A stretch of DNA of 64,000 nt from Clostridia bacterium. Lineage in GTDB: Bacteria > Bacillota > Clostridia > Christensenellales > UBA1242. Location: the NCBI GenBank assembly GCA_017453125.1, contig JAFTKS010000012.1:26632-90631 (forward strand), given 5' to 3'. The notes beneath the pieces were generated by a model. It saw only the letters and a program-made list of their open reading frames with translations, was not told the DNA's origin and did no database searches. Shown here one piece after another: positions 1 through 64,000 of this stretch. Position numbers and translations under genes: made by a program. Positions within the stretch are counted from its first letter, which is position 1. Each line of letters opens with the position of its first letter.

Positions 1-115
1 GGCGAAAAACAGTCAAACGAGATAGTTCTAGTTTTTCAGCTATCTCATTCATAGAATGTATTTCGTTATCTTCAAGTATTTCTAAAATGCTTGCAGCAAC
101 ATCATACTTTTTCAC
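1..115 (-). CDS. N-terminal winged-helix (HTH_11-like) DNA-binding protein, runs off the left edge
   Basis: Not in the ORF track. GTG at 115 preceded by AAAGGAGG; translates MKKYDVAASILEILEDNEIHSMNEIAEKLELSRLTVFR, an HTH_11-type pattern. Confidence 0.75.
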   Translation of the reverse strand, partial: MKKYDVAASILEILEDNEIHSMNEIAEKLELSRLTVFR

Positions 116-156
116 TATGGCACCTCCTTTTAGGTTTGACACGACTATTATCACAT

Positions 157-185
157 AGGTCGTTGTATCAAAACCTGATACATCG
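157..185. promoter_or_regulatory. Dyad operator CGnTGTATC-N7-GATACAnCG, copy 1
   Basis: 27/29 nt identical to 21077-21105; lies about 40 bp upstream of the HTH gene, next to an extended -10-like TGTGATAAT on the minus strand. Confidence 0.6.
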
Positions 186-257
186 GGAACACGAATAATG
201 ACTTAAAATTATAAAATATGTCTGTTATTGTAAGAATTTGAAAATGGTAGAAATAAT

Positions 258-310
258 AAAAACCCCCAAACTGTTAAAAGGGCGCAAAGCCCAATAACAA
301 TTTAGGGGTT
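258..310 (-). terminator. Long hairpin with T-tract, probable intrinsic terminator
   Basis: AACCCC..TGTTA..GGGC-GCAAA-GCCC..TAACA..GGGGTT stem; the minus strand continues into TTTTT. Confidence 0.45.
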
Positions 311-540
311 AGTGTGTATATGGCACAATTCATTAGTTGAAATGAATTGATTATGTATTTATTGTGATAGTTTAGAAATTTAACAAACCTCAATGGCAAT
401 CACCTCAAAAGAACTCCAATATTCTTCTGCTTTTGTGTTGCCTTTATTTTACAACACATGTAATGTGTTTACAAGATTTAATACTGACATAAAAATAGTG
501 TTTTTGACTATTATTGTCAAAACTATTACATTGTGATAGA

Positions 541-589
541 AAATCGCAATCACAAAGAAAAAAACCTACTAGATTTCTCTAATAGGTTT
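541..589 (-). repeat. Repeated terminator module, copy 1
   Basis: Minus strand AAACCTATTAGA-GAAA-TCTAGTAGGTTTTTTT-CTTTGTGATTGCGATTT directly after the 595..1341 stop; 44/46 nt identical to 2577-2622. Confidence 0.85.
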
Positions 590-594
590 CTTTT

Positions 595-1341
595 TTATTT
601 TACTTTATAAGTAAAAACACCACCTTCAATCCACAAAGTAAGTGTGCGAGCTGTATTACCAAAATCACATTCGTTTAAACCAAACTCTTTTTCATCGCCA
701 ACACTATCAACTAATAAAATTTTTACACTATAACTACTCAAATCAAAAGTGGTTTTATAACACAATTCTGAACCCGTAGAACTAGTAACATCAATTGAGT
801 CGTAATCACAAGTTATTCTTAACTTGGCTTCTTGTTCCTCATACAAGTCATATATAAATAATTCATCAGTTCCTGATTTTTGAACTGTATATTCTTTTAA
901 TGGGGTTTCAAGATTTATATCACTTCCAGCATAGGTAGTAGCAGTTGTTCCATCTTCTGAAAACTTAATAATAGGATTTCTTGAAAGGATTGTTCCCACA
1001 GCCCAGTTTTCTATTGAAGTTTTAGCTTCTTCAACTGTATTGATGTTAGAATTATGTGCAATAGCTTCAATAAGTTGACGATTAGATGTATAAAAGTGTT
1101 CAACAAATTGTTCCAAAGTCAATTCTGTGCCATATGCTCCATTATCTCCTTGCTCAATGCTTGATATAGCCATGTTACTATCCCAACTTAATTCAGCAGA
1201 CCCTGCTTGAACAGTAATAGTTTTTCCTGCCAAATCTACCGGTCCACCAGATTCTGGATCTTTACCACAAGCTGATAATGCAAACGCACAAGGCAAAATT
1301 AAGCACATTGCCAAAATAAAACTTAAAAATTTCTTTTTCAT
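595..1341 (-). CDS. Lipoprotein of unknown function
   Basis: MKKK + hydrophobic stretch + lipobox LSA-C; RBS AGGAGG upstream. Confidence 0.8.
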   Translation of the reverse strand: MKKKFLSFILAMCLILPCAFALSACGKDPESGGPVDLAGKTITVQAGSAELSWDSNMAISSIEQGDNGAYGTELTLEQFVEHFYTSNRQLIEAIAHNSNINTVEEAKTSIENWAVGTILSRNPIIKFSEDGTTATTYAGSDINLETPLKEYTVQKSGTDELFIYDLYEEQEAKLRITCDYDSIDVTSSTGSELCYKTTFDLSSYSVKILLVDSVGDEKEFGLNECDFGNTARTLTLWIEGGVFTYKVK

Positions 1342-1443
1342 TCTTACCTCCTGATTTCCACAAATACTTTATTGATATTTTTAGTATAGCATATTGTTTT
1401 GAATTCTGTATCGAATTTTAAGAAATTTATTTGTATATTTTAT

Positions 1444-1484
1444 TCACAAAGAAAAAAACCTGCCAAATTTGCTCTGGTAGGTTT
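1444..1484 (-). repeat. Repeated terminator module, copy 2 (diverged)
   Basis: Minus strand AAACCTACCAGA-GCAAA-TTTGGCAGGTTTTTTT-CTTTGTGA; same tail as copies 1 and 3. Confidence 0.7.
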
Positions 1485-1542
1485 AGTTATATATCTGGGG
1501 GTATATATAATAATATATTATTTTGTGATATATTTAATATTA

Positions 1543-2529
1543 TTATCCTTTGCCCAAAACATCTTCATCTTGATTTTCTGCTGTTCTCTTGGCAATAATT
1601 TTTTTACCAAGTTCTATACCATTCTCAATATCATTTGAGTTCATAGGCACTCTACCACGAACATTTACTAATAATTCATCTTGATTTTCGTTTATTGTGC
1701 TTCTTGAAAACTCACTTCTAATAATATCTAAATACTCATCAAAAGAACATTGTAACATTTCTCTTGCTGCGATTAGATATAAACTATTTAATGTGTTTTT
1801 AATTGTTAGTGGCTCATGTTCCCAACCTTTTGGCAACATAAAGTCCCCACCACCTAATTTACAACAACCTATGCCTTGACCTTTCTTAAAGTCATATAGG
1901 CTAACAAGTTTTGCTATCATACAAGCATTGACTACTTGTTCTTGCTCATCTGTAAAATTATCAAATCTATAAAATGGCTCTGGCACATACATTCCCCATT
2001 TAGTATCACTAGCAACACATCTAGCTTGTGGAATGTAAGGTGTTACATATAATTCTTGTTCATCAACAGAATAGTAATCTATCGGTGCTACAACATGTTT
2101 ATCAACTTTCTTTAAATCCCTTAAATTTTTGGCTTCTTGTTTTACTTTCCCATACTCTACAACAGGTTGTTTTGTAAGGATTGTAACCTTCTCATCAGTT
2201 GTTTTATCAGTTAAAACATATACAAGTTGAGTTCTGCCATAATTGATAAATTCTAAATCAAAATCCTGAATTGGTTTTCCTTTACTTGTTGCAAACTTTC
2301 TAGCGTAATTATGAACAAATTTTTCTATCTTTGCGTATTCTGCCCAAGTTTCTTGATCTGGACGAGTAAAAATATAGGCTGAACACATCATTCCAATTCC
2401 CATATTTTGTTTACTTTTTTCCATAAAATAGGATTTGGCCGCCTCTAAAAGTGTTAATTCTTCACTTGTTAGATTTTTTTCGTCCAAATATTTATCAAGT
2501 ATTAGTTCGTAATATAAATCTTTATCCAT
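1543..2529 (-). CDS. Divergent protein-kinase-like fold protein (possible pseudokinase)
   Basis: N-lobe-like order: INYGRTQLVY (Gly loop), VTILTK, VKQEAKNL (alphaC Glu), HVVAPIDYY..ELYVTPYI. Start moved to ATG 2529 because TTGTAA-17-TATAAT (2564-2536) ends 6 nt upstream. Confidence 0.55.
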   Translation of the reverse strand: MDKDLYYELILDKYLDEKNLTSEELTLLEAAKSYFMEKSKQNMGIGMMCSAYIFTRPDQETWAEYAKIEKFVHNYARKFATSKGKPIQDFDLEFINYGRTQLVYVLTDKTTDEKVTILTKQPVVEYGKVKQEAKNLRDLKKVDKHVVAPIDYYSVDEQELYVTPYIPQARCVASDTKWGMYVPEPFYRFDNFTDEQEQVVNACMIAKLVSLYDFKKGQGIGCCKLGGGDFMLPKGWEHEPLTIKNTLNSLYLIAAREMLQCSFDEYLDIIRSEFSRSTINENQDELLVNVRGRVPMNSNDIENGIELGKKIIAKRTAENQDEDVLGKG

Positions 2530-2576
2530 GTGGTTATTATAGCATAAATGTAAATACATTACAATAGGGATTGAAA

Positions 2577-2622
2577 AAATCGCAATCACAAAGAAAAAAA
2601 CCTACCAGATTTCTCTGATAGG
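2577..2622 (-). repeat. Repeated terminator module, copy 3
   Basis: Differs from copy 1 only at two stem positions that form a compensatory pair (T-A to C-G). Confidence 0.85.
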
Positions 2623-2629
2623 CATTGTG

Positions 2630-2905
2630 TTATTTGAAATATTTTTTATGTAGTTCTTCTAACAGTTTTTTATTGACTTCAAATCCACTAGCATTTGCAA
2701 TTATAGCGTCAATTGTGCAATATGGACATAGTGCTGTATCACCTTTGTCATCTTTAATCCAATTTTTAATCTCTTTTGGAATAAATAGTTCTCTACAATA
2801 AAAACAACCACAAGTATCACTATTTTCTATTTCTTGTTTGTTATTTTTACTATGGTTATATGCTTGTTCTAGGATTTGATTTGTAAGTTCTATTTGTTTG
2901 TTCAT
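2630..2905 (-). CDS. Small zinc-ribbon-like protein
   Basis: CGCFYC...ALCPYC, two CxxC pairs. Confidence 0.75.
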   Translation of the reverse strand: MNKQIELTNQILEQAYNHSKNNKQEIENSDTCGCFYCRELFIPKEIKNWIKDDKGDTALCPYCTIDAIIANASGFEVNKKLLEELHKKYFK

Positions 2906-2919
2906 ATATGCCTCTATGA

Positions 2920-3186
2920 TTATTTTACCATTCGCATATAGCGATAATAATGTGATGAACCATTTTCGGTTTCTATAAGTTGTGTTGAACCATCATCATA
3001 AGTAACAAGAAATACTGTTTTAGCGCTGTTATCAGAATTGTAAAGGTCGGCCATAACCATACCATCAAACCCGTCCATCATATCACCGACAGCAAGATTT
3101 ACAAACTTATCATCTTCATCTAAACCGTCTATTTCTTCGTAAATTTCAACACTTACAATTTTCTTTCTTTTAAACAACCAACACAT
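2920..3186 (-). CDS. Hypothetical protein
   Basis: 88-aa ORF packed 8 nt after res and 14 nt before the next gene. Confidence 0.6.
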   Translation of the reverse strand: MCWLFKRKKIVSVEIYEEIDGLDEDDKFVNLAVGDMMDGFDGMVMADLYNSDNSAKTVFLVTYDDGSTQLIETENGSSHYYRYMRMVK

Positions 3187-3194
3187 ATTTACCT

Positions 3195-6110
3195 CTAAAT
3201 ATTATCAGCTTTAAATTTATCATAAGATTTAGCAACACCAAATTTAATATCAAGACCTAGTGCTTCAAAATGTTTTTTACCACATTCAATCTTAATACTT
3301 TCTTTATCTCTTAAATCTATATAGTTTGTTGAACCTTTAGTTTCAATAACGAAATAAAGTTTCTTTTCATTATCTGTTTCAATGTAAACAGCCCAGTCTG
3401 GATTATATGTTCCAATTGGTGTTGGAATTTTAAATTTATCTGGTATTTTAAAGAATAATTTTACTTCTTCATCTTTATCTAAATCTAAAGCAAAATCTCT
3501 TTCTATATTTGAGTTATCATAAATAATATGGTCATGAGTAGATTTATCTACAGCAACCGCTGTTTTATCTAGGAAAGCAAATACTTCTGATGTATTCTCA
3601 AGGTCAAATAATTCAGTAAATGAATATGATTTACCCGGCAATTTAGTGTATGTAATACCGTCAATACATTCATTTGCTCTAACATTATTGATAATTTGTG
3701 TTACTTCTTCTATAAATCTTTGTGGATTGTTTACAAAGTCTTGTAATCTATTGGAATTCAATAGAATTTGACCTATTGTATCTCTTGTCAATTTACAATT
3801 TCTAGCCAAAATACTTACAACATCTGGAATAAGAATTTCAGTATCCATATCTTCAAATCTCTTACCTTGTGTTGTGAAATCAACACCAGATTTTTGAATA
3901 TTGATTTTTGCAGTTTCTTTAGCAATCTTTGTTTTACCTATTTCATTCATTGAGTTTATTGCATTAACACACTTCTCAATAAGTTTATCTTTGCTCATGT
4001 TGATACGATAAATTGTTTTTTGTTTAATTTTATTCCAAAGTGTAATAAATTCATCATTCTCAAACACTTCATCTTTTCTCTTAACAACAACCTTTTTGAA
4101 TGCTGGCATAACAACAACTTTCTTGTTAGCACCTTCAATTTGCTTGATAATTCTATCTTTAGCTCTTTCAAATTTTTGTGGCAACTCAACTTTACCAGAA
4201 AGCAAATCATTCTTTAAGGTGTCTTTCATTTTGCCTTTTGTATCAACATAATTTTTAGTTCTAAAGAAATCCAAAATATCTCTTGCGTCTGTTGCACTTG
4301 TTTGTTTTTCTTCGCCTTGCTCATCTGTGTAAGCAATATTCACAAACATATCAATATCAAGAATTCCAAACTTAACACCAGTTTCTTCTTCAATTTCTTT
4401 TTGTAATGTATCAGCGAATTCAGCAAAACTTTCTTCAGCAATAACGTGTAAGATGTTTATTCCCTTTTCATCAACTCTCTCACCTGTTTGGTCAACACAA
4501 AGTCTTAAACCACGACCTATCTTTTGTCTGCAAGTGAATGTTGATTTATTTTCTATTAATGTGCAAATTTGGAACACATTAGGATTATCCCAACCTTCTT
4601 TTAGCGCTGAATGTGAGAATATAAATCTTAAAGGACAATCAAATGAAAGTAACCATTCTTTGTCTTTCATAATGGTATTGTATGTTGAATAGTCATCAGC
4701 AGTTTCACCATTAGTATTTTTAATTTTACCCTTCTTGTCTTTACTAAAATATCCGTCATGGACTTCTTCAGCTTCTTTTTTAAAGAATTCCTTAACTTCA
4801 GCATATCTAGATTGATTTATAAGTTCATTGTAGCATTCTTCAAATATTTGAGCATATACACCTTTTTGTGTTCCATTATCATCATATACTCTATATTTGG
4901 ATACTTCATCAATAAAGAACAATGAAAGAACTTTAATTCCTCTTTTGATATAAAGTCTTTCTTTATCAAGATGTGCTTCAATAGTTCTCTTGATTTGTTC
5001 TCTTTTTCTAGTCATTTCATCAATATCGCCAATGGTCTTGCCTAAAGATAAAAATTCAGTATTAGTAAATTCTATTTCTTCAAAGCCTTCCATAGCATTA
5101 ATACCGGCAATAATATAGCCAGAATAAATATCTCTACCAGTAATTGTTTCAAGATTACTATTTGGTTTAACTGAAACAACTTTTCTCTTAACTACACCAT
5201 TAGTCCCGGCACAATCAAGTTCAAGTTTTGCAGTATATCCATTTTCACCACTAACACTTAACAATTTGATATAAGGTTTATTAAAGTCATCAAACATCTC
5301 ATTGTTTACAACACAAATTTGTTTTACAATGTGCATATTGTAAGCGTCAACCGGTGTTAGTCTATAAACCGTATTGATTTTTTGTTTGTGAGTAGCAGAA
5401 TATCTTAATTCAAATAATGGATTAAGACCAGTAATGGCCTCACGTGCTTTTGCAGTATTATCTACACTTTGTGGTTCATCAATAATTATAATTGGATTTG
5501 TTTCTCTCAAGAATTCTTTAGCAGATTTTGGCATTGTATCAGTAACTTGATTAAACAAGTTTTCATTCTTTTTGAATGCGTCAATATTTACAATCATTAC
5601 TTCAAGATTATTTGATAAAGCAAAATCTCTTACTTCATGTCTTTTAGCAGAATTGTATATGAAAGGTTTAACACAAACACCTTCATATTCTTGTTTAAAG
5701 TATTCTCTAGTAGTTTGCATAGATTTGTAAACCCCTTCTCTAATTGCAACACTAGGAACAACGACAACAAATTTATTAAACCCATATTGTTTATGCAATT
5801 CAAGAATAGTCTTTGTGTAAACAAATGTCTTACCTGTTCCGGTTTCCATTTCAATATTAAATCGAAGCTCTTTAAGGTCTGTTAAAGGTAGCAAGTTTCT
5901 ATCTTGCACTTCTCTTAAATTTTCTTGGATTTGTTCCATAGACAAATCTAAATTGTTAGCATAACCTAACAATTCATCATGTGTCATATCAATAATATCT
6001 AATTTTTCAACTGAAAAAGTTGACGGTGCGCTTGCACAGCCTTTAAACAAATCTACAACACTCATTACAGCATTGTCTTGAAATTCCTGCTTTTTAAACT
6101 TTAGTTTCAT
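3195..6110 (-). CDS. res: Type III restriction enzyme Res subunit
   Basis: EMETGTGKT (motif I), IIIDEPQ, RYSATH, SALKEGWDNPNVFQIC, QKIGRGLRL, and C-terminal YNPDWAV..IETKG PD-(D/E)xK nuclease. Confidence 0.95.
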   Translation of the reverse strand: MKLKFKKQEFQDNAVMSVVDLFKGCASAPSTFSVEKLDIIDMTHDELLGYANNLDLSMEQIQENLREVQDRNLLPLTDLKELRFNIEMETGTGKTFVYTKTILELHKQYGFNKFVVVVPSVAIREGVYKSMQTTREYFKQEYEGVCVKPFIYNSAKRHEVRDFALSNNLEVMIVNIDAFKKNENLFNQVTDTMPKSAKEFLRETNPIIIIDEPQSVDNTAKAREAITGLNPLFELRYSATHKQKINTVYRLTPVDAYNMHIVKQICVVNNEMFDDFNKPYIKLLSVSGENGYTAKLELDCAGTNGVVKRKVVSVKPNSNLETITGRDIYSGYIIAGINAMEGFEEIEFTNTEFLSLGKTIGDIDEMTRKREQIKRTIEAHLDKERLYIKRGIKVLSLFFIDEVSKYRVYDDNGTQKGVYAQIFEECYNELINQSRYAEVKEFFKKEAEEVHDGYFSKDKKGKIKNTNGETADDYSTYNTIMKDKEWLLSFDCPLRFIFSHSALKEGWDNPNVFQICTLIENKSTFTCRQKIGRGLRLCVDQTGERVDEKGINILHVIAEESFAEFADTLQKEIEEETGVKFGILDIDMFVNIAYTDEQGEEKQTSATDARDILDFFRTKNYVDTKGKMKDTLKNDLLSGKVELPQKFERAKDRIIKQIEGANKKVVVMPAFKKVVVKRKDEVFENDEFITLWNKIKQKTIYRINMSKDKLIEKCVNAINSMNEIGKTKIAKETAKINIQKSGVDFTTQGKRFEDMDTEILIPDVVSILARNCKLTRDTIGQILLNSNRLQDFVNNPQRFIEEVTQIINNVRANECIDGITYTKLPGKSYSFTELFDLENTSEVFAFLDKTAVAVDKSTHDHIIYDNSNIERDFALDLDKDEEVKLFFKIPDKFKIPTPIGTYNPDWAVYIETDNEKKLYFVIETKGSTNYIDLRDKESIKIECGKKHFEALGLDIKFGVAKSYDKFKADNI

Positions 6111-6121
6111 TTTATTTTTCC

Positions 6122-6463
6122 TTAATAATTCAAAAATTCAATTTGAATTCTTTTATTACATCTATTCCATTCGTCAGTTAATTCTTGTTTGTGAGATAAA
6201 GTCCATTTATTAACTTCTTCAAGAGTTTTACGATTAAGTCTATTATCTCTATCAATTATTTCCCAAGTATCAATATAAATTTCACCAATTTTACGATTAT
6301 TTAAAGTAATATGAGCATGTGGCCTACTATGTTTTGCATTATCTTCATTGTAAACATAAATACTTAAAACGCTATTAAATCTCTGAACCCGGTCCCTCTG
6401 CTCAATAACTCTAAATCCATAAAGTAAGGATAATTTATGTAGTAAGTTTAAATCAATAAACAT
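6122..6463 (-). CDS. DUF4160-like small protein
   Basis: SIYVYNED..HSRPHAHI..GEIYID..W...ELTDEWN pattern typical of DUF4160; sits between mod and res. Confidence 0.7.
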   Translation of the reverse strand: MFIDLNLLHKLSLLYGFRVIEQRDRVQRFNSVLSIYVYNEDNAKHSRPHAHITLNNRKIGEIYIDTWEIIDRDNRLNRKTLEEVNKWTLSHKQELTDEWNRCNKRIQIEFLNY

Positions 6464-6465
6464 TA

Positions 6466-8499
6466 TTAGAACAGCCTCATTTCCTTGTTCTTTGATTTAA
6501 GGATTTCTTGTGTATTAATAAGAAGATTATCATCAGAGAAACATCTATCAGCAAATAAGTATGTTCCAACACTTTCATTAGCAAATTCTTCAATATCTTC
6601 AAGTTTGATATTCATTTCAGAACATACTAATAGTTTATAATCTTCACCATTTACAATATAACCCTTACCATTAGCAGTTTTTGTAACCGGTAATGTTAAA
6701 TCAATACCATATTTAAGCATAATTTCATAAACAAGGTCAATTTCAGTTCTACCATCTTCAAGATAATCAAAGCTGATTTGTCTAATTCTATTAGCAACTT
6801 CTTCAGCATTTTTAGTTGGTTCATTGTTCCATTTTTTAAGGTTAGAACTATCCAACTTAAACACTCTAAAGCCAACATCTAATTTCTCTGGATTATATTT
6901 ATAAATGTCTTTAGGTTCATGAATAAATCTGCTTTCAGATGTAATTTCACCTGTTTCATTATCTTTGTATTCAACATGACATAAATCACCAGCTGTTCCA
7001 GAAGATAACAAAGTCTTTCCTTCAATTTTTCTTTCTAGTCCATGTTGTTTTAATTCTTCTTGGATTTTTTGACCAGCTCTGCGAATTCTCTCTTTTCCAA
7101 TTTCACAAATATTTTCATATCCTGCCCTAAAAGCTTCACTATTTTCTTCAGTTTTTTCTGGTAATTGAACACAAATAAATTTTCTATCACCACCATCTTC
7201 AGCGTTTAGTTGAAAAATAGAATGTGGTGTTGTAGCAGAGCCTGAAAAGAAATCAAGAATAATTGAATTTTTATCTGTCGCAATTTCAATAAAATCCTTT
7301 ATTAATTCAACCGGCTTGCTATAATTAAAGATTCTAGCGCCAAAAAGTTCTTTTATAACCTTTACACCATTTCCGCTACTATAACCTTCTTTATAAAATA
7401 AAGTCTTTGGTTTTACACTAGGAATATTGTTTTCAGGTCTTATTTTTCTATTTATTTGATATTCACCATCATCATAAGTAACAATAATATTATGTCTTTC
7501 GTTTATTAACTTTTCTTTCGACCAACGCCAAGTCATTTCTTTTCCATTAGATAATGGTATCATTTCGTAATTATGAATATCATCTCTTGTTAAAGAAAAC
7601 GTTCCTTCTTTAGATAAATATATTGGATAAAATAGATTTGGTCTAAATTCTCTAGCACCATTTTCACCACTACCCTTTAGAGTAGCAACCTTATAATATC
7701 CATATTCATCTTCTTCCCATTCTTCTTTAATTTTATTTTTATCTTTAATTCTTAAATTGTTGAAAATTGGTTGTTTGTAACTCTTACTATACACTAAAGT
7801 ATATTCATGTGTTCCAGAAAATCCATATTCATCATTATTACCCTTTAGGTTCATAATAGTTGGCAATACTGCAATAAAATTCAACTCTCCAAAAACATCA
7901 TTACATATCTTTTTTAGATTATCAACTTCATTATCATCAATTGAAATAAAAATTAAACCATCTTCAGTAAGTAAATTTCTAGCCAACTTTAATCTAGGAT
8001 ACATCATATTTAGCCAATTTGTATGATAACGACCATCAGTATCAGCATTAGATTTTTGTGCTTGTCCTGTAATTTCTTTGTAATTAGCAATATTATCATT
8101 AAAATTATCTTTATATACAAAATCTCTACCAGTATTATATGGCGGATCTATATAAATCATTTTAATTTTGCCATTATAAGAAGATTGCAAAAGTTTAAGA
8201 ACCTCAAGGTTGTCCCCTTCAATATAGATGTTTTTGGTTGTATCCCAATTTTTACTCTCACTTTCACAAGGTCTTAAAGTTCCAGTAGAACGTTTTTGAG
8301 CAAGTTTGGTTGCTTCTGTTTTTCCATTCCAAACAAAAGAATATTGTTCTTTATCATTAGAAATATCTTGACCTAATAATAGCTCAAGCTCATTAAAATC
8401 TATTTTATTATCTCTAATAATTGACGGAAAAAGTTCCTTTAATTTCTCGATATTATCTTTCACAATATCTTTTGTCATACCATCTAATCTTTCAATCAT
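6466..8499 (-). CDS. mod: Type III R-M Mod subunit (N6-adenine methyltransferase)
   Basis: YIEGDNLEVLK, IYIDPPYNTG (DPPY), WLNMMYPRL, ILDFFSGSATT (FxGxG), EIGKERIRRA. Confidence 0.95.
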   Translation of the reverse strand: MIERLDGMTKDIVKDNIEKLKELFPSIIRDNKIDFNELELLLGQDISNDKEQYSFVWNGKTEATKLAQKRSTGTLRPCESESKNWDTTKNIYIEGDNLEVLKLLQSSYNGKIKMIYIDPPYNTGRDFVYKDNFNDNIANYKEITGQAQKSNADTDGRYHTNWLNMMYPRLKLARNLLTEDGLIFISIDDNEVDNLKKICNDVFGELNFIAVLPTIMNLKGNNDEYGFSGTHEYTLVYSKSYKQPIFNNLRIKDKNKIKEEWEEDEYGYYKVATLKGSGENGAREFRPNLFYPIYLSKEGTFSLTRDDIHNYEMIPLSNGKEMTWRWSKEKLINERHNIIVTYDDGEYQINRKIRPENNIPSVKPKTLFYKEGYSSGNGVKVIKELFGARIFNYSKPVELIKDFIEIATDKNSIILDFFSGSATTPHSIFQLNAEDGGDRKFICVQLPEKTEENSEAFRAGYENICEIGKERIRRAGQKIQEELKQHGLERKIEGKTLLSSGTAGDLCHVEYKDNETGEITSESRFIHEPKDIYKYNPEKLDVGFRVFKLDSSNLKKWNNEPTKNAEEVANRIRQISFDYLEDGRTEIDLVYEIMLKYGIDLTLPVTKTANGKGYIVNGEDYKLLVCSEMNIKLEDIEEFANESVGTYLFADRCFSDDNLLINTQEILKSKNKEMRLF

Positions 8500-8513
8500 A
8501 GTGTTGCTCCTTA

Positions 8514-11123
8514 TTATATCACTTCAAAGTATATCATAAAATTGTTGGATTTTGTGCTATTTAGAGAAGATTTGTTTAAAATTTCATCAATTTTTTTCTT
8601 TGTTTCTCTATTTATCCTTGATTTCATAATGAATTCATTGTCTTTCATCTCAAATAATTGCTCTGAAAGTTCATTTATTTTTTGATTTTTTGCAAGTCCT
8701 TCACCAAAATTATCATTTGATGTAGAATTTCTTACTTTATCAATTTCTCTTTGCAAGTCTTTGATTTGCTTTTCAAATTTTGCTTTTTCATTTTCTGCCA
8801 ACATCTGTATATGAGAAATTGGTAATTTTGAACTCTTATCCATTTCAGCCTTTAATGGCTCTGTAATGGTCGAAATTATATTTTCAAAGGATTTATCCAA
8901 TTCTTCTTTAATTTGGTCTGGAATGTCAATATTTTCGCTAAAATCAACACATTCAAGATCAAGTATCTCATCACATTGTTCATTGTTAAGATAATTACCT
9001 TTATCATCAATACCAACACATCTTGTTGCCCTAGTCCAGTTAAAAGCATAAGACACATTTAAACCATAGCTTGCAATATATCCTTTCATTCCTTTAAGTT
9101 TTTGATTGTCAGACTTTAAAATCAATTTACTAGGTTTTAAAAAGAATGAATTTGTCAAATTACTCAACATACTTTGACAAGGTTCTGAACCTAATGTAAA
9201 TGGTCTATACTTTTCATCATTTACTAATGAGAATTTGAATGGATAAGCAAATGGATTTTTATTATGCCATGCGGTTTTTGCTTCAAATGTATTTTCATCT
9301 ATAAAGCTATCTTTATAGTAAAATCTAGCCAAATCTTTAACAATATCCTCTAATTCAGATACTTTCCTTTTAATGATTTCAGCCATATTTCTAGTGCTTT
9401 CAACCAATTTTCTATCAAAAGTATTGAAAAGAATATCATTAGATTGAGCCTTTATATCTTCAAGTTCTTGTTTAAATTCTTCACTAAGTTCAGAGAATTC
9501 GATTTGAACTTCTTTTTTCTTTCTTATACTTTCTAGTGTATCTTTGATATTTTCTTCTATTTCACCATCAACTGCACCAGATATAATTGTATCGCTAGCG
9601 CCAATGATATTATTTGATATATTTAATCTCTTATAAAACAACTCATACATTCTAACATCTGAAAAGTTTTCCGGACATATAAAGTTGATTACAAAAACAT
9701 CAGTTTGTTGGCCAATTCTATGACATCTTGATATTCTTTGTTCCATATCAAGCAATACTTGTGGAAAGTCATAATTAATAACAAAAGCACTTTCTTGCCA
9801 GTTTAAGCTCTCATTTCCTTTGTCTGTTGATATTAGAATACTTGGTTTATCACTTCTTAAGAATTTGTCAATTGGTTCATTATCAGTTGTCCCATTAAAG
9901 GAATTTACACTATAATCAGTCTTTGACATCAAAAGTTTGTGTAAGTGTTCTTGTGATTGAGTATTACCAGTAAATATAACACATTTCTTTGCAATACCTT
10001 TTCTATGAAATGTTGAGAATGTTTGTTGTAAAGCCCTTAAAAGATATTCATCTTTAGTATTAATTTGTATAGATGTGGCAATATTTAACATATCCCTTAT
10101 TTCTTTTGCTTCAGCAAGGTTTTCTTCAGTAGCGTGTTTATTTAATCTTGTATAAATACCACTTAATGTTTTTGATAAAGCATAAGCTGAAGATGATAAG
10201 GTTCCATAAAACATTAAAGATAGTTCATAAGGGTCCATTTCTGGAAATGCTTGTTTAGTAGGTTTTGCAACATATTTTTCTATTAGAGAATAAAGTTCTC
10301 TTTCTTTATCAGTCATATTGTAAATTTGAGTTAAAATTTGTCTTTCTGGTAATTTAGTTTCAACTTTAACTTGACTTCTTAAAGTTCTAAAAGTATATGG
10401 CGCAATTATATCCCTTAACTCTGGATAGTTTTCTGGTTTTCTAAAGTATTTTTTATGAAATTCATCATAATCAGTAAATACATTATCATCAATAAAATTG
10501 ATTAAACCAAATATATCATCTTCATTCTTTTGAATAGGTGTTGCAGTTAGTAAAATCTTTTTAGCATTTGGAATGATAGAAAGAATTGTATCTGCTGTCT
10601 TGTTCTCTTTTATTTTGTAAGTTCTAAATCTATGAGCTTCATCTAAAATGCAAAGTTGCCAATCAAACTCTCTAAATTTATCAGCATTTGCATTAATATA
10701 ATCATAAGTTGTAAGAACTATCCCCTTTTCAAACTTTTGTAAACTTTGAATGTAATTTTCTGATACTGCTCTTTCTTTAGTATCAAGAAGATAACAACGG
10801 AAATTAAAAGTTCTTATTATACTTCTTAACCAATTATCTACTGTTGGTGTTGGAACAACAACCAGTATTTTATTGTTATTTACATTGTATTGTGAAAGGA
10901 TTAACAATGCTTCCATTGTCTTACCAAGACCTGCCTCATCAGCAAGAATAAAACCTTTTACAAAAGGATTTGACAAAGCAAAAGTTGACGCATAGATTTG
11001 ATGTGAAAAAATCTCGATACCACTTCTTAAATATTGTGGCACCAAACTTTCCATTTTGCCTAGCGTCAAGTCTTTTTGCAATTTTTCAATTACATGATAA
11101 GCCTGTATTTTGTTATTTATCAC
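8514..11123 (-). CDS. SNF2-family helicase/ATPase
   Basis: ILADEAGLGKT, ILDEAHR, LLTATPIQ, INYDFP..MEQRISRCHRIGQ. Start moved to GTG 11123 (AAGGA RBS 7 nt upstream); track gives TTG 11150. Confidence 0.9.
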   Translation of the reverse strand: MINNKIQAYHVIEKLQKDLTLGKMESLVPQYLRSGIEIFSHQIYASTFALSNPFVKGFILADEAGLGKTMEALLILSQYNVNNNKILVVVPTPTVDNWLRSIIRTFNFRCYLLDTKERAVSENYIQSLQKFEKGIVLTTYDYINANADKFREFDWQLCILDEAHRFRTYKIKENKTADTILSIIPNAKKILLTATPIQKNEDDIFGLINFIDDNVFTDYDEFHKKYFRKPENYPELRDIIAPYTFRTLRSQVKVETKLPERQILTQIYNMTDKERELYSLIEKYVAKPTKQAFPEMDPYELSLMFYGTLSSSAYALSKTLSGIYTRLNKHATEENLAEAKEIRDMLNIATSIQINTKDEYLLRALQQTFSTFHRKGIAKKCVIFTGNTQSQEHLHKLLMSKTDYSVNSFNGTTDNEPIDKFLRSDKPSILISTDKGNESLNWQESAFVINYDFPQVLLDMEQRISRCHRIGQQTDVFVINFICPENFSDVRMYELFYKRLNISNNIIGASDTIISGAVDGEIEENIKDTLESIRKKKEVQIEFSELSEEFKQELEDIKAQSNDILFNTFDRKLVESTRNMAEIIKRKVSELEDIVKDLARFYYKDSFIDENTFEAKTAWHNKNPFAYPFKFSLVNDEKYRPFTLGSEPCQSMLSNLTNSFFLKPSKLILKSDNQKLKGMKGYIASYGLNVSYAFNWTRATRCVGIDDKGNYLNNEQCDEILDLECVDFSENIDIPDQIKEELDKSFENIISTITEPLKAEMDKSSKLPISHIQMLAENEKAKFEKQIKDLQREIDKVRNSTSNDNFGEGLAKNQKINELSEQLFEMKDNEFIMKSRINRETKKKIDEILNKSSLNSTKSNNFMIYFEVI

Positions 11124-11157
11124 TTGAAAGTCCTTTTTAAATTTTATCAATGTAAAG

Positions 11158-11180
11158 ATTATATCATATAAATATGATAT
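11158..11180 (-). promoter_or_regulatory. Extended -10 promoter overlapped by palindrome ATATCATAT-AA-ATATGATAT
   Basis: Minus strand TGA-TATAAT at 11166-11158; perfect 9-bp inverted repeat at 11161-11180, upstream of the SNF2 gene. Confidence 0.5.
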
Positions 11181-11202
11181 TTTGTCGATTTTTCAAAATT
11201 TT

Positions 11203-11976
11203 TTAATCTAATTTGAAAACTTTTTGTTGTGGATTAGCCTCAACAAATAAATCTATTAATTTGTCATATACTTTTTCAGCAAGTTCTTCTTGTGTAAATG
11301 CGTCAAGAATATAAGCACCGCCCAAGAAAGATATATATTTCATAATTTCATAGTTGAATTTAGAACTATAATTACCCCCATCTTCAACGAACTTTTTAAT
11401 TGCTCTTAAGATAGCAAGTCTAATTGTTTTAGAATTAGAGTAATTTCTGAATATCATTTTTTCTAATATTTCTGGTATTTGGAAACAGAAATCTGTAAGT
11501 TCGTAAGGATTTTCTAAAGTTTCATCATAAGTAAATTTTACTTGCCAGAATAATTTTGCAATTCCATGAAAGAACAAACTTCTTTTATATGTATATTTGA
11601 ATAACCATCTATATTCTAATCTTGTTGTTCCCTTATCTTCGCAAGGGTTCCATCTATACATCAAGAAATCATATAATTTTCCAAAACCAAGACTTACCCA
11701 TAGTCTTTCATCACATAAAACACTATCTGGTAAATGTTTTAGATTTTCATATAAGATTTTAGCATTTTCACAATCAGTTTCTTGTTTATTTTCTTTATTT
11801 GTAATAAGTTCAAAGTTTTTAATTGTATATTTTGAACTTGTAAAAGGTTCTTCCTCTTTGAAAAAGTCTTTTAACCATTCATTATTAGGACATTCAGACA
11901 TCACATTTTTTATAGTTGAAAGATTAGTTTTCAAAGCAATAATTTTATCTTCAGATAATATTTTAATAGCTTCCAT
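11203..11976 (-). CDS. DUF6339-like protein
   Basis: NAKILYENL..DERLWVSL..YRW..RSLFFHGIAKLFW..ENPYELT resembles DUF6339 from memory; coupled to the upstream gene by a TAATG overlap. Confidence 0.6.
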   Translation of the reverse strand: MEAIKILSEDKIIALKTNLSTIKNVMSECPNNEWLKDFFKEEEPFTSSKYTIKNFELITNKENKQETDCENAKILYENLKHLPDSVLCDERLWVSLGFGKLYDFLMYRWNPCEDKGTTRLEYRWLFKYTYKRSLFFHGIAKLFWQVKFTYDETLENPYELTDFCFQIPEILEKMIFRNYSNSKTIRLAILRAIKKFVEDGGNYSSKFNYEIMKYISFLGGAYILDAFTQEELAEKVYDKLIDLFVEANPQQKVFKLD

Positions 11977-12851
11977 TATTCTTCATCTCCTCCTGTTTTT
12001 GCAATATTTTGAATGTCAGTAATACCTCTACAAATTGTATTTTCCATAATCTTTTGAGATACTTCAAAAGAATTCATACCTTCTAAACTTTCAACATCAA
12101 AGTCTAAACCTAATTTAATCACAGCCTTTTTTAGTGCCCTAGCCCATCTTCTATCGCTATATTGCATAAAGAATTCTGGATTTTTAAGGTCCTCAAAGCA
12201 TTTCATAAGTGCTGGTATAATAATCATTGAGTGAATAATTGACTTTGTTGCTGGATTATTCATAGCAATCTTAAATTGATTAAATTCTTCTTCTGGTAAT
12301 TGAATATTGATTTTGTTGCCTGTGTTGTCTATTACAATACCAACTCTTTCTTTATCTTTAATTTCAGTAACCGCAAAGATTGACGGAACATTTGAAAGGT
12401 CATCATTTTCTTTTTCAACTGTTAGCGATACTTCTTGTCCTACAGCAAGGATATTTCCTTTTTCTAACTCAAATGATAAATCTCTATAATCTTTATTAAA
12501 TTTCTCATTAGAATATCCATTAATATTTTGTAATGCAATAATAAACGGACAAAAATATATTACACCTTCAACCTTGTCTGCTGGTATTTTATAAACAAGA
12601 CCTGCCTCATCAATATTGATTAGTTCTCTATAACTTGTAGCACCACACTCTATATGAACTACAAATCCTGCCTTTTTCTCATTAATAAGAGTTTTTATAC
12701 CCTTATTACTTAATATTGGTGTAAAGTTTACTATAATTTCACTTGGCGAACATTGTGTGGTAATTTCAATGTTAAAATCACTTTCAACATAGTCATTATT
12801 GAAAGTTGGCGCTAACACCGGATATGGATATAATTTAGCCTTTATACGCAT
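11976..12851 (-). CDS. Uncharacterised 291-aa protein (N-terminal YPYPVL motif)
   Basis: Long ORF overlapping both neighbours; beta-rich N-terminal half, helical C-terminal half. Confidence 0.8.
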   Translation of the reverse strand: MRIKAKLYPYPVLAPTFNNDYVESDFNIEITTQCSPSEIIVNFTPILSNKGIKTLINEKKAGFVVHIECGATSYRELINIDEAGLVYKIPADKVEGVIYFCPFIIALQNINGYSNEKFNKDYRDLSFELEKGNILAVGQEVSLTVEKENDDLSNVPSIFAVTEIKDKERVGIVIDNTGNKINIQLPEEEFNQFKIAMNNPATKSIIHSMIIIPALMKCFEDLKNPEFFMQYSDRRWARALKKAVIKLGLDFDVESLEGMNSFEVSQKIMENTICRGITDIQNIAKTGGDEE

Positions 12852-14760
12852 ACAATTTCACCCCCATAGTTGAATATTCTTCTACATCAAGTTTAAGGTC
12901 AACTGAGATTTGATTATCTTCTTCAAATCTAAAGTAACCAACTCTATTTCTTCTACAAATAAGTTCTGTATCGTTCTTTATTCCAAGAACATTTATAGCC
13001 ATTTTTTCATTTTGTTCAGCAATCTTAAAGATTTCAATAAATCCTTTAAAAGTTGTTACTGTTGGTGTGAAAAGCAATCTATAAAGTCTTTCTTTTTTAT
13101 TGATACAAATAATTCTTACTTGTTTAGATTTTACATAAATTGATTTTTGGCCATTCATTTCATCACTATCATCAAGACCAACATCTTCGGTATCTCTATC
13201 CCCTTGACCACTAGGTTTATGACCATCATGTTCAAAACCTTGTCCATCATCACCATCTACAACTGAACCTTCGGTTGCTTCGGTGCTTTCCAAATCATCA
13301 CCAAGTTCATCTGTTTCAAGGTTTGCAACAGATTCCACCTTTTTATGTATTTGAAAATCAATATCAATGATTTTATTTAAAGTTTCTTTTTCATGAACTT
13401 TTTGTTTACCTTCATCAATATCATTATCTTCATCTGGAAGATACTCACCTGCACCTTCAATATCAATCTCACCACTAAAAGCCTTTGACGCTTCTTCAGT
13501 AAGTTTATTTGTAATAAGTTCAAATAATTGTTTTAATAAACCTTTTGCCATTGTAGGATTTTTCTCATATCTTTCTGGCAACCACTTTGTATGTGCTGGA
13601 TTTTCTAAATTTCTCAAGAATGTATTAAGTTCATCACCACAAATAATACCAATTCCTGCAAATCTTAATGACGGACAAAGACCTGTTTTATCCATAATCT
13701 TCATTCCAGAACTTCTAATCATTGATATTTTGTTAGAACCATCATATCTAATTGCAAAAGCAAGTTTGATATTTCCTAATGAAATTCCTTGTGGATATTC
13801 AAATGGTAGATTTATCCATTCTGTCTTTTCATTAGATAGAATTTCATAGTTTTGAATAGTAGTTTCAGATAATGACTTTTTGTATGTTGCAACTACATCA
13901 GCAAGTGTGCTTTTGTTTACTCTATATGAGTTAACAACAATCTCAAGTTTATTATCCCAAATGGCCATTAAAAAGCCGTCTAGCACTTCAGCAATAATGC
14001 TAGATTTAAAATCTTCTGACATATTAGAAAAACCAGAAATAAAAATATCTGTTCCATATTCTTTTCTTGTGAAAGATTTGTCAAGGTTTAACATCTCTGG
14101 ACTATGTAAAATGTTGTAACCATTATCTATACCATAATAACCGGTTCCTTGAGAAATATTATCACTTTGGTCTTTATTTACGCCAAGTTTAAATGATGTA
14201 AGTTTACTTACACCTTTATTTGCTTTTAGACCATCTATATCATAAGTGCTATAAAATACCGTTCTAAAATCTGAACAAGCGAAAGGTGCATTTTTACCAA
14301 TACCAAAAGAACCACCTTTTGAGTCCCCCTTTTCAGGAGCTCCAGATGAATTAATTAAGTTATCCCAATCACTACTTGTTTTTGAGTTAGAACCTCTTAA
14401 ACCTGTGGTATTAAAATCACTTATTCTTAAGAAATTGATTTTAGGTGCATTTAATCTTTCTATTGCTCTTGTAAAGAAATTTTTAGATTTTTGGTTTGGA
14501 TTGCTTTCCCAATATTCTAAACACTTATTCAAAACATCATTAAATCCCTTTTTATCTGGAAATTCATCAGACGCAATAGAAAATGTATTGAATTCAACAA
14601 CAACCGTTTTCTTATCATGTGCTGCGTCTAATGAGTTTTGACAAATTTCTCTTGCCAAAGATTTTACAGGCGTATCTTTAAAAGTTTCAATACCTGAATT
14701 GTTTAGTCCTTGTTTTTCACCACCATTACTTGACGGAAAACACCATTTAATGTTACTCAT
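12835..14760 (-). CDS. GHKL (HSP90/MORC-like) ATPase domain protein
   Basis: SLAREICQNSLDA (motif I), ISDFNTTGL (motif II variant), GGSFGIGK (motif III); acidic linker then a beta-rich C-terminal domain; RBS AAGGAG. Confidence 0.8.
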   Translation of the reverse strand: MSNIKWCFPSSNGGEKQGLNNSGIETFKDTPVKSLAREICQNSLDAAHDKKTVVVEFNTFSIASDEFPDKKGFNDVLNKCLEYWESNPNQKSKNFFTRAIERLNAPKINFLRISDFNTTGLRGSNSKTSSDWDNLINSSGAPEKGDSKGGSFGIGKNAPFACSDFRTVFYSTYDIDGLKANKGVSKLTSFKLGVNKDQSDNISQGTGYYGIDNGYNILHSPEMLNLDKSFTRKEYGTDIFISGFSNMSEDFKSSIIAEVLDGFLMAIWDNKLEIVVNSYRVNKSTLADVVATYKKSLSETTIQNYEILSNEKTEWINLPFEYPQGISLGNIKLAFAIRYDGSNKISMIRSSGMKIMDKTGLCPSLRFAGIGIICGDELNTFLRNLENPAHTKWLPERYEKNPTMAKGLLKQLFELITNKLTEEASKAFSGEIDIEGAGEYLPDEDNDIDEGKQKVHEKETLNKIIDIDFQIHKKVESVANLETDELGDDLESTEATEGSVVDGDDGQGFEHDGHKPSGQGDRDTEDVGLDDSDEMNGQKSIYVKSKQVRIICINKKERLYRLLFTPTVTTFKGFIEIFKIAEQNEKMAINVLGIKNDTELICRRNRVGYFRFEEDNQISVDLKLDVEEYSTMGVKLYAYKG

Positions 14761-14772
14761 ATTTTTTCTCCT

Positions 14773-14835
14773 TTACTTCCATTGACCTGTTATAAGTAAA
14801 TATATATACCCTATACAAATGAATAAATATATCAT
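14773..14835 (-). CDS. 20-aa hydrophobic sORF MIYLFICIGYIYLLITGQWK
   Basis: Not in the track. AGGAG RBS overlaps the upstream TAG, 5 nt before ATG; its TAA overlaps the AAGGAG RBS of the ATPase gene. Confidence 0.45.
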   Translation of the reverse strand: MIYLFICIGYIYLLITGQWK

Positions 14836-14843
14836 ATTAACTC

Positions 14844-15065
14844 CTATAATAGTGTGAACTTATCTCCACCACCTATCTTTTGAAATTGCTTTTTAGCTTC
14901 AGCAATTTCACTCTCAAGAGCTTTAAAAATTTTATCTACATCTTTTTGTGTGTAATCATACACAGATGTATTAGATAAATTTCCAAGCAATCTAATCATT
15001 TCAAGAGCTTTATTTGTTCTATTCTCTGCCAAGCGCACAAATTTATCTCTTTTGCTTTCTGCCAT
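14844..15065 (-). CDS. Conserved 73-aa helical protein (KRDKFVRLAENRTNKALEMIRLLGNLSN)
   Basis: GGAGG RBS and a strong promoter upstream; I recall this family from methyltransferase and defence loci, function unknown. Confidence 0.8.
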   Translation of the reverse strand: MAESKRDKFVRLAENRTNKALEMIRLLGNLSNTSVYDYTQKDVDKIFKALESEIAEAKKQFQKIGGGDKFTLL

Positions 15066-15099
15066 TTTAATCCTCCAACATACAATTTTTGTTGTAATT

Positions 15100-15128
15100 A
15101 TACTAGCATAGCACTCTCAATTTGTCAA
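15100..15128 (-). promoter_or_regulatory. SigA-type promoter of the 73-aa/GHKL operon
   Basis: TTGACA (15128-15123), 17-nt spacer ending TGC, TAGTAT (15105-15100). Confidence 0.7.
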
Positions 15129-15149
15129 TACATTTCTAAAATATTTTCA

Positions 15150-15188
15150 TAATATTTTGAAAATGTTAGTAATATTTTGAAAATGTTA
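15150..15188. repeat. Direct repeat TAATATTTTGAAAATGTTA x2, period 20
   Basis: 15150-15168 and 15170-15188 are identical; located just upstream of the -35 element. Confidence 0.8.
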
Positions 15189-15207
15189 AATAAAAAGAGC
15201 CTATTGA

Positions 15208-18200
15208 TTAACTCAATAAGCCCTTGTTTTGTAGGTATCTAACAAATAAAACATCATTCATTTCCAATTTGTCTTTTAAGTATGATTTTAATTCATCAAT
15301 ATTCTCTGCTGGTATTGATTTTAAAACAAACAATGGTTCACCATTTCTCATTTGGTTTTCAGTTTGCATAACTTTGATTTTTGTTGAGAATTTATTAATA
15401 CAACTATATAGTAACCAATCAGTCCACTTGACATCATTTGGCAAGAACCCGTAGTTCTTAAATCTAGAAGCAACAATAAATCCGTCTTTATCCATAGTAG
15501 ATAATAATACATTTTCAGCCACTTGTGCATTGTATTTGTTTAGTTTTGACTTCTCAACAGATATAATTGTTTCTTTATCTTTAAAGACATACTCATCTTT
15601 CATTTCATTTATATATTGAGTTATAGAAGCAAGATATAATCTATTTTCAGTAATATAAGATGTAAAATCAGAAATTTTTATTTCGTCATGTTGTCTTAAG
15701 AAATCCGTTATTCTATCTGCTCTACTTAAGATTTTTACACCTTTATTTGCAAAATATGGTCTTAAGAACTCAAAATCATTAGCAAAAAGACATTTTATAA
15801 TGCTAAACAATTTGAATTGACTATCAATATTATATTTAGACATAAGGTCTGAATGTTTTAAATCTAAAATCATTAATAGTTCGTGTGAGCTATGTGATTT
15901 ATTGTCTGAACAAAGATTTATTATAGATGATTTTAGCAAATTTTTATCTTCATCAGTCATATTCAAATTATCTGCGTGCATATAAGATTTTTGACAACAT
16001 ATAATTTCATCACCCGACAAAGTATTATATAAAATACTGTCCATAACTTCTGGAAATTCATCTTTTAATTCATCAAAAGTAACTTCTCTATTATCTTTAA
16101 TGTAAGATATAATTCTTTCTCTAACATGACCAATTTCAACGCCTTTATTTGCAAAATATGGTCTGCGGAATTCATATTGTTCTTGTAAGTAATATTGAAT
16201 TATACTAAACAACTTAAATTGATTGTCTATATTGTATTTTTGCAATAGTGATTTATTATGTTTTGTTAAATAATCAAACAATACATGAGTGTTAGAATAT
16301 TCATTTTCTAACAATAGCTCATCAATTGCCAATGCAAATATCTCACTATCAGACTTATCCATGTTTAATTTATCAACATGAATGTATGTTCCAGATAATT
16401 TTATAATATTTCCATTTGTTAATCCTGTAATAATAACACTATATGGAACATTTTTAAATTCATTCATAACTTGGTCAATTGACACTTCTCTTTCAGCCTG
16501 TTTTACATAATTATAAATATCATTATAGATACTTGTAGATTCCCCTGTTTTACTAATATAATCTCTAGAGAAGAAAAGTTTATTATAATAAAGTTCTTTT
16601 AAAACACCTTGTAAATGATATTTATTATCTATGCCCTCTGCCTTAAGTTCATTTTCAAAAGTTGCATATAACGTGTTTGTAAGGAAAATATCTCTATTAC
16701 TTTCTTGTATATAGTTATAAATTTTGTTTGCTAATTCATCAGAAATGTATTTTTCTTTCTTTAAGGCATATTTACCCTTTCCAACCAAATAACAACTAGC
16801 AACTATTCTTCCATATAAAGCTCTATCATTTTCTGGTATTTGATTATCATTAAAGGTTTTAGCATATTCAGCCCTAAATATATCTAAATCTTCTTTTTCA
16901 TATATTCTAATTCCATTTGGAAATGCCTTTGCAAGTATTTGTTTATATTTAAGAAGCAATCCCATTCTGTTTCTAGAATAAACTGTTCCGTTTTGTTTAA
17001 AATCTAATCTTAATATTTTTTCAATAATATCTAACGGTATTCTAACACCAATACTTTCTAGATATTTAGAACACTCATGAATAGTTGTTTTAAATTGTTC
17101 TTCAGTTAAAACACCTTCAATTCTATCAACAATACTTAATATCTCTTTATACCAATCAGTATTGTCTATAAAGTAATAAATATCAAGATCTTCAAGATAT
17201 TCAATATCATCACACTCTTCTTTTTTAAGTAAGTAATAAAAGAGCTCTGGATAAAAGTTAAAAATTGAACCCACATCATCTATTGTCATATACCATTCAT
17301 TTTTAACAAATGCTCTGATTAGTCTGGTCAATGTGCCATTTGCGGAATTATAGAATGAAGCAAACAATTCATCATATTTTTCTTCAATTTGCTGAATACC
17401 TTGTCTTGTATTACCATACATTTCACCAATTCGTTTTAGATTTTGACCTTGTGATCTTAACAACAATACTTCAACGTATTTTTCCCATTTTGAATTAGGA
17501 ACATTAGACGCATTTACTCTTTGTAGCAATAACTTAAATTTCTCATTTAAGAATGCTGGTAAACTTTGTTGTAATACTTTTACATAGTTTGTTATTACCT
17601 GATTATAATCAATTAAGAATGCTAAATTTTCTTCTTTTTCATTTATCAAATCTTCTACGGTATCATATTTTACTAGCGCTGGTAAGACCTCAAAAGGTAA
17701 AATATGTTTAATCTTTGCTTTTTTGTTATCATTATGTATATTTGATAATAATTGCTTTAAGTTCTTGCAGAAATCAGCAACTTCTTTTTTCTTTCTCAAT
17801 TCTTCAACATACATATCTAATAATTCTGTTAAAGAATTCTCATCATTTAAAACTTCCAAAAATTCTTCTTCTGAAAATAAATTTATAAAACCAAAAAGAA
17901 CATTATAATCTTCTTCATTAATAAATTTATCAATATCTGGATTAATCAGTTCTATATTTACATTATAATCTGGCACAAGTTCTTTAATTAAATTATTAAA
18001 TGAAATATAAGAATTTAAGCCATTTTTTGCTAGATATTGCAAACATTCCACACCTAGACCTTTTACAACTTTAATCCACTTTTCTCTATCTTTTAAAAGA
18101 TATTTTTTAAGGTCAAGTGTTTTTCCTTTCTGTTCACTTTCTGGTGTATTTTGTATTAAAAGTTGTTGCACAACACTTTTTAAAACAAACTTATCTGTTT

Positions 18201-18693
18201 GTAAAAATTCTTTAAGTTTTGCCATATTAAATGAACTAATATTAAATGTTTGTTGTAAAAAAGTATAGCAATCTCTTATATCAATTCTAGCTTCATCATT
18301 TTCATCAAAGAATTGGTAAAGAGCCTTCAACATTTTATATTTACTAACTCTAATAGTCTTTGTGCAATAGTAGTAATCTTCTGCATTGTCAGTTGGTCTT
18401 ACCCTATTATATTTTCTAGTTTGTATTTCTTCAGATTGTGGTTCTCTCACTATCTCATTATTAAAAGTTATATCAGATGTATCGAACTCATCTATTTTGT
18501 TTTGAACCAATTGAGATGTAATCATCTCTTTATTATCAAACAAAGAAATAAAATATGAGTATGAAAAAGATGTAATAGTTTCAAATCTTGGTTTTAAAGA
18601 TTTATATAAAAAACTACTACTTTGTGGTCCTACACAATTTTCATTCATAAAATCTAACGTAGCTTGTAATATTTGTAGTTCGATTTCACCCAT
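15208..18693 (-). CDS. Large (~1160 aa) protein with a central sigma70 region-4-like HTH and duplicated C-terminal domains
   Basis: LLRSQGQNLKRIGEMYGNTRQGIQQIEEK matches the sigma70 r4 HTH pattern; internal repeat KYNID.QFKLFSII...EF.RPYFANKGV 134 aa apart. Start at ATG 18693 (GAGGAG RBS). Confidence 0.75.
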   Translation of the reverse strand: MGEIELQILQATLDFMNENCVGPQSSSFLYKSLKPRFETITSFSYSYFISLFDNKEMITSQLVQNKIDEFDTSDITFNNEIVREPQSEEIQTRKYNRVRPTDNAEDYYYCTKTIRVSKYKMLKALYQFFDENDEARIDIRDCYTFLQQTFNISSFNMAKLKEFLQTDKFVLKSVVQQLLIQNTPESEQKGKTLDLKKYLLKDREKWIKVVKGLGVECLQYLAKNGLNSYISFNNLIKELVPDYNVNIELINPDIDKFINEEDYNVLFGFINLFSEEEFLEVLNDENSLTELLDMYVEELRKKKEVADFCKNLKQLLSNIHNDNKKAKIKHILPFEVLPALVKYDTVEDLINEKEENLAFLIDYNQVITNYVKVLQQSLPAFLNEKFKLLLQRVNASNVPNSKWEKYVEVLLLRSQGQNLKRIGEMYGNTRQGIQQIEEKYDELFASFYNSANGTLTRLIRAFVKNEWYMTIDDVGSIFNFYPELFYYLLKKEECDDIEYLEDLDIYYFIDNTDWYKEILSIVDRIEGVLTEEQFKTTIHECSKYLESIGVRIPLDIIEKILRLDFKQNGTVYSRNRMGLLLKYKQILAKAFPNGIRIYEKEDLDIFRAEYAKTFNDNQIPENDRALYGRIVASCYLVGKGKYALKKEKYISDELANKIYNYIQESNRDIFLTNTLYATFENELKAEGIDNKYHLQGVLKELYYNKLFFSRDYISKTGESTSIYNDIYNYVKQAEREVSIDQVMNEFKNVPYSVIITGLTNGNIIKLSGTYIHVDKLNMDKSDSEIFALAIDELLLENEYSNTHVLFDYLTKHNKSLLQKYNIDNQFKLFSIIQYYLQEQYEFRRPYFANKGVEIGHVRERIISYIKDNREVTFDELKDEFPEVMDSILYNTLSGDEIICCQKSYMHADNLNMTDEDKNLLKSSIINLCSDNKSHSSHELLMILDLKHSDLMSKYNIDSQFKLFSIIKCLFANDFEFLRPYFANKGVKILSRADRITDFLRQHDEIKISDFTSYITENRLYLASITQYINEMKDEYVFKDKETIISVEKSKLNKYNAQVAENVLLSTMDKDGFIVASRFKNYGFLPNDVKWTDWLLYSCINKFSTKIKVMQTENQMRNGEPLFVLKSIPAENIDELKSYLKDKLEMNDVLFVRYLQNKGLLS

Positions 18694-18791
18694 AGAAAAG
18701 TCTCCTCTCAAATCATTATAACATACAAATTCCTAATTTTCACCATTGTATGACAAAATTTTAAAAAAAATTCTAAAAATAGTTTTAACTA

Positions 18792-19256
18792 TTAATAGAA
18801 TGCTTTTTCTAAATATTTAATTATATCATTTTTTATCCTTCTAATTTTCTTAATATTCGGTTGATTTTTCAATTTGTTTTGTATAAATCTTTTCTGTTGT
18901 TCAGATAATTTTATAGGTGTAATATGTAGTTCTATAGAATGTATAACATCATCTAATAAATATTTATCAGAAACAATATCATAATCCTTTTTATTCCTTT
19001 CACATTCTCGTTTTAAAAATTCAAGTTCACTTTCATTTGGTTCTGGAACAAAAAACTCAAGATTAGAAAAATAATCATACAAACAATCTTCTATTTGTTT
19101 ATCATCAACTTTATCTTGCCCCTTTGCTATTTTAAACATTTCATCAATCAATTCTTCTTTTGTAATGACAGAATATCTTTCAACACCAAATTTTCTAGCT
19201 TCATTTCTTAATTTATGGATAGGTGTATCCATTAATTTTTTTCTTAAATCACTCAT
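18792..19256 (-). CDS. Protein with an N-terminal Rho_N/HeH-like motif
   Basis: TPIHKLRNEARKFGVERYSVITKEELIDEM resembles the Rho N-terminal helix-extension-helix. Confidence 0.55.
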   Translation of the reverse strand: MSDLRKKLMDTPIHKLRNEARKFGVERYSVITKEELIDEMFKIAKGQDKVDDKQIEDCLYDYFSNLEFFVPEPNESELEFLKRECERNKKDYDIVSDKYLLDDVIHSIELHITPIKLSEQQKRFIQNKLKNQPNIKKIRRIKNDIIKYLEKAFY

Positions 19257-19266
19257 ACAAATCCTT

Positions 19267-19824
19267 TTATGGTTTTATAACCACTACATCAATTCCCTTT
19301 TTCTTTGCTTTCTCAATGGTTGATTTAGTTCCACCACCCAAGCCATTATATAAAGCAATTACAAGAGATGAGTTGTTTAGCATATATTCATTTCTCTCAA
19401 TCATGCAACCGTCAACATATTCGTCATAAATACAACGAACACCGTCTAATTGCTTAACAAGTTTTCTATATCTATCAATTTGTGCTTGTGGCCACCTGTC
19501 ATATTGGTTTTTACAAGGTATTGCTCCAATCAATCTAATATTCGGATACTTCTTTTTAAGTTCTAATACAATTTCAGCGCAAATCATATCAAATCCAAGA
19601 GCCATACCACAAAGAAATGTTGTATATCCTCTTTGTATAGCTTTCTCAATTTCTGCCTTGGCATTTTCTTTCATTTCAATACAACGTGGATCTTTCTCAT
19701 TAAATTTCCAAGGCAACTTCTGTGCCCTATGACCTGTAAAGCATGCAGTCACTTCACTCATTAAATCAAAGATTTCTTGGCATTTGTCAATTATATCTTC
19801 AATTGATTTTCTTCCAAACAACAT
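19267..19824 (-). CDS. SLOG superfamily protein, YpsA/DUF1273 type
   Basis: TACFTGHR, FLCGMALGFD, AIPC..Q, ERNEYML, GGTKSTIEKA. Confidence 0.85.
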   Translation of the reverse strand: MLFGRKSIEDIIDKCQEIFDLMSEVTACFTGHRAQKLPWKFNEKDPRCIEMKENAKAEIEKAIQRGYTTFLCGMALGFDMICAEIVLELKKKYPNIRLIGAIPCKNQYDRWPQAQIDRYRKLVKQLDGVRCIYDEYVDGCMIERNEYMLNNSSLVIALYNGLGGGTKSTIEKAKKKGIDVVVIKP

Positions 19825-19976
19825 AACAAAACTCCCTTTTGATTGTTTTTATATACCTATTATAGCACAAAAAAGTCAAAAAACAACATTTTTGATTGTT
19901 TTTATGTGCTTATATTAAAAATTACTTATGCTAAAATATACTTACATTAAAACAATCGTTTAAGTTTGGAGTTTTT

Positions 19977-20219
19977 ATGAAATTAAATGAAGCTGTTGCT
20001 ATTAGAATTAGAGAAATATTAAAAGAAAGGAATATGACACAATATCGTTTAGAACAAAATGCTGGTATTACTCACAATACTATGCTAAGTTTAATGAATG
20101 GTAGATACAAAAGTTGTAATTTAACAACTGTTGTCTTGATTATTAGAGCTTTTGGTATGACAGTTTCAGAGTTCTTTAACCACCCTGTTTTTGAAAGTGA
20201 TGACTTAATTGTCGAATAA
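19977..20219 (+). CDS. XRE-family HTH regulator
   Basis: ILKERNMTQYRLEQNAGITHNTM..L.NG pattern. Confidence 0.85.
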   Translation: MKLNEAVAIRIREILKERNMTQYRLEQNAGITHNTMLSLMNGRYKSCNLTTVVLIIRAFGMTVSEFFNHPVFESDDLIVE

Positions 20220-20279
20220 TTCTAGTTTCCCTATATGAATAACCCCTATTTATTGCTAAAATATATAGGGGTTTTATTT

Positions 20280-20522
20280 ATGAAAATTACTGAAAGTGTA
20301 TCTTATAGAGTGAAAGAAATTTTAGAAGCAAGAAAGATGACACAATATCGCCTAGAACAACTGACAGGAATTAGTCATAATACAATGAGTTCCCTATTGA
20401 ATTGTAGATATGAGAGTTGCAATCTTAAAACAATTTTTATAATAATTGAAGCATTGGATTTGTCTATTCATCAGTTTTTTAACAGCCCAGCATTTGAGTT
20501 TTTTAATTTGGATATTGAGTAA
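20280..20522 (+). CDS. XRE-family HTH regulator, tandem paralog
   Basis: 44/80 aa identical to the preceding gene when started at ATG 20280. Confidence 0.85.
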   Translation: MKITESVSYRVKEILEARKMTQYRLEQLTGISHNTMSSLLNCRYESCNLKTIFIIIEALDLSIHQFFNSPAFEFFNLDIE

Positions 20523-20583
20523 TCAAGTTGCGTATATAGAGAAAAAGTCAACACTCAAAATGGTGTTGACTGTTTTTTCATGA

Positions 20584-21042
20584 CTATTTATATGCTATAC
20601 CCAATTTATCATAAACGAATTGTCGATATTCTTCAAGCCTATCTTGTGACTGTTTGCAAAACTTTACAATTAAATTTATGATATATATCATTCCATTTTT
20701 ATAGCTTTCCTTATCAAATTCATCAAAATCATTTAGATTAATTTGTTTCTGATTGATTACTATATCAAAAAACAAATTGTTTTTTCCATACTCATCAACA
20801 ACATAATCAGTCCCCACAATAAATGCTGTGCTCCAAGAACAAAAATTATAATGTCCTTGAATAACACTTAGAATATTATCAATTCTTCTTTTTACACTTT
20901 TTAAGCAGTCCAATCTATAAATATCTTCTTTTCTATTAAGTATTAGGTCTATTCTCTGTTTTAAACATCTTACCCTATACTCTGTTTTTGTTTTAGTTAA
21001 AAAACATTCATTTAACATATCTTCACCAAACATATTTATCAA
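20584..21042 (-). CDS. Hypothetical protein
   Basis: 152-aa ORF, AAGGAG RBS, bidirectional terminator at about 20543-20579 downstream. Confidence 0.6.
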   Translation of the reverse strand: MINMFGEDMLNECFLTKTKTEYRVRCLKQRIDLILNRKEDIYRLDCLKSVKRRIDNILSVIQGHYNFCSWSTAFIVGTDYVVDEYGKNNLFFDIVINQKQINLNDFDEFDKESYKNGMIYIINLIVKFCKQSQDRLEEYRQFVYDKLGIAYK

Positions 21043-21076
21043 TCTCCTTTTATAATTGATAGATATATTATGTCAC

Positions 21077-21105
21077 AGGTCGTTGTATCAAAATCAGATA
21101 CATCG
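21077..21105. promoter_or_regulatory. Dyad operator CGnTGTATC-N7-GATACAnCG, copy 2
   Basis: 27/29 nt identical to 157-185; about 35 bp upstream of the 20584..21042 start. Confidence 0.6.
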
Positions 21106-21273
21106 AAAGATAAAATCTTGTCTAAAAAGTGCAATTTATTGTCTAAATAAAGAAAAAACAGCACATAATTTGCTGTTTTTCAATGATACTTTTAATTTTA
21201 ACTCCTTTTATTAGATTTTTGTATTAGATATTTGTGGCAGTATCAAACCCTTAATTTAGACCATTGATTTGGT

Positions 21274-21921
21274 CTATGGTCCTATTATAGCAATAACGGG
21301 TGCCATAGCTGCACCCATATTATTTACATCATTAATTCCAAAATCTGTTACCTTCCCAAACGTCGCATTAGAAATACATATTTCTGTAACACCTGCACCC
21401 AAAACCATACAACCAGCTCCAGTAACAGTCCACTGACTAACAGGTGGACGCTGGTTTCCAAGCTCAAGAGGAAATCTATACTGCCTTTCCGCCGAACTAA
21501 AATGACTACCCGTTGCACAAGCTACCTTATCAAAATACCCACCATCAACAAATGTTGCACCGACAGCAATCGCTTCTGCCATTGTACTACAAGCACCATA
21601 CAAACCCAAATATGAAATATCAAACTCTCTTGCCGTAAAACTCGAAGAAATTATCTGATTAAGCAAATCCCCTGATATCAATAAATCAATATCTTTCGAC
21701 TTAATACCTGCATTATCTATAGCCCCTAATATACAATGTTCTAACATTTTTCTCTCGGCTCTTTCATAAGACTTCTCTCCAAAAGTATCATCTTTTAAAA
21801 TAAAATCAAAATATTTTGAAAAATTACCAGCACCTTCTTTTTCTCCAACAATTGCGTAATTTCCCAAAACACCAACAGGATTTGTAAAACTAATAGTTTG
21901 ATTACCTAATTTTTTGCCCAT
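21274..21921 (-). pseudogene. spoVAD: 5' portion of stage V sporulation protein AD, truncated
   Basis: SYEKAE-like SYERAERK, GDLLNQIISS, GLYGACSTMAE, SSHF-like GSHFSSAERQYRFPLELG, QWTVTGAG, NMGAAMAP; then VIAIIGP-stop. The conserved continuation is absent in all three frames; full SpoVAD is about 330-340 aa. Confidence 0.85.
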
Positions 21922-21927
21922 AACCAC

Positions 21928-22374
21928 CTACAAAAATAAATATACAAGACCTACAATAATAGATATTATTGTTCCATTTACAATAACAGGCCCCGCAACA
22001 CTAAACATCTTCACACACAAACCAAATATTATTCCCTCTTTTTTAAATTCAATAGCAGGACTTGTTATTGAATTTGAAAAACCGGTTATAGGAACAATTG
22101 AACCAGCACCCGCAAAAACTCCAATTCTATCATAAACACCTAAACCTGTTAATAAACTTGCTATAAAAATAAGAATAATCAACATCCAAGCATTTGCAGA
22201 ATCAATACTCATTTTGGGGAAAATAGCCATCAAAGCATCATTAATTCCTTGACCAATCATACAAATTACACCACCAACTATATACGCATATATTAAAGTT
22301 GGAAAATTTTTTGTCTTTGGTTTTTTAGCATTGACATAATCATTATATTTCTTATTTCGCTCTTGAACATTCAT
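21928..22374 (-). CDS. spoVAC: Stage V sporulation protein AC
   Basis: GGVICMIGQ, GVYDRIGVFAGAGSIVPITGFSNS, KMFSVAGPVIV. Confidence 0.95.
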   Translation of the reverse strand: MNVQERNKKYNDYVNAKKPKTKNFPTLIYAYIVGGVICMIGQGINDALMAIFPKMSIDSANAWMLIILIFIASLLTGLGVYDRIGVFAGAGSIVPITGFSNSITSPAIEFKKEGIIFGLCVKMFSVAGPVIVNGTIISIIVGLVYLFL

Positions 22375-22501
22375 ATTAATACCCCGCGTTAGATAGTAAA
22401 TAATTCCACAAAAATAAAAATTTTAAACATTTTAATTTTTTATAAATATTTTTTTGAAACAAGACCAAACTACATTTAGAAATAAATTTTTGGAGATATT
22501 T

Positions 22502-24805
22502 ATGAAAAAAACATTTATAATCTTAACAAGCCTATTGTTAATATGTATAATTTTCCTAGGCTGCAATACTGCAAATTCAACAATTAATACAAGCAAAGAA
22601 CTTAATAAAAACTTAAACATACTATCGAACACTGTTAACAAATTAGACACAGTTAACAATGAATATTTAGTAAGCAATGAACTATACTCACTACAAAACA
22701 CCAACAAAGCTACCATACCACTAAAAACAGAAAAAACAAGACTTGCTAATTCAACAAACGTTAGCATTATCGATGAGAAAAACTCAGAGCTTAAAGAATT
22801 ATTAAAAGACGAAATCATTTCAAGATTGTACTGCGATTCCGAAGGAAACTGTAAGTTGTGTAACGAACCTTACATTTGTGATAGTAACGGAATATGCTCA
22901 TCATGTAACAAATCAATAATTTGCGACGAGAATGGTAATTGCACTTATTGTAAAGACACACTTGTAATCAACGACAATAATTGCGAAAATTGCAACAATA
23001 GTTGCGTATCAAACACCTTATCAAACCATCAACTTTCACAAAACACAAAGCTAAACTTGCAAAAAATATCAAATCTTAACAAAACTTCTAGCGTACAAAA
23101 TATTGACAAAGTTAACTATGATGATGACATAAATATTAACGTAGTTGACAATATATCCAACCCTGAAGACACAAACACCACAGAAAATCCAAACACAGAC
23201 ACTCAAAACCAAGACAAACAAAACGAACCAACAATCAAATATTATTACTACAGTGAGGAAAGATTTAATCCGGATCTACTCAAATACAAACCTAGATTTG
23301 TTAATCAAATTAACTTTTCATCTGCAAACGATAATTTAAAAAACTATGTAGAAAAACTACAAAAGTTATACACCATGACAGCCGACGTTGTTGAAGCCAA
23401 CAATACACTTGCTAGCTACAAAGTAATTATTTTAGATGATATAACAGAAGCAAAAGAACTTAACGAATGCATTCTCAATGGAAATTGTGTACCATCAGAC
23501 AATCAAATGATTGCGCTTAGTAATTATATTGACGACATCAAAACCACTATCAACAATTTAAAAGACTGTAACGGAAATCTAACAAGCGAAATTAATAAAA
23601 TCGCAAATAGAAACACAGGTATCAATCAAAGCATAGACGTTACAAATAGTAATTATTTACGAATTCTAAATCAAATTGATACTCGCATTTCTTATCACGA
23701 AAACGCACTTGCAACATTAGAACAAATTAAATATTTACTTCAAGATGCTCAAAACAATAAAGCGAATACCTCAATCGAAGATCTAAACAATCAAACAAAC
23801 TTCAATGACAACGTAATTGATGACAGCACAAACACTCCGGATTTAAACAATGCAGAAATTCTCGTAGACCCAGACTCAAATTCTATTATTGTTACTTCTC
23901 CTGAAGAGACAGTGCCTGAAGATGACTCATTAATAACCAATCAAGATATTGAACAAAATGACAATTCTACAGAACACAATCAATCTAACGAAATCCCACC
24001 AATCACACCATCCGATCTTGATGATATGGTCCTAGATGCACCAATTCTTGAAAATAACTCTTCTATAAATAACACAACAGACAATGATGAAAAAGTAATC
24101 ACAAACGAATCTACTAATACTGCAAATACAGAAACCACATCAGTTACCGAGCAAACAATTATTGATGAAACTACTTCACCAATAGATGATACTGATAACG
24201 AATCAACAGATAATACAACTGAAATACCTAATGATTCTAATAGTGAAAATACCGAAGACAACACTAAAACCATCACTTCTGAAGAAGATACCGCTACACC
24301 TAGCGGAAATTTAGACACATATAATGAAAACACTTACTCAAACCTTCAGGACAACAACTCAAAACCAACTGAGACCACACCTGAAGACGAAGGTATTGAA
24401 ACAAGTCCTGATAATACCGATATTGTAGAAGCAAACCCAAATCAAAATACAAATCTGCTTACAGATGATTTAAATGAAACCATTTCAAATCAAAATGCTC
24501 CACAGATGGTTGACGGAGCTATTAATAGCGACATTGTTTTAAACAACGGAGGAACTAATAATTTAGTCAGCAATTCCAACACAAACTCAATTATTAGCCA
24601 AAACAATATCAACTCGAATGATATAGGAAATAATTCTTACAGATATGACGAACACGGAAACCTATACAACAATACAAATGGTTATGATAATAATAGCAAT
24701 CATAATATCAACAACAAAAACAATAATGTTAATACTTACGAATACAATACACTACTAGACAGCATTAACAGAGGAACAATTAATAACGGCATTAACAACC
24801 TTTAA
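22502..24805 (+). CDS. Large lipoprotein with Cys-rich repeats and an Asn/Thr/acidic low-complexity C-terminus
   Basis: ATG 22502 with GGAG RBS; MKK + hydrophobic stretch + FLG-C lipobox; three 15-aa CDxxGxCxxC repeats. Confidence 0.8.
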   Translation: MKKTFIILTSLLLICIIFLGCNTANSTINTSKELNKNLNILSNTVNKLDTVNNEYLVSNELYSLQNTNKATIPLKTEKTRLANSTNVSIIDEKNSELKELLKDEIISRLYCDSEGNCKLCNEPYICDSNGICSSCNKSIICDENGNCTYCKDTLVINDNNCENCNNSCVSNTLSNHQLSQNTKLNLQKISNLNKTSSVQNIDKVNYDDDININVVDNISNPEDTNTTENPNTDTQNQDKQNEPTIKYYYYSEERFNPDLLKYKPRFVNQINFSSANDNLKNYVEKLQKLYTMTADVVEANNTLASYKVIILDDITEAKELNECILNGNCVPSDNQMIALSNYIDDIKTTINNLKDCNGNLTSEINKIANRNTGINQSIDVTNSNYLRILNQIDTRISYHENALATLEQIKYLLQDAQNNKANTSIEDLNNQTNFNDNVIDDSTNTPDLNNAEILVDPDSNSIIVTSPEETVPEDDSLITNQDIEQNDNSTEHNQSNEIPPITPSDLDDMVLDAPILENNSSINNTTDNDEKVITNESTNTANTETTSVTEQTIIDETTSPIDDTDNESTDNTTEIPNDSNSENTEDNTKTITSEEDTATPSGNLDTYNENTYSNLQDNNSKPTETTPEDEGIETSPDNTDIVEANPNQNTNLLTDDLNETISNQNAPQMVDGAINSDIVLNNGGTNNLVSNSNTNSIISQNNINSNDIGNNSYRYDEHGNLYNNTNGYDNNSNHNINNKNNNVNTYEYNTLLDSINRGTINNGINNL

Positions 24806-24868
24806 TCTTTAAAAGTTAATACATTAATAAAAGAACACATATTATCAGACAAGACAATATGTGTTCTT

Positions 24869-25591
24869 TTAGTTTAGTTTTTGCTTTAATTTTTCCAATA
24901 TTTTGTTTTCAAGTCTACTAATTTGCACTTGCGAAACACCCAATTCGCTCGCAATTTCTTTTTGTGTTTTATCTCGAAAATACCTCAGTATTATAATTTT
25001 CTTTTCTCTGTCGGGCAAACTTTCAATTAATTTATATAATACTTGATTGTCAACAAAATCATTGGACTCATCTTCACTTTCAATTTTATCAATCAAATAT
25101 TGTTCTTTTCCACCATCGTCACCAACCAATGTAAACAAAGAAACTGGCTTATTTGATGAATCCATAGCATACACAACCTCCTGCGCACTTAATTCAAACT
25201 CTTTTGCAATAACATCAATCGATGGCGTTTCTTCAAATTCATTTAAATATTTTTCAATAAATTTGTTTATCTTTAACGCTAATTGTTTTGTACTACGAGA
25301 TACTTTAATTATGCCATTATCCCTAATAAAACGCTTAACTTCTCCAGCAATCATTGGAACTGCATATGTTGAAAACTTAACCCCAAAACTTTCATCAAAG
25401 TTATTAATGGCCTTCAAAAAACCCAAACTACCCAATTGATAAAGATCGTCAAACTCTATCCCTTTATTCAAATACCTTTTTATCACACTTTTTATAAGCG
25501 GAGAATTTTCCGCAATCAACCGCTCTTTTGCCTGAGAATCTCCCGACTGTGCCCTTTCTAATAATCTATTTGTTTCAAAAGCATCTAGCAT
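24869..25591 (-). CDS. sigF: Forespore sigma factor SigF
   Basis: DDLYQLGSLGFLKAINNFD..KFSTYAVPMIAGE; TQKEIASELGVSQVQISRLE; follows spoIIAA-spoIIAB. Confidence 0.92.
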   Translation of the reverse strand: MLDAFETNRLLERAQSGDSQAKERLIAENSPLIKSVIKRYLNKGIEFDDLYQLGSLGFLKAINNFDESFGVKFSTYAVPMIAGEVKRFIRDNGIIKVSRSTKQLALKINKFIEKYLNEFEETPSIDVIAKEFELSAQEVVYAMDSSNKPVSLFTLVGDDGGKEQYLIDKIESEDESNDFVDNQVLYKLIESLPDREKKIIILRYFRDKTQKEIASELGVSQVQISRLENKILEKLKQKLN

Positions 25592-25593
25592 TT

Positions 25594-26016
25594 CTACCTC
25601 GATATATTTTTAATCAACGTCACCCTAGTTCCTTTATCCTTATACGACTCAACAATCATTTTATCAACAAAGCCTTCCATAACAGTAAATCCCATTCCAC
25701 TTCTCTCCATATCTGGTTTACTTGTGTAAAACGGCTCTTTTGCCCTATCTATATCTTCAATCCCTATACCATTATCTATTATCTCAATTTTAACCTCGTC
25801 TTCTTTTAGAAAACAATTAATAGTAATTTTCCCAATTTTTTTATCATAAGCGTGCACAACTGCATTAGTAACAGCTTCACTTACGGCAGTTTTGATATCT
25901 GATATTGATTCAATATCTTTAACCACATTAGAACAAAAACTTGCTACCGCCAACCTTGCAAACGATTCATTTTCACTTAAAGAATCAAAAGTTAAATTCA
26001 TTTCATTTATGTACAT
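25594..26016 (-). CDS. spoIIAB: Anti-sigma F factor
   Basis: SENESFAR, IKTAVSEAVTNAVVHAY, DNGIGI, ERSGMGFTVME. Confidence 0.95.
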   Translation of the reverse strand: MYINEMNLTFDSLSENESFARLAVASFCSNVVKDIESISDIKTAVSEAVTNAVVHAYDKKIGKITINCFLKEDEVKIEIIDNGIGIEDIDRAKEPFYTSKPDMERSGMGFTVMEGFVDKMIVESYKDKGTRVTLIKNISR

Positions 26017-26026
26017 AATTCACCTC

Positions 26027-26335
26027 TTAGGATATTTTAGGCATTATTTCATATATGCCAGACATTTTCATAATTTTTTCTATGGTAGGATTGGGATTCA
26101 TAATATAAATGCCTTTCGACCTACTTTTTAAATTCTTGTATCTACCTATCAACACACCTATTCCAGTACTATCCATAAATTCCAAATTTTCAAAATCAAA
26201 AATAACTTCGTTAAACTTTTCTTTCAAAAATGTACTATCCAAAATTTCTCTAGTGAACTTTGCAGTATATTCATCAAGTTCTCCTTGCAAATATATATGT
26301 AATACATTATTTATATTTTTGCATTCCACATTCAT
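26027..26335 (-). CDS. spoIIAA: Anti-sigma F factor antagonist (STAS)
   Basis: LQGELDEY, FMDSTGIGVLIGRYK. Confidence 0.93.
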   Translation of the reverse strand: MNVECKNINNVLHIYLQGELDEYTAKFTREILDSTFLKEKFNEVIFDFENLEFMDSTGIGVLIGRYKNLKSRSKGIYIMNPNPTIEKIMKMSGIYEIMPKIS

Positions 26336-26500
26336 AACAATACTCCTTTTATAAGTTTACATTTAATTATTGACACATTAATTATCACATAAACATTGTA
26401 GCAAATATAAAGTTAAAAATTTTTGGACATTTAGTATAAATTACACAAAATTTGTAAATAAAATTTTTCAAAAAATAATTAATTAATTTGTATAAAATTC

Positions 26501-26529
26501 TTGACAAGCTATTAATAATATAGTAAAAT
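26501..26529 (+). promoter_or_regulatory. SigA promoter of the tRNA cluster
   Basis: TTGACA-17-TAAAAT. Confidence 0.8.
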
Positions 26530-26550
26530 CATCTTGTTATCGCAATGAAT

Positions 26551-26627
26551 CGGGGTGTAGCGCAGTTTGGTAGCGCACTTGATTTGGGATCAAGGGGCCG
26601 GGAGTTCGAGTCTCTTCACCCCGACCA
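26551..26627 (+). tRNA. tRNA-Pro (TGG)
   Basis: CGGGGTG/CACCCCG acceptor stem, anticodon loop TTTGGGA, GTTCGAG T-loop, encoded CCA. Confidence 0.97.
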
Positions 26628-26648
26628 TTATATTTGAGATAATACAAT

Positions 26649-26725
26649 GGGCCTTTAGCTCAGTTGGTTAGAGCAACCGGCTCATAACCGGTTGGTCCGG
26701 GGTTCAAGTCCCTGAAGGCCCACCA
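26649..26725 (+). tRNA. tRNA-Ile2 (CAT, lysidine type)
   Basis: GGGCCTTTAGCTCAGTTGGTTAGAGC..CTCATAA; body matches the Firmicute Ile2 type rather than Met or fMet. Confidence 0.85.
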
Positions 26726-26747
26726 ATTATTCTTTTTTTAAACATAT

Positions 26748-26824
26748 GGCCTGGTAGCTCAGTTGGTTAGAGCGCTAGCCTGTCACGCTAGAGGTCGTGG
26801 GTTCGAGCCCCATTCAGGTCGCCA
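26748..26824 (+). tRNA. tRNA-Asp (GTC)
   Basis: Anticodon loop CTGTCAC, cloverleaf, CCA. Confidence 0.97.
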
Positions 26825-26833
26825 TTTATGTTT

Positions 26834-26909
26834 GCCTCGGTAGCTCAGTCGGTAGAGCAGAAGACTGAAAATCTTCGTGTCGGTGGTTCGATTCCGCCCC
26901 AAGGCACCA
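26834..26909 (+). tRNA. tRNA-Phe (GAA)
   Basis: Anticodon loop CTGAAAA, cloverleaf, CCA; one C5-A68 acceptor mismatch. Confidence 0.95.
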
Positions 26910-26965
26910 TAATTTAATTCGAATTAATCAATGAATTTACCGACATTTATCGATTAATTCACTAT

Positions 26966-27040
26966 GCTGGTGTGGCTCAACGGTAGAGCAGCTGACTTGT
27001 AATCAGCAGGTTGTAGGTTCGATTCCTATCACCAGCTCCA
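26966..27040 (+). tRNA. tRNA-Thr (TGT)
   Basis: Anticodon loop CTTGTAA, GCTGGTG/CACCAGC acceptor stem. Confidence 0.97.
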
Positions 27041-27047
27041 TTTTTTT

Positions 27048-27132
27048 GGGAAGGTTGCAGAGCGGCCAAATGCAACGGACTGTAAATCCGTCGACTCAGT
27101 CTTCGATGGTTCGAATCCATCCCTTCCCACCA
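27048..27132 (+). tRNA. tRNA-Tyr (GTA)
   Basis: Anticodon loop CTGTAAA, long variable arm, 85 nt, CCA. Confidence 0.97.
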
Positions 27133-27160
27133 AAAAAATCCCTTTACGGGATATTTTTTT

Positions 27161-27285
27161 TGCTCGGGATTGCTTCTGTAAGTTTCACTTACTTGATTGT
27201 TTCACAATCTGAACCACCTTTGGTAGTCGGGTACCCTGCCCGACAAATATGCTTCGCACATTGACGAATCCATCCCTTCCTACCA
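27161..27285 (+). repeat. tRNA-linked multi-hairpin element ending in a 21-nt copy of the tRNA-Tyr 3' end
   Basis: 27265-27285 matches 27112-27132 (20/21); shares TGAACC, GTAGTCGGG-N7-CCCGACAA and CTTCGC with the units after tRNA-Lys. Confidence 0.8.
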
Positions 27286-27503
27286 CAAAAAATTGGCTAT
27301 ATTTAACCATTATTTGTTATATTGAGAGAGTTTAGAATTTTTCTAAAATCTCTCTTTTTTTGATTTTAAACACTTTTTGAATCAAAATCCGTTGTCAAAT
27401 TTGATGTCAAAATAAAAAATGAAGTAAACTACTACAGTTCACTTCAAAAACATCCTTTAACTATTTATTTTTAATGGCAAAAAGATATTAAAAATAATTT
27501 AAG

Positions 27504-27803
27504 TTAAATAACAAAATCTTCCTCTTGACAATCATTTTCATTATTAATAGTCCTATTAACAACGGGATGATTTTTAACAAAAGTGTTTCTTTTATTTATC
27601 TGAGCAAAAACCTCACTTGTTGTAAACCCACAATCCTCCAACACTACAAAAATCAAAATTTCATTACCATTGAAAGCATTTGTATCAAACAAGAAATCCA
27701 ACGCCTCATTTAAAGCAGACTGCCTATCTTCATACATATTTATTATTTTAAAAATTTTATTTTTTGTTATATGATAATTAATATCTCCGTATGCCATACC
27801 CAC
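27504..27803 (-). CDS. Hypothetical protein inside the tRNA-Tyr mini-island
   Basis: 99-aa ORF with AAGGGG RBS-like sequence. Confidence 0.55.
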   Translation of the reverse strand: MGMAYGDINYHITKNKIFKIINMYEDRQSALNEALDFLFDTNAFNGNEILIFVVLEDCGFTTSEVFAQINKRNTFVKNHPVVNRTINNENDCQEEDFVI

Positions 27804-27945
27804 CCCTTATTTCGTTTATTATTATTGTATATTTTAAATTAAAAAAATTACAAAGTCAATACACAATAAAAAATAAACAATATAATTTTTCATACAACAA
27901 AAACACTCAAAAACTAGACAATAATGAAAATCAAATAAGATATTG

Positions 27946-27988
27946 AAATCCGTCGACTCAGTCTTCGATGGTTCGAATCCATCCCTTC
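27946..27988 (+). repeat. att-like 43-bp duplicate of the tRNA-Tyr 3' half
   Basis: Identical to 27084-27126, beginning in the anticodon loop. Confidence 0.9.
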
Positions 27989-28039
27989 TCTCTAATAATG
28001 TAGACGCAATTCATCACAAATAAAAAAGATGTAATCAAT

Positions 28040-28675
28040 TTACATCTTTTTTGTATTTAGTGATTTTTTATATTCTTTTAAATCTACTTCTTTTAAATAT
28101 TGCATTTTTTCTGAAAGTAATTTACTAGCACTTTCCAATACTTCCTTATTGACTTTAACCCCTTTAAATTCTTCAATTTCTGAAAACTTGAAAGGTTCAC
28201 CAATTACCAACGTATTTAATCTAAGAAATTTAGGCTTTTTTCTAAAAATCATTGGAACTACGTAACTATCTGTTTTTAGAGCAAACATTACAAGACCGTT
28301 TTTCATTTCGCTCAAATCTCCAGCATTAGCCCTAGTACCTTCAGGAAAAATTGTTACAGTTTTTCCCTCTTTTAAATATGCCAAGGTCTTTTTAACAGCA
28401 GACAAATCATTACCTTCTCGATTCACTGGATATGCTCCCAAACAAGCCATCAATCGTTTAGAAAACCAATTTTTAAAAAGGCTATCTTTTGCCATCATTT
28501 TGCTTGTCGGCTTAACTTTTGCTTTAATCAAAACGGGATCATTAAGGCTTTGATGATTTGCAGATAATATAGTTGCCTTATTTTTTAATGGTTTTAGTTT
28601 CTTTTTACCAATTATCTTTGTTGGAAAGAATAGTCTCCACCAAGGAGCAATCAAAATCCATAATATCCAATACAT
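28040..28675 (-). CDS. plsC: 1-acyl-sn-glycerol-3-phosphate acyltransferase
   Basis: NHQSLND (HX4D), YPVNR, FPEGTR. Confidence 0.9.
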   Translation of the reverse strand: MYWILWILIAPWWRLFFPTKIIGKKKLKPLKNKATILSANHQSLNDPVLIKAKVKPTSKMMAKDSLFKNWFSKRLMACLGAYPVNREGNDLSAVKKTLAYLKEGKTVTIFPEGTRANAGDLSEMKNGLVMFALKTDSYVVPMIFRKKPKFLRLNTLVIGEPFKFSEIEEFKGVKVNKEVLESASKLLSEKMQYLKEVDLKEYKKSLNTKKM

Positions 28676-29340
28676 TATTTAACTTCCCCTTTAATTATGT
28701 TATACATCAATTCAACCTCTTCTTCTATAGTCATATTTGAATTATCTATATGAATAGTGCCTTCTGTAAGAATCAATGGCGACAACTCTCTTTGGGTATC
28801 ACGTCTATCTCGTTCAATCAAGTCCGCTTTTACCTCATCAAAAGTCACAACTTCACCCTTTGCAACAAACTCATCAAAACGCCTCTTTGCTCTAACATCT
28901 ATATGCGCATCTAGAAAAAATTTAAAGTCAGCATTAGGCAAAACGTGAGAGGTAATATCTCTTCCTTCCATAACCAAATCACACTTGGTTGCAATATCTC
29001 TTTGAATTTTTAAAACAAAATCTCTGCATTTTTGATAAGGGCTAGTAAGCGAACATATATCGCTCACTTCCTGTGTACGAATTTCGTCAGAAACATCTCT
29101 TCCGTTCATAAAAGTTATCTGTTTACTATTTATATGCTTTACTTCAACATTTATACTAGATAAAGCATCAGTAACAAGCATTTCGTTTCGTGGGTCAATA
29201 TTATTTTCAATTACATACAAGCCAATAACTCTATAAATAGCCCCCGTATCAAAATGAATAACACCCAATTTTTCTGCTAATCTTTTACAAACCGTACCTT
29301 TTCCAGACGAAGAGAACCCGTCAACTGCAACATTCAACAT
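28675..29340 (-). CDS. cmk: Cytidylate kinase
   Basis: VAVDGFSSSGKGT, DTGAIYR, MEGRDI, ERDRRD; ATG 29340 with GGAGG RBS. Confidence 0.95.
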   Translation of the reverse strand: MLNVAVDGFSSSGKGTVCKRLAEKLGVIHFDTGAIYRVIGLYVIENNIDPRNEMLVTDALSSINVEVKHINSKQITFMNGRDVSDEIRTQEVSDICSLTSPYQKCRDFVLKIQRDIATKCDLVMEGRDITSHVLPNADFKFFLDAHIDVRAKRRFDEFVAKGEVVTFDEVKADLIERDRRDTQRELSPLILTEGTIHIDNSNMTIEEEVELMYNIIKGEVK

Positions 29341-29341
29341 A

Positions 29342-30046
29342 TTAACCTCCAAAAATCAAATCTAATTCATATTCGTTAAGATATCTATATTTACCTTCTT
29401 CAAGGGCACCAAGCTCTAAATCGCCTATTTTTAGGCGTTTTAATCCATAAATTTTAAGATTTAGAAACTCAAACATTTTTCTAATTTCACGATTTCTGCC
29501 TTCAAAAATAGTAAGATGCGTTACAAAAAAACCATCAACTTCATCTACAACATTTGCCTTAGCAGGAAGAGTTCTTCTTCCGTCTATAATAATACCATTT
29601 CGAATCTGGTTCAGCTGTTTGTTTGTTGGAAGATATTTTGTTATAACCTCATAAGTTTTTGAAATATGCTTTGATGGATGAATAATATTATTTGCCCAAT
29701 TACCATCATTAGTCAGCAACAACAACCCCTGAGTATTATAATCTAATCTTCCTACTGGAAAAACCTTATGTTTACAATTCTTTAATAGATCCATTACTGT
29801 TTTTCTGCCTTTCTCATCACTCATAGATGTAATATAACATTTAGGCTTATTCAACATTATATATACCTTTTCAGATTTAGGAGAAACAACTTTGCCTTTA
29901 TATTTAACAACAGAAACATCAGAAACATCAAAAGACAAATCTTTAACAACCTTTCCATCAATAGACACATCACCATTAAGAACATATTCTTCTACTTTTC
30001 GTCTACTTCCTAAACCAGAATTTGCAAGATATTTATTAATTCTCAT
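29342..30046 (-). CDS. rluB: Ribosomal pseudouridine synthase (RluB/RsuA family, S4 domain)
   Basis: RINKYLA..SRRK, LNKPK, VGRLDYNTQGLLLLTNDG, EGRNREIRKM. Confidence 0.88.
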   Translation of the reverse strand: MRINKYLANSGLGSRRKVEEYVLNGDVSIDGKVVKDLSFDVSDVSVVKYKGKVVSPKSEKVYIMLNKPKCYITSMSDEKGRKTVMDLLKNCKHKVFPVGRLDYNTQGLLLLTNDGNWANNIIHPSKHISKTYEVITKYLPTNKQLNQIRNGIIIDGRRTLPAKANVVDEVDGFFVTHLTIFEGRNREIRKMFEFLNLKIYGLKRLKIGDLELGALEEGKYRYLNEYELDLIFGG

Positions 30047-30406
30047 ACTAACCTTTTAAATTTTATTTATTATTAATTTTACTTTGTTTTAAAAAAATAA
30101 GCAAATATATTGAATTGTTTTTATTATAATTCAAACCACGACAATAAAACAGACATAAAAAAGAAAGTGTTTATAAATATAATACACTTTCACTTTTTAA
30201 TATTTTTTCGATTTTCTATAACAGTTAATAAAACTCATTGAATTTAAGGTTAAAAACATTTCACTATTGAAACAACAAAACTCCTTGACAACTGCAGAAA
30301 TATTTGTATCTTTTGCTGTTAAGAAAGTGAAAAAACACCTTAACCATAATTGATTAAAGTGTTAAAAACTTCACAAGTTTCAAAAATAGTTTAACTATAA
30401 ACTTTT

Positions 30407-31537
30407 TTAAAACCATTGATCTATTATATTATCAATAAGAAATTTTAAATCATTATTATCCGCACCTTCAATAGTAATCAAGTTACTCGAATAAATTAAT
30501 TCATCTTTGTAATAAACCTCAACTACTCCAACCTCTTGATTCAATTCAACAGGAGCTACAATAGTTTCTGGTATATTATACTTAACTCGATACAAACCCT
30601 CTTCGGATTTTAAAATAGGTTTTGAAAACCCTTCTATTGTAATAACACCCACTTCTGTTTTATCACTACTTTGCAAATGAACATTACTAACAAAATTGTA
30701 TGGTAATACAAAGGTTTTCATCATATAATTATCAAGTGCCAATTGAGTCAACCTTTCACACTCTTCAAACATTGGTTGACAATTAAGAACAACAGAAATA
30801 ATCTGCATTCCATTTTCTTCGTGAGCATTGACCAAGCACCTTCCTGCGTTATCTGTAAATCCAGTTTTTACTCCAATACAGTTTTCATATTTAAACAAAA
30901 GTTTATTCTTATGTTTTAGATATCGAGCCTGATATTGTTCAGTGGGTTCAATAACCATTCTTTCTGTAGCAACAATATCTCGAAAGGTTTGATTATCAAG
31001 CGCATAAGCGGTCATTACCGCCAAATCATATGCTGAGGTATAATGAGTGTCGCTATCAAGTCCATGGGGATTATCAAAGTGAGTATTAGAACAACCCAAG
31101 CTTTGCGCTAAGTTATTCATCATATCTACAAATCCTTCTTCGCTACCAAAATATTCTGCAATTGCAACAGCACAATCATTTCCACTTGCCAAAATTAAGC
31201 CATACAACAACTCTCGCATAGACAACATCTCACCCTGTTTAAGATATATACTTGTGCCCTCAATACCGATTGATTTGTCAGAAACTACAAACTTTTTGTC
31301 TAAATCATCGCAGTTTTCGATTGCAACAATAGCCGTTACTATTTTTGTTGTACTAGCCATTGGTAAAGAATTATTTGCATTATGAGAATATAGTATCTCC
31401 CCAGAATTACCCTCTAAAACAACCATTGCTTTCGCTGGAGCCATAACTTCTATTTCTTCTGCTCTTATCATAATCTTGTCGATGCTTAAAATCATTGTCA
31501 GTAATAAAACAATTAAAACTATTACTTTATTTTTCAT
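30407..31537 (-). CDS. dacB: D-alanyl-D-alanine carboxypeptidase (sporulation DacB-like)
   Basis: SxxK (ASTTK), SGND, KTG motifs; ATG 31537 with signal peptide; dacB context beside ytfJ. Confidence 0.8.
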   Translation of the reverse strand: MKNKVIVLIVLLLTMILSIDKIMIRAEEIEVMAPAKAMVVLEGNSGEILYSHNANNSLPMASTTKIVTAIVAIENCDDLDKKFVVSDKSIGIEGTSIYLKQGEMLSMRELLYGLILASGNDCAVAIAEYFGSEEGFVDMMNNLAQSLGCSNTHFDNPHGLDSDTHYTSAYDLAVMTAYALDNQTFRDIVATERMVIEPTEQYQARYLKHKNKLLFKYENCIGVKTGFTDNAGRCLVNAHEENGMQIISVVLNCQPMFEECERLTQLALDNYMMKTFVLPYNFVSNVHLQSSDKTEVGVITIEGFSKPILKSEEGLYRVKYNIPETIVAPVELNQEVGVVEVYYKDELIYSSNLITIEGADNNDLKFLIDNIIDQWF

Positions 31538-31913
31538 TCTCTTCCTCCAATTTCTGAAATACTTTTTCAGAAAGCATAATTGCTGATTCAAATAATTTGG
31601 TTGTAATATTATTTTCTGTCGTAACACCAACAAAACTAATATCATCATTTCTAATGGTTACAAAACCCATTGGAGTTATTGTAAATCCTGACGTACTCCC
31701 AGCAGAGACTCCACCATTTTTCTTTTTCGAGTCTTCTCCTCCACCACTCACAATACCTACACTCACTTTGCTTATAGGAATTACAAAAATATTTTCGCTA
31801 AGTTTAATTGTTGTCCCTACAACTGTATTTGCATCAATAACATTTTTAATCTGTTCAAATGTGCTATTAATAATTTCATCTATTTTTGATTGATAATTTT
31901 TTTTGTTTGACAT
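31527..31913 (-). CDS. ytfJ: Sporulation protein YtfJ/GerW
   Basis: IDANTVVGT..IPISKVSVGIVSGG..GFTITPMGF. Confidence 0.9.
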   Translation of the reverse strand: MSNKKNYQSKIDEIINSTFEQIKNVIDANTVVGTTIKLSENIFVIPISKVSVGIVSGGGEDSKKKNGGVSAGSTSGFTITPMGFVTIRNDDISFVGVTTENNITTKLFESAIMLSEKVFQKLEEENEK

Positions 31914-32445
31914 ATTTTCCCCTTTTTACAAAACTGATTATTAATGCAAACACCATATCAAATATTGTAAACATTACACCAATTTTCAAATTAATAAAAT
32001 TTTCTTTTTCTAAAAAATCTGTTGTATTTATAAACTTAATTTTAATATCCTTATTTTTATAAGATAAACACTCTTTCAATGTCCAACAAATTATATTAAG
32101 CAAAATTAACAAATCTATTGAACTTTTCGAATCATTGCAAGAAATATTTGACTTGAAGTCTATACTATCATAATACAATTTATCAATAATACTCGTTTTA
32201 ATTTGCTTTATTAAATATTTTTGCTCAAAACCTATAAATATGTTTATATTTTTCTCCTTACCATTATTTATTCTGTACTTTAATAAAATCATATCTATAG
32301 AAATAGTTAGAACCATTATTTTATAAATATATATTTTAATCTTCAAATTCGCATTATTAAAATCAACTCTAATATCTAAAGAAATAGATAACATAACACT
32401 CAATATTATTATAAAAATTGATAAAAAAATAATAGTACTTAACAT
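31876..32445 (-). CDS. YtfI/DUF2953-like membrane-anchored protein
   Basis: N-terminal TM segment; positional equivalent of ytfI between scpB and ytfJ. Confidence 0.6.
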   Translation of the reverse strand: MLSTIIFLSIFIIILSVMLSISLDIRVDFNNANLKIKIYIYKIMVLTISIDMILLKYRINNGKEKNINIFIGFEQKYLIKQIKTSIIDKLYYDSIDFKSNISCNDSKSSIDLLILLNIICWTLKECLSYKNKDIKIKFINTTDFLEKENFINLKIGVMFTIFDMVFALIISFVKRGKYVKQKKLSIKNR

Positions 32446-32473
32446 ACTATTATTTTGCACATATATAATAAAT

Positions 32474-33226
32474 TTACTCACCAAAATCGAGATCAATATC
32501 AGGAATACTATGTAAATCTTCTACAAATTTACCCAGAATATCGTCAAGCTTGTTTCTGTCTTCAATAATTTCTTCTCTACTTTCTTTTATACTGCGAACG
32601 ATTTCCTCTTGCTCTTCCTCTGTCATATCCTTGGCAATATCATCTTCTTCTGGAGCAATTTCCCTAAAGTCAAACAAAGAATTATCCTTCTCATCGTGAA
32701 GAACTTTGATTCTTTCTAGCAATTGATCATATTCAGGCAACTCTTGCAAACTTGAAATATTGAATTTTTTCAAGAAAGCATCTGTTGTACCAAAAAGCAA
32801 AGGCTTTCCAACGGCATCTTTTCTTCCAACAACCTCAATTAGATTATTCTCAAGAAGTGTATTAATTGCGTAATCGCTACTTGCACCACCCCTTATAAGC
32901 TCAATTTCAGTCCTTGTTATAGGCTGTTTATAGGCTATAATCCCACACACTTCTAACACTACTTTTGTAAGCATTCTTTCTCTAATAGGATTTAGAACCA
33001 CACTTATTGTTTCTGCATATTCTTTATTTGAGCACAATTGCGCTTTTTCATTGAATATCAATACCTGAACACCATCGTTATTGGTCTTCTTATATTCTTG
33101 CAATTCTTTAACCGCTGATTCGACCTCAGATTTTTCTATCTCCAACTTCTCGGCTATATCCATAAACGCAACTGGTTCGCCAGCAACAAAAAGAATACCC
33201 TCTATTATTTTAGATAAGTTCTCCAT
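32474..33226 (-). CDS. scpB: SMC-Scp complex subunit ScpB
   Basis: IEGILFVAGEP, IIAYKQPITR.EIE.IRG, GRKDAVGKPLLFGTT..FLKKF. Confidence 0.95.
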   Translation of the reverse strand: MENLSKIIEGILFVAGEPVAFMDIAEKLEIEKSEVESAVKELQEYKKTNNDGVQVLIFNEKAQLCSNKEYAETISVVLNPIRERMLTKVVLEVCGIIAYKQPITRTEIELIRGGASSDYAINTLLENNLIEVVGRKDAVGKPLLFGTTDAFLKKFNISSLQELPEYDQLLERIKVLHDEKDNSLFDFREIAPEEDDIAKDMTEEEQEEIVRSIKESREEIIEDRNKLDDILGKFVEDLHSIPDIDLDFGE

Positions 33227-33998
33227 TGAAAATTTCTCCTGTTTTTTCTATTTGTATATCTGAAAACAAGTCATCTTGACTTACTCTTATCGCTTGCATT
33301 TTGATTAATTCTAGCAAAGCCATAAATGTTGTTATTACCTCTTCTTTTGAGGCAGATTCTAGAAACAACTCGCTAAACTTTAGTCTATCCCTAGATATAA
33401 GTGTATCTTTGATAGATGCTATCTTCTGTTCAACAGTATATGTCTCCTTTACAATTTCTTTGCTTTCTTTGGACTTTTCTACTTTATTAACTTTATGCAT
33501 AATTCCAACAAAAGCATCTAACAACATATCCAATTGCATATCTTTGATAACAATTCTAAATTTATTGGCTTCTTTTTCTGGTGGCTTGTAGAATTTATCG
33601 TTACTTTCCATATCTTTTAATTTCTCATTGACTTCTTTAAACATCTGATATTCTCTGAGTCGTAATTTAATCAGATATTCTTCATCAATTTCATCTTCAA
33701 GCCCTTCATCAAGTTTAGGAAGTAACTTTTTGCTCTTGATTTCAATAAGAATTGCAGCATATTCTATAAACTCACTTGCCACTTCCATATCAACCGTAGA
33801 AATATCTTTCATAACCTCCAAATACTGCTCAGTTAGTTTTGAAAGCTCAACATCTTCTATTTCTAATTTATTTTTCTTAATAAGAGCAAGTAGCAAATCT
33901 AACGGTCCAGAAAAATTTTCCAACTGAAAAGTTAATTTTTCACTGGCAGACTCATCTTGATTATTATTTTCAATTAGTTCTTCCTTTTTTTCTTCCAT
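33210..33998 (-). CDS. scpA: Segregation/condensation protein ScpA
   Basis: FSGPLDLLLALI, EQYL, LIEIKSKKLLP, ITTFMALLELIK. Confidence 0.95.
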   Translation of the reverse strand: MEEKKEELIENNNQDESASEKLTFQLENFSGPLDLLLALIKKNKLEIEDVELSKLTEQYLEVMKDISTVDMEVASEFIEYAAILIEIKSKKLLPKLDEGLEDEIDEEYLIKLRLREYQMFKEVNEKLKDMESNDKFYKPPEKEANKFRIVIKDMQLDMLLDAFVGIMHKVNKVEKSKESKEIVKETYTVEQKIASIKDTLISRDRLKFSELFLESASKEEVITTFMALLELIKMQAIRVSQDDLFSDIQIEKTGEIFNGELI

Positions 33999-34009
33999 TG
34001 TTTTCCCTT

Positions 34010-34657
34010 TTAAAATATTAAATTCCAAAACCATATGATTGGATAAGATATTAGATTTATAAAATTATATAAAATGCCATCAAAAAACACTAATAATAGC
34101 ACCAATACTAAATTGCCATATCTATACATAAATTGTACGTATTTGTTATTATACTTGGTTGTTGCTTCCACTACTTTAAATCCATCTAACGGATATATCG
34201 GTAAAATATTAAAGACAGCTAAACTTAAGTTAATTAAAAATAAAAAGTAACAAAGTTGTTGAACAAAGATGACAAGATAACTATTTGACCGAATAAGAAG
34301 TGTAAGCAAAAACAATCCATAACCCAAAAACGCAAGTATAATATTCATCAAAACACCAGAAATACTAGTCCAAATTGTACCCTTTTTGATATTTCTAAAT
34401 TGAGTCGAATTAATTTTAACAGGATTTGCCCAACCAAACCCAAACAAAGCACAACAGATAATTCCAATTGGGTCTATATGCTTTAATGGATTTAACGTTA
34501 CTCTTCCCTCCATCTTAGGAGTAGAATCACCACATTTGTAAGCTACAAAAGCGTGTGCAAATTCGTGCATACTTAGAGAAAATACAACTACAAGGATATA
34601 CGACAAAGCAACTACAAAAAACTCCATTCCTTGATAATTCTGAATAAAAAATAACAT
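34010..34657 (-). CDS. Site-2 protease (M50) family metalloprotease
   Basis: HEFAH, GRVTLNPLKHID, FNILPIYPLDG. Confidence 0.9.
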   Translation of the reverse strand: MLFFIQNYQGMEFFVVALSYILVVVFSLSMHEFAHAFVAYKCGDSTPKMEGRVTLNPLKHIDPIGIICCALFGFGWANPVKINSTQFRNIKKGTIWTSISGVLMNIILAFLGYGLFLLTLLIRSNSYLVIFVQQLCYFLFLINLSLAVFNILPIYPLDGFKVVEATTKYNNKYVQFMYRYGNLVLVLLLVFFDGILYNFINLISYPIIWFWNLIF

Positions 34658-34827
34658 TAATAAACCCTTCTAAAACTCGTTAATTATCTAACAGAATTGC
34701 AATTACAATTCATTTATATATTTTATCAAAAATATTAATCTATGGCAAATCATTATTGATACTACACTTCTTTTTAACATAAATTCTACAAATTAACAAA
34801 AAATCCCAAACAAAGTTTGGGAAATTA

Positions 34828-35520
34828 CTATTTAATATAAATAATTCTATGGCATTGTTCGCAAACAATTGAGCCATCAGCCTTCAATTTATTAACTTTT
34901 GCTGTAGGAATTTCAACCCTACATCTAGAACAATGTCCATTATCAAAGGTTACAAATACAGGAAATATCTTGTCTCCTTTGAGAGTATTGTATTTTGCCA
35001 AAAGGTCTTGAGGAACATCTTTTTCCATAGCTTTCATTTTTTCTTCAATTGCTTTTATCTTTGGTGCAACAGCCTCAACCGCTTTCTCACATTTATCTTT
35101 GCAAGCATTATATTTTTCTTTTGCTTTTATGATATTCTTCTTTGTTGTATCAAAATCTTTTAGGCTATTTTTAATTTTGGTAATAATGATATTAATATTT
35201 CTTTCAAGCAAGAATAATTCACTACTCAAACTGTTAATTTGAGAAAGAAACGAATCAACCTTATCAAGTGTAATTGTATTTAGGTCAGTTGAAGTCAATT
35301 CTTGTACTTTTTCACAATTACTATCATATTGTTTTTTTAGTTTATTGTAGTCATTCAATAACTCCTCAGCATCTGTTTCAAGCTGAAAACCTTTATTATG
35401 AGACTCTACAATATACGCCTTTAATTTAGCCAAACTTTCCCTATCGGAAGAGTCCAAACTAGATTTCTTTAGTTTGTTTAATTCAATATCTAATTCTTGA
35501 TATTCTAGCATTTTTTTCAT
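34828..35520 (-). CDS. Coiled-coil protein with a C-terminal C4 zinc ribbon
   Basis: Long coiled coil followed by CSRC...CEQC; usual position downstream of trmK. Confidence 0.8.
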   Translation of the reverse strand: MKKMLEYQELDIELNKLKKSSLDSSDRESLAKLKAYIVESHNKGFQLETDAEELLNDYNKLKKQYDSNCEKVQELTSTDLNTITLDKVDSFLSQINSLSSELFLLERNINIIITKIKNSLKDFDTTKKNIIKAKEKYNACKDKCEKAVEAVAPKIKAIEEKMKAMEKDVPQDLLAKYNTLKGDKIFPVFVTFDNGHCSRCRVEIPTAKVNKLKADGSIVCEQCHRIIYIK

Positions 35521-35524
35521 AATA

Positions 35525-36178
35525 TTATTTCCTTTTTTTGTATTGATTTAAAATAGCAAGATAATTCAAATGTTTATTTGATTTTTCTGATTGTCTATCC
35601 AAAATATTCTGTACTTTTTTGATTTCAAAATCAACAAACTCCTCCAAATCACTTTGATTTGATTCAAAATTTGTCTTTCCAAAATATAGATCAAATTCAG
35701 AAATTTCTTCAACACATTCTTTCTTTACACACTTGAACACATTATAAAATTTCTCTTTTTCCTTGATAACAATATCAAAGATAATAGAAAAACCTTTTTC
35801 TAACATAAATTTTTTCGTTGTAATAATATCTCTCTGTGGAGACAAAATGAAAGAATCTATATTAATGGGAGACGTAGATATTATTTTAATAATTTCTTCA
35901 CCTCCCATACCCGAAATCACACATTCATCAATTTTTTTGTCTGCATATCCCTTTAGACCATCACAACAAATATACTCGCAATTATAACCTTTCGGAGAAA
36001 TTAAGTCAATAGCCTTTCGTAAACTGGGCTCGGAAATATCCGATAAAATCATTGATTCTACCTTTTTATTATCAAAAAGATATTTTGCTAATTTTCCGTG
36101 ATCACAGCCGACATCAGCAACTCTTTTTCCAGAGACTTGACCAGCAATCACAGATAATCTTTTTCCTAGTTTATTCAT
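35525..36178 (-). CDS. trmK: tRNA (adenine22-N1)-methyltransferase
   Basis: [28 protein letters not shown]; downstream of sigA. Confidence 0.9.
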
Positions 36179-37226
36179 AGAAATCCTGCAATTTCTTGCT
36201 ACGATTTGGGTGTCTTAATTTTCTCAAAGCCTTTGCCTCAATCTGTCTAATTCTTTCTCTTGTAACATTAAACTCTTTACCTACTTCTTCAAGAGTTCTA
36301 GCGTGATTATCGTCCAAACCATATCTAAGACGAATAACTTTCTGTTCTCTTGGGGTTAATGTTTCTATAACTTGCAAAAGTTGAGTCTTAAGAATATCTT
36401 GAGCGGTACTATCTGTTGGGGACTTGATAGATTCATCTTCGACAAAGTCGCTTATTTTACTTTCATCTTCTTCACCAACAGGACTTTCCAAAGATACTGG
36501 GTCTTGAGCAATCTTCTGAATCTCAACAACTCTAGCCTCACTTATTCCCATTCTTTCTGCAATCTCTGCATTAGTAGCATCTCTGCCCAATTCTTGCATT
36601 AATTGTTTACTTACACGAGAAAGTCTATGAATTGTTTCTACCATATGTACAGGAATTCTTATAGTTCTTGCTTGGTCAGCAATTGCTCTAGTAATTGATT
36701 GTCTAATCCACCAAGTAGCATATGTAGAGAATCTAAAACCTTTGGTATAATCAAATTTCTCAACGGCCTTTAATAGTCCTAAATTTCCTTCTTGAATCAA
36801 ATCCAAAAATTGCATACTGCTACGATTAACGTACTTTTTTGCAATACTTACAACAAGTTTTAGGTTTCTTTCAGATAATTCTTTCTTGGCATTCATATCC
36901 CCTTCAAGAATCTTCTTTGCTAATTCAACTTCTTGTTCAGAAGTCAAAAGTTGTGATTGTCCAATATCTTTCAAATACATTTTTACAGGATCATCAACTT
37001 TCGCATTCGAAATCAATTCTTTGAGTTCTTCATCTTTGATTGTATTGTCAATGGCTTCTTCAATAGTAATTCCAGCCTCTTCAAGTTGCTCTTTGATTTT
37101 TTCCATTTCTTTAGACGATAGTTCAAAATTAATTAATTTTTCACCTAAATCCTCTTCAGAAATTACATTTCCTGTTTTTCTCGCTTCTTTAATTATTTCC
37201 TGAATTTCTAGTTCTAAATTCTCCAT
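36171..37226 (-). CDS. rpoD: Primary sigma factor SigA/RpoD
   Basis: [67 protein letters not shown]. Confidence 0.98.
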
Positions 37227-37241
37227 TTTAACCTCTGTAAA

Positions 37242-39017
37242 TTATTTGTTCTTTTCTTTTTGCATAATTTTATGTAACTCAGCATAGATTCTGCTACGCT
37301 CAGTTGGGTCTTTTGTTTGATTCAAAGTTTCTAGCAATCGTGCTTTTTCATTAGCAAGCCCCGATTTTACAATTGAATTTACACAATCATTATAGTATTT
37401 TTCATTATCCTCTCCCACTGGGAAGACATAATTAACTATATCATAAATATCTTTGCTTCCTTCAACATCAAACATATCAAAAAGTTTACTTACAATCGGA
37501 ACTTTTCCAATGTCTACCTGTGATTTTACGTAATCATAAATCTTGATGTAATCTGAATTAAGCAAATTTTCTCTAATTTTTTCATTAAGAGTAGCATAAT
37601 CTTTCTTATGAAGCAATGCGGATATTATAAACTTAACCGCCTTAACATAAGCATTTTCTTTGAGATTGATATGATTATCTTCAATCTTTACAATATCATC
37701 TTGAACTATATTTGTATCTGACTTCTCTTGCAAGTCTCGTTTTAAGACAGTTATTGTAATGCCTGTCATATCTTGAATCATCTTTAAATACAATTCTTGC
37801 TCACTTTGCGTTGGAAGAGTTTTCACAACATTCAAAGCATCGCCTATAAACTTGTTCTTCTCTTCCACTCTATCGAAATTATACCCGCTAGCAAAGTCTT
37901 TGATTAAAAACTCAACCCAATATAACGCACCCTTCAAAAGCTTGTCCCAAGCATCTTTGCCATAAGTATTTACATACTCATCTGGATCATTTCCATTAGG
38001 TATTGAAACAACGTAAACACTAATACCCGCACTCACAAGAATTTCAATACTTCTTAGCGTCGCCTTTTTTCCAGCTGAATCGCCATCAAAACAAAGAATG
38101 ACTTTATCTGCAAATCTCTTTAATGCCTTTGCGTGATGAATTGTAAGTGCCGTTCCCATACAAGCAACTGCATTCTTTACTCCCGATTTGAACAATGAAA
38201 TAACGTCCATTTGTCCTTCAACAATAACTATTTCATTAATATTTTCAGAATTCTTTAGTTTTTTTAGTTGGTTTATACCATATATACATTTACTTTTATC
38301 AAAAACAATAGTTTGTGCCGTATTTTTGTACTTTGCAAAATCTGTTTTCTCAAGCACTCTGGCACTAAAACCAACAATATTACCATACAAATTAAAGATC
38401 GGAAAGCATAATCTTTTTCCAAAACAATCAAATAATTTGCCATAGTCATTTCTTTCAGCTACACCAGCATCTAACATTTCTTCATCAGTATAACCTAATT
38501 TTTTCAAGTGCACTATCAGTTCATTCCAGCCCGTACTATAACCAAGACCAAATTCTTTGACCGTTGCCATATCTAATTTTCTTTTTGCTAAATATTCAAG
38601 AGCGGGAGTAGCCTCATTTGTTTTTAAATTAGAATAATAAAATCTAGCTGTATCAATCAAAACTTGATATACACGTTCTCTTTTCTTTTTTGTCTTCATT
38701 AAATTTTCATCAAGTTGATATTCAGGAAGTTCCATTCCTGCATATTCAGCAAGTTTCTTACAAGCATCATAAAAATCTAGAGAGTCATATTTTTCAACAA
38801 AATTAATAACATCGCCACTTGCGCCACAACCAAAGCAATGGTAGTACTGCTCAACTTCATTTATTGCAAAAGATGGCGTTTTTTCAAAATGAAATGGACA
38901 ACAAGCCCACCAAGTTCTACCTTTTTTTGCTAGGTTGATATATTTACTAGCAACAGTAACAATATCGTTCTTTTGCTTTAATTCTTCAAGCCATTCTGAT
39001 GAAAAACCTTTATTCAA
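37242..39017 (-). CDS. dnaG: DNA primase
   Basis: CPFHFEKTPSF..YHCFGC zinc finger, KYKNT, IVEGQMDV, FDGDSAG TOPRIM. Confidence 0.97.
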   Translation of the reverse strand: MNKGFSSEWLEELKQKNDIVTVASKYINLAKKGRTWWACCPFHFEKTPSFAINEVEQYYHCFGCGASGDVINFVEKYDSLDFYDACKKLAEYAGMELPEYQLDENLMKTKKKRERVYQVLIDTARFYYSNLKTNEATPALEYLAKRKLDMATVKEFGLGYSTGWNELIVHLKKLGYTDEEMLDAGVAERNDYGKLFDCFGKRLCFPIFNLYGNIVGFSARVLEKTDFAKYKNTAQTIVFDKSKCIYGINQLKKLKNSENINEIVIVEGQMDVISLFKSGVKNAVACMGTALTIHHAKALKRFADKVILCFDGDSAGKKATLRSIEILVSAGISVYVVSIPNGNDPDEYVNTYGKDAWDKLLKGALYWVEFLIKDFASGYNFDRVEEKNKFIGDALNVVKTLPTQSEQELYLKMIQDMTGITITVLKRDLQEKSDTNIVQDDIVKIEDNHINLKENAYVKAVKFIISALLHKKDYATLNEKIRENLLNSDYIKIYDYVKSQVDIGKVPIVSKLFDMFDVEGSKDIYDIVNYVFPVGEDNEKYYNDCVNSIVKSGLANEKARLLETLNQTKDPTERSRIYAELHKIMQKEKNK

Positions 39018-39156
39018 GATAAATCTCCTTTAAAAAACTCTCTCAATATATTAATACGAAATAAATTTGCATTTTCCTCTTTTTTTTTGAATAATTTTTG
39101 ATTTTCTTCATATAATAATAGGCAAAATAAAAAAACCAGAGTTATTTCTGGTTTTT

Positions 39157-39390
39157 TTAAATCTCTTCACTCTCATTTGGATTTTGTTTCTTAACTTTGA
39201 TTGTTGCCCCTACCACAATTGAAAGAACCGCATCAACAACAATAGCAATTACAAGAATAATCCAAGTTGGGTGCCAAATCTTACCAAACACACCAATAAG
39301 AACAAATGCTAAAATTGAAAGCAACATAATAATTCCGCAAATCGCATCACTAATGATTTTAACTTTATTTCTGCTAAACATAAATCTCAT
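39157..39390 (-). CDS. Small two-TM membrane protein
   Basis: Two hydrophobic segments around WHPTW. Confidence 0.6.
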   Translation of the reverse strand: MRFMFSRNKVKIISDAICGIIMLLSILAFVLIGVFGKIWHPTWIILVIAIVVDAVLSIVVGATIKVKKQNPNESEEI

Positions 39391-39469
39391 CTCCTATATT
39401 TATATTGCTTATATTGTATAACTTTTTTTAACAATTGTGAATTAATTTAAATGCATTTATTTAAATATG

Positions 39470-39922
39470 TTACATACTCTTGTCGTCATACTCACTAAAT
39501 ACACCTAAGTATTTAGCTCCAAAAAATCCAAGAATAGACATTCCTCCTTGAACAAATGAGGCAATTTGATATTTTGTCAAATCACTATCAACCTGTCTAT
39601 ATTTTTCTATTTCGTCTATATTCAGTTCATCTTCTGAAATATCTTTTACATAATCATCTGAATGTAAATAATCCAATTTTTTTGTTAGTTCCTTGCTTGA
39701 TAATTCACCTTGTTTATACTCTGTTGCAAACTCTAAATGTTTGTTATAGATATAATCAATAAAAGCCTGATTCGAATTCAATTCTGTATATGCTTTATCC
39801 AATTTATCTTCCAAACTAAACGAGGAATACAAACATACACACGAAGATAGTGCAAGAGCAAAACAAACACCATTAGCACCATAGTATAATGCTTTTTTAA
39901 GTTTTTTATTACTTTTTAACAT
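39470..39922 (-). CDS. Orphan two-TM protein, tandem paralog 4
   Basis: TM, helical domain with YKQGELSSKELTKKL (SHOCT-like), TM. Confidence 0.7.
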   Translation of the reverse strand: MLKSNKKLKKALYYGANGVCFALALSSCVCLYSSFSLEDKLDKAYTELNSNQAFIDYIYNKHLEFATEYKQGELSSKELTKKLDYLHSDDYVKDISEDELNIDEIEKYRQVDSDLTKYQIASFVQGGMSILGFFGAKYLGVFSEYDDKSM

Positions 39923-39955
39923 AATTTCACCGATTATTATAAAATTAAATAATAT

Positions 39956-40513
39956 CTATCTTTCTTGCTCTAATAAATTTTCTTCTTGATCTGGATATTT
40001 AAAATCATACAATGATTCTAAATATGCTGTTTCTTCTTTCAAATGTTTTGAGTAGAAATATCCACCAGCTAAATATCCAATACTTGATGCTAATAATCCT
40101 GCACACATTTTTTTATGAGGCTGAACACCTTGATTGTATTTGTCAATTACTTCTTTGTCAGACTCCCAACGGGATACCATTTTGTCAGAAAGCAACTTAT
40201 CTCTATGAGTGTATGCAATTTCTCCCGATTGACACTCATTCATTCTTTCTTGAAATTCAACGGCCGTCAATCTGCCATTTTTATAATCATCATAAATCTT
40301 CTTTTGTTCGTTCTCCAATACTTCTGAATATGCATAGCTATTGATGCTTGTAGACAATAATTTTTCATAATCTCTTTTTGCTTTTATATATTCAATACCG
40401 TTTGTCATTCCATAAGTTAAACTAGTTGTAAAAACAATACCACCTGAAACCATCAATGCCATCGCCATTTTTTTTGGATCACTGAATACTTTTTTTAAAT
40501 TTTTTAATCCCAT
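39956..40513 (-). CDS. Orphan two-TM protein, tandem paralog 3
   Basis: YKNGRLTAVEFQERM motif; start moved to ATG 40513. Confidence 0.7.
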   Translation of the reverse strand: MGLKNLKKVFSDPKKMAMALMVSGGIVFTTSLTYGMTNGIEYIKAKRDYEKLLSTSINSYAYSEVLENEQKKIYDDYKNGRLTAVEFQERMNECQSGEIAYTHRDKLLSDKMVSRWESDKEVIDKYNQGVQPHKKMCAGLLASSIGYLAGGYFYSKHLKEETAYLESLYDFKYPDQEENLLEQER

Positions 40514-40538
40514 AATATTTTCCCCCACTTTATTTAAA

Positions 40539-41081
40539 TTAATAAGACATTTCATCTGTCTCTTGCTCTAATTCTTTTTTTCTTTCCATAAGCGAAACAA
40601 CTTTATCTGCATTCAAAGCGAACTTTGAACCGCCATACGTAAGAATACCTGTTGATACAAAAGTTCCTGCAAGACTTATTGCTTCTGCTCCAAATTGTTC
40701 TTTGTAGTTTTCTACTAAACCTTCAATATGTTCAACAGACTTATTATCAGTCAATTGTTTCCTATTATTATACACATTTTCCAATGAAGACAATGACTTT
40801 ACCTTAGATTCATATTCCTGACTAGTAATTACACCGCTTTGTTTTTGTTGTTCTAATTTTGCAATTTCATACTCTTTATATTCCTCAAAAGCATCACTTT
40901 CTTTCATTTGCGATAGACAAGCCGATATCTCATCTTTATAATCATCACTATATCCACCATTTATAGCTAGATTAATCATTGAAGAAACAAATATGAGTCC
41001 ACTAACAGAAGTCCAAACCAAACCATTCAAAGCTTTCTTTTTTGATTTTTTTATTAATTCTTCATATTCCCCAATAGTCAT
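40539..41081 (-). CDS. Orphan two-TM protein, tandem paralog 2
   Basis: KQSGVITSQEYESKV motif. Confidence 0.7.
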   Translation of the reverse strand: MTIGEYEELIKKSKKKALNGLVWTSVSGLIFVSSMINLAINGGYSDDYKDEISACLSQMKESDAFEEYKEYEIAKLEQQKQSGVITSQEYESKVKSLSSLENVYNNRKQLTDNKSVEHIEGLVENYKEQFGAEAISLAGTFVSTGILTYGGSKFALNADKVVSLMERKKELEQETDEMSY

Positions 41082-41184
41082 AAAATCACCACTCCCAAAA
41101 TCTCTTTATATGCCTTACAGCAATTACCACAATAACTTTTAAAAAAACCAATGTCTATAAAAATTATATTTGTATTTTTAGACA

Positions 41185-41688
41185 TTAAATTTCTTTGTCA
41201 TATTCTTCATCTTCTTTTTTAGCACTTGATAACATAATAGAGCCAGAACCTACCAAACACGCACTCATCATTCCACCAGACAAAGCAACAGCATTGATAT
41301 TTTTGTATTTATATTTCAAAAAATCCATATAAGAATTTTCCAATTGACTTCTTGTCGCTTGACTATCTATTATCTCATTTCTATTTGTATAAATATGCTC
41401 AACAGACAAAACTTCATTTAATTTTGCATACATATCTTCAGTAGAGATTTTATTAGAATCAACATAGTGCTTTAAATGATTATATTTATCGGCATAATAT
41501 TCCAAAAACGTCTCGCTTTGTTTCACTGTGTCAACAATATTAACGCAATCGTCATAAGCATTTTCTTGAGCAATTGCATTTTGAGCACTCTTAAAAAGTG
41601 TCACTCCTCCCAATGTTACACCAGAAGCGACGAGTACTGCTCCAATATTTTTTAATACTTTTCTTTGTTTATTCTTTTTAAAATCCAT
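41185..41688 (-). CDS. Orphan two-TM protein, tandem paralog 1
   Basis: VDSNKISTEDMYAKL motif; start moved to ATG 41688. Confidence 0.7.
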   Translation of the reverse strand: MDFKKNKQRKVLKNIGAVLVASGVTLGGVTLFKSAQNAIAQENAYDDCVNIVDTVKQSETFLEYYADKYNHLKHYVDSNKISTEDMYAKLNEVLSVEHIYTNRNEIIDSQATRSQLENSYMDFLKYKYKNINAVALSGGMMSACLVGSGSIMLSSAKKEDEEYDKEI

Positions 41689-41793
41689 ACCAATCCCTTT
41701 ATTATACATAAGTATATCATATACAATAATGAAAAACAATACCCATTTTAAAAAGAAAAAGAGACAAATCCAAAGGATTTATCTCTTAAATAA

Positions 41794-44432
41794 TTACTTA
41801 TTTCTAATAGCAGCTTGAGCAGCAGCAAGTCTAGCAATTGGAACTCTGAATGGAGAACAAGATACATAATCAAGACCAATCTTATGACAGAATTCAATAG
41901 AAGATGGGTCTCCACCGTGTTCACCACAGATACCAACGTGAAGGTCAGAACGACTAGATCTACCTAGTTTTACAGACATATCCATAAGTTTACCAACACC
42001 TGTAGTGTCAAGTTTTGCAAATGGATCAGACTCATAAATCTTGCTCTCGTAATATGAAGGCAAGAACTTACCAGCATCATCACGGCTAAATCCGAATGTC
42101 ATCTGAGTCAAGTCATTTGTACCGAAACAGAAGAATTCAGCCTCGTTAGCAATCTCATCAGCAGTCAAACAAGCTCTAGGAATTTCGATCATAGTACCAA
42201 CCTTGTACTTAAGAGCAACTCCAGCCTCTTTGATAACTGCATCAGCAGTCTCAACTACAACTTTCTTAACAAAAGCCAATTCCTTAATCTCTCCAACAAG
42301 TGGGATCATAATTTCAGGAACTACATTCCAATCAGAATGTCTCTTTTGAACATTAATAGCAGCTTTGATAACAGCTTTTGTTTGCATAACTGCGATTTCA
42401 GGATAAGTTACAGCAAGTCTACAACCTCTGTGACCCATCATTGGGTTAGTTTGTGAAGAGCTGTAATAAATTGTTTGATTTCAGCAACAGTCTTACCTTT
42501 AGTTTTTGCTAGATTAGCAATATCAGCCTCTTCTGTTGGAACGAACTCGTGTAGAGGTGGATCCAAGTATCTGATAACAACTGGTTGACCTTGAAGAGCT
42601 TCCATAAGGCCTTCGAAGTCTGCTTGTTGCATTGGTTCGATTTTTGCTAGAGCAACTTCTCTTTCTTCAACAGTGTCAGAACAGATCATTTCTCTGAATG
42701 CACCAATTCTGTCTGGTTCGAAGAACATATGCTCTGTACGGCATAGACCAATACCTTGAGCTCCCAATTCAAATGCACGTTTTGCATCTGCAGGAGTATC
42801 TGCGTTAGTTCTAACGCCTAATTTCTTATATTTGTCAGCCATTTTCATAATACGGCCAAAATATCCACTATTTGGATCAGCAGGAACAGTTTTGATTGCT
42901 CCATCATAGATCTTACCAGTAGAACCATCAAGAGAAATACTATCTCCCTCACGATAAGTCTTTCCAGCAAGTGTGAAGCATTTGTTTGCTTCATCCATCT
43001 TGATTTCTCCACAACCAGAAACACAACAAGTTCCCATTCCACGTGCAACAACGGCAGCGTGAGAAGTTTGTCCACCACGAACAGTAAGAATACCTTGAGA
43101 ATATTTCATTCCTTCAATATCTTCTGGACTAGTTTCAAGTCTAACTAGAACAACTTTCTCGCCCTTCTTTCCTTGTTCAGCAGCCTCTTCAGCAGTAAAT
43201 ACAACTTTACCAGCAGCAGCACCAGGAGATGCAGCGATACCCTTTCCAATTACACTATTTTTATCTGCTTCTTTAAGAGCAGCAGCATCAAATTGTGGGT
43301 GAAGTAGCATATCTAGAGATTTTGCATCAATTTGCATTAGAGCTTCTTCTTCTGTAATCATACCTTCATCAATAAGATCACAAGCAATTCTAATAGCAGC
43401 AGCTGCAGTTCTCTTACCATTTCTAGTTTGAAGCATATATAGTTTCTTGTCTTCAATTGTGAATTCCATATCTTGCATATCTCTATAGTGATTCTCAAGA
43501 GTTTTGCAAATATTTAGGAATTGCTCATAAACTTCAGGCATAACTTCTGCCATTTGTGAAATAGGCATTGGAGTTCTAACACCAGCAACAACGTCTTCAC
43601 CTTGTGCATTCATTAGGAATTCTCCCATTAATCCTTTTTCACCAGTTGCAGGATTACGTGTAAACGCAACACCTGTACCAGAAGTCTCTCCCATATTACC
43701 AAACGCCATCATTTGAACATTAACAGCTGTTCCCCAGCTATATGGGATATCGTGGTCCATACGATAGATATTTGCTCTAGGATTATCCCAAGAACGGAAT
43801 ACTGCTTTTACAGCCTCGAACAATTGCTCTTTTGGATCACTTGGGAAGTCTTTGCCCAATTGACTCTTATATTCATTTTTGAACTGTGTAGCAAGTTCTT
43901 TCAAATCTTCTGCTGTAAGATCAAGGTCGTGTTGTACACCTTTCTTTTCCTTCATCTCGTCGATAAGTTTCTCAAAATATTTTTTACCAACTTCCATTAC
44001 AACATCACTGAACATTTGAATAAATCTTCTGTAACAGTCCCAAGCCCATCTTGGATTTCCAGATTTCTTAGAAATAACTTCTACAACTTCATCATTAAGA
44101 CCAAGGTTTAGGATAGTATCCATCATACCTGGCATAGATGCTCTTGCTCCAGATCTAACAGAAACCAACAAAGGATTCTCGCTGTCTCCGAATTTCTTTC
44201 CAGTAATTTCTTCCATCTTACCGATGTATTCCATAATTTGTGCTTGGATTTCTGGATTGATTTGTCTACCATCTTCGTAGTACTGAGTACAAGCCTCTGT
44301 AGAGATTGTGAAACCTTGAGGTACAGGAAGACCAATCTTAGTCATTTCTGCTAAGTTAGCACCCTTTCCACCAAGAAGATCTCTCATTGTGGCATTGCCT
44401 TCACTAAATAAATAAACATACTTTTTTGCCAT
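41794..44432 (-). pseudogene. ppdK: Pyruvate, phosphate dikinase, split by a 1-nt frameshift near 42452 (ORFs 42438..44432 and 41794..42441)
   Basis: LGGKGANLAEM, SVRSGARASMPGMMDT, GGQTSHAAVVARG (phospho-His), GLCRTEHMF, then MMGHRGCRL..GTNDLTQ..GICGEHGG in another frame. Confidence 0.92.
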
Positions 44433-44588
44433 AATTTCTCCTTAATTTTATGTGTACTCTTGTAGTATATAAAATTATAATCAAAATTGCAAGAAGTTTA
44501 AACATTAAAATTTAAAAATTTTATCTTTAGTAAAATCACCCCCAAAAGCATAAATTATTGCATAAAAATACAAAAAAAGAACTACCCC

Positions 44589-45314
44589 TTATAGTAGTTC
44601 TACATCAATCGATTTAAACTTAACATTTAATTTATGACTTAAGTTTTGAATCATCAATTTAATACCAGTCTTGATACTGTCATTTTGTAATTTTAATGTT
44701 GATAGTTTATCATAATCTGTTGTCGAGATAAGTTTGATGTTCATAAAATCCCTAGCTGAAATTTTTATGCCACCAGAACAAGCAGAACACCTAAAAGTCC
44801 CCGATTCTCTGTCAAATTTTATATCTCCCATAAAACGCATTCCACAATTATCACAAACATTAAAATTAAGACCATATCCAATAAGTTCAAATATTGTAAT
44901 CAAAAATTTCAAAACAATAATATATTCATTAAGACCATTATAAACAAGATTTTGAAGAGACTTTATCAAACAAATAAACAAACTCTCAGAGATAATATTG
45001 GGTTTTAAAATTATTGAACAAGCCTCCAACATTAACGATGCTAATGAAAACTTGGCATAATCAGCTGTTAAATCATAAAAAGAGTCAATCAACTCTACAC
45101 CCTTTACTACATAAAACTCACCTGATGGGGAAAGTTCAAATTTCCCAAAACAGAAAGGTTGTCCAGCAAACTTAAGTTTCGCCTTTGGTGAGGAAACCCC
45201 CTTTAAAGTAGCGGTTATTTTGCCTAATTCAACCGTAAAAATATGTATTAATTTATCTTTTTCTTTATATGGCATTGAATTAATTACAATACCAATAACC
45301 GCTATATCTTCCAA
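44589..45314 (-). CDS. recO: DNA repair protein RecO
   Basis: KEKDKLIHIFT..GKITA..KGV OB fold; CDNC..CSAC zinc finger; downstream of era. Confidence 0.92.
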   Translation of the reverse strand: MEDIAVIGIVINSMPYKEKDKLIHIFTVELGKITATLKGVSSPKAKLKFAGQPFCFGKFELSPSGEFYVVKGVELIDSFYDLTADYAKFSLASLMLEACSIILKPNIISESLFICLIKSLQNLVYNGLNEYIIVLKFLITIFELIGYGLNFNVCDNCGMRFMGDIKFDRESGTFRCSACSGGIKISARDFMNIKLISTTDYDKLSTLKLQNDSIKTGIKLMIQNLSHKLNVKFKSIDVELL

Positions 45315-45545
45315 TTATTTTTTCCTTTTTAGAGCACTATAGAGCAAATAATAATTAATTTGACCCGTTTTTTCAAATAACTCCCAACATATCTCTTCCA
45401 TAAACATACTCCCGTTATTATTGATTATATTTTATTGTATGCTATGAATTATTTAATATGTCACATATTATTCTTAATATCAATTTATAATTATTTGGAC
45501 TCTTGTATAATTATACTATTTGTTTTAAGGTTTTATGGTGATAAA

Positions 45546-46433
45546 TTATAAATCTTGCGAATTATATCCGAAAGATTTCACTGCACTATCTTTTTGTCGC
45601 CAATCTTCACGAACTTTTACAAAAAGTTTAAGCATTACTTTTTTATCAAGTAATTTTTCGATGTCAATTCTGGATTTTGTTCCAATATTTTTTAACATTG
45701 CACCTTTTGAACCTATAACAATTTGCTTATGACTTTGTTTTTCAATAATTATGTCTGCATCAATTTCACAAATTGATTTCGACTCATCAAATCTTACAAT
45801 TTCCACTGCAATTCCGTGAGGCAACTCATCTTGAAGTAACCAAAGAGTTTTTTCTCTTATTGTTTCAGATACCAAATATTTGATTGATTTATCGGTGTAA
45901 ATATCCTCATCATAATACCTAACATCATCTTTCAAATAACTTTTAATAACTGTTATCAATTCTTCAACATTTTTTCCTTTCAATGCAGAAAGAGGAACTA
46001 TATCCTTGATTCCTTCTAAAGAATTACATTTGTTTAATTCTGGATAAAGTTTCTCATATGTTGTATCATCTACCTTATTTACAACCAATATAACATTATC
46101 AATATTCTTTGTGTACTTATTAAGCGTATCAATTACATTACTTGATATTTTTTTCGATCCATCAATTACATAAACCAAAATATCTACATCATTTTTTGCT
46201 GAATTTATAGCTTTGTTCATATATTCATCAAGTTTATTGTGCGAACTATGAATACCTGGTGTATCAATAAAAACAATTTGACAATCCTCATCATTATATA
46301 TTCCTAATATTTTGTCTCTAGTTGTTTGAGGCTTTGGAGATACTATTGATACCTTCTCTTTCAAGATTGCATTAAGCAATGTACTTTTGCCAACATTAGG
46401 TTGACCCAAAATAGCAACAAATCCCGATTTCAT
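45546..46433 (-). CDS. era: GTPase Era
   Basis: GQPNVGKSTL, QTTR, DTPG, NKVD, VIGSKGAMLK KH domain. Confidence 0.97.
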   Translation of the reverse strand: MKSGFVAILGQPNVGKSTLLNAILKEKVSIVSPKPQTTRDKILGIYNDEDCQIVFIDTPGIHSSHNKLDEYMNKAINSAKNDVDILVYVIDGSKKISSNVIDTLNKYTKNIDNVILVVNKVDDTTYEKLYPELNKCNSLEGIKDIVPLSALKGKNVEELITVIKSYLKDDVRYYDEDIYTDKSIKYLVSETIREKTLWLLQDELPHGIAVEIVRFDESKSICEIDADIIIEKQSHKQIVIGSKGAMLKNIGTKSRIDIEKLLDKKVMLKLFVKVREDWRQKDSAVKSFGYNSQDL

Positions 46434-46942
46434 TAGTCTCTCTCCAACTTTATTTTTTTCATTATTTTCTCTTCTGTTTCTCTCATTATTTTCTTATCTT
46501 CATCAAGCATATGGTCATAACCCAACAAATGCAATAGTCCGTGAACTGCCATATATACCATCTCACGAGCTTTACTATTTCCATATTCTTTTGCGTGGGC
46601 ATAAGCAACTTTTTTACAAATACAAATATCTCCAAGAAAAATACAATTATTTTCAGGATTGACCTCATTTGGAAAATTTTTCTTTGTGATTTTGTCTATA
46701 ATAAGTTGCATATCTACTTTCCCCACTTCCAATAGATTAGGAAAGGAAAGAACATCTGTTTCGGTGTTTTTTTGCCTAAAATTATTATTAAGACTCTTGA
46801 TTCTATGAGCACTTACAAAGTCAATGTTCACTTCAACATCTTTGCAAGGTATTTTTAATAATTTCAAAGCATACTCATACGCCTCAATTATTTTTTCAAT
46901 ATATTTTTTATTAAATCTTCTTTTATTAAAATTAACTATCAT
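46433..46942 (-). CDS. ybeY: rRNA maturation RNase YbeY
   Basis: TDVLSFP, LGDICIC, HGLLHLLGYDH. Confidence 0.95.
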   Translation of the reverse strand: MIVNFNKRRFNKKYIEKIIEAYEYALKLLKIPCKDVEVNIDFVSAHRIKSLNNNFRQKNTETDVLSFPNLLEVGKVDMQLIIDKITKKNFPNEVNPENNCIFLGDICICKKVAYAHAKEYGNSKAREMVYMAVHGLLHLLGYDHMLDEDKKIMRETEEKIMKKIKLERD

Positions 46943-47025
46943 ACGTTTCTACTTTTTATTTATCTTTATTATTCTACACTAGTTATATCAAAATTAGCAA
47001 AACAAGTCAATAAAAGCAAATTATA

Positions 47026-48156
47026 TTAATAAGTCCAAGACATAACACCTTTAACATAATAATTAATTATACATCCCTCGTCTACAGGAGTTATAATAAC
47101 ATCTTTGACAATATCGGATAGACCCAGAGGTAATTGTTCTTGAATTTTTATTTCTAATCGGTTAATAATTTGTTGTCTTTCTTCTTCAAAATTATGTGTA
47201 ATTGATTTTAATTCCGTTTGATAAGCATAAACTTTATTTATAAAAATTGGTAAAAAATAATACGAATACAACGAGTTTTTTTCTTCTAATTCAAAACTTT
47301 GATAAGGATTATCTTGATTTAATACCTTTAAGCCCTTATTGCCAATACCAAGACTCATATCAAGTAGCGTCTTATTTCCTGTTCTTTGATACACTGGTTC
47401 TGTATTTTTAAATGTATAAGACTCACAGAAAAACACTTCGGCGTCTATTTTTGCTTTTGGTTCAATATAAAATTTTTCGCCATTATCTTGGTAATAAGCA
47501 GATACAAGCGTATCGCCTTTAAAAACAATATCTCCCTTCCCTATATTGGACGTACCAGAAAAAACCTGAATATCTTTGATAATCATATTATAATTTGCAG
47601 TGATATCATCAAATTGCGCTCTTGAATCAGACAACTCTTCTTTGATATTTATAATCATAGAATTCCCTTTTGTTACAATACTAACCAAAGAAAAATCAAA
47701 ATTAGTCATTAAGTATTTTTCCAGCTCGTCTGTACGAAAGTTCATAGAAGAAAATTTGGAAATACCATAGTCTTTAATTGATTCTATTACTTGTTTTTGA
47801 GTGATTTCATCAACTCCCCAAATATGAAACTGAAGTAACCTATTATTAAACACAACTAAAAACACAAAAGATACTACAAGACCAATTATCAATCCTATTC
47901 TATAAATACAAAGGTGAAGTATTTTTTTTAAACCTCCCTCACTTATTTGTTTAACTGCAAAATTACTAAGTGACGATTTTTTCAAAACTTGTGCATCTTT
48001 GCTAGAAAGAAAAAACCTAACAGTCAATGAATCTATTCGTTCAATAAGCTGAGGAGTCAAATTAAGTTCAATGCAAGAATTAAGAAAATTGGTAAAATTT
48101 CGTCCACTGAATTCAAATAAATAAAGCAATCCTTTTTCGTTATCTTGTTTTCGCAT
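47026..48156 (-). CDS. yqfD: Sporulation protein YqfD
   Basis: TM after ~90 aa, GDIVFKGDTLVS; follows yqfC. Confidence 0.75.
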   Translation of the reverse strand: MRKQDNEKGLLYLFEFSGRNFTNFLNSCIELNLTPQLIERIDSLTVRFFLSSKDAQVLKKSSLSNFAVKQISEGGLKKILHLCIYRIGLIIGLVVSFVFLVVFNNRLLQFHIWGVDEITQKQVIESIKDYGISKFSSMNFRTDELEKYLMTNFDFSLVSIVTKGNSMIINIKEELSDSRAQFDDITANYNMIIKDIQVFSGTSNIGKGDIVFKGDTLVSAYYQDNGEKFYIEPKAKIDAEVFFCESYTFKNTEPVYQRTGNKTLLDMSLGIGNKGLKVLNQDNPYQSFELEEKNSLYSYYFLPIFINKVYAYQTELKSITHNFEEERQQIINRLEIKIQEQLPLGLSDIVKDVIITPVDEGCIINYYVKGVMSWTY

Positions 48157-48424
48157 TTTTTAAACCTAACCCCGTAGAAAAAATTTTTCCTCTTATCACA
48201 ATTTCACCTTTATTAATTTGAGCAATAAGTAAATCTTCGCCAACAATTTCAAGAATATTATGTTTTATTTTTAATACAATTTTTTCTGAAGAATAGTCCA
48301 AAAGTTTAAGATAGTTACAAACATACACCCCATAACTTCCTAATTGAATAATTTTGAAATTTTTTGTTACTTCATCAAAAGACAATTTGCAAATTTTAGA
48401 TAATTCTTGTATATAATTTTCCAT
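48140..48424 (-). CDS. yqfC: YabP/YqfC-family sporulation protein
   Basis: VCNYLKLLDYSSEKI..LEIVGEDLLI..GEIVIRGKI. Confidence 0.8.
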   Translation of the reverse strand: MENYIQELSKICKLSFDEVTKNFKIIQLGSYGVYVCNYLKLLDYSSEKIVLKIKHNILEIVGEDLLIAQINKGEIVIRGKIFSTGLGLKNAKTR

Positions 48425-48506
48425 ATAACATTTCCTTTCAAACATTATATGAAAAGAAAAACTCATAAATAACTTAAAAAGAAAAACCTAAGCAAAATAC
48501 TTAGGT

Positions 48507-49115
48507 TTACATTTTGTTCATTATATTTTCAATTAAAAGTAGTTTCATTTCTCTTGGTAATGATTCAAACTGAGAAAGTAGTCTTTCTTTGTTTTCAATA
48601 TTCTCATTTGCCATTTCCTGTATTTTTTTATACAATTGCTCCTTGTCAGGATTTGCCACAGAAATATCTTCAACTTCTTTAACTCTAATGTTTATTTCAC
48701 GATCGGAAATCGCTTTATGATCATTATCGGATATAAATGCGCTAGAAATTACCGTTTTTTCGCGATTATCCTCTTGTGAAGGACTATCAACAAATCTATC
48801 ATAAAGATAGTTTGAATAAGATTGAGGTGCAATAATCTTTATATCCTTTGCTACAACCTTCTCTTTGGTTGCTTTTTCGTCTTTTTTTTCTTCCTTAGGA
48901 CTATCTGTTTCCTTTTTAGGCTCTTCCTTAGGCTTTTCTTCTTTGACGCTCTCAGCTTTTTCTTTTTTCTTTTTATTTGATTTCTTTTCCTTTGCTTTTG
49001 GCTCCCACGCTTCTAACCAATTACCAAATTTAAATATAATCATTAAAAACGCAAGACCAATAAGAACATATATCAATAATTGATAAGGATTAGATATAGA
49101 ACCTTGTTCTAACAT
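48507..49115 (-). CDS. Membrane-anchored hypothetical protein with a Lys/Glu-rich linker
   Basis: N-terminal TM; positional equivalent of yqfB downstream of floA. Confidence 0.65.
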   Translation of the reverse strand: MLEQGSISNPYQLLIYVLIGLAFLMIIFKFGNWLEAWEPKAKEKKSNKKKKEKAESVKEEKPKEEPKKETDSPKEEKKDEKATKEKVVAKDIKIIAPQSYSNYLYDRFVDSPSQEDNREKTVISSAFISDNDHKAISDREINIRVKEVEDISVANPDKEQLYKKIQEMANENIENKERLLSQFESLPREMKLLLIENIMNKM

Positions 49116-49131
49116 AAACTTCTCCTAATAC

Positions 49132-50133
49132 TTAAAAATTGTTATCTGTTCCACCTTTTGAATCCCCAATAGCGTTGCGCATATACGAGTCAGCCTGTAT
49201 ATTTTGCATTCTATAATAATCCATTACCCCAATATTTCCTGATTTAAAAGCCATACCAATAGCCCTTGGCACTTCTGATTGTGCACTGACTAGTTTTGCT
49301 TTCATTTCCTGAGTTTTTGCTTTCATCTCCTGTTCAGCAGCGACAGCCAAGGCTCTTCGCTCTTCGGCTTTTGCGTGTGCTATCTGTACATCAGCCTCTG
49401 CCCTTTCTGCTTGAAGTTTTGCACCAATATTTCGACCAATATCAATATCGGCAATATCAAGACTTAAAATTTCAAATGCAGTTCCTTGATCAAGTCCTTT
49501 TTCAAGAACTGATTTACTGATACTATCAGGATTTTCAAGAACCAATTGATGATTCTTTGCTGAACCTACTGCAGTAACAACACCTTCTCCTACTCTAGCA
49601 AGAATTGTGTCCACACCAGCTCCACCAATCAATTTCTCAATGTTACTATGTAATGTTATTCTAACCTTTACAATCAACTCAATTCCATCACAAGCAACAG
49701 CAGATATTGCTGGACTAGTAACCACAACCGGAGTTACACAGTTTTGTACAGCTTGAAGAATATCTCTATTAGCCAGATCAATCGCCTTTGCATTAGCAAC
49801 ACTCAAATTAATTTTTGCACCTTGTGCAATAATTAGTGCTTCAACAACTCTTTCAACGTTGCCACCAGCCATATAATGTGTCTCTAAATCAACTATAGAC
49901 AAATTCTTTACGCCCGCTTTTTTCGCATTGATATAAGCACCAACAATCAGAGCGACATCAACATTTCTAAGTTTCATTCCAACAAGTTTAAATGATGGAA
50001 TATATGCGTGACTCACCATAGCCTTGACCCAAACTTTTACAGGTACCATTCCGCAGAATACACCAATGCCAACAATTAATATTACTAGTATTGATACTCC
50101 TATCCACAAACCAACGCCTAAAATTTGATTCAT
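49132..50133 (-). CDS. floA: Flotillin-like protein FloA (YqfA, UPF0365)
   Basis: [56 protein letters not shown]. Confidence 0.93.
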
Positions 50134-50362
50134 ACTACCTCCATAAAATAATATTTTTATGTAAGTTGTATTTTAATAAACTATTTTTCCATTTTCAATG
50201 TATATATTATATCATAGATATAATCAAAAATAAATACCTCTTTGAAAATTTGTTGAATTAATATTTATTCATAGTTATGTATTTTTATTTGCAGTATTGA
50301 CTTTACTGAAAGCAATATGATATAATAAGAAAACTTGAGAAAATATATAAAAGGAATAGTAT

Positions 50363-50812
50363 ATGAAAAAAACTGAGAAAACATTTGATCTTAATAATTT
50401 ATCAATTGGATTCATACAAGACGACTACTCACCAAGCCTTGCAGGATACAAATTTCTAATTCCAGCATCAAAGTATATTACAAGACAAGCAAATATAATG
50501 CTACTAAAAGATGCATACGATGAACATAATACATATTCTTGTTATCACCCCGCACTAAATAACCTTGAAATTCTAGTTGATGAATATCAATCAGACGATT
50601 TATCTAAGAAGTTATCCAATACAACTACGTGGCAAGCATTTAAATTCAAATATTTCACACAATTAGAAAATATTATTCCTCAACAAAATATTCTTTCGTA
50701 CCAACAATTACACGATTTAGAATTTTCTATCAATGATGAATTACGTAGAATCAAAGGTCAAGAATACGTTGATGATCTTAACAAAAAATTAGAAGAATAT
50801 TCAATCAATTAA
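50363..50812 (+). CDS. Hypothetical protein
   Basis: AAGGA RBS; TTGACT-18-TATAAT promoter at 50297-50326. Confidence 0.65.
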   Translation: MKKTEKTFDLNNLSIGFIQDDYSPSLAGYKFLIPASKYITRQANIMLLKDAYDEHNTYSCYHPALNNLEILVDEYQSDDLSKKLSNTTTWQAFKFKYFTQLENIIPQQNILSYQQLHDLEFSINDELRRIKGQEYVDDLNKKLEEYSIN

Positions 50813-50828
50813 TATCTAGGAGAAGAAA

Positions 50829-51230
50829 ATGAAAACACCAAAAGAATTTTATCAAATAAAAAACATTCAAATCGCTCAAAAAATCAATAATCACAACAAT
50901 TCCCTTAGTTATGTAATGGTATTCCCTGCATCAGTTAGCGAAAACTTCAAATACAATCGAGATATTAGCAAACAAGCAAAAAAGAAACTTTATGCAAAAT
51001 GGTACCACGACCTATCTGGATCTCAAATTTATGCAAACACACAAGATCCATTTTATAAAGACAGAATCCAAAATCCAGAACCTTTATATGACTTTTTGAT
51101 GAGAAATAAAGATCAATTAAAAATTAGAAAAATCAAATCCATAATGCATATATATCAATTAGCAAAATTGGAATCAGATATCAATATGATTCTTTTACCA
51201 AATACACAAGAAGAACATGTAGCCGAATAA
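50829..51230 (+). CDS. Hypothetical protein
   Basis: AGGAG RBS; terminator AAAAAAACAGTGAA..TTCACTGTTTTTT follows. Confidence 0.65.
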   Translation: MKTPKEFYQIKNIQIAQKINNHNNSLSYVMVFPASVSENFKYNRDISKQAKKKLYAKWYHDLSGSQIYANTQDPFYKDRIQNPEPLYDFLMRNKDQLKIRKIKSIMHIYQLAKLESDINMILLPNTQEEHVAE

Positions 51231-51267
51231 CAAAAAAACAGTGAATAATTTCACTGTTTTTTTGTTA

Positions 51268-52101
51268 TTATAATGCGTTTTTCATATCATCGACAATATT
51301 TTGAAGTTCAACAAATATTTGACGAATGTCAGCATTCTTACTATTAAGACCTTCGCCCTTTCTTGTTTCTTCATCAATAAGAACTTCGATATCTTTGATA
51401 AGTTCAACCTTTTTATCAATATCACTATTATCACTAAAATCAAGTTCACTATATCTATCAGTAATATCTTTCAACAAATCACTTAGTTGATCGTTATCAT
51501 ATACTGTTTCTTCATAGTATTCTTCTTCTCTAGCAGGAGCAGGTTTATTATATGTTTTTGTAGATGTAGTAGTTGCTGTAACCTTTGGAGCAGGAGCAGT
51601 TTTCTTAGCAGGAGCTTTCTTTGGAGCAGCACCTTTCTTGCTCTTTGATGTATAAGCATCGCTAGCACCATTGATTTTTGAAAGTGTAATATGAGTATCA
51701 AACATATGAGCATTCAACTCTTGATATTCAGTATTTACGTCGATTACAGTTTTTCCACTACTCTTAAGTTCTACAAGCAATGGAATAAGGTCTCCATCAC
51801 CAGCAACAATACAGTAAGTATCAATTTCAGGCTTCGTATAAACAAGTCTAACAGCATCTACAAGAATTCTAGAGTCTAGTTGACTAAATCTCTTTTTGAA
51901 TCTCATAAATGGTGCTGTTTCATAGCCATATTTAGCAATAACTTCGCTAAGATATAGATGCTTTCTATCATTGTAACCATAGAACTTACAATAAACGACA
52001 TCACCCATACTAAGCAATTTTTCATAAAGTTCTTCGAACGCTTCTGCGCCAATTTTCACATTATCTACGTCTAATAATAATGCAATGTTATTCTCTTTCA
52101 T
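51268..52101 (-). CDS. NYN (LabA/DUF88, PIN-like) domain protein
   Basis: ALLLDVDNV, DSRILVDA, IVAGDGDLIPL..GKTV; Lys/Ala/Pro linker. Confidence 0.85.
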   Translation of the reverse strand: MKENNIALLLDVDNVKIGAEAFEELYEKLLSMGDVVYCKFYGYNDRKHLYLSEVIAKYGYETAPFMRFKKRFSQLDSRILVDAVRLVYTKPEIDTYCIVAGDGDLIPLLVELKSSGKTVIDVNTEYQELNAHMFDTHITLSKINGASDAYTSKSKKGAAPKKAPAKKTAPAPKVTATTTSTKTYNKPAPAREEEYYEETVYDNDQLSDLLKDITDRYSELDFSDNSDIDKKVELIKDIEVLIDEETRKGEGLNSKNADIRQIFVELQNIVDDMKNAL

Positions 52102-52946
52102 AATTTTTCTCCTATTTTGTTTTCACGCATATTATAAAATAAATATTGTTGAGCATACCCTGACAAACCACCAAATCTATCAACCAAGTATTGAGAAATC
52201 TTGATTGCGTTTGTTTCTTGTTTATTATAAATATGATTATAAGCCTTAACTACCCAAGTATCGGTTGGAAATACGTCTGTTTTGCCATAACCAAATAACA
52301 AAATACAATCTGCAACTTTCCTTCCAACACCCTTCAATTTCATCAATTCAATTCTAGATTCGTGGGTTGTCATATTGATTATTCCATAAATATCAACATC
52401 GCCTCTAGCAATCATTTGAATTGATTCATACAAATATGAGTCTCTATAACCACACTTAATTGAAGTAAAGAATTCTCTTGGGATTGATTCCAATTGTTTT
52501 AGAGTTGGAAACGCATAATAATCGCCTTTATTTTCTCCATAACACTCACAGATTTTCTCAATAATTGATTTAATTCTTGGAATGTTATTATTCTGAGAAA
52601 TTATAAATTCTATAATCATTTCCAACGGATCACTACGTAGAATCCTTATCCCACTACCAAACCTGATAGATTCTTTCAGTTCGGGATATGCTTCCAAACT
52701 TGACTTTATTCTATCATAGTTTGTACAAAAATCAAAGTATTTAACAAAATATTTTGTATTATTCGTAAAAATTTTTATAGTATCATTCTGACAATATATG
52801 TCAGCTTTTTGGTCTAAACTATATATAGTATAGCCAAAATCTCGCACTTTGTACCTAAACACTTGTCCACACTCTAGCGTCTGTTTTATATCAAAATCAG
52901 AGCAATCTGTAACAAGTATATAGTCGTCAAATTCTTCATATTTCAT
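52098..52946 (-). CDS. 8-oxoguanine DNA glycosylase (OGG family, HhH-GPD)
   Basis: TLECGQVFR, IISQNNNIPRI, LKGVGRKVADCILLF..FPTDTWV. Confidence 0.9.
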   Translation of the reverse strand: MKYEEFDDYILVTDCSDFDIKQTLECGQVFRYKVRDFGYTIYSLDQKADIYCQNDTIKIFTNNTKYFVKYFDFCTNYDRIKSSLEAYPELKESIRFGSGIRILRSDPLEMIIEFIISQNNNIPRIKSIIEKICECYGENKGDYYAFPTLKQLESIPREFFTSIKCGYRDSYLYESIQMIARGDVDIYGIINMTTHESRIELMKLKGVGRKVADCILLFGYGKTDVFPTDTWVVKAYNHIYNKQETNAIKISQYLVDRFGGLSGYAQQYLFYNMRENKIGEKL

Positions 52947-53022
52947 ATAACTTATGCCTTATACACTGTATATTAAAAATGAAAAACCAACTTTTAAAAA
53001 AGTTGGCTAAAACACACCAAAG

Positions 53023-53301
53023 TTATTCAGCAGGATAAACACTTACTCTTTTCTTATCTTTGGTTTCATTCTCAAATTTTACTCTACCATCAGCAGTTGC
53101 AAACAAGGTATAATCTTTTCCAACACCAACATTTTTTCCGGCATTGATTCTAGTTCCTCTTTGTCTGATGATAATAGAACCAGCAGTAACCACTTGGCCA
53201 TCTGCACATTTAACACCTAGTCTTTTGCTCTTTGAGTCACGACCATTCTTTGAAGTACCTTGACCTTTCTTATGAGCAAAGAGTTGAATATTAATAAACA
53301 T
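53023..53301 (-). CDS. rpmA: 50S ribosomal protein L27
   Basis: [23 protein letters not shown]. Confidence 0.98.
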
Positions 53302-53638
53302 TCTCTATTACCTCCATTGAAATATACTCTGAATACCCTTCCATCAAATCGTTAATTGACTTGTATAGTGTCTCAAATAAAATTTGCGACTCTTTCAATT
53401 TGTCTAAACTGATTGATTTTGGTAATTCTACTTTTATGTAACCATCTTTATCTATTCTCTTAAGTTTCAACTTAATTCCACACACATCTTTGAGACCTAT
53501 AACTATTGATTGTGTGATTCCAGATATTGTAGCACATAATACATCTTTGCCAGACTCGTCAAATCCAGTATGACCGGAACACACAAATCCAACAAAATAA
53601 TTTTCGTTTTTTGATTTAAAAAACTTTATATTAGTCAT
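53291..53638 (-). CDS. prp: Ribosomal-processing cysteine protease Prp
   Basis: [13 protein letters not shown]; between rplU and rpmA. Confidence 0.92.
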
Positions 53639-53639
53639 A

Positions 53640-53945
53640 TTACTTAACCGAAACTATCTTTAATGCTGTGAAAGGTTGTCTATGACCTTGTTTTCTACGA
53701 TAGTTCTTCTTTGCTTTGTATTTGAAAACAACAACTTTATCTTCTTTGCCATGCTCAACTACTTCTGCAACAACTTCTGCATTCTTAACAAGTGGATTAC
53801 CATTAGTAACTTTGTCACCATCAACTAGCATCATAACATCTAGATTGATTTTGTCGCCCACTTTAGCATCTAACTTCTCAACATTAATAATGTCATCTTG
53901 GCTAACCTTATATTGTTTGCCACCTGTAGTAACTATTGCGTACAT
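53640..53945 (-). CDS. rplU: 50S ribosomal protein L21
   Basis: MYAIVTTGGKQYKV..GHRQPFT. Confidence 0.98.
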   Translation of the reverse strand: MYAIVTTGGKQYKVSQDDIINVEKLDAKVGDKINLDVMMLVDGDKVTNGNPLVKNAEVVAEVVEHGKEDKVVVFKYKAKKNYRRKQGHRQPFTALKIVSVK

Positions 53946-53959
53946 TAAAATTTACCTCC

Positions 53960-54025
53960 TCTAACCAGACTCATTGTGTAGGCTTTAGATTAATCTAAAA
54001 TTAGTTGCCTATTCCATATGGCTCG
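53960..54025 (-). ncRNA. Putative L21 leader
   Basis: GAGCC..AATAGGC..hairpin..GCCTAC..GAGTC..GAGGAGG between a TTGACA-17-TAAATT promoter (54059-54031) and rplU. Confidence 0.5.
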
Positions 54026-54153
54026 TATGTAATTTACCATAAATTAAGCCGTTTGTCAATGATTTATTTATAAATAAATTTAATATTTAAATATTTTATT
54101 ATGAATAATTAAAATATAAAATCACAAAATAATAAAAAACACAGAGGTATCAT

Positions 54154-54603
54154 ATGGAAATCACACAAAAAGAATTTGAGAATAACACTAATTTATTGGA
54201 TAAAGCGTACATAAATGTCCGAATGGCATCTTTTGCAATCGATTGTATTATAGACAAAATCGAAGACTCCAAGCTTGAAGAATTACTTAGAAAACAAAAC
54301 GACTTTTATCTAGACACCACTGAAGAAATCGAGAAATTATGCGAAGAATTCAAGCATGAACCAAAAGATATTAACATATTCTTGAAAGGCTCATCATTTG
54401 CAAGCATAAACATCAAATCAATGATAAATAACGAAACACAACACTTGGCAGAAATGCTAACGCAAGGGACAACTATGGGAATAACAGAAATGATAAAAGC
54501 AAGAACAGACTTCCCTACAACCAATGAAAAAATCCTAAAGATAGTCGACAACATCACAGGAAGCGAAGAAAAATTCGTCGAATCTCTTAAGGACTTTTTA
54601 TAA
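54154..54603 (+). CDS. Helical-bundle (ferritin-like) clostridial protein, possibly spore-associated
   Basis: HLAEMLTQGTTMGITE motif; four predicted helices. Confidence 0.55.
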   Translation: MEITQKEFENNTNLLDKAYINVRMASFAIDCIIDKIEDSKLEELLRKQNDFYLDTTEEIEKLCEEFKHEPKDINIFLKGSSFASINIKSMINNETQHLAEMLTQGTTMGITEMIKARTDFPTTNEKILKIVDNITGSEEKFVESLKDFL

Positions 54604-54647
54604 AATTATTCTTAATATACGTCAAACTTATCAATATAAACAATATG

Positions 54648-54986
54648 TCAGATTAAAATAACCGAGACTCCACTATTTAACGTCTGCAAATTTTCTTGCA
54701 AAATTAGTTCTGGACAGATTCTGCACATATTGATTTTTGATTCATTCGTATCTCCCCATTGTTCTCCAAACACATAATCCGATATTATGTGTTTTTTCTT
54801 TAAGGTCGGCAAATAATTATGCACCGCATCTTTTATAAGCCCACCTTTTCCGTGAGAACCATACCCGTGAATTATTACAACTGCACGATTTCCAACCGCT
54901 CTTGAATATTTAATCTCTTCATCAACAAGAAATAATGCATAATCACAATTGGGATTGCCTTCTTTTATATTGATGACCCTAATCAT
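54648..54986 (-). CDS. Stand-alone Smr/MutS2 domain protein
   Basis: VVIIHGYGS.GKGG...NSGVSVIL; ATG 54986 with GGAGG RBS, overlapping the rsmD stop. Confidence 0.85.
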   Translation of the reverse strand: MIRVINIKEGNPNCDYALFLVDEEIKYSRAVGNRAVVIIHGYGSHGKGGLIKDAVHNYLPTLKKKHIISDYVFGEQWGDTNESKINMCRICPELILQENLQTLNSGVSVILI

Positions 54987-55521
54987 TACGCCTCCCAATA
55001 TACGACACAACAATTGTTCCGTACTTTTTTGCATCAAGTAATTCATAACCGTTTGGAATTGAAAAGTTCTTATCAACCAAATGTTCATAAATAATCAATC
55101 CATCTTGTGCTAAAATATCAAATTCAGCAATTATTTTTAATGCCTTATCTCCAAAATCAGTAGCATACGGAGGATCCAAGAAGATATAGTCAAAGGCATT
55201 ATTCTTTAGTGTATTTAAAGCCTGAATATAGTCTTTTTCTACCAAATTAGGAGTCTCTTTTGCTTTTTTGAAATTTTGCTTTATAAGAGAGATACTTGCC
55301 TTATTATTATCAACAGACACAACCTCTCTTGCACCCCTACTCAAAAACTCCAAACTCACAGCACCAGTTCCGCAAAACAAATCTAGTACTGAACTATTTT
55401 GTATACCAAACTGAAGTTTATTAAATATATTTTCTCTAACCCTGTCTGTAGTTGGACGAATGTTATCAGCATCAAAAGTATATAATTGCATTCCCCTATG
55501 TTTACCAGCTACTATTCTCAT
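54979..55521 (-). CDS. rsmD: 16S rRNA (guanine966-N2)-methyltransferase
   Basis: MRIVAGKHRG, RPTTDRVRENIFN, LDLFCGTG, FLDPPY. Confidence 0.95.
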   Translation of the reverse strand: MRIVAGKHRGMQLYTFDADNIRPTTDRVRENIFNKLQFGIQNSSVLDLFCGTGAVSLEFLSRGAREVVSVDNNKASISLIKQNFKKAKETPNLVEKDYIQALNTLKNNAFDYIFLDPPYATDFGDKALKIIAEFDILAQDGLIIYEHLVDKNFSIPNGYELLDAKKYGTIVVSYIGRRND

Positions 55522-55675
55522 ATATCCTCATATTATAATTTTTATTAATAATTATTTTACAATAAAAAAGACTTGTTTGCAACAAAACAAGCCTATAATA
55601 ATATTATTACACACAACCAATGTTTTCAACATTAATAGCTACAATTGCATAATTATAATTTAATTTGTATATTTA

Positions 55676-56752
55676 TTATTTTTTTAAATAATTCATTCTT
55701 TTATAATTGAAATCACACAGCACCTCATATGGAGAAGTTCCTATAACGTTTGCCATTTCTTGAATTGTTATTTCTTGACCTTTAGAATTCCCAATGATAA
55801 CGACTTCATCATACAATTTTGCTTTTACATTTGAAAGATCAACCATAAAAACGTCCATACAAATCATTCCAACAATTTTACACCTAACACCGCCTATCAG
55901 AACTGAAAACTTGTTTGACAATTGTCTATTGATACCATCAGCATAGCCTAATGGAACTATGCCTAATTTCATTGATTTATTGGTTTTGAAAGTTCTTGAA
56001 TAACCAACAGAATCACCTGTTTTCAAATCTAAAATATGTATAATTTTAGATTTTATTTGCATTACTGGAGTATTTCCAATATTATTTTCCATAAAGCCAT
56101 ATAGCAAAAAACCACTTCTAACCATATCAAAATGAAATTTATTTGAATGAACCAGTCCGTACGAATTCGCAATATGAAACAAAATATCTTTTCCTTTCAA
56201 TATTTTTTTAAATTGCAAAAATCTAAAATATTGTTTATTCATAAAACCAACATCTTCAGATTTAGTTGCAAAATGCGAATACACTCCCTCAATATTAATT
56301 CTTCCATCATTTTCAATTTTTTTTATTGCATCTTTAAATACGTTTATTGACCTAAAACCAAACCTATTTAGCCCAGTATTTACCTGCAAATGAATATTTA
56401 TATGTTTTATTTCTTTATTTAGAATACTATTTACTTGATTCAAAGACCCTATACTAATCGAGATATTATTTTCTTCAATTATTTTATAATCTTCCTCATC
56501 GACACAACCCAGTACAAGTATCTTAGTTTTTTTATCAAATACCCTTATTTGCAAAGCCTCCTTAAGGCAAGCACACGCAAAAAAATCAACTCGACCTTTA
56601 AGTGCTTTGCATACAGATTCTAGTCCTATCCCATACGCATTTGCCTTAACAACAGCACACATCTTAACGCCACTATTTAAGCAAGACCTTATATTGTCTG
56701 CATTCTTTTGTAATCTATTTATGTCTACAATATAATCACTAAAACTTTTCAT
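55676..56752 (-). CDS. alr: Alanine racemase
   Basis: AVVKANAYG (PLP Lys), NTGLNRFG, GYSRT, GYADG, GMICMD. Confidence 0.95.
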   Translation of the reverse strand: MKSFSDYIVDINRLQKNADNIRSCLNSGVKMCAVVKANAYGIGLESVCKALKGRVDFFACACLKEALQIRVFDKKTKILVLGCVDEEDYKIIEENNISISIGSLNQVNSILNKEIKHINIHLQVNTGLNRFGFRSINVFKDAIKKIENDGRINIEGVYSHFATKSEDVGFMNKQYFRFLQFKKILKGKDILFHIANSYGLVHSNKFHFDMVRSGFLLYGFMENNIGNTPVMQIKSKIIHILDLKTGDSVGYSRTFKTNKSMKLGIVPLGYADGINRQLSNKFSVLIGGVRCKIVGMICMDVFMVDLSNVKAKLYDEVVIIGNSKGQEITIQEMANVIGTSPYEVLCDFNYKRMNYLKK

Positions 56753-56946
56753 ATAATTTAATTATGTTTTGTATTTTAATAATGTTAAGAACAAACCTAT
56801 TATATAATTATAATTATAATTCAATATGCATAATTATTTACCATATATGAACCTTTTCTTAAATTTTGCGTATTATTATGCAAAAAATTATTTTTTATAA
56901 AAAATTTTTATGCTTGAATTTTATTTAAGTAATTACAAAATAAATG

Positions 56947-56975
56947 TTGACAAACTTTTCAAACTATATTATAAT
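56947..56975 (+). promoter_or_regulatory. Consensus SigA promoter of tRNA-Lys
   Basis: TTGACA-17-TATAAT. Confidence 0.9.
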
Positions 56976-56998
56976 AACAAAGTCAATTAAATAATTAT

Positions 56999-57074
56999 GC
57001 TTCTGTAGCTCAGTTGGTAGAGCAACTGACTCTTAATCAGTGGGTCCAGGGTTCGAGTCCCCGCAGGAGCACCA
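56999..57074 (+). tRNA. tRNA-Lys (CTT)
   Basis: GCTTCTG/CAGGAGC acceptor stem, anticodon loop CTCTTAA, CCA. Confidence 0.97.
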
Positions 57075-57436
57075 ACTCAAGCACCTTTGGTGCTTTTTTT
57101 GTTTGCACCAGACTGGAACTCACAACATTTTATGTTGCACAACTTCGTTGTTGAACCCTTGACCTTGTCCAGGTGTAGTCGGGCACCCTTCCCGACAATT
57201 GACGTCTCTTCGCTCCTTAATTCGTTTCCCCGCAGGAGCACCAATTCAAGCACCTTTGGTGCTTTTTTGTTTGCACCCGCTTGCACTCACAACATTTTAT
57301 GTTGCACAACTTCGTTGTTGAACCCTTGACCTTGTCCAGGTGTAGTCGGGCACCCTTCCCGACAATTGACGTCTCTTCGCTCCTTAATTCGTTTCCCCGC
57401 AGGAGCACCAACTCAAGCACCTTTGGTGCTTTTTTG
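57075..57436 (+). repeat. Two tandem 169/167-bp units, each ending in the tRNA-Lys 3' end plus a terminator
   Basis: TCCCCGCAGGAGCACCA ends at 57074, 57243 and 57410, each followed by TCAAGCACCTTTGGTGCTTTTTT; unit interiors are near-identical. Confidence 0.95.
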
Positions 57437-57485
57437 TTCAAGAATAAAAAAGAAGCACAAAACAATCATTGTACTTCTTTTTTTA

Positions 57486-60400
57486 TTATTCTGTTCTTAG
57501 TGCAACTACAGGATCTTTTTTCGATGCACTTCGTGATGGAATCAATCCTGAGAATAAAGTCAACGCCATACTAATTGCAATTAAGACAAGCGCTGCAGGA
57601 ATTGACAAAAATGCTTTTAAATTAGCAAGCCCTGTTAGAGCCTTCAATATTAAATTGATTGGAATACATAATAAATATGTCACCAAGACTCCAAGTAGCC
57701 CTGAAGAAAAACCAATTATCAAGGTTTCGGCATTAAACATACTTGACACATCTCTCTTGGACGCTCCAATTGCCCTTAAAATTCCTATTTCTTTGGTTCT
57801 TTCTTGAACTGAAATCAAAGTAATTACACCTATCATAATTGAAGATACTACTAAAGAAATGGCAACAAATGCAATAAGGACATATGTGATAGCATCAATA
57901 ATTGTCGTAATTGATGACATCATCAACCCCAAATAATCTACATACTTAATCTTTTGTTCCTCATCAACTGTTGAATTATATTTATCTATTGCACTTGAAA
58001 CCAAGTCTTTATTTTCGAATGAATTAACATAAATATTAATCGCCATAGGAGAATCTATATCAACACAGCCAAGACGAATCAAAATATCTTCATAAGAATA
58101 ATCTGAGAATTCTGTAACATTATCATAATATCTAACACAATCTGCCGTAATTGCTGTAGTCATTAGCGAAACTAAATTACCTGCCAATTCAGACTCTGGT
58201 GTATTTTTATAATCTTCTTTAACTGTATCGATATGCTCTTGTTGAACCAATGACACACAAACACTGAATGCTAAACCTTGAATTTGTTCATCGGACATTT
58301 CATCAAAATAACCTTCTAGAGATTCAGCAGAAACACCTAACTGTTCAGCCAAGGTTTGAGAAATTAAGGTTTTTTGAGACTCAATTGTTGGATAAGATTG
58401 CATTTTTACGAAAGTTCTTGTTTTCAATTCTTCATCTGTAAGCAAACACTTAATCGCAACAAAAGTCTCTGCTTTTGATTTCTCATTCAAATTGTTAACA
58501 TACTCTCTAAATGCATTTTCTTTTTCTTGGTCACTTAATATGTTTGTTGAAGATTCAAAAGGCTTTCCTGTAGTAACATCTATAGTTGGACTTTGAAGTT
58601 GTGCTTTGACAACATCTGATTCCAATGCCTGATTTATTATATGTTGTGTAAGTAAATGAGTATAACCGATACCCGTTTCCAAAAGTGATGCATCGGCATC
58701 TTTCTTTGGACGAACAATTCCTGTAATTTTCAACTCCAAAGCACTTTCATACAATGTCGCCAAAACGGTATCAATATTACTGTAGTTTGTATAAATACCA
58801 TCATTGTCATAATCGTAATAAAAATCTGATGGAAGAATTGACTTGAATTTTTTTGCCTTAATTTCGTCATAAGACCACTTTGTTTTTGTAGACTCTGAAA
58901 CATTTTCTGACCCGGTTGCATTAATAATGGAATCAATCTCTTCTTTGCTAATCAAGCCCAAAGCATACAAAGTAAGGTCATCTATTTCGTTGTTTTCATT
59001 AACAATAAGCACAATTTCATCATATTCATTTGGCCAAGAACCACCATTATCTATCAATTCATATTGCTCAGTCACCAAGTCATTGACCATTTTTCCATTT
59101 TCAACGCCTGGAAGAATCTCTTGCCAAAGATCAACCTTCATCATAGAAGTCATCATTCCACTACCAGTCTGCGTTGAAGATGCTTGATCACCACTAGCTC
59201 CACCCTCAGTAGCAATCTTCATCATATAATTACCTATCATTTCTTGTAGCAATTCAGTAGTATCTGATTTAATTATCTCATCATCTAGTTCATTCTTTGT
59301 ATATATAGACATTTCCAAATTATACGAATATTGAACACCAGTTACCGATTTTTGCAAATCAGAGCCCTCAATTGCTATTTCATTTTCTAGATAATCCTTA
59401 AACGAAGACAAATCATTTTTACTTCCCTCAATTTTGCTCAATGATTCAACAAGTTCTGCTACAATAGGATCCTTATATACAGCATCTTTTTCGTGAGTCA
59501 ACTCACCTTTTCCGACACTCATAAAACTTGTCATAAGGCTTGACATATCTATTGTTGTTTCTTCCAATGTTATTGGATAAGATGCAAGAGTCGTCTCTTG
59601 AACGTGATCAATATATCTTGTCATTCCTTGAGAAACTGCAAGGATTAAAGCAATACCAATTATACCAATACTACCTGCGAATGAGGTCAAGCAAGTTCTA
59701 CCTTTCTTGGTAAATAAATTTTTCAAAGACAACTTAAATGCTGTCCAGAATGACATTGATGGTTTCTTTTTATTCTCCGACTTTCCCTTCTTGAGCTCTT
59801 TCTTCTGAACTCTATTATATCCAAGATCAGTATAAGGTTTTGTGTCGCCCGTAATTTTCCCATCAAGCATATTAATAATTCTTGTAGAATATTTCTCAGC
59901 AAGTTCTGGATTATGTGTAACCATTACAACAAGTCTGTCTTGGGAAATCTTCTTCAAAATTTCCATTACCTGAACACTTGTTTCTGTATCTAGTGCACCA
60001 GTTGGCTCGTCTGCCAAAATAATCTCTGGATTATTTGCCAAAGCTCTTGCAATTGCCACCCTTTGCATCTGACCTCCAGACATTGCATTTGGCTTTTTAT
60101 GTAACTGATCGCCAAGTCCAACATCTTGAAGAGCCTTAATTGCACGCTCTCTCCTTTCAGATTTGGAAACACCAGATATTGTCAAAGCAATTTCTACGTT
60201 CTGAAGTACTGTTTGATGAGGGATAAGATTATAAGACTGAAATACAAAGCCCACTGAATGATTTCTATATGCATCCCAATCTCTATCTTTGAATTCTTTG
60301 GTTGATACTTCATTGATAATCAAATCACCTTCAGTGTATTGATCAAGCCCACCAATAATATTAAGCATAGTAGTTTTTCCACAACCTGAAGGTCCAAGAA

Positions 60401-60506
60401 TTGAAACAAACTCACTATTACGAAAATTAATACTCACACCCTTAAGGGCTACAACTTCGTTTTCACCACTCAAATATTTCTTTACAATATCTTTAATCTG
60501 AATCAT
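57486..60506 (-). CDS. ABC transporter, fused ATPase and FtsX-type permease (MacB-like)
   Basis: GPSGCGKT, MSGGQMQRVAIARAL, DEPTGALD; C-terminal ERTKEIGILRAIGAS and TM helices. Confidence 0.92.
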   Translation of the reverse strand: MIQIKDIVKKYLSGENEVVALKGVSINFRNSEFVSILGPSGCGKTTMLNIIGGLDQYTEGDLIINEVSTKEFKDRDWDAYRNHSVGFVFQSYNLIPHQTVLQNVEIALTISGVSKSERRERAIKALQDVGLGDQLHKKPNAMSGGQMQRVAIARALANNPEIILADEPTGALDTETSVQVMEILKKISQDRLVVMVTHNPELAEKYSTRIINMLDGKITGDTKPYTDLGYNRVQKKELKKGKSENKKKPSMSFWTAFKLSLKNLFTKKGRTCLTSFAGSIGIIGIALILAVSQGMTRYIDHVQETTLASYPITLEETTIDMSSLMTSFMSVGKGELTHEKDAVYKDPIVAELVESLSKIEGSKNDLSSFKDYLENEIAIEGSDLQKSVTGVQYSYNLEMSIYTKNELDDEIIKSDTTELLQEMIGNYMMKIATEGGASGDQASSTQTGSGMMTSMMKVDLWQEILPGVENGKMVNDLVTEQYELIDNGGSWPNEYDEIVLIVNENNEIDDLTLYALGLISKEEIDSIINATGSENVSESTKTKWSYDEIKAKKFKSILPSDFYYDYDNDGIYTNYSNIDTVLATLYESALELKITGIVRPKKDADASLLETGIGYTHLLTQHIINQALESDVVKAQLQSPTIDVTTGKPFESSTNILSDQEKENAFREYVNNLNEKSKAETFVAIKCLLTDEELKTRTFVKMQSYPTIESQKTLISQTLAEQLGVSAESLEGYFDEMSDEQIQGLAFSVCVSLVQQEHIDTVKEDYKNTPESELAGNLVSLMTTAITADCVRYYDNVTEFSDYSYEDILIRLGCVDIDSPMAINIYVNSFENKDLVSSAIDKYNSTVDEEQKIKYVDYLGLMMSSITTIIDAITYVLIAFVAISLVVSSIMIGVITLISVQERTKEIGILRAIGASKRDVSSMFNAETLIIGFSSGLLGVLVTYLLCIPINLILKALTGLANLKAFLSIPAALVLIAISMALTLFSGLIPSRSASKKDPVVALRTE

Positions 60507-60688
60507 TATTTACCCCGATAAATATAGTTTTTACTTCAAACTTTTAATAATAAAAATTATTGCATAGATTGATTTTTCTGTCAACGAAAATATATTTAAC
60601 ATAAAAATATATTTAATATATTTTTTTAATATGCCAAATAGAGATAATATCCCACAATATTCATAAAAAAACTAGGAATCTGAGAACC

Positions 60689-61516
60689 CTAGTTTTGTAT
60701 ATTTCTTATATGCTTTTGTTTTATTTTTTTTGAAATAAGGCTTATTCCCATTGCTACAAGCAATATAAGAAATGACGCAACTGAGAAAGCAAACACATAC
60801 AGGAACAAGAAAATAAAATAATTAACCTTATGCCAAATAATATTAAATACTGGTAATGTAGACTCAAAATATGGACTTATATAAAACATATTAAAAGTTT
60901 CATCACCAACAAAACCAGTCCATATAGCAATACAATTTAATAACATTGCAACAAATACTAAACTAGCAAAAACACATATTGCTTTCAAAATTGTATTAAA
61001 TTTAAGTTTGCAAGCACCATTTACAATCAATACAACACCCGCAACAACCAATGCTCCGTGATGCACCATTGTTTGAATATTAATACCAATCATTGAGATA
61101 AACATTGTTTCAGGATATAACATTGTAAGAATACCGCTTAATAAAGCAAATGTTCCTAAAAATGAATATAAATATTCCTGAAACTTACCCTCTTTAACCA
61201 GTCCTGCAATAATAAAAATATACATTGGCGACGAACAAAACTGAAATGGAAATGCATACCACTGATAATCCCATTCTCCAACTTCTGAATCATAACTATA
61301 TACAATTTGCTTATAAATCTCCAAGATTAACATAATTAAACCCGTAATAAGCAAAAAACGTTTAATTTTTCTATTATCGGCATTTTTTAATAGTATTGCC
61401 ATTAATATTGTAGTGCCAACAACAATAAACAACCACAATATATGATACCAACCTAAAACAGTTGGTGTCTGCATCTCTCCCTGCAGAAAAAAAACTATTT
61501 TTTCAAACCAATTCAT
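60689..61516 (-). CDS. YwaF-like integral membrane protein
   Basis: WYAFPFQFCS, MVHHG, FNMFYISP; about 7 TM segments. Confidence 0.65.
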   Translation of the reverse strand: MNWFEKIVFFLQGEMQTPTVLGWYHILWLFIVVGTTILMAILLKNADNRKIKRFLLITGLIMLILEIYKQIVYSYDSEVGEWDYQWYAFPFQFCSSPMYIFIIAGLVKEGKFQEYLYSFLGTFALLSGILTMLYPETMFISMIGINIQTMVHHGALVVAGVVLIVNGACKLKFNTILKAICVFASLVFVAMLLNCIAIWTGFVGDETFNMFYISPYFESTLPVFNIIWHKVNYFIFLFLYVFAFSVASFLILLVAMGISLISKKIKQKHIRNIQN

Positions 61517-61760
61517 ATAACTCCTCCTAAGAATATAGTTGTATCAAAATACAAAACAACTCCTTTTATTAATAGTATTTCTCATTTTTAAGAAAAGTCT
61601 CTCAAAAAACACCATATTCTTATAATTAGAATACTACAAACCAACTTTTTTTCAAAACAAAATTTCACAACAATAACAACTTGACAAGGTTCATCATATT
61701 TAATAAAATAAACACATAATTAATAGCCATAATCAAATGGACATTTATTAGGAGAATACA

Positions 61761-62702
61761 ATGCTTTATTTTTGGATTGCAATTGGTTTATTTACAATTC
61801 TACTTCTCACTTTGAGTATTTCATATTATTGTTATAGAAGAGTTTTTCGTGCACCAAAACGCAAAAATTTAGGCGAAGACGAGTTTGAGATACCAGATGG
61901 AGAGGTTTATCTACCATTCAAAGATGCAATGATAGACTGGATTAAGAAAGTAAGAGCAATGCCTCACGAAGATTTATCAATCACTTCAATTGACGGACTA
62001 ACCCTAAAAGGCAAATATTATGAATGCAAAAAAGGCGCACCAATTGAACTATTATTCCACGGCTATCAAGGCAATGGTGAAAGAGACCTTAGCGGTGGCG
62101 TTGAAAGATGTTTTTCTCTTGGAAGAAATGCAATTATAATAGACCAAAGAGCCTGTGGAGAAAGCGAAGGAAAAGTAATAACATTCGGCATCAAAGAACA
62201 CTTGGATTGTTTAAAATGGATTGACTTTGTAATATATCATTTCGGAGAGAAATGTGAAATTATTTTAACGGGAATTTCTATGGGTGCAGCAACAGTAATG
62301 ATGACTGCCAACAAAAATCTTCCTACAAATGTAAAATATATCCTTGCAGATTGTGGATACACCTCTCCTAAAGCAATTATTCAAAAAGTTATAAAAGATA
62401 TGAAACTTCCACCAAAACTCATTTTCCCCTTTGTAAAGATTGGCGCAAAATTATTCGGCCATTTCAACTTAACTGAAACTTCACCAATTGAATGTGTACA
62501 AAACGCAAAAAAACCTATCATATTCATACACGGAGAAAACGACGATTTTGTTCCTTGCGATATGAGCAAAGAATTATTTCAAGCCTGTTCATCAAACAAA
62601 AGCCTTGTCACAATCCCTCAAGCCGGTCACGGACTTGCCTATCCTGTCGACAAACAAAAATATCTCCAAGCACTCAAAGACTTTGAGAAAGTTTGGAAAT
62701 AA
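61761..62702 (+). CDS. Alpha/beta hydrolase with an N-terminal membrane anchor
   Basis: FHGY, GISMGA nucleophile elbow, ADCGY, IHGENDDFVP, GHG. Confidence 0.9.
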   Translation: MLYFWIAIGLFTILLLTLSISYYCYRRVFRAPKRKNLGEDEFEIPDGEVYLPFKDAMIDWIKKVRAMPHEDLSITSIDGLTLKGKYYECKKGAPIELLFHGYQGNGERDLSGGVERCFSLGRNAIIIDQRACGESEGKVITFGIKEHLDCLKWIDFVIYHFGEKCEIILTGISMGAATVMMTANKNLPTNVKYILADCGYTSPKAIIQKVIKDMKLPPKLIFPFVKIGAKLFGHFNLTETSPIECVQNAKKPIIFIHGENDDFVPCDMSKELFQACSSNKSLVTIPQAGHGLAYPVDKQKYLQALKDFEKVWK

Positions 62703-62717
62703 AAAAAATCACAGAAA

Positions 62718-64000
62718 TTATTTATCTGTGATTTTTTTATTTTTGTATTTTTTTGTTTTTTCATAGTTAATTTTGTACATCTCTTCTGCCGCCAAACAAA
62801 GCTTTGACACTGCTGGTTGTTGGTTTGGGAAACAATAAATGGTATCATTGCTTGTTGACAAAGCAATACTATCTGCTTTTTTAACTCTTTCTAAATCATA
62901 CTCTACATAAATTGCAATTGTTTCCAAAGGCGTCCATTGTTTTCTAAACTTTTGACCTCTATGTTCTCCTGTTATAACAAAACCTTCTTCTAAATTATGA
63001 GTTAATCGACCTTTTCCAATTGACCTATATTTCCAACAATGTGGTTGACCATACAAATCAACCTCATCATCAAAAGCATATTTGCCTTCTTCTATTTCTT
63101 TTCGTACCTGAGACCTTTCCCATTCATACCAATCAGGAATATGGTCAAATTCTGTTTTCCCTTCTAGAGCCTCAAGATAGCCATCTTCTCTCCACGTCCA
63201 ACGCTTACCACATTCTTCACAAAAAATCTCAGAACCCTTGCTTGACATTTTGAATTCTGTCATGCAATTTGGACACTGATACAACACCTTATGTAGTCCC
63301 TCTGCTCTATATGGCTCTTTTATAAGTATTCCATTGTCTTTTTGGTACTTATAATCATCATACTCCAAAGCCTTGCGAATTATTTCATTAATCTTGTCAA
63401 CACTCATTTCTTCAATTTGTTCGGCTGTTAAAACTTGAGTAAGAGTTGTATAGAAAGGTACTTTTCTTTTTTTCTTATGATCCCATACTGGAGAAAACAA
63501 ATGATGTCCGTGATGACATGCAACAACAACAGGAACTTTGTTCTTCTTAATTAAATTTGCCAAGGAATCTGGAAAAACGCCCGTTGTTCCAATTGGAGAA
63601 TATCTCGCCTCGGGATACATTGTAAGAACATCTCCCCTGTTTAAAACCTTCTTGATAGACTTGATCAAATGCAAATCCTGAGAATACTTTCTAGTAGCAA
63701 TTGACCCAATCCACTCCAACAACCAAGGTCTTCTATAAAATCCGTCAATATTCACAACATTATTCATTCGTTGTGGATATGTAGCAAGAGACAACATTTC
63801 AAAATCAACAAATGCCATATGATTGCCAAGAAGCATATATGGAGGTTTCAATCCTTCCATATTAATTTTTTCTATCTTTTTTTCTTTGTTTCTTAGCATC
63901 ATTTTTGACAAAACCCAAATCAACCAAGTAAAAAATTTTGGTTGACGAATTGGATACTTTGCTGTTTTATAATGCTTTTTGTTTCTATAATTTATATTAC
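62718..64000 (-). CDS. Lysophospholipid acyltransferase family protein with a C-terminal Cys cluster; 5' end beyond the window
   Basis: NHMAFVD (HX4D), MYPEARYS, YQCPNC..CEEC; the frame stays open from 63923 to the window edge. Confidence 0.8.
   Translation of the reverse strand, partial: NINYRNKKHYKTAKYPIRQPKFFTWLIWVLSKMMLRNKEKKIEKINMEGLKPPYMLLGNHMAFVDFEMLSLATYPQRMNNVVNIDGFYRRPWLLEWIGSIATRKYSQDLHLIKSIKKVLNRGDVLTMYPEARYSPIGTTGVFPDSLANLIKKNKVPVVVACHHGHHLFSPVWDHKKKRKVPFYTTLTQVLTAEQIEEMSVDKINEIIRKALEYDDYKYQKDNGILIKEPYRAEGLHKVLYQCPNCMTEFKMSSKGSEIFCEECGKRWTWREDGYLEALEGKTEFDHIPDWYEWERSQVRKEIEEGKYAFDDEVDLYGQPHCWKYRSIGKGRLTHNLEEGFVITGEHRGQKFRKQWTPLETIAIYVEYDLERVKKADSIALSTSNDTIYCFPNQQPAVSKLCLAAEEMYKINYEKTKKYKNKKITDK

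Follow-up and report, generated by a model that had tools for sequence, protein, structure and literature searches.

An extended copy of the candidate phage-defence cassette PDC-M33, with a putative GHKL ATPase, beside a type III restriction-modification operon in a Clostridia bacterium

The window, meaning the whole 64,000-nt stretch of Clostridia bacterium DNA analysed here, carries five intact ORFs at positions 11203-18693. All five lie on the minus strand, like every other feature located below; an earlier sequence-only reading had already noted their shared orientation. They encode a large protein (18693..15208; 1161 aa from ATG 18693), a 73-aa leader protein (15065..14844) and the proteins designated A (14760..12835; 641 aa), B (12851..11976; 291 aa) and C (11976..11203; 257 aa). 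The large ORF can be extended to TTG 18711 (1167 aa); ATG 18693, also chosen in the earlier reading, was taken as its start because the RBS GAGAGGAGA stands in front of it. Genes A, B and C are adjacent and co-oriented in that order, and the translational coupling proposed for them is borne out: A and B overlap by 17 nt (ATGCGTATAAAGGCTAA), and B and C meet at a TAATG junction with a 1-nt overlap (GAATAATGG). The five genes had also been placed directly upstream of a restriction-modification (R-M) operon, correctly: downstream of C, on the same strand and with gaps of 52, 14, 2 and 11 nt, follow genes for a SNF2-family ATPase (8514..11150; 878 aa; partial DrmD-model matches, well below cut-off), a type III Mod with an N6_N4_Mtase domain (6466..8499; MTase_III, E 1.5e-188), a 113-aa DUF4160 protein between mod and res, assigned by domain search (6122..6463), and a type III Res (3195..6110; 971 aa; REase_III, E 4.8e-295). 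Res combines a helicase with a C-terminal endonuclease domain (RE_endonuc, residues 856-961), and by these profile matches the neighbouring operon is a complete type III R-M system in itself (Mod plus Res).

PADLOC, expected by the earlier reading to give no complete hit, matched A, B and C. Protein A matches PDLC04582 (PDC-M33A; E 1.3e-191, 636.5 bits) over residues 3-638 on profile positions 2-625 of 627, B matches PDLC04583 (PDC-M33B; E 1.6e-91) over residues 1-286, and C matches PDLC04586 (PDC-M33C; E 2.1e-63) and three further PDC-M33C models. C is also a full DUF6339 protein (PF19866, E 6.7e-45). The trio follows the three PDC-M33 models end to end, in the same order and orientation, and on these matches almost certainly belongs to PDC-M33. 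The description of the locus as an undescribed system that could not be matched to a named one fails on this match to an already named system, albeit only a candidate. PDC-M33 is one of 145 candidates described by their authors as untested (Payne, Hughes, Fineran and Jackson 2024, bioRxiv 10.1101/2024.01.29.577857); its cassette, CAS_00129, came to notice by guilt-by-embedding, through positions within BREX, DISARM and type I R-M loci, and is annotated 'Assign as candidate PDC-M33' in supplementary file 8 of that work. Our literature search found no paper with 'PDC-M33' or 'DUF6339' in its main text.

Protein A is organized into a putative GHKL head, a middle domain, an acidic linker (about residues 440-545) and a conserved beta-rich C-terminal domain. 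GHKL motifs I (N-box, ExxxNxxDA, 38-46), II (DFNTTGL, 115-121, non-canonical), III (G-rich lid, GGSFGIGK, 149-156) and IV (GT, in GTD 236-238) are present, and E38, N42, D45, D115, G120, G150, G153, G155, K156, G236 and T237 are invariant in 16 A homologues with 39-77% identity. No significant Pfam, NCBIfam or PDB sequence match to A was found: the window protein did not match HATPase_c_3 at E <= 5, a whole-genome PF13589 search at E <= 10 missed its gene, and a single member of the 16 in the A family matched HATPase_c_3, weakly (E 0.014). When A was aligned with MutL by hhalign, the N-boxes coincided, but the match as such had a probability of 3%. An A-family HMM placed HATPase_c_3 ORFs, MutL among them, ahead of the rest of 229 ORFs (Mann-Whitney p 2e-17), a ranking driven mostly by the N-box, with a best E of 0.0024; its best match was an HATPase_c_3 protein other than MutL, with an alignment that covers the N-box and the stretch from G2 to motif IV. 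These motifs and weak profile signals, the sole basis of the assignment, make A a putative divergent GHKL ATPase, with GHKL homology that is not statistically established. The GHKL-type motifs claimed in the earlier reading are borne out.

Protein B is predicted to have an N-terminal beta-sandwich region and a C-terminal helical bundle (model pLDDT 85.9), and its family conserves an N-terminal KLYPYPVL motif. Foldseek returned only generic Fn3/cytokine-receptor sandwiches for the B model (E >= 1e-3, TM <= 0.25). The C model is mostly alpha-helical and confident (pLDDT 94.2, pTM 0.90), with no structural neighbour in PDB or BFVD (best E 2.9 and 1.2). Structure searches with the predicted B and C structures revealed no nuclease or other effector fold, so no cryptic nuclease came to light by Foldseek, in keeping with the initial impression by eye that no classical nuclease motif is obvious. 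The suggestion that the DUF6339 protein is the effector gained no positive evidence from a confident model that lacks a structural neighbour.

In 54 of 80 related loci the 73-aa gene immediately precedes A. Its product is highly conserved, being 44-79% identical to homologues from the fetched loci, and F9, R11, R16, N29, Y36, Y38 and F70 are invariant in the alignment. Profile searches of Pfam, PADLOC and NCBIfam assigned it to no significant family. Ahead of this gene, a promoter-like site for the 73-aa/A/B/C operon is predicted from sequence (TTGACA-17-TAGTAT with TG, 15100..15128), together with a candidate operator array at 15149..15186 in which the 18-nt sequence AACATTTTCAAAATATTA occurs twice, perfectly, at a distance of 20 nt. 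Each copy is an imperfect palindrome (AAYATTTT/AAAATRTT), and a third, partial copy lies directly upstream of the -35 box. In relatives from every clade, 73-aa-led operons have these palindromic half-sites ahead of a conserved -35 box, TATTGACA; across the ten closest loci (L001-L007, L009, L010, L030), the 7-mer AAATATT/AATATTT occurs 2-6 times within the upstream 150 nt, against 0.1-0.4 expected. The 73-aa protein is a candidate DNA-binding protein that probably autoregulates the operon.

The large protein had been described as a 'sigma70-r4 giant', a label that holds for its family and is not detectable in the window copy. Sigma70_r4 is matched by 27 of 31 homologues and RNA_pol_A_CTD by 18 of 31, and the family profile finds RpoA CTD (4.5e-11) and sigma region 4 (1.6e-9) in the PDB. 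A domain search of the window's own protein gave no Sigma70_r4 or RNA_pol_A_CTD match, and it takes the family as a whole to show the domains clearly. The window protein's segment QNLKRIGEMYGNTRQGIQQIEEKY lines up with the family sequence TLQxIGxxxxxTRERVRQIE, and from such alignments the window copy appears to carry degenerate versions of the alpha-CTD-like and sigma70 region-4-like domains. Besides these two domains, the family has a C-terminal region of roughly 600 aa. An extra segment of about 134 alignment columns, common only to the window protein and L001, contains a second copy of the KYNID.QFKLFSII...RPYFANKGV motif.

The core of the locus is A-B-C. The five genes, grouped as one system in the earlier reading, are not an obligatory unit, the 73-aa and large genes being clade-specific additions. 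In the fetched loci, B lies beside A in 79 of 80 and C in 72 of 80, with the misses at contig ends, and A-B-C occur together in 7/7 independently sampled genomes and plasmids; the gene-neighbourhood analysis called for earlier thus places the arrangement far above chance expectation. The large gene accompanies A-B-C in 37 of 80 loci; it may precede or follow the trio, overlaps C in some loci (for example L011), and is absent from all seven independently sampled copies. Its presence changes state only 3 times on the A tree, where shuffling gives a mean of 23; it thus follows the ATPase tree, being inherited and co-evolving with A. In the window it also has sites of its own: a promoter-like site that is a consensus match only (GTGAAA-17-TATAAT with TG, 18715..18743) and, over its stop codon, a predicted terminator-like hairpin of 13 pairs plus a T-run (15195..15225) that divides it from the 73-aa/A/B/C operon.

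The system is patchily distributed, with about 4,000 or more A homologues and occurrence in 5 of 400 other genomes of the phylum (roughly 1%). An integrative element with spoVAD as its insertion site carries the window locus, and relatives are also found on plasmids, a Lactococcus copy being flanked by AlwI and AbiGI/GII and a Priestia copy standing beside a Sau3AI-like enzyme and Dcm. Neighbours are dominated by one family: C5-methylases (PF00145) make up 30 of 118 nearest neighbours, against 5 for the next commonest family, and occur within 3 kb in 41 of 80 loci; among the 41 loci with both flanks available, 18 have one no more than 500 bp away. The methylase arrangement is structured by clade on the A tree (15 changes versus a shuffle mean of 36 and minimum of 30). 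The system is therefore strongly linked to DNA methyltransferases, and the window's clade has type III Mod/Res and a SNF2 gene instead of a C5-methylase. A methylase is not obligatory: none was within reach in a whole 18-row clade, nor in L005, L008 and L074 of the window's clade. Part of the linkage may be ordinary defence-island clustering, since some adjacent C5-methylases belong to complete type II R-M pairs (Sau3AI-like, NgoFVII and EcoRII domains). Methylase-less loci have BREX PglZ, reverse transcriptase plus protease, helicase-HNH and PLD-helicase genes as neighbours, and L039 is embedded in a BREX locus containing PglZ. The idea of a conserved module in a defence context is upheld by this horizontal mobility and by neighbours that are type III R-M here and C5-methylases, BREX, Abi and RT-protease genes elsewhere.

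We interpret the locus as an intact, extended copy of the catalogued phage-defence candidate PDC-M33 that would act as an ATP-driven, methylation-linked, restriction-like module, and give this reading a probability of roughly 0.55. A, B and C would form a stoichiometric complex acting against incoming DNA, in which the GHKL head would dimerise with ATP and clamp or loop DNA, by analogy with MutL, MORC and Hsp90-type engines. The adjacent methyltransferase would provide the mark that distinguishes self from foreign DNA; roughly half of the related loci have a C5-cytosine methylase in this position, and the candidate self-marking partner here is the type III Mod. Marking of self-DNA in this way would make the module the ATP-dependent 'restriction-like' half of an R-M-type system. 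The neighbouring SNF2 protein is a possible functional partner. The 73-aa protein would supply autoregulation, and contacts with DNA, or of a transcription-factor-like kind, probably let the large protein target or regulate the complex. As to the parts of this reading, a role against phages or other mobile genetic elements is likely, and the odds of methylation-coupled self/non-self discrimination fall somewhat short of even.

The nine co-oriented genes might instead constitute one composite R-M machine, in which the GHKL complex would be no independent defence system but an accessory engine of the type III enzyme that loops or holds DNA between recognition and cleavage sites; we regard this as unlikely. 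Type III R-M systems are self-sufficient, and an extended -10-like sequence (TGATATAAT) just before the SNF2 start forms a promoter-like site for the R-M operon, both of which tell against a single machine, whereas the gap between C and the SNF2 gene is only 52 nt and contains no predicted terminator. The neighbours have a similarly divided record. SNF2 follows C in L002 and L003 as well, type III Mod/Res have been kept next to the system in five members of that clade (L001-L003, L030 and the window itself) although the order of the genes has changed, and Res would supply the nuclease missing from A-B-C. Most loci, however, have A-B-C without type III or SNF2 genes (of the 80, 4 have SNF2, 4 have Mod and 5 have Res): L001 keeps Mod-Res with no SNF2 match, L030 has fragmented Mod/Res ORFs directly after C and no SNF2, and the same-clade L005 and L008 have no R-M neighbour. 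Such a role was proposed for MORC/paraMORC in R-M operons with SFII helicases by Iyer et al. 2008 (PMC2292703).

We consider it improbable that the system is a self-contained, methylation-independent, nuclease-free immune sensor, with a clamp that, in the manner of a eukaryotic MORC, traps, compacts or silences invading DNA or triggers abortive infection, and with the large protein as a decoy of the RNA-polymerase alpha-CTD and sigma region 4 by which phage proteins that take over host transcription are sensed. The structure searches with B and C indeed showed no nuclease fold, and one entire clade is without methylase neighbours. The alpha-CTD-like and sigma region-4-like domains are clear in a large-protein family whose gene is inherited with A and can overlap C, and region 4 is a known target of modulators, the PDB neighbours of the sigma region-4-like part including region 4 in complex with T4 anti-sigma AsiA and with Rsd (1tlh, 2p7v). 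Yet the large protein cannot be a general sensor, as over half of the loci and all seven independent copies lack it, and both domains are degenerate and below detection in the window. Because alpha-CTD and region 4 are ordinary DNA-binding modules, a plain DNA-targeting or regulatory role is simpler, and the strong methylase linkage would be left unexplained.

More doubtful still is a bolder form that keeps the methylation mark: a nuclease-free PDC-M33 in which A, as a GHKL clamp of the MORC type, would join B, as a beta-sandwich adaptor, and C, as a DUF6339 subunit of new fold, to entrap or silence DNA lacking the host's methylation mark, the extended form being steered or triggered by the large alpha-CTD/sigma region-4 mimic as a decoy for transcription-hijacking phage proteins. 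Such a system would pair decoy sensing with a prokaryotic equivalent of MORC-type silencing.

Least probable of all is a role outside defence, either mobile-element maintenance or competitor exclusion, or MutL-like repair or surveillance tied to cytosine methylation, analogous to the Vsr-MutL link of very-short-patch repair. The integrative element, the plasmid copies, an association that singles out C5-methylases over defence genes at large, and Vsr endonucleases noted in such neighbourhoods by Iyer et al. 2008 (PMC2292703) speak for it, but the window-clade partner is an N6-adenine type III Mod and not a C5 enzyme, methylase-less loci adjoin defence genes (BREX, Abi, RT-protease, PLD-helicase), and the cassette is found inside BREX, DISARM and type I R-M loci (L039 within BREX).

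PDC-M33 is widespread, occurring among other places on plasmids from bacteria of dairy and gut, and it combines a probable GHKL ATPase with B and C and a tight DNA-methylase linkage. If it restricts foreign DNA, its effector lies beyond current fold libraries or there is no cutting at all; either outcome would be a new mechanism for R-M-type immunity, with implications for how MORC silencing arose in eukaryotes. For experiments, the variant found here offers handles in its leader gene and operator array, its RNA-polymerase-domain accessory protein and its type III/SNF2 partner.

Among known systems, DISARM, which requires DrmA, DrmB and DrmC/E alongside DrmD and a methylase, was rejected: only the SNF2 protein matches DrmD, partly and with 303 bits against an NCBIfam cut-off of 950, there is no DrmB or DrmC match, and the only DrmA match is weak (E 1.5e-13) and covers the helicase core of the same protein. 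The Mza system (mzaABCDE) comprises MutL-like ATPase, Z1, DUF4420 and AIPR proteins, and it had been brought up in the earlier reading for its MutL-like ATPase and rightly set aside, as none of the nine proteins matches an Mza model (PADLOC, E <= 0.01) and Z1, DUF4420 and AIPR are absent. Tiamat, reported to be both ATPase and DNase, and VcSduA (Shedu type I-D / paraMORC3), in which the motif I glutamate is needed, are validated defence proteins that employ a GHKL ATPase against phages; each acts as one protein and brings a nuclease activity or domain of its own, whereas A has no detectable nuclease domain and matches neither PADLOC model. BREX resembles the system in logic only, as a multi-gene system with a methyltransferase and ATPases and without a recognisable nuclease; no BREX protein family occurs in the window operon, the sole BREX-model match being the generic helicase part of the SNF2 protein. 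In the operons described by Iyer, Abhiman and Aravind 2008 (PMC2292703), GHKL genes neighbour restriction genes, DNA methylases, most of them cytosine methylases, and helicases of the SWI2/SNF2 or Rad25-like type III Res kind, Vsr endonucleases also being noted, and the MORC/paraMORC ATPase is proposed to be the ATP-driven DNA-looping engine of the R-M system. The window is similar in that its GHKL-type ATPase adjoins SNF2, type III Mod and Res, C5-methylases being the dominant neighbours in relatives; it differs in that A falls below the HATPase_c_3 threshold and could be assigned to neither MORC nor paraMORC1-5, and a term search of that paper found none of the B, C, 73-aa and large partners. 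The closest comparison is with PDC-M33 itself. With the core cassette a PADLOC entry already, discovery value is limited; it is catalogued as three genes embedded in BREX, DISARM or type I R-M loci, whereas the window copy is paired with SNF2 and type III Mod/Res. What is new relative to the three-gene definition is the conserved 73-aa leader with its operator-like repeats, the large protein and the methyltransferase linkage.

In PADLOC-DB, the three overlapping genes at the core of the locus, encoding proteins of 641, 291 and 257 aa (hereafter A, B and C), match the models of the phage-defence candidate PDC-M33: A corresponds to PDC-M33A (E 1.3e-191, residues 3–638 of 641), B to PDC-M33B (E 1.6e-91) and C to PDC-M33C (E 2.1e-63). 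Because all three models match, the trio is, by sequence, an already named candidate, and we place the locus in PDC-M33 with a probability of about 0.95. The candidate is listed in supplementary file 8 of its source as CAS_00129, FAM_02818>>FAM_02838>>FAM_01881, with the entry 'Assign as candidate PDC-M33' (Payne et al. 2024, bioRxiv 10.1101/2024.01.29.577857). The sequence-only reading had called 11203–18693 a candidate undescribed defence system and expected no complete PADLOC match; all three proteins match, and the claim fails because the core is PDC-M33. In the Pfam scan C was the sole protein recognised among the large accessory protein encoded upstream, A, B and C, as DUF6339 (E 6.7e-45). 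Scans of Pfam, NCBIfam and PHROGs gave no significant match for the large protein, a 73-aa leader protein, A or B; a sub-threshold MspI match of the 73-aa protein was regarded as spurious.

The locus comprises nine co-oriented minus-strand genes within window 3195–18693. The five-gene arrangement first read from the sequence is confirmed: the large protein (~1161 aa; 18693–15208), the 73-aa protein (15065–14844), A (14760–12835), B (12851–11976) and C (11976–11203). A and B overlap by 17 nt (ATGCGTATAAAGGCTAA), and B and C meet at a TAATG common to both genes, with an AGGAGG site slightly upstream. ORF calling puts the start of the large gene at TTG 18711; the originally proposed ATG at 18693 is backed by a −10 box (TGTTATAAT) and an RBS (GAGAGGAGA) ahead of it. 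A 13-pair hairpin with a T-run (15225–15195) covers the stop codon of the large gene, and a promoter-like TTGACA-17-TAGTAT (15128–15100) lies upstream of the 73-aa gene, so the large gene is probably its own transcription unit and 73-A-B-C probably one operon.

Between the large-gene terminator and the −35 box of the 73-aa gene, directly upstream of the latter, lies a repeat array (15131–15190). Two perfect 18-nt copies of AACATTTTCAAAATATTA (minus strand, 15186–15169 and 15166–15149, 20 nt apart), each an imperfect palindrome, are followed by a third, partial copy. Half-sites AAYATTTT / AAAATRTT recur in relatives, frequently forming clear inverted repeats (GATAACATTTTCAAAATGTTATC, for example), directly upstream of a conserved −35 box (TATTGACA), and are found before 73-aa-led operons of all clades, including those lacking the large gene. 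The repeats look like a candidate operator array for a dimeric regulator; since the array travels with the 73-aa gene, the 73-aa protein is the obvious candidate for an autoregulator. This protein is highly conserved (44–79% identity to homologues in the fetched loci), with F9, R11, R16, N29, Y36, Y38 and F70 invariant; searching 128 word-sharing candidates added little in the way of distant homologues. Two related loci carry second copies of its gene (L038:19410–19637 and L041:11078–11308), located beyond an opposite-strand C5-methylase gene and heading a different run of small ORFs (~80–300 aa), an arrangement suggesting that the leader or regulator family serves further cassettes as well.

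The A family comprises 3,976 proteins at E ≤ 1e-3 among 8,000 candidates scored. Relatives were examined at 80 loci taken from species-representative genomes; most were Clostridia or other Bacillota, with Veillonella, Enterococcus, Heliobacterium and a few MAGs under other labels making up the rest. The ORFs of these loci were searched with the window's proteins. B lies beside A in 79/80 loci and C is present in 72/80, the misses falling at contig ends; the 73-aa gene is immediately 5′ of A in 54/80, and homologues of the large protein (~890–1180 aa) occur in 37/80. The large gene lies upstream of 73-A-B-C in the window's clade (L001–L010, L030, L074) and directly downstream of C in a second large group, overlapping C in some members (e.g. 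L011). On a maximum-likelihood tree of the 80 A proteins, with traits compared with 300 label shuffles, presence and position of the large gene required 3 changes (shuffle mean 23, minimum 17), and the window belongs to a 13-member clade (SH-aLRT 99) whose members all have the large gene upstream. This pattern shows long-term co-inheritance of the large gene with A rather than chance adjacency. Two clades of the tree have no large gene. An independent sample of seven copies, from five genomes drawn evenly from the phylum and two plasmids, contained A-B-C in 7/7, the 73-aa gene in 2/7 and the large gene in 0/7; absent also from 43/80 loci, the large protein was rejected as a core component. The core is thus A-B-C, matching PADLOC's definition, and the 73-aa gene and the large gene are additions particular to certain clades, neither of which we found described; the five-gene unit proposed earlier holds for its A-B-C core, not for the other two as fixed parts. 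The family is patchily distributed (5/400 other genomes of the phylum, 0/14 model genomes), and the A-B-C cassette is conserved, mobile and tightly coupled.

Protein A contains a set of motifs invariant in sixteen homologues of 39–77% identity: an N-box (E38, N42 and D45-A46, within SLAREICQNSLDA), D115...G120 (RISDFNTTGL), G150-S-F-G153-I-G155-K156, G236-T237-D238 and, further downstream, an MxRxxGMKI block. They follow the order and spacing of GHKL motifs I–IV, with an insertion between I and II. A itself has no match in Pfam, and a PDB sequence-profile search with it returned nothing. HATPase_c_3 was matched by 1/16 family members (E 0.014), and a search of the whole genome for HATPase_c_3 missed gene A. 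When the A family was compared by hhalign with MutL N-termini aligned from 21 genomes, the N-boxes fell in register, at a probability of only 3%. More telling was an HMM of the N-terminal 300 residues of A, which, run on 229 ORFs of 33 loci, placed MutL and other HATPase_c_3 ORFs ahead of the rest (Mann-Whitney p 2e-17); its best match was a non-MutL HATPase_c_3 protein, aligned across the N-box and the G2-to-motif-IV stretch. A is a probable but not proven divergent GHKL ATPase, with thin statistical support.

The model of B (pLDDT 85.9) consists of a beta-sandwich region (~residues 26–185) followed by a helical bundle (187–287), and Foldseek against the PDB found generic Fn3/cytokine-receptor sandwiches alone (E ≥ 1e-3, TM ≤ 0.25); a PDB sequence-profile search with B returned nothing. 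C is predicted to be mostly helical with very high confidence (pLDDT 94.2, pTM 0.90), and neither the PDB (best E 2.9) nor BFVD (best E 1.2) yielded a Foldseek neighbour. A designed repeat protein matched by C in the PDB sequence-profile search (E 0.0027) was dismissed. Foldseek of the B and C models detected no nuclease fold (PD-(D/E)xK, HNH, PLD or other), in line with what had been judged by eye for these two proteins. Conserved residues of C include D89-E90-R91, D151, E159 and D225.

Among the nearest neighbours of the system (ORFs of ≥150 aa lying no more than 1.5 kb from an end, n=118), 30 are C5-cytosine DNA methylases (PF00145), followed by ResIII (5), NgoFVII_C (4), Eco57I-type methylases (3), N6_N4 methylases (2) and EcoRII-C (2). 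A C5-methylase lies at most 3 kb away in 41/80 loci; where at least 3 kb is available on both sides (41 loci), one is found within 3 kb in 25 and within 500 bp in 18. Placement differs by clade (upstream in the same orientation, downstream either convergent or co-oriented, or nested), and the arrangement requires 15 changes on the A tree (shuffles: mean 36, minimum 30). Several loci have a methylase without an accompanying restriction enzyme; the L021 island, for one, comprises in order a Schlafen/AlbA-type protein, the methylase, the 73-aa gene, A, B, C, the large gene and guaA. At others the methylase is clearly part of a complete type II pair (Sau3AI-like with Dcm on a Priestia plasmid; NgoFVII and EcoRII domains elsewhere). 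Plasmid pS127 of Lactococcus lactis has the trio flanked by an AlwI restriction gene on one side and abiGI/abiGII on the other. In an 18-member clade no methylase is within reach; copies there are found inside or next to a locus encoding BREX PglZ, or neighbour helicase-HNH, NERD, PLD-helicase-DUF3427, Schlafen or OLD-like AAA genes. With this clade and L005, L008 and L074 lacking one, a methylase was rejected as an obligatory component. Linkage to DNA methyltransferases and other defence genes is strong and clade-stable. In two loci (L033:7345–9983 and L036:7280–9976), a C5-methylase gene sits between the 73-aa and A genes together with a 530-aa ORF in which a PD...D-x-K-like motif (SAPDVLLL...IIDNKAY) occurs. 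This is an R-M pair inside a PDC-M33 operon, the reverse of the embedding that revealed the candidate.

GHKL engines of the MutL, MORC, Hsp90 and topoisomerase types generally act by clamping or looping DNA on ATP-dependent dimerisation. A, B and C would assemble into a complex in which ATP-dependent dimerisation of A clamps or loops DNA, and which would target DNA lacking the mark of the neighbouring methylase, here that of the type III Mod. ATP-driven clamping or looping has been proposed for GHKL genes in R-M operons (Iyer et al. 2008, PMC2292703). The damaging step may be supplied by C, as a new fold with the conserved residues listed above, by the C-terminal domain of A, or by neighbours, here Res; it may also involve no cleavage, as in BREX. 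An anti-phage or anti-mobile-DNA role is reasonably likely, and use of methylation for self/non-self discrimination is a tentative reading, somewhat short of even odds.

Downstream of C (3195–11150) follow an SNF2 ATPase, type III Mod, DUF4160 and type III Res, with gaps of 14, 2 and 11 nt. That all nine genes form a single composite including this type III/SNF2 operon we consider unlikely. The C-to-SNF2 spacer is 52 nt (11151–11202) with no predicted terminator, and a type III Mod/Res partner recurs in the window's clade (window, L001–L003, L030); its order is rearranged, being upstream of the system in L001 and downstream in the window, L002, L003 and L030, and the core conserved across loci is A-B-C. 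Identities between the window and L001 (A 77%, B 77%, C 62%, Res 75%, Mod 51%) indicate a Mod/Res divergence similar to that of the PDC-M33 system. Within the spacer, an extended −10-like sequence (TGATATAAT) ends ~7 nt before the annotated TTG start of SNF2; the SNF2/type III operon may be served by a promoter of its own, with a leader that is very short or lacking.

Within the large-protein family, Sigma70_r4 is matched by 27/31 members (best 9e-9) and RNA_pol_A_CTD by 18/31 (best 6e-38), and the family profile matches the RpoA C-terminal domain (4.5e-11) and sigma70/SigA region 4 (1.6e-9) in the PDB; the other ~600 residues gave no match. These domains would suit a methylation-independent sensor or silencer with the large protein as an RNA-polymerase decoy; in the window's protein both are degenerate, below Pfam detection, many copies have no large gene, and we regard this reading as improbable. 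The C-terminal third of the window's large protein (15208–16300) contains an extra segment of ~134 alignment columns, common only to the window and L001 and absent from the other 29 homologues, which holds a second copy of the conserved C-terminal motif KYNID.QFKLFSII...RPYFANKGV.

The whole defence island is on a mobile element. spoVAD is split: profile residues 1–205 lie at window 21292–21906, with the break at 21292, and residues 200–328 are on another contig, followed by spoVAE. About 90 nt separate the C-terminal spoVAD fragment from part of a gene for a large serine recombinase, its C-terminal end; the contig that includes the window begins with the N-terminal part of this enzyme (pieces at window 21292–21906; C8:111313–111696 and C7:1–1239 of the window's genome, G000; and L121:1288–1743). 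These fragments beside recombinase pieces on two contigs imply a skin-like element of ~48.5 kb inserted in spoVAD and carrying, besides the defence island, a VirB4-like ATPase, a primase-like gene and a C5-methylase. The methylase (367 aa, PPC and ENV motifs; L122:2528–3631, equivalent to G000:C7:2528–3631), beside the primase-like gene and ~35 kb from the PDC-M33 genes on the same element, could be an element-borne orphan. Between the large gene and the spoVAD breakpoint (18792–21042) are small genes for a 154-aa protein whose start weakly resembles Rho-N, a PRK13660-type protein of 185 aa (phrog_289) and a 152-aa orphan, and two XRE-type HTH genes on the opposite strand, probably cargo or the regulatory end of the element. 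That the module has no defence role and instead maintains the element or takes part in methylation-linked repair would fit residence on an element and methylase linkage, but is most improbable beside the recurrent defence neighbours.

Among known systems, PADLOC and NCBIfam results ruled out membership of Mza, which the sequence-only reading had likewise dismissed, and of DISARM, Tiamat and Shedu. Neither 'PDC-M33' nor 'DUF6339' appears in the main text of the literature searched, and literature on GHKL or MORC proteins with phage defence, or MORC with R-M, contained no study of the cassette that we could find. The biology of the locus is testable, yet the cassette is already catalogued. Relative to that cassette, and to the literature searched, four features are new: a conserved leader gene with an operator-like array, a co-evolving accessory protein with RNA-polymerase-like domains, a quantitative methylase linkage, and a type III/SNF2 pairing on a spoVAD-interrupting element.

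Follow-up and report, generated by a model that had tools for sequence, protein, structure and literature searches.

In the gut bacterium examined here (a member of the Clostridia, GenBank assembly GCA_017453125.1), the sporulation gene spoVAD is interrupted by a mobile element of about 50 kb that encodes its own transfer functions, a pair of large serine recombinases (LSRs), and an island of defence genes. The right-hand end of this element lies in the window, by which we mean the whole 64,000-nt stretch of contig JAFTKS010000012.1 that was analysed. We argue that this is probably an integrative conjugative element (ICE) that occupies spoVAD as a "safe-harbour" site and leaves it through its own transfer cycle. 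The host is an uncultured relative of the Christensenellales that has sporulation genes, and it is represented by a metagenome bin of 1.35 Mb in 22 contigs.

In the window, similarity to SpoVAD breaks off after the residues NNMGAAMAP, which are followed by seven foreign residues and a TAG stop; in the resulting 217-aa open reading frame (ORF), 212 SpoVAD residues precede the element-supplied VIAIIGP and the stop. Neither the last third of SpoVAD nor SpoVAE had a match anywhere in the window, and a search of the whole genome placed both on another contig (C8): the 3' third of spoVAD (profile positions 200-328) at C8:111313-111696(-), about 550 nt from the contig end, and spoVAE at C8:110959-111285(-), with an NCBIfam spore_V_AE match above the cut-off. 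A sequence-only reading of the window had proposed that spoVAD is cut mid-gene and that a third of it and spoVAE are missing from the window, and had suggested looking at the far end for the 3' half, spoVAE, and a large serine recombinase. Both proposals are borne out, and all three items are present on the tail of C8 and the head of C7, the contig that contains the window. The insertion therefore parts the 5' two thirds of spoVAD, which still stands behind spoVAC, from its last third and spoVAE. It interrupts the coding frame of a sporulation gene that precise excision would rebuild: no stops are found in the two spoVAD halves, spoVAC, or spoVAE of this genome, the same genes are intact in all carriers examined, and the flanks joined at a CC dinucleotide give an in-frame, open spoVAD of 1,017 nt and 338 aa. 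Carriers would be without functional SpoVAD and, by polarity, without SpoVAE unless the ICE leaves, and their spores would then be DPA-poor.

The surroundings are those of a sporulation locus. The spoVA genes form a sigma-G-controlled forespore operon in Bacillus subtilis and Clostridioides difficile, and by that precedent the interrupted gene would not be expressed in the mother cell, as the genes split by described intervening elements are. A long low-complexity ORF on the opposite strand separates spoVAC from the sigF operon. Elsewhere the host genome retains SpoIVA and the GPR protease, and the alpha/beta SASP Pfam family was not detected in it. The coordinates of the features in the window are collected in Table 1.

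Table 1. Features of the window around the interrupted spoVAD gene, by position, strand, and supporting evidence
Feature	Position	Strand	Evidence or remarks
Right-hand 21.3 kb of the ICE (cargo end)	1..21298	.	extends leftwards beyond the window
Type III restriction-modification: REase_III (3195-6110), DUF4160 (6122-6463), MTase_III (6466-8499)	3195..8499	-	PADLOC E 4.8e-295, 1.5e-188; Pfam
SNF2 helicase, DrmD-like	8514..11150	-	Pfam SNF2-rel_dom; PADLOC DrmD E 6.7e-92
PDC-M33 A/B/C candidate defence system (12835-14760, 11976-12851, 11203-11976)	11203..14760	-	PADLOC E 1.3e-191, 1.6e-91, 2.1e-63
1167-aa protein	15208..18711	-	ORF; no family match (Pfam, PADLOC)
YpsA/SLOG-family protein	19267..19824	-	Pfam PF06908, E 1.1e-25; 60% identical to homologue in G032 element
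Two Cro/C1-type HTH regulator genes (19977-20219, 20235-20522)	19977..20522	+	Pfam HTH_26 / HTH_3; pointing to attL
152-aa ORF, first sizeable element gene after attL	20584..21042	-	no Pfam or PADLOC match
Terminator-like hairpin, 11-bp stem and T run, ~120 nt inside element	21153..21181	-	spoVA reading direction
16-mer GTATTAGATATTTGTG	21221..21236	+	only two exact copies in genome
Inverted repeat TAGACCA-N6-TGGTCTA	21258..21277	.	real; 22-42 bp from crossover; touches/overlaps outer edge of P'
attL: host arm B (21301-21330), CC, element arm P' (21269-21298; CGTTATTGCTATAATAGGACCATAGACCAA, gene sense)	21269..21330	-	arm comparison
spoVAD 5' fragment	21274..21927	-	Pfam PF07451 positions 1-205/329, E 1.5e-83
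Crossover dinucleotide CC (GG on +), first two bases of Pro codon	21299..21300	-	attL/attR/attB comparison
spoVAC, intact, first gene of interrupted spoVAC-AD-AE operon	21928..22374	-	Pfam PF03862; NCBIfam spore_V_AC 162.8 bits
spoIIAA-spoIIAB-sigF operon	24869..26335	-	NCBIfam spIIAB above cut-off; SigF/SigG family and spore_II_AA as best matches

To define the attachment sites, we compared attL and attR with intact spoVAD genes of the same genus and with four other genomes in which the gene is split. The CC, whose partner on the far contig is C8:111686-111687, comprises the only bases that attL, attR, and the empty site have in common in the reading frame. The sequence-only reading had put the junction at 21296-21297, which is roughly the right place but three bases away from the exact crossover at 21299-21300. 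The P' arm is kept in the related genomes G032, G016, G043, and G047, and the conserved element arms, in gene sense, are ...TTTATGGTCCATAGTTGACAATGGCT for P and CGTTATTGCTATAATAGGACCATAG... for P'. When reconstructed, attP proves to be imperfectly palindromic: 15 of 30 arm positions match, the outer GGACCATA does so perfectly, and the symmetry ranks in the top 1.3% of random window sites. Comparable dyad symmetry was not found in attB. At the sequence level, this att anatomy is as expected for a large serine integrase, with a non-palindromic 2-bp centre and an attP of about 50 bp with dyad symmetry, and the arm comparison shows the A-type LSR family (described below) joining this ~50-bp attP to the highly conserved NNMGAAMAP-coding stretch, with strand exchange at the CC. 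The inverted repeat TAGACCA-N6-TGGTCTA beside the junction, to which the earlier reading had drawn attention, does exist, but we reject it as an att feature because 7-bp inverted repeats with loops of 3 to 10 nt occur 2.2 times per kb across the window and because the related elements of G032 and G016 lack it at their equivalent attL ends.

The recombinase genes lie beside the other junction, where the two contigs end. The head of C7 (C7:1-1239(-)) encodes the N-terminal 413 residues of an LSR with the catalytic Resolvase domain (PF00239), a Recombinase domain (PF07508), a zinc ribbon (PF13408), and the motif YIRLSR, while the last ~550 nt of C8 encode an LSR C-terminus (DUF4368) on the same strand as the spoVAD 3' half and 90 nt from attR; together the contig ends hold the full set of LSR domains. 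A single recombinase gene running across the break, for which a frame-consistent 4-nt overlap could be drawn, was rejected because two different sequences converge there: Logan contigs that extend the C8 tail differ from those that extend leftwards from C7:1, and a 30-mer shared between them lies at C7:640-669. The contig break thus arises because two paralogous LSR genes have 30-mers in common. Indeed, two same-genus genomes with the same split, G032 and G026, contain two complete paralogous LSR genes in tandem beside attR, namely a distal A-type gene (566 and 572 aa, 71-73% identical to the C7 head) and a proximal B-type gene (553 and 549 aa, 45-47% identical to the C8 tail). From the contig geometry we infer the same tandem arrangement, A-type then B-type, in the present genome (G000), in which case the gap between the contigs would be about 1.6 kb and would contain the rest of LSR-A and most of LSR-B; this missing stretch was not found elsewhere in the genome bin.

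Immediately upstream of LSR-A is a gene for a 108-aa DUF6870 protein. The pairing of DUF6870 with an LSR recurs at about 70 of the 80 related LSR loci, both beside spoVAD and elsewhere, which indicates that the two form a module of this recombinase clade and makes DUF6870 a candidate accessory or directionality factor. Its G032 homologue gives a weak TnpW-like signal, and our literature searches returned no mention of the family. Among the elements compared, no attL-proximal gene is held in common that might act as a conserved directionality factor.

The element runs from window position 21298 leftwards to C7:1, which is 26.6 kb left of the window, and across the ~1.6-kb gap to C8:111688, so that its pieces are C8:111688-112245, the gap, and C7:1-47929. 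Where the sequence-only reading spoke of more than 21 kb of accessory DNA, the direction was right and the figure too small. Gene order from the recombinase end begins with a C5 DNA methylase, a DnaG-type primase, two BspA-LRR surface proteins, and DUF3846, continues with a VirB4-like ATPase (Mbov_0397 family), a conjugation membrane protein of the MMCAP2_0566 family, and a 1475-aa protein, and then reaches a VirD4-type coupling protein, a MobL relaxase, and a sigma-70 region 4 protein. A self-transfer set is thereby present (MobL, E 1.6e-26; T4SS-DNA_transf, E 1.3e-48; VirB4-like, E 9.2e-111), as are an integrase with the LSR domains and defined junctions, in the form of attL and attR sharing the CC and an observed attB. 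A prophage was considered and rejected, since capsid, terminase, and tail genes are absent and a full conjugation set is found instead. By its gene content the intervening DNA is an ICE with a defence island. This agrees with the earlier suggestion of a defence-carrying mobile element in spoVAD, the defence cargo being confirmed by PADLOC, and it modifies the comparison with skin and SPbeta: a spore gene is split as in those systems, but the full conjugation module does not fit an element of the prophage-remnant type. At the cargo end, a Cro/C1 HTH regulator has a 49% identical homologue in G032, the C protein of the PDC-M33 system is DUF6339 in Pfam, and the 152-aa ORF next to attL has no match in Pfam or PADLOC and is not kept at the attL end of related elements.

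An unoccupied form of the site, with the rejoined spoVAD for which the earlier reading had proposed a search, is present in gut metagenome run X2. A 3,271-nt contig passes from the C8 sequence ...GCAGAC-GG into window position 21301 onward; it matches the beginning of the 3' half (L007:11659-11694) and then runs without a break from window position 21307, rejoining spoVAD exactly and in frame, with zero mismatches except at the expected attB base, where attL and attR differ beside the CC. Comparison of the three forms shows that excision at the CC would be scarless and would restore the 338-aa SpoVAD. The same run also holds attL and attR contigs, and Logan contigs of runs X1 and X2 reproduce both junctions at 100% identity. 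Mean word depths in X2 were 7.3 for the attB contig, 5.2 for attR, 5.8 for attL, and 6.9 for the flank, values that are contig-wide means and that for attB derive mostly from right flank shared with the attL form; as a rough estimate, the empty-site population is a minority, perhaps a quarter. The empty site, on which the case for activity in this host rests, could equally reflect excision or a co-resident strain that was never colonised. No contig with the circular attP junction was found in runs X1, X2, X3, and X6, in which assembler contigs drop rare forms. Two other runs, X57 and X58, were examined as possible sources of empty sites and rejected because both hold an ICE end joined to the spoVAD of another species.

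Such foreign joins provide indirect evidence for movement between hosts. In four runs from other studies, namely X3, X6 (goat gut), X57, and X45, the element ends are about 99% identical to those of the present element (the attR end in X3 has 3 differences in 557 nt), yet past the crossover the contigs continue into clearly different spoVAD sequences, for example ...PAAMRTLVE and ...PAAADTLCK. Near-identical ends beside at least four diverged spoVAD alleles show, as far as the junction contigs can tell, that the same ICE has recently entered four or more additional host species and has used the same dinucleotide each time. With the same ends in several hosts, a conserved landing site is the simpler reading.

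Related insertions recur well beyond this genus. Among 61 relatives, spoVAD is split at profile positions ~200-206 in G016, G032, G026, G043, and G047, with only the 3' half recovered in G026 and only the 5' half in G047. In an evenly chosen sample of 401 genomes across the order, 331 have spoVAD, and in 10 to 12 of these, belonging to at least four families, it is split at the same site (~3% of the sampled order); 17% of the sampled genomes have no spoVAD at all. In G043 and G290 a single contig contains both halves at a distance of 21 kb, and the G043 element has a single A-type LSR and polysaccharide-type cargo without conjugation genes. One family (f36) with two SpoVAD matches was rejected as a case of splitting, the cause being an in-frame insertion within one ORF. 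Scanning the A-type LSR alignment against the genomes of 185,579 species yielded the 80 loci mentioned above, and at about 37 of them the 3' half of spoVAD, from its first residues, lies directly downstream of the LSR or is separated from it by a second LSR, with spoVAE usually next in line. These spoVAD-linked loci occur in Christensenellales-type metagenome-assembled genomes, Oscillospiraceae, Acutalibacteraceae, Lachnospiraceae, Intestinimonas, and Faecousia, and include one in a cultured carrier, Agathobaculum butyriciproducens DSM 100391. The related LSR elements at the site range from 4.7 to 50 kb, and mini-elements of 4.7 to 8 kb contain little beyond DUF6870 and the LSR, oriented as spoVAD. 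Association with spoVAD is strongly clustered on the LSR tree (16 changes versus 30 in shuffles). Four Agathobaculum isolate assemblies that are 3-5% diverged have all kept the LSR-spoVAD junction, and the LSR differences among those listed fall mostly at every third base.

The sequences around the junctions bear on how excision might be controlled. The leader of LSR-A contains an extended -10 element of the housekeeping type (TGGTATAAT) and a palindrome. The second of the two genomic copies of the 16-mer GTATTAGATATTTGTG lies in this leader of the distal recombinase gene, at C7:1237-1252 on the opposite strand; G032 has kept the pair, and G016 has kept the attL copy. The 16-mer is likely an operator, and the leader/attL pair looks like an operator circuit internal to the ICE. 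The hairpin inside attL, a strong one, would stop transcripts of spoVAC and the spoVAD 5' fragment before they reach the element genes, and a second terminator-like hairpin lies between the LSR operon and attR (L007:11734-11757). With hairpins at both junctions, we consider read-through unlikely, be it from the spoVA promoter into the element genes or from the LSR operon into the spoVAD 3' half and spoVAE. The terminators and the housekeeping-type LSR promoter thus speak against excision being simply coupled to the transcription of spoVA. A pattern search for sigma-G and sigma-F promoters upstream of spoVAC found no match, and in such AT-rich DNA the search is uninformative.

The evidence is best accommodated by an ICE that uses spoVAD as a refuge. 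The DNA encoding NNMGAAMAP is nearly invariant across sporulating Clostridia and dispensable in vegetative growth, properties that would favour it as a target and, in combination, make it a broad-host safe harbour, and excision would belong to the transfer cycle of the ICE and be run by its repressor/operator circuit instead of by the sporulation programme. Besides the missing attP contig, two observations count against this account. Proteins of G000 and G032 are similarly diverged for host (67-79%) and ICE (52-80%), which also fits long vertical residence, although such residence would sit badly with a costly loss of spore-gene function. In addition, the intact halves, the mini-elements, and the persistence of the Agathobaculum junction resemble domesticated intervening elements and leave room for programmed excision.

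Programmed excision is the alternative that fares best, although we regard it as unlikely. It would have the ICE cut out in the forespore or in the pre-septation sporangium, with spoVAD-spoVAE rebuilt for DPA uptake; the circle would be kept in the non-dividing spore and would either reintegrate at germination or be lost from part of the progeny. The architecture, with a recombinase at one end, scarless excision, and intact halves, is identical to that of skin, SPbeta, and gin, but the described elements are all in mother-cell genes, where excision is not inherited. The persistence of the split gene in diverged Agathobaculum isolates with an LSR under purifying selection, and mini-elements reduced to DUF6870 and an LSR in the orientation of spoVAD, speak for it, and ICE-host co-divergence is possible; against this, the present element is plainly a horizontally moving ICE. 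Finally, the host keeps spoIVA, gpr, sigF, spoIIAA, and spoIIAB, but the hairpins bar simple spoVA read-through, the LSR-A promoter is of the housekeeping type, and the promoter search upstream of spoVAC gave nothing usable. Still more doubtful in our view is the stronger claim that the spoVAD LSR elements, this ICE included, are the first gene-intervening elements of a bacterial "germ line," excising in the forespore or just before septation. Circles would then survive since the spore does not divide, the primase and relaxase of the ICE could even replicate them, and reintegration would take place at germination, with the integrase acting without its directionality factor.

It is very improbable that the insertion is a dead end, with spoVAD broken and the element unable to excise in a lineage that is losing sporulation. 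The reduced genome, the undetected alpha/beta SASP family, and the absence of spoVAD from 17% of genomes of the order are in keeping with such a loss, but SpoIVA and GPR are present, spoVAC, spoVAE, and the spoVAD halves are free of stops, and the LSR ORF is intact with all domains as far as it can be read. Moreover, the same species also has the site in its empty form between identical flanks, and the near-identical ICE copies in other hosts indicate recent arrival. An assembly or binning artefact, in which the halves come from different organisms or a junction is chimeric, is hardly credible even for a metagenome bin of 22 contigs with the halves on different contigs and breaks inside the recombinase region, because independent Logan contigs reproduce attL and attR, the X2 contig joins the halves as expected, the contig break is explained by the 30-mers common to the LSR paralogues, and the same architecture occurs on single contigs in G043 and G290.

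Full-text literature searches found no description of spoVAD as a target for integration or for an intervening element, and the described sporulation gene-intervening elements all lie in mother-cell genes, so the sequence-only reading was correct that a forespore target sets this case apart. A close precedent is gin in gerE of Bacillus cereus ATCC 10987, a 28.6-kb element with the recombinase GirC whose sporulation-specific excision has been shown (PMC5595907). Like the element described here, gin is not a prophage, splits a sporulation ORF, encodes more than one serine recombinase, and restores the gene by precise excision (PMC5595907); unlike the 50-kb ICE in the forespore gene spoVAD, it interrupts the mother-cell gene gerE and has no conjugation module (PMC5595907). 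The better-known examples are skin in sigK (recombinase SpoIVCA; B. subtilis and C. difficile) and SPbeta in spsM (SprA/SprB) (PMC4191935, PMC5025042). With these our element shares an LSR gene at one end beside the 3' gene half, scarless excision, and a range from full-size to reduced forms, but skin and SPbeta are prophages or what is left of them, lie in mother-cell genes, and have a directionality factor under sporulation control, whereas here an ICE sits in a forespore gene.

Other mobile elements resemble parts of this one. The tandem pair of LSR genes, in one operon at an end of the element, recalls CcrA/CcrB of SCCmec, and CcrB and CcrC are among the best NCBIfam matches of LSR-A, although these are sub-threshold and far below the family cut-offs; SCCmec differs in integrating at the 3' end of rlmH without destroying that gene and in having no conjugation genes. 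The VirB4 ATPase and the transmembrane conjugation protein match the Mbov_0396/0397 and MMCAP2_0566 NCBIfam models of Mycoplasma ICEs (the VirB4 score of 371 bits is below the equivalog cut-off of 590), while the present host is a walled spore-former. In Mycoplasma ICEs a DDE transposase takes the place of an LSR. Among the conjugative and mobilisable transposons of clostridia, Tn5397 (TndX) and Tn4451/Tn4453 (TnpX) are likewise moved by an LSR whose C-terminus is of the DUF4368 type and whose crossover spans 2 bp, and they differ from the present ICE in their relaxed or different target choice and their conjugation backbone. A catalogue of gut mobile elements lists an island of Roseburia intestinalis L1-82 with SpoVAEb, SpoVAD, and a Cro/C1 HTH gene as sporulation cargo; this island may be an unrecognised instance of insertion in spoVAD.

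In this study we describe a serine-recombinase family that, in forms from minimal units of 5 kb to an ICE of 50 kb, targets a single codon in a forespore gene and does so in several orders of gut Clostridia. Its largest member so far, a complete ICE that combines a pair of LSRs with a defence island, is new here, as are the observation of its empty site and the near-identical copies in several hosts. Because the rearranged genome of a mother cell is thrown away, a target in a forespore gene is unusual, and two possibilities follow. First, a sizeable fraction of gut spore-formers may carry a conditional knock-out of DPA uptake, which, if true, would bear on spore resistance, on host-to-host transmission, and on the inference of spore-former status from genomes. 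Second, if excision proved to be programmed in the cell line that inherits the genome, it would be a new kind of developmental DNA rearrangement, a reversible and heritable DNA switch tied to dormancy, with the ICE riding inside spores between hosts. Split spoVAD genes are likely to have been mis-annotated as pseudogenes or as the cargo of genomic islands. Finally, the recombinase and its att pair would constitute a naturally broad-host integration system for gut Clostridia that are otherwise intractable.

Across the 1.35-Mb metagenome bin of this Clostridia bacterium (G000), the 16-mer GTATTAGATATTTGTG has just two perfect matches, one near each end of the integrative conjugative element (ICE) that splits spoVAD and in opposite orientations, and the pair is kept in the corresponding element of a related genome with the same spoVAD split (G032). 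On sequence grounds, the two copies look like a candidate operator that would place both ICE ends under one regulator. At the far end of the element, a bidirectional terminator-like hairpin (ATTTCGCA...TGCGAAAT) lies between the stop codon of the proximal large serine recombinase (LSR) gene and attR, the junction with the 3' half of spoVAD. The G000 genome also encodes a second conjugation module, the VirB4 and VirD4 homologues of which have 39 to 41% identity to their spoVAD ICE counterparts.

Features of the ICE, its host genome, and a related element
Feature	Location	Strand	Remark
16-mer, copy 1	window 21221-21236		~65 nt inside attL, the junction with the spoVAD 5' half
16-mer, copy 2	C7:1237-1252, left of the window on the same contig		leader of the distal LSR gene, directly past an extended -10
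Terminator-like hairpin	L007:11734-11757 = C8:111733-111756 (attR side)		T runs flank both sides
783-aa ORF	window 22454-24805	+	between sigF and spoVAC, on the strand opposite to both
GPR (SASP-specific protease)	G000 C19:89164-89727		present
SpoIVA	G000 C7:101564-102274		present
Second conjugation module	G000 C21:75685-84681		Mycoplasma-ICE type, away from the spoVAD ICE
Smallest spoVAD-splitting element seen	L063 (Intestinimonas sp. MAG):3068-7741		~4.7 kb

A search for the alpha/beta-type SASP family (PF00269) across the whole G000 genome did not detect a member, and these proteins are either missing or too divergent or short for the filter of this first-look search; GPR and SpoIVA are both encoded. 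The 783-aa ORF, which had no match in Pfam, is an Asn/Thr-rich, low-complexity protein with a signal-like N terminus and a Cys-rich block, and ORFs of 704 to 750 aa occupy the equivalent position in G032 and G016, the latter also sharing the spoVAD split.

Eight genomes of family f36 (G072, G158, G220, G237, G269, G285, G316, and G434) encode SpoVAD as one ORF of 400 to 477 aa with an in-frame insertion at approximately profile position 174, a feature kept across three genera. We rejected these as split genes because each is a single uninterrupted ORF that carries the insertion. A further member, G344 (genus g29), matched SpoVAD profile positions 1 to 179 and 246 to 329 on separate contigs, reflecting either another break point or contig ends.

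Elements integrated in spoVAD can be far smaller than the ~50-kb ICE: the smallest one seen carries genes for one methyl-accepting chemotaxis protein, a DUF6870 protein, and an LSR, all oriented as spoVAD. In the ImmeDB paper (PMC6907783), the sporulation cargo of island GI175 of Roseburia intestinalis L1-82 comprises SpoVAEb and SpoVAD together with a Cro/C1 HTH gene, a list that resembles that of a mis-delimited spoVAD-integrated element.

Follow-up and report, generated by a model that had tools for sequence, protein, structure and literature searches.

A Family of Folded, tRNA-Templated Elements Behind Operon-Terminal tRNA and tmRNA Genes in One Group of Gut Clostridia

Genomic Context and Layout of the Tail Elements

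The window (the whole stretch of DNA that was analyzed, 64,000 nucleotides) carries a six-tRNA operon in the order Pro-Met-Asp-Phe-Thr-Tyr, the last gene of which was assigned by ARAGORN to tRNA-Tyr(GTA) on the forward strand (27048-27132; 57.5 bits with the Rfam tRNA model). A promoter scan placed the promoter of this operon at 26501-26529, and a terminator scan detected its terminator at 27138-27161 on the forward strand, composed of an ATCCC-TTTAC-GGGAT hairpin and a run of eight T residues. This terminator is weak, with a stem of only 5 bp, and is bidirectional, as its hairpin lies between A and T runs. The element under study (27161-27285, forward strand) follows the tRNA-Tyr gene, and a related locus was found behind a tRNA-Lys gene. 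The neighbors of the two window loci are housekeeping genes (spoIIA-sigF, plsC, cmk, rluB, and dac), and a 99-aa ORF near a window locus had no Pfam match.

All parts of the Tyr element lie on the strand of the tRNA. The 5' strand of its closing stem P1 is a short arm, B' (GGGATT, 27166-27171), which was absent from an earlier sequence-only reading of this DNA. As folded, 27166-27170 (GGGAT) pairs with 27272-27276 in the tRNA-derived copy at the 3' end of the unit; GGGAT is the complement of the 3' strand of the tRNA T-stem, and it closes the fold. Compared with the tRNA-Tyr tails of relatives, in which the arm reads GGGGATGGATT (the complement of tRNA nt 58-68), this arm has been shortened by a 4-nt deletion. 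Folding further revealed two hairpins, H1 (GTAAGT-TTC-ACTTAC, 27178-27192) and H2 (GATTGT-TTC-ACAATC, 27195-27209), which are followed by TGAACC (27210-27215), the complement of the T-loop/T-stem sequence GGTTCA, and by a short stem of 4 bp, P4 (ACCA/TGGT, 27213-27224). A pattern search located the conserved core P5, GTAGTCGGGTACCCTGCCCGACAA, at 27223-27246; it can be read as G-GTA-[GTCGGG]-TACCCTG-[CCCGAC]-AA. The next hairpin, P6 (27247-27262), is of a Tyr type, ATATGC-TTC-GCACAT(T), that is also present in the tRNA-Tyr tails of seven other genomes. The unit ends with B (27265-27285), a 21-nt copy of tRNA-Tyr from C56 in the T-loop to the CCA end. This copy is identical to 27112-27132 at 20 of the 21 positions; B' pairs with the start of the copy, leaving the final ~9 nt unpaired. 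Folding of the sense strand gave a z-score of -3.7; the opposite strand folds too (z = -2.7), as expected of palindromic DNA.

The tRNA-Lys(CTT) gene (56999-57074, forward strand) is preceded by a perfect TTGACA-17-TATAAT promoter (56947-56975) and followed by two units in tandem, both on the forward strand. Unit 1 (57075-57243, 169 bp; R2 model score 70.2 bits) consists of a terminator (57079-57102), a decayed B' arm (about 57105-57121), H1 (57122-57137), H2 (57139-57151), TGAACC (57152-57157), P4 (57158-57174, including a forward copy, GTCCAGG, of tRNA nt 57045-57051), the core (57175-57198), P6 (57198-57221), and a copy of the tRNA 3' end that is identical at 17 of 17 positions (57227-57243). 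Unit 2 (57244-57410, 167 bp; R2 score 69.5 bits) has the same layout, with its core at 57342-57365; most of its differences from unit 1 fall within B'. Each Lys unit contains a full copy of the terminator, and a third copy is located after unit 2 (57415-57437); the stem of the Lys terminator measures 7 bp.

The Tyr element and both Lys units share a common core, GTAGTCGGG-N7-CCCGACAA. The 24-nt core pattern has three matches in the window (27223, 57175, and 57342) and none in 100 shuffles. The same ordered architecture after the two tRNAs, as claimed in the sequence-only reading, was recovered feature by feature. The TGAACC which that reading had listed as invariant is indeed present, but it is not an independent motif: it is the reverse complement of the universal T-loop sequence GGTTC(R). 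Both window loci are somewhat eroded; the Tyr arm is short, and the Lys arms form hardly any pairs. An intact P1 is present at the tRNA-Arg(ACG) locus of the same genome (C4:4355-4640). An origin of the core in 5S rRNA, suggested by a similarity (GGUAGU-GGG...CCC), was also considered and rejected, as the genome's own 5S rRNA lacks the motif.

Distribution, Templating, and Pairing of the Family

Alignment with MAFFT alone placed the variable hairpins out of register. Thus, a covariance model was seeded from one real copy entered twice, iterated, and rebuilt from 16 copies. Searches with this model yielded ~130 units (2-10 per genome), spread over 22 of the 41 genomes from the source Christensenellales genus. 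These counts are not phylogenetically independent, and they come from a model that has low sensitivity when variants are divergent, as the Ile, Gly, and Leu-taa types are. A search of the genome and of related MAGs had been proposed along with the sequence-only reading, which knew of three copies. That number was too low even for the source genome (1.35 Mb), where the model finds six copies and more are visible by eye after tRNA-Met, tRNA-Ile, tRNA-Gly(GCC), and tRNA-Leu(TAA); divergent units after tRNA-Met, tRNA-Gly(GCC), and tRNA-Leu(TAA) were missed by the model. At least one downstream copy of the gene's own last 15 nt was found for 12 of the 37 tRNA/tmRNA genes of this genome, about a third of its tRNA loci carry units, and in every unit-bearing multi-tRNA operon the units follow the last tRNA.

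To tabulate adjacency to tRNA 3' ends, 131 matches were re-scored on fetched loci. A tRNA or tmRNA gene lies upstream on the same strand in 104 of them; of the other 27, many sit at the edge of a contig, and in two cases the upstream gene is an initiator tRNA missed by ARAGORN. The hosts comprise 20 tRNA species plus tmRNA. First units begin 31-50 nt past the CCA, just beyond the terminator, and later units at ~160-460 nt. No well-supported copies away from tRNA genes were observed among the 131 re-scored matches.

Beyond these loci, the exact core pattern was detected in 9 of 37 congeneric genomes and in none of 24 from other genera. A model search of 300 further genomes of the order, with 11 candidates scored per genome, gave two matches in another family, one after tmRNA and one after tRNA-Leu; both have the same left half (B'-H1-H2-TGAACC) and a different right-hand module. 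Across 185,579 species genomes, the strict core occurs only in MAGs labeled Christensenellales or uncultured Clostridia, which derive from the guts of humans, goat, rabbit, and other animals, plus one chance match in high-GC sequence with no tRNA nearby. Apart from confirmed members of the genus and this chance match, the search found a single rabbit-gut MAG (L039). The core pattern was absent from viral contigs, and in JGI metagenomes it gave three high-GC chance matches only, with no tRNA nearby. It was also observed that the repeats break assemblies at tRNA genes, where MAGs are fragmented. In summary, the stretch behind tRNA-Tyr is one copy of a large, previously undescribed family of folded elements that is located after the last tRNA or tmRNA gene of operons in one group of gut Clostridia.

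The anatomy of the units was read from ~30 copies in relatives, laid beside their host tRNAs. A unit is ~110-170 nt long and shows, after the terminator, the order B', H1, H2, GAAC(C)/P4, P5, P6, and B. Much of it is templated by the host tRNA, in both forward and reverse-complement pieces. B' is the reverse complement of the 3' side of the T-loop, the 3' strand of the T-stem, and part of the 3' strand of the acceptor, for example, TAAGGGAGTC at one tRNA-Arg and GTGCACACAGGTGGACTC at another. The closing stem P1 is thereby made of a 5' strand that complements tRNA nt 57 to about 70 and a 3' strand that is the forward copy B, which comprises 21 nt from C56 in most units and 17 nt in a rarer class. 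The boundary of the antisense arm is sharp across hosts and falls at the complement of nt 57. The ~9 unpaired nucleotides at the 3' end of the unit correspond to the acceptor 3' strand plus NCCA. In the interior, GAAC(C) is the complement of T-loop nt 53-56, and in P4 the T-stem 5' strand/variable region is represented twice, as complement and as forward copy, with a short loop between them. H1 and H2 are free in sequence and unrelated between units, and a module conserved in sequence comprises P5 (GTA-NTCGGG...CCCGAN-AA) and P6. The family thus separates the tRNA-templated, the free, and the constrained parts of a unit. Each unit has a full terminator copy; arrays consist of 1-4 units, often with partial units at their ends.

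At G-U pairs of the tRNA, B' is the Watson-Crick complement of the 3' strand and does not repeat the tRNA 5' strand (AAGGG, not AGGGG; GCTCCCT, not GCTTCCT), implying that B' is either derived from antisense sequence or selected for perfect pairing. Moreover, the H1-H2 module divides the antisense sequence into two segments (nt 57 to ~70 and nt ~44-56) exactly at the phosphodiester between nt 56 and 57. One reading of this split is that the element is a programmable, tRNA-specific guide: the two segments would pair with the 3' third of the tRNA or with a strand of its gene, P5-P6 would recruit a protein acting on the T-loop (e.g., in cleavage, repair, modification, or recombination), and the forward copy paired in cis would keep the guide closed until use. 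If true, the same logic would explain RtT, the repeat behind tyrT of Escherichia coli. We consider such a guide very improbable.

The pairing of the units was evaluated in 128 distinct copies. In this alignment, which was fitted to the structure of the model, 91.4% of the cells form standard pairs, compared with 36-43% in controls that displace the 3' partner by 1-3 columns; each of the 38 pairs varies on both sides, and none of 500 shuffles reaches the observed values. RNAfold alone gives the same multi-branch fold in most units. Together with the range of hosts, this pairing supports the original proposal that the units are one homologous family of structured elements, associated with the T-arm and the 3' end in many different tRNAs. 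Among the individual helices, H1 is 95.6% paired and every one of its pairs varies on both sides, H2 is 95.0% paired with all pairs covarying, and P5 is 98.5% paired. Of the GTAG at the foot of the P5 hairpin, GTA is invariant and unpaired, and the fourth base belongs to the first stem pair, where it covaries with its partner (G-C in 66 copies, C-G in 34, and U-A in 23).

The types of pairs differ among helices. In P1, G-U pairs outnumber A-C mismatches (104 vs. 47), as they do in P6 (53 vs. 29), where one position is mostly G-U (GU 45, AU 24, and GC 6). This G-U excess favors folding of the tRNA-sense strand, that is, of an RNA. H1 and H2 point the other way. They are nearly pure Watson-Crick helices (15 G-U and 17 A-C among ~1450 pairs); between loci of the same tRNA in different genomes, they show 853 compensated double changes versus 43 single-sided ones, and their loops are almost never identical. 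Such a pattern fits wholesale replacement or DNA-level correction of palindromes better than stepwise compensation in an RNA.

The behavior of H1 and H2, without G-U excess and with almost no single-sided changes, would be expected if the units were by-products at the DNA level, in which tandem duplication of the tRNA 3' end plus terminator supplies highly transcribed tRNA operons with multiple fail-safe terminators and template switching during replication keeps the palindromes perfect, with no specific RNA function. The full terminator copy in every unit, the restriction of units to operon-terminal tRNAs, and the variable number of units among arrays are in line with this idea. However, it leaves several features unexplained, including the conserved P5-P6 module at 20 tRNA species across the genus, the G-U pair conserved in P6, the precision with which the arms end at nt 56/57, and the recurrence of the left-half layout in another family of the order. 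We regard it as quite unlikely.

Mobility and Possible Expression of the Elements

The presence of units varies at a given tRNA. Behind tRNA-Tyr, the element is present in eight genomes and absent in five, and the downstream flanks are unrelated between species. The P5-P6 module is also shared across tRNAs: in 52 of 81 loci its best match lies at another tRNA species. For instance, the module at tRNA-Lys of the source genome matches that at the tmRNA of a relative (G015) at 90%, and a short-P6 variant, AACGGGGC, was assigned in another relative (G001) to the Glu-ctc, Ile, Leu-caa, and Ser-tga loci and is visible at Gln-ctg too. Variants of the module tend to cluster by genome.

These observations would suit a small non-autonomous mobile DNA that a host or other enzyme, recognizing the T-arm, copies into the site 3' of tRNA and tmRNA genes, probably in the form of folded single-stranded DNA, with the arms templated anew at each insertion. 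The tandem arrays of up to four units, the partial units at their ends, the many copies at contig ends, and the near-perfect Watson-Crick palindromes of H1 and H2 are consistent with it as well. On the other hand, none of the candidate enzymes (TnpB, Y1 transposase, reverse transcriptase, and tyrosine recombinase) tracks the element. The sequence-only reading had cited REP elements with their RAYT/HUH transposases and had asked for a co-occurring Y1/RAYT or tyrosine recombinase; in the 41 genomes of the genus the distribution of neither follows the element, and the REP/RAYT idea is not supported. The Y1 transposase (PF01797) is encoded in 6 of the 22 genomes with the element and in 3 of the 19 without it, and there are mostly one or two tyrosine recombinases (PF00589) per genome whatever the load of elements; one genome has nine units and a single tyrosine recombinase. 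The reverse transcriptase (PF00078) is scattered over 10 of the 41 genomes with no relation to the element. The source genome contains no multi-copy repeat of IS size, no well-supported copies are found off tRNA genes and none in viral contigs, and no known transposition chemistry gives both a forward and a reverse-complement copy of a target of ~20-30 nt. Furthermore, the sharing of modules can be explained, without transposition, by ectopic gene conversion between pre-existing elements. Mobility of this kind appears unlikely to us.

A different DNA-level origin is integration. The 3' ends of tRNA and tmRNA genes are classical integration sites, and the elements could be relics of integrase-mediated events at these genes, either attL/attR sites at which the 3' end of the tRNA has been displaced or remnants of genomic islands of the CIME kind. 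In agreement, the last part of the element directly repeats the tRNA from the T-loop to its 3' end, a further tRNA-Tyr fragment of 43 nt is present ~660 bp downstream of the Tyr unit (27946-27988), and different species share no synteny downstream of tRNA-Tyr. However, the same internal module is found at 20 tRNA species, att sites have neither a reverse-complement arm nor covarying hairpins, and the units are only 110-170 bp long. In addition, no integrase was detected beside the window loci, where the neighbors are the housekeeping genes listed above, and integrase counts are unrelated to the element. This explanation is largely refuted, and we assign it only a slight probability.

The explanation that we prefer, to which we give about an even chance of being right, is that the element would be an RtT-like trailer RNA of tRNA operons, expressed by read-through, matured at its 3' end in the manner of a tRNA, and stable enough to display its tail. 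By analogy with rtT of E. coli, a unit would be transcribed when RNA polymerase passes the leaky terminator of the tRNA. The maturation signals of the tRNA 3' end, which are repeated after each unit in the form of B plus terminator, may then allow its release as a stable small RNA. This RNA would show a tRNA-specific, uncharged 3' tail of ~9 nt on a protein-binding scaffold and might act, as a mimic or a decoy, on factors recognizing this tail or the T-arm. Unequal crossing-over between the B-plus-terminator repeats could let arrays grow and shrink, while gene conversion may keep the arms matched to the neighboring tRNA and exchange P5-P6 modules between loci. The conservation of that module in sequence suggests a specific partner.

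The proposal of read-through draws on the 5-bp stem of the Tyr terminator, the consensus promoter of tRNA-Lys, and a precedent in the rrn operons of E. coli, for which PMC8144298 describes sRNA genes that lie between dual terminators and are expressed by read-through. Several observations argue against the RNA reading or its kinship to RtT. The promoter scan detected no promoter-like site before the window units, and an intrinsic terminator precedes every unit, implying that distal units of an array would rarely be transcribed. The sequencing runs found to contain the locus are all DNA metagenomes. The P1 arm is decayed or shortened in several copies, those of both window loci among them. With regard to RtT, its Rfam model (RF00391) has no match here, and the helices are arranged differently. 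Should the units be RNAs, a second product matched to the tRNA would be encoded in many tRNA operons; should they act at the DNA level or be mobile, they would represent a previously unknown way of copying a target sequence in both orientations.

Comparison with RtT and Other Known Systems

The IS200/IS605 omega/reRNA and PATE systems also combine a scaffold of ~100-130 nt with a 3' segment of ~20 nt that is identical to adjacent target DNA. In the elements described here, however, the 5' end complements the same "guide" and the units are in tandem, and TnpB (PF07282) is over the cut-off in only 1 of the 41 genomes of the genus, which is not the source genome. A reading as TnpB omega-RNA (scaffold plus a 21-nt guide derived from the flank) was rejected, as TnpB is nearly absent from the genus. 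Similarly, a retron ncRNA was considered and rejected: no reverse transcriptase gene was found near either window locus, and those of the genus are scattered.

REP elements with their RAYT transposases share with the family a G+C-rich hairpin preceded by GTA(G) and a strand-specific structure in multiple copies. They differ in that the fourth base of GTAG is part of the stem here and covaries, in that the copies here are linked to tRNA genes and co-oriented with them, and in that 16 of the 22 element-bearing genomes lack a Y1 gene. At att sites of islands and in CIMEs, a direct repeat of the tRNA 3' end from the T-loop likewise bounds the insert, and tmRNA is a host too, whereas here a single conserved module is found at many tRNAs together with a reverse-complement arm and covarying hairpins, and no cognate integrase accompanies the elements. 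For the rrA/rrB/rrF sRNAs of the E. coli rrn operons, as described in PMC8144298, the parallel is limited to the proposed mode of expression.

The parallel to the 178-bp repeats behind E. coli tyrT, which had been drawn from the sequence alone, turned out to be the best lead. It corresponds to RtT in Rfam (RF00391), whose closing stem is likewise made of a complement and a copy of the tRNA. These repeats were sequenced in the late 1970s. An Rfam scan of both window loci at E <= 10 returned tRNA matches and noise only, and the RtT model (gathering threshold 45 bits) had no match at either locus at this cut-off; with the same library, RF00391 gave 133-138 bits on four units of E. coli tyrT-tyrV. 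The statement in the sequence-only reading that the element belongs to no Rfam family therefore holds at the level of sequence, but it overlooked RtT as an architectural analogue. Besides RtT, we found no described repeat in the literature that forms tRNA tails or targets the T-loop.

The tyrT-tyrV units have a period of 178 bp; the final 19 nt of tRNA-Tyr form the end of every unit, and each of them contains GGGGAAGGAT, the reverse complement of ATCCTTCCCC in the tail of tRNA-Tyr. In the Rfam consensus, the closing stem GGGGAAGGAU/AUCCUUCCCC is the complement and a copy of tRNA-Tyr, the tail CCACCACCA is unpaired, and the stem encloses a second, T-loop-derived helix and two hairpins. One of the units is annotated as an sRNA gene, rttR. 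The mode of action of RtT/rttR is still described as unknown in the literature, and tyrT-tyrV of E. coli was the only RtT locus that we examined or found described, so that there has been little to compare until now.

In both systems, tandem units immediately follow a tRNA gene in the same orientation and end with the tRNA's own 3' end including CCA. In both, the closing stem is composed of a reverse-complement piece and a forward copy of the 3' side of the T-loop, the 3' strand of the T-stem, and the start of the acceptor, about nine tRNA-identical nucleotides are left unpaired at the 3' end, and a further helix derived from the tRNA is found inside, along with two hairpins. In topology, RtT consists of P1, a T-loop-derived helix, and two hairpins enclosed by it, whereas P1 here encloses H1, H2, P4, P5, and P6 side by side. 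The forward copy comprises 19 nt from A58 in RtT and 21 nt from C56 here. An intrinsic terminator precedes each unit here, whereas no terminator-like hairpin with a T-run was seen by eye in the E. coli units. The host is tRNA-Tyr at the one E. coli locus examined; in Christensenellales, the hosts are 20 tRNA species plus tmRNA. The building principle of RtT is thus now seen in a distant phylum, at all of these hosts and in ~130 model-detected copies. The elements are RtT-like and not members of RtT: the principle is common to both, whereas sequence, topology, and host range differ.

Variation within the tail units

Outside the window, on contig C16 of its source assembly, tRNA-Gly(GCC) is followed by three tail units and tRNA-Leu(TAA) by two (C16:33773-34300 and C16:35926-36290). 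The left half of these units (B'-H1-H2-TGAACC) is unchanged, and their right-hand module is divergent (GTGCTCG...CGAG). The covariance model built from tail-unit copies did not detect the units of either tRNA.

On contig C7, also outside the window, lie the loci of an initiator tRNA and the neighbouring elongator tRNA-Met (C7:241681-242200 and C7:242271-242800). The initiator tRNA, which was not called by ARAGORN, is followed by 2.3 tail units with an additional apical hairpin on P5. The two units of the adjoining tRNA-Met carry an AT-rich insert of ~85 nt in place of the P5 apex. The apex of P5 thus accepts insertions, and the P5 base GTAGTC...GACAA is retained. In the rabbit-gut genome L039, the tail element after tRNA-Ser(CGA) (CANQYX010000011.1, 7229-7700) has two P5-P6 modules in tandem, indicating that this conserved right-hand module can duplicate independently.

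The tRNA-Lys and tRNA-Tyr loci of the window

tRNA-Lys(CTT) has its own promoter, a perfect consensus TTGACA-17-TATAAT (56947-56975), and copies of the same terminator hairpin lie at three positions of this locus (starting at 57079, 57248, and 57415).

About 660 bp downstream of the tRNA-Tyr tail element, a 43-nt fragment (27946-27988) exactly matches tRNA-Tyr nucleotides 27084-27126, from the 3' side of the anticodon stem to the 3' side of the T-stem. Between them is an orphan minus-strand ORF of 99 aa (27504-27803), for which a Pfam search gave no match. The fragment resembles an att-type repeat, the one at the far end of an islet that inserted at tRNA-Tyr and has since decayed.

Transposase-like frames and 5'-end units

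The source assembly contains one Y1 (IS200/RAYT-type) transposase-like frame and, on small contigs, a pair of very long ORFs (~1250 aa) with reverse-transcriptase domains (listed together: C14:6001-6357, C2:1538-2296, and C5:2388-3140). No connection of these three frames with the tail elements was found in this genome.

Upstream of tRNA-Ser(GGA), outside the window, are two tandem units of ~140 bp each (C6:68663-68962), which open with the first 18 nt of that tRNA (GCAGAGATGTCAGAGTGG) and continue with hairpins. These units are "heads" that correspond, at the 5' end of the tRNA, to the tail elements at the 3' end.
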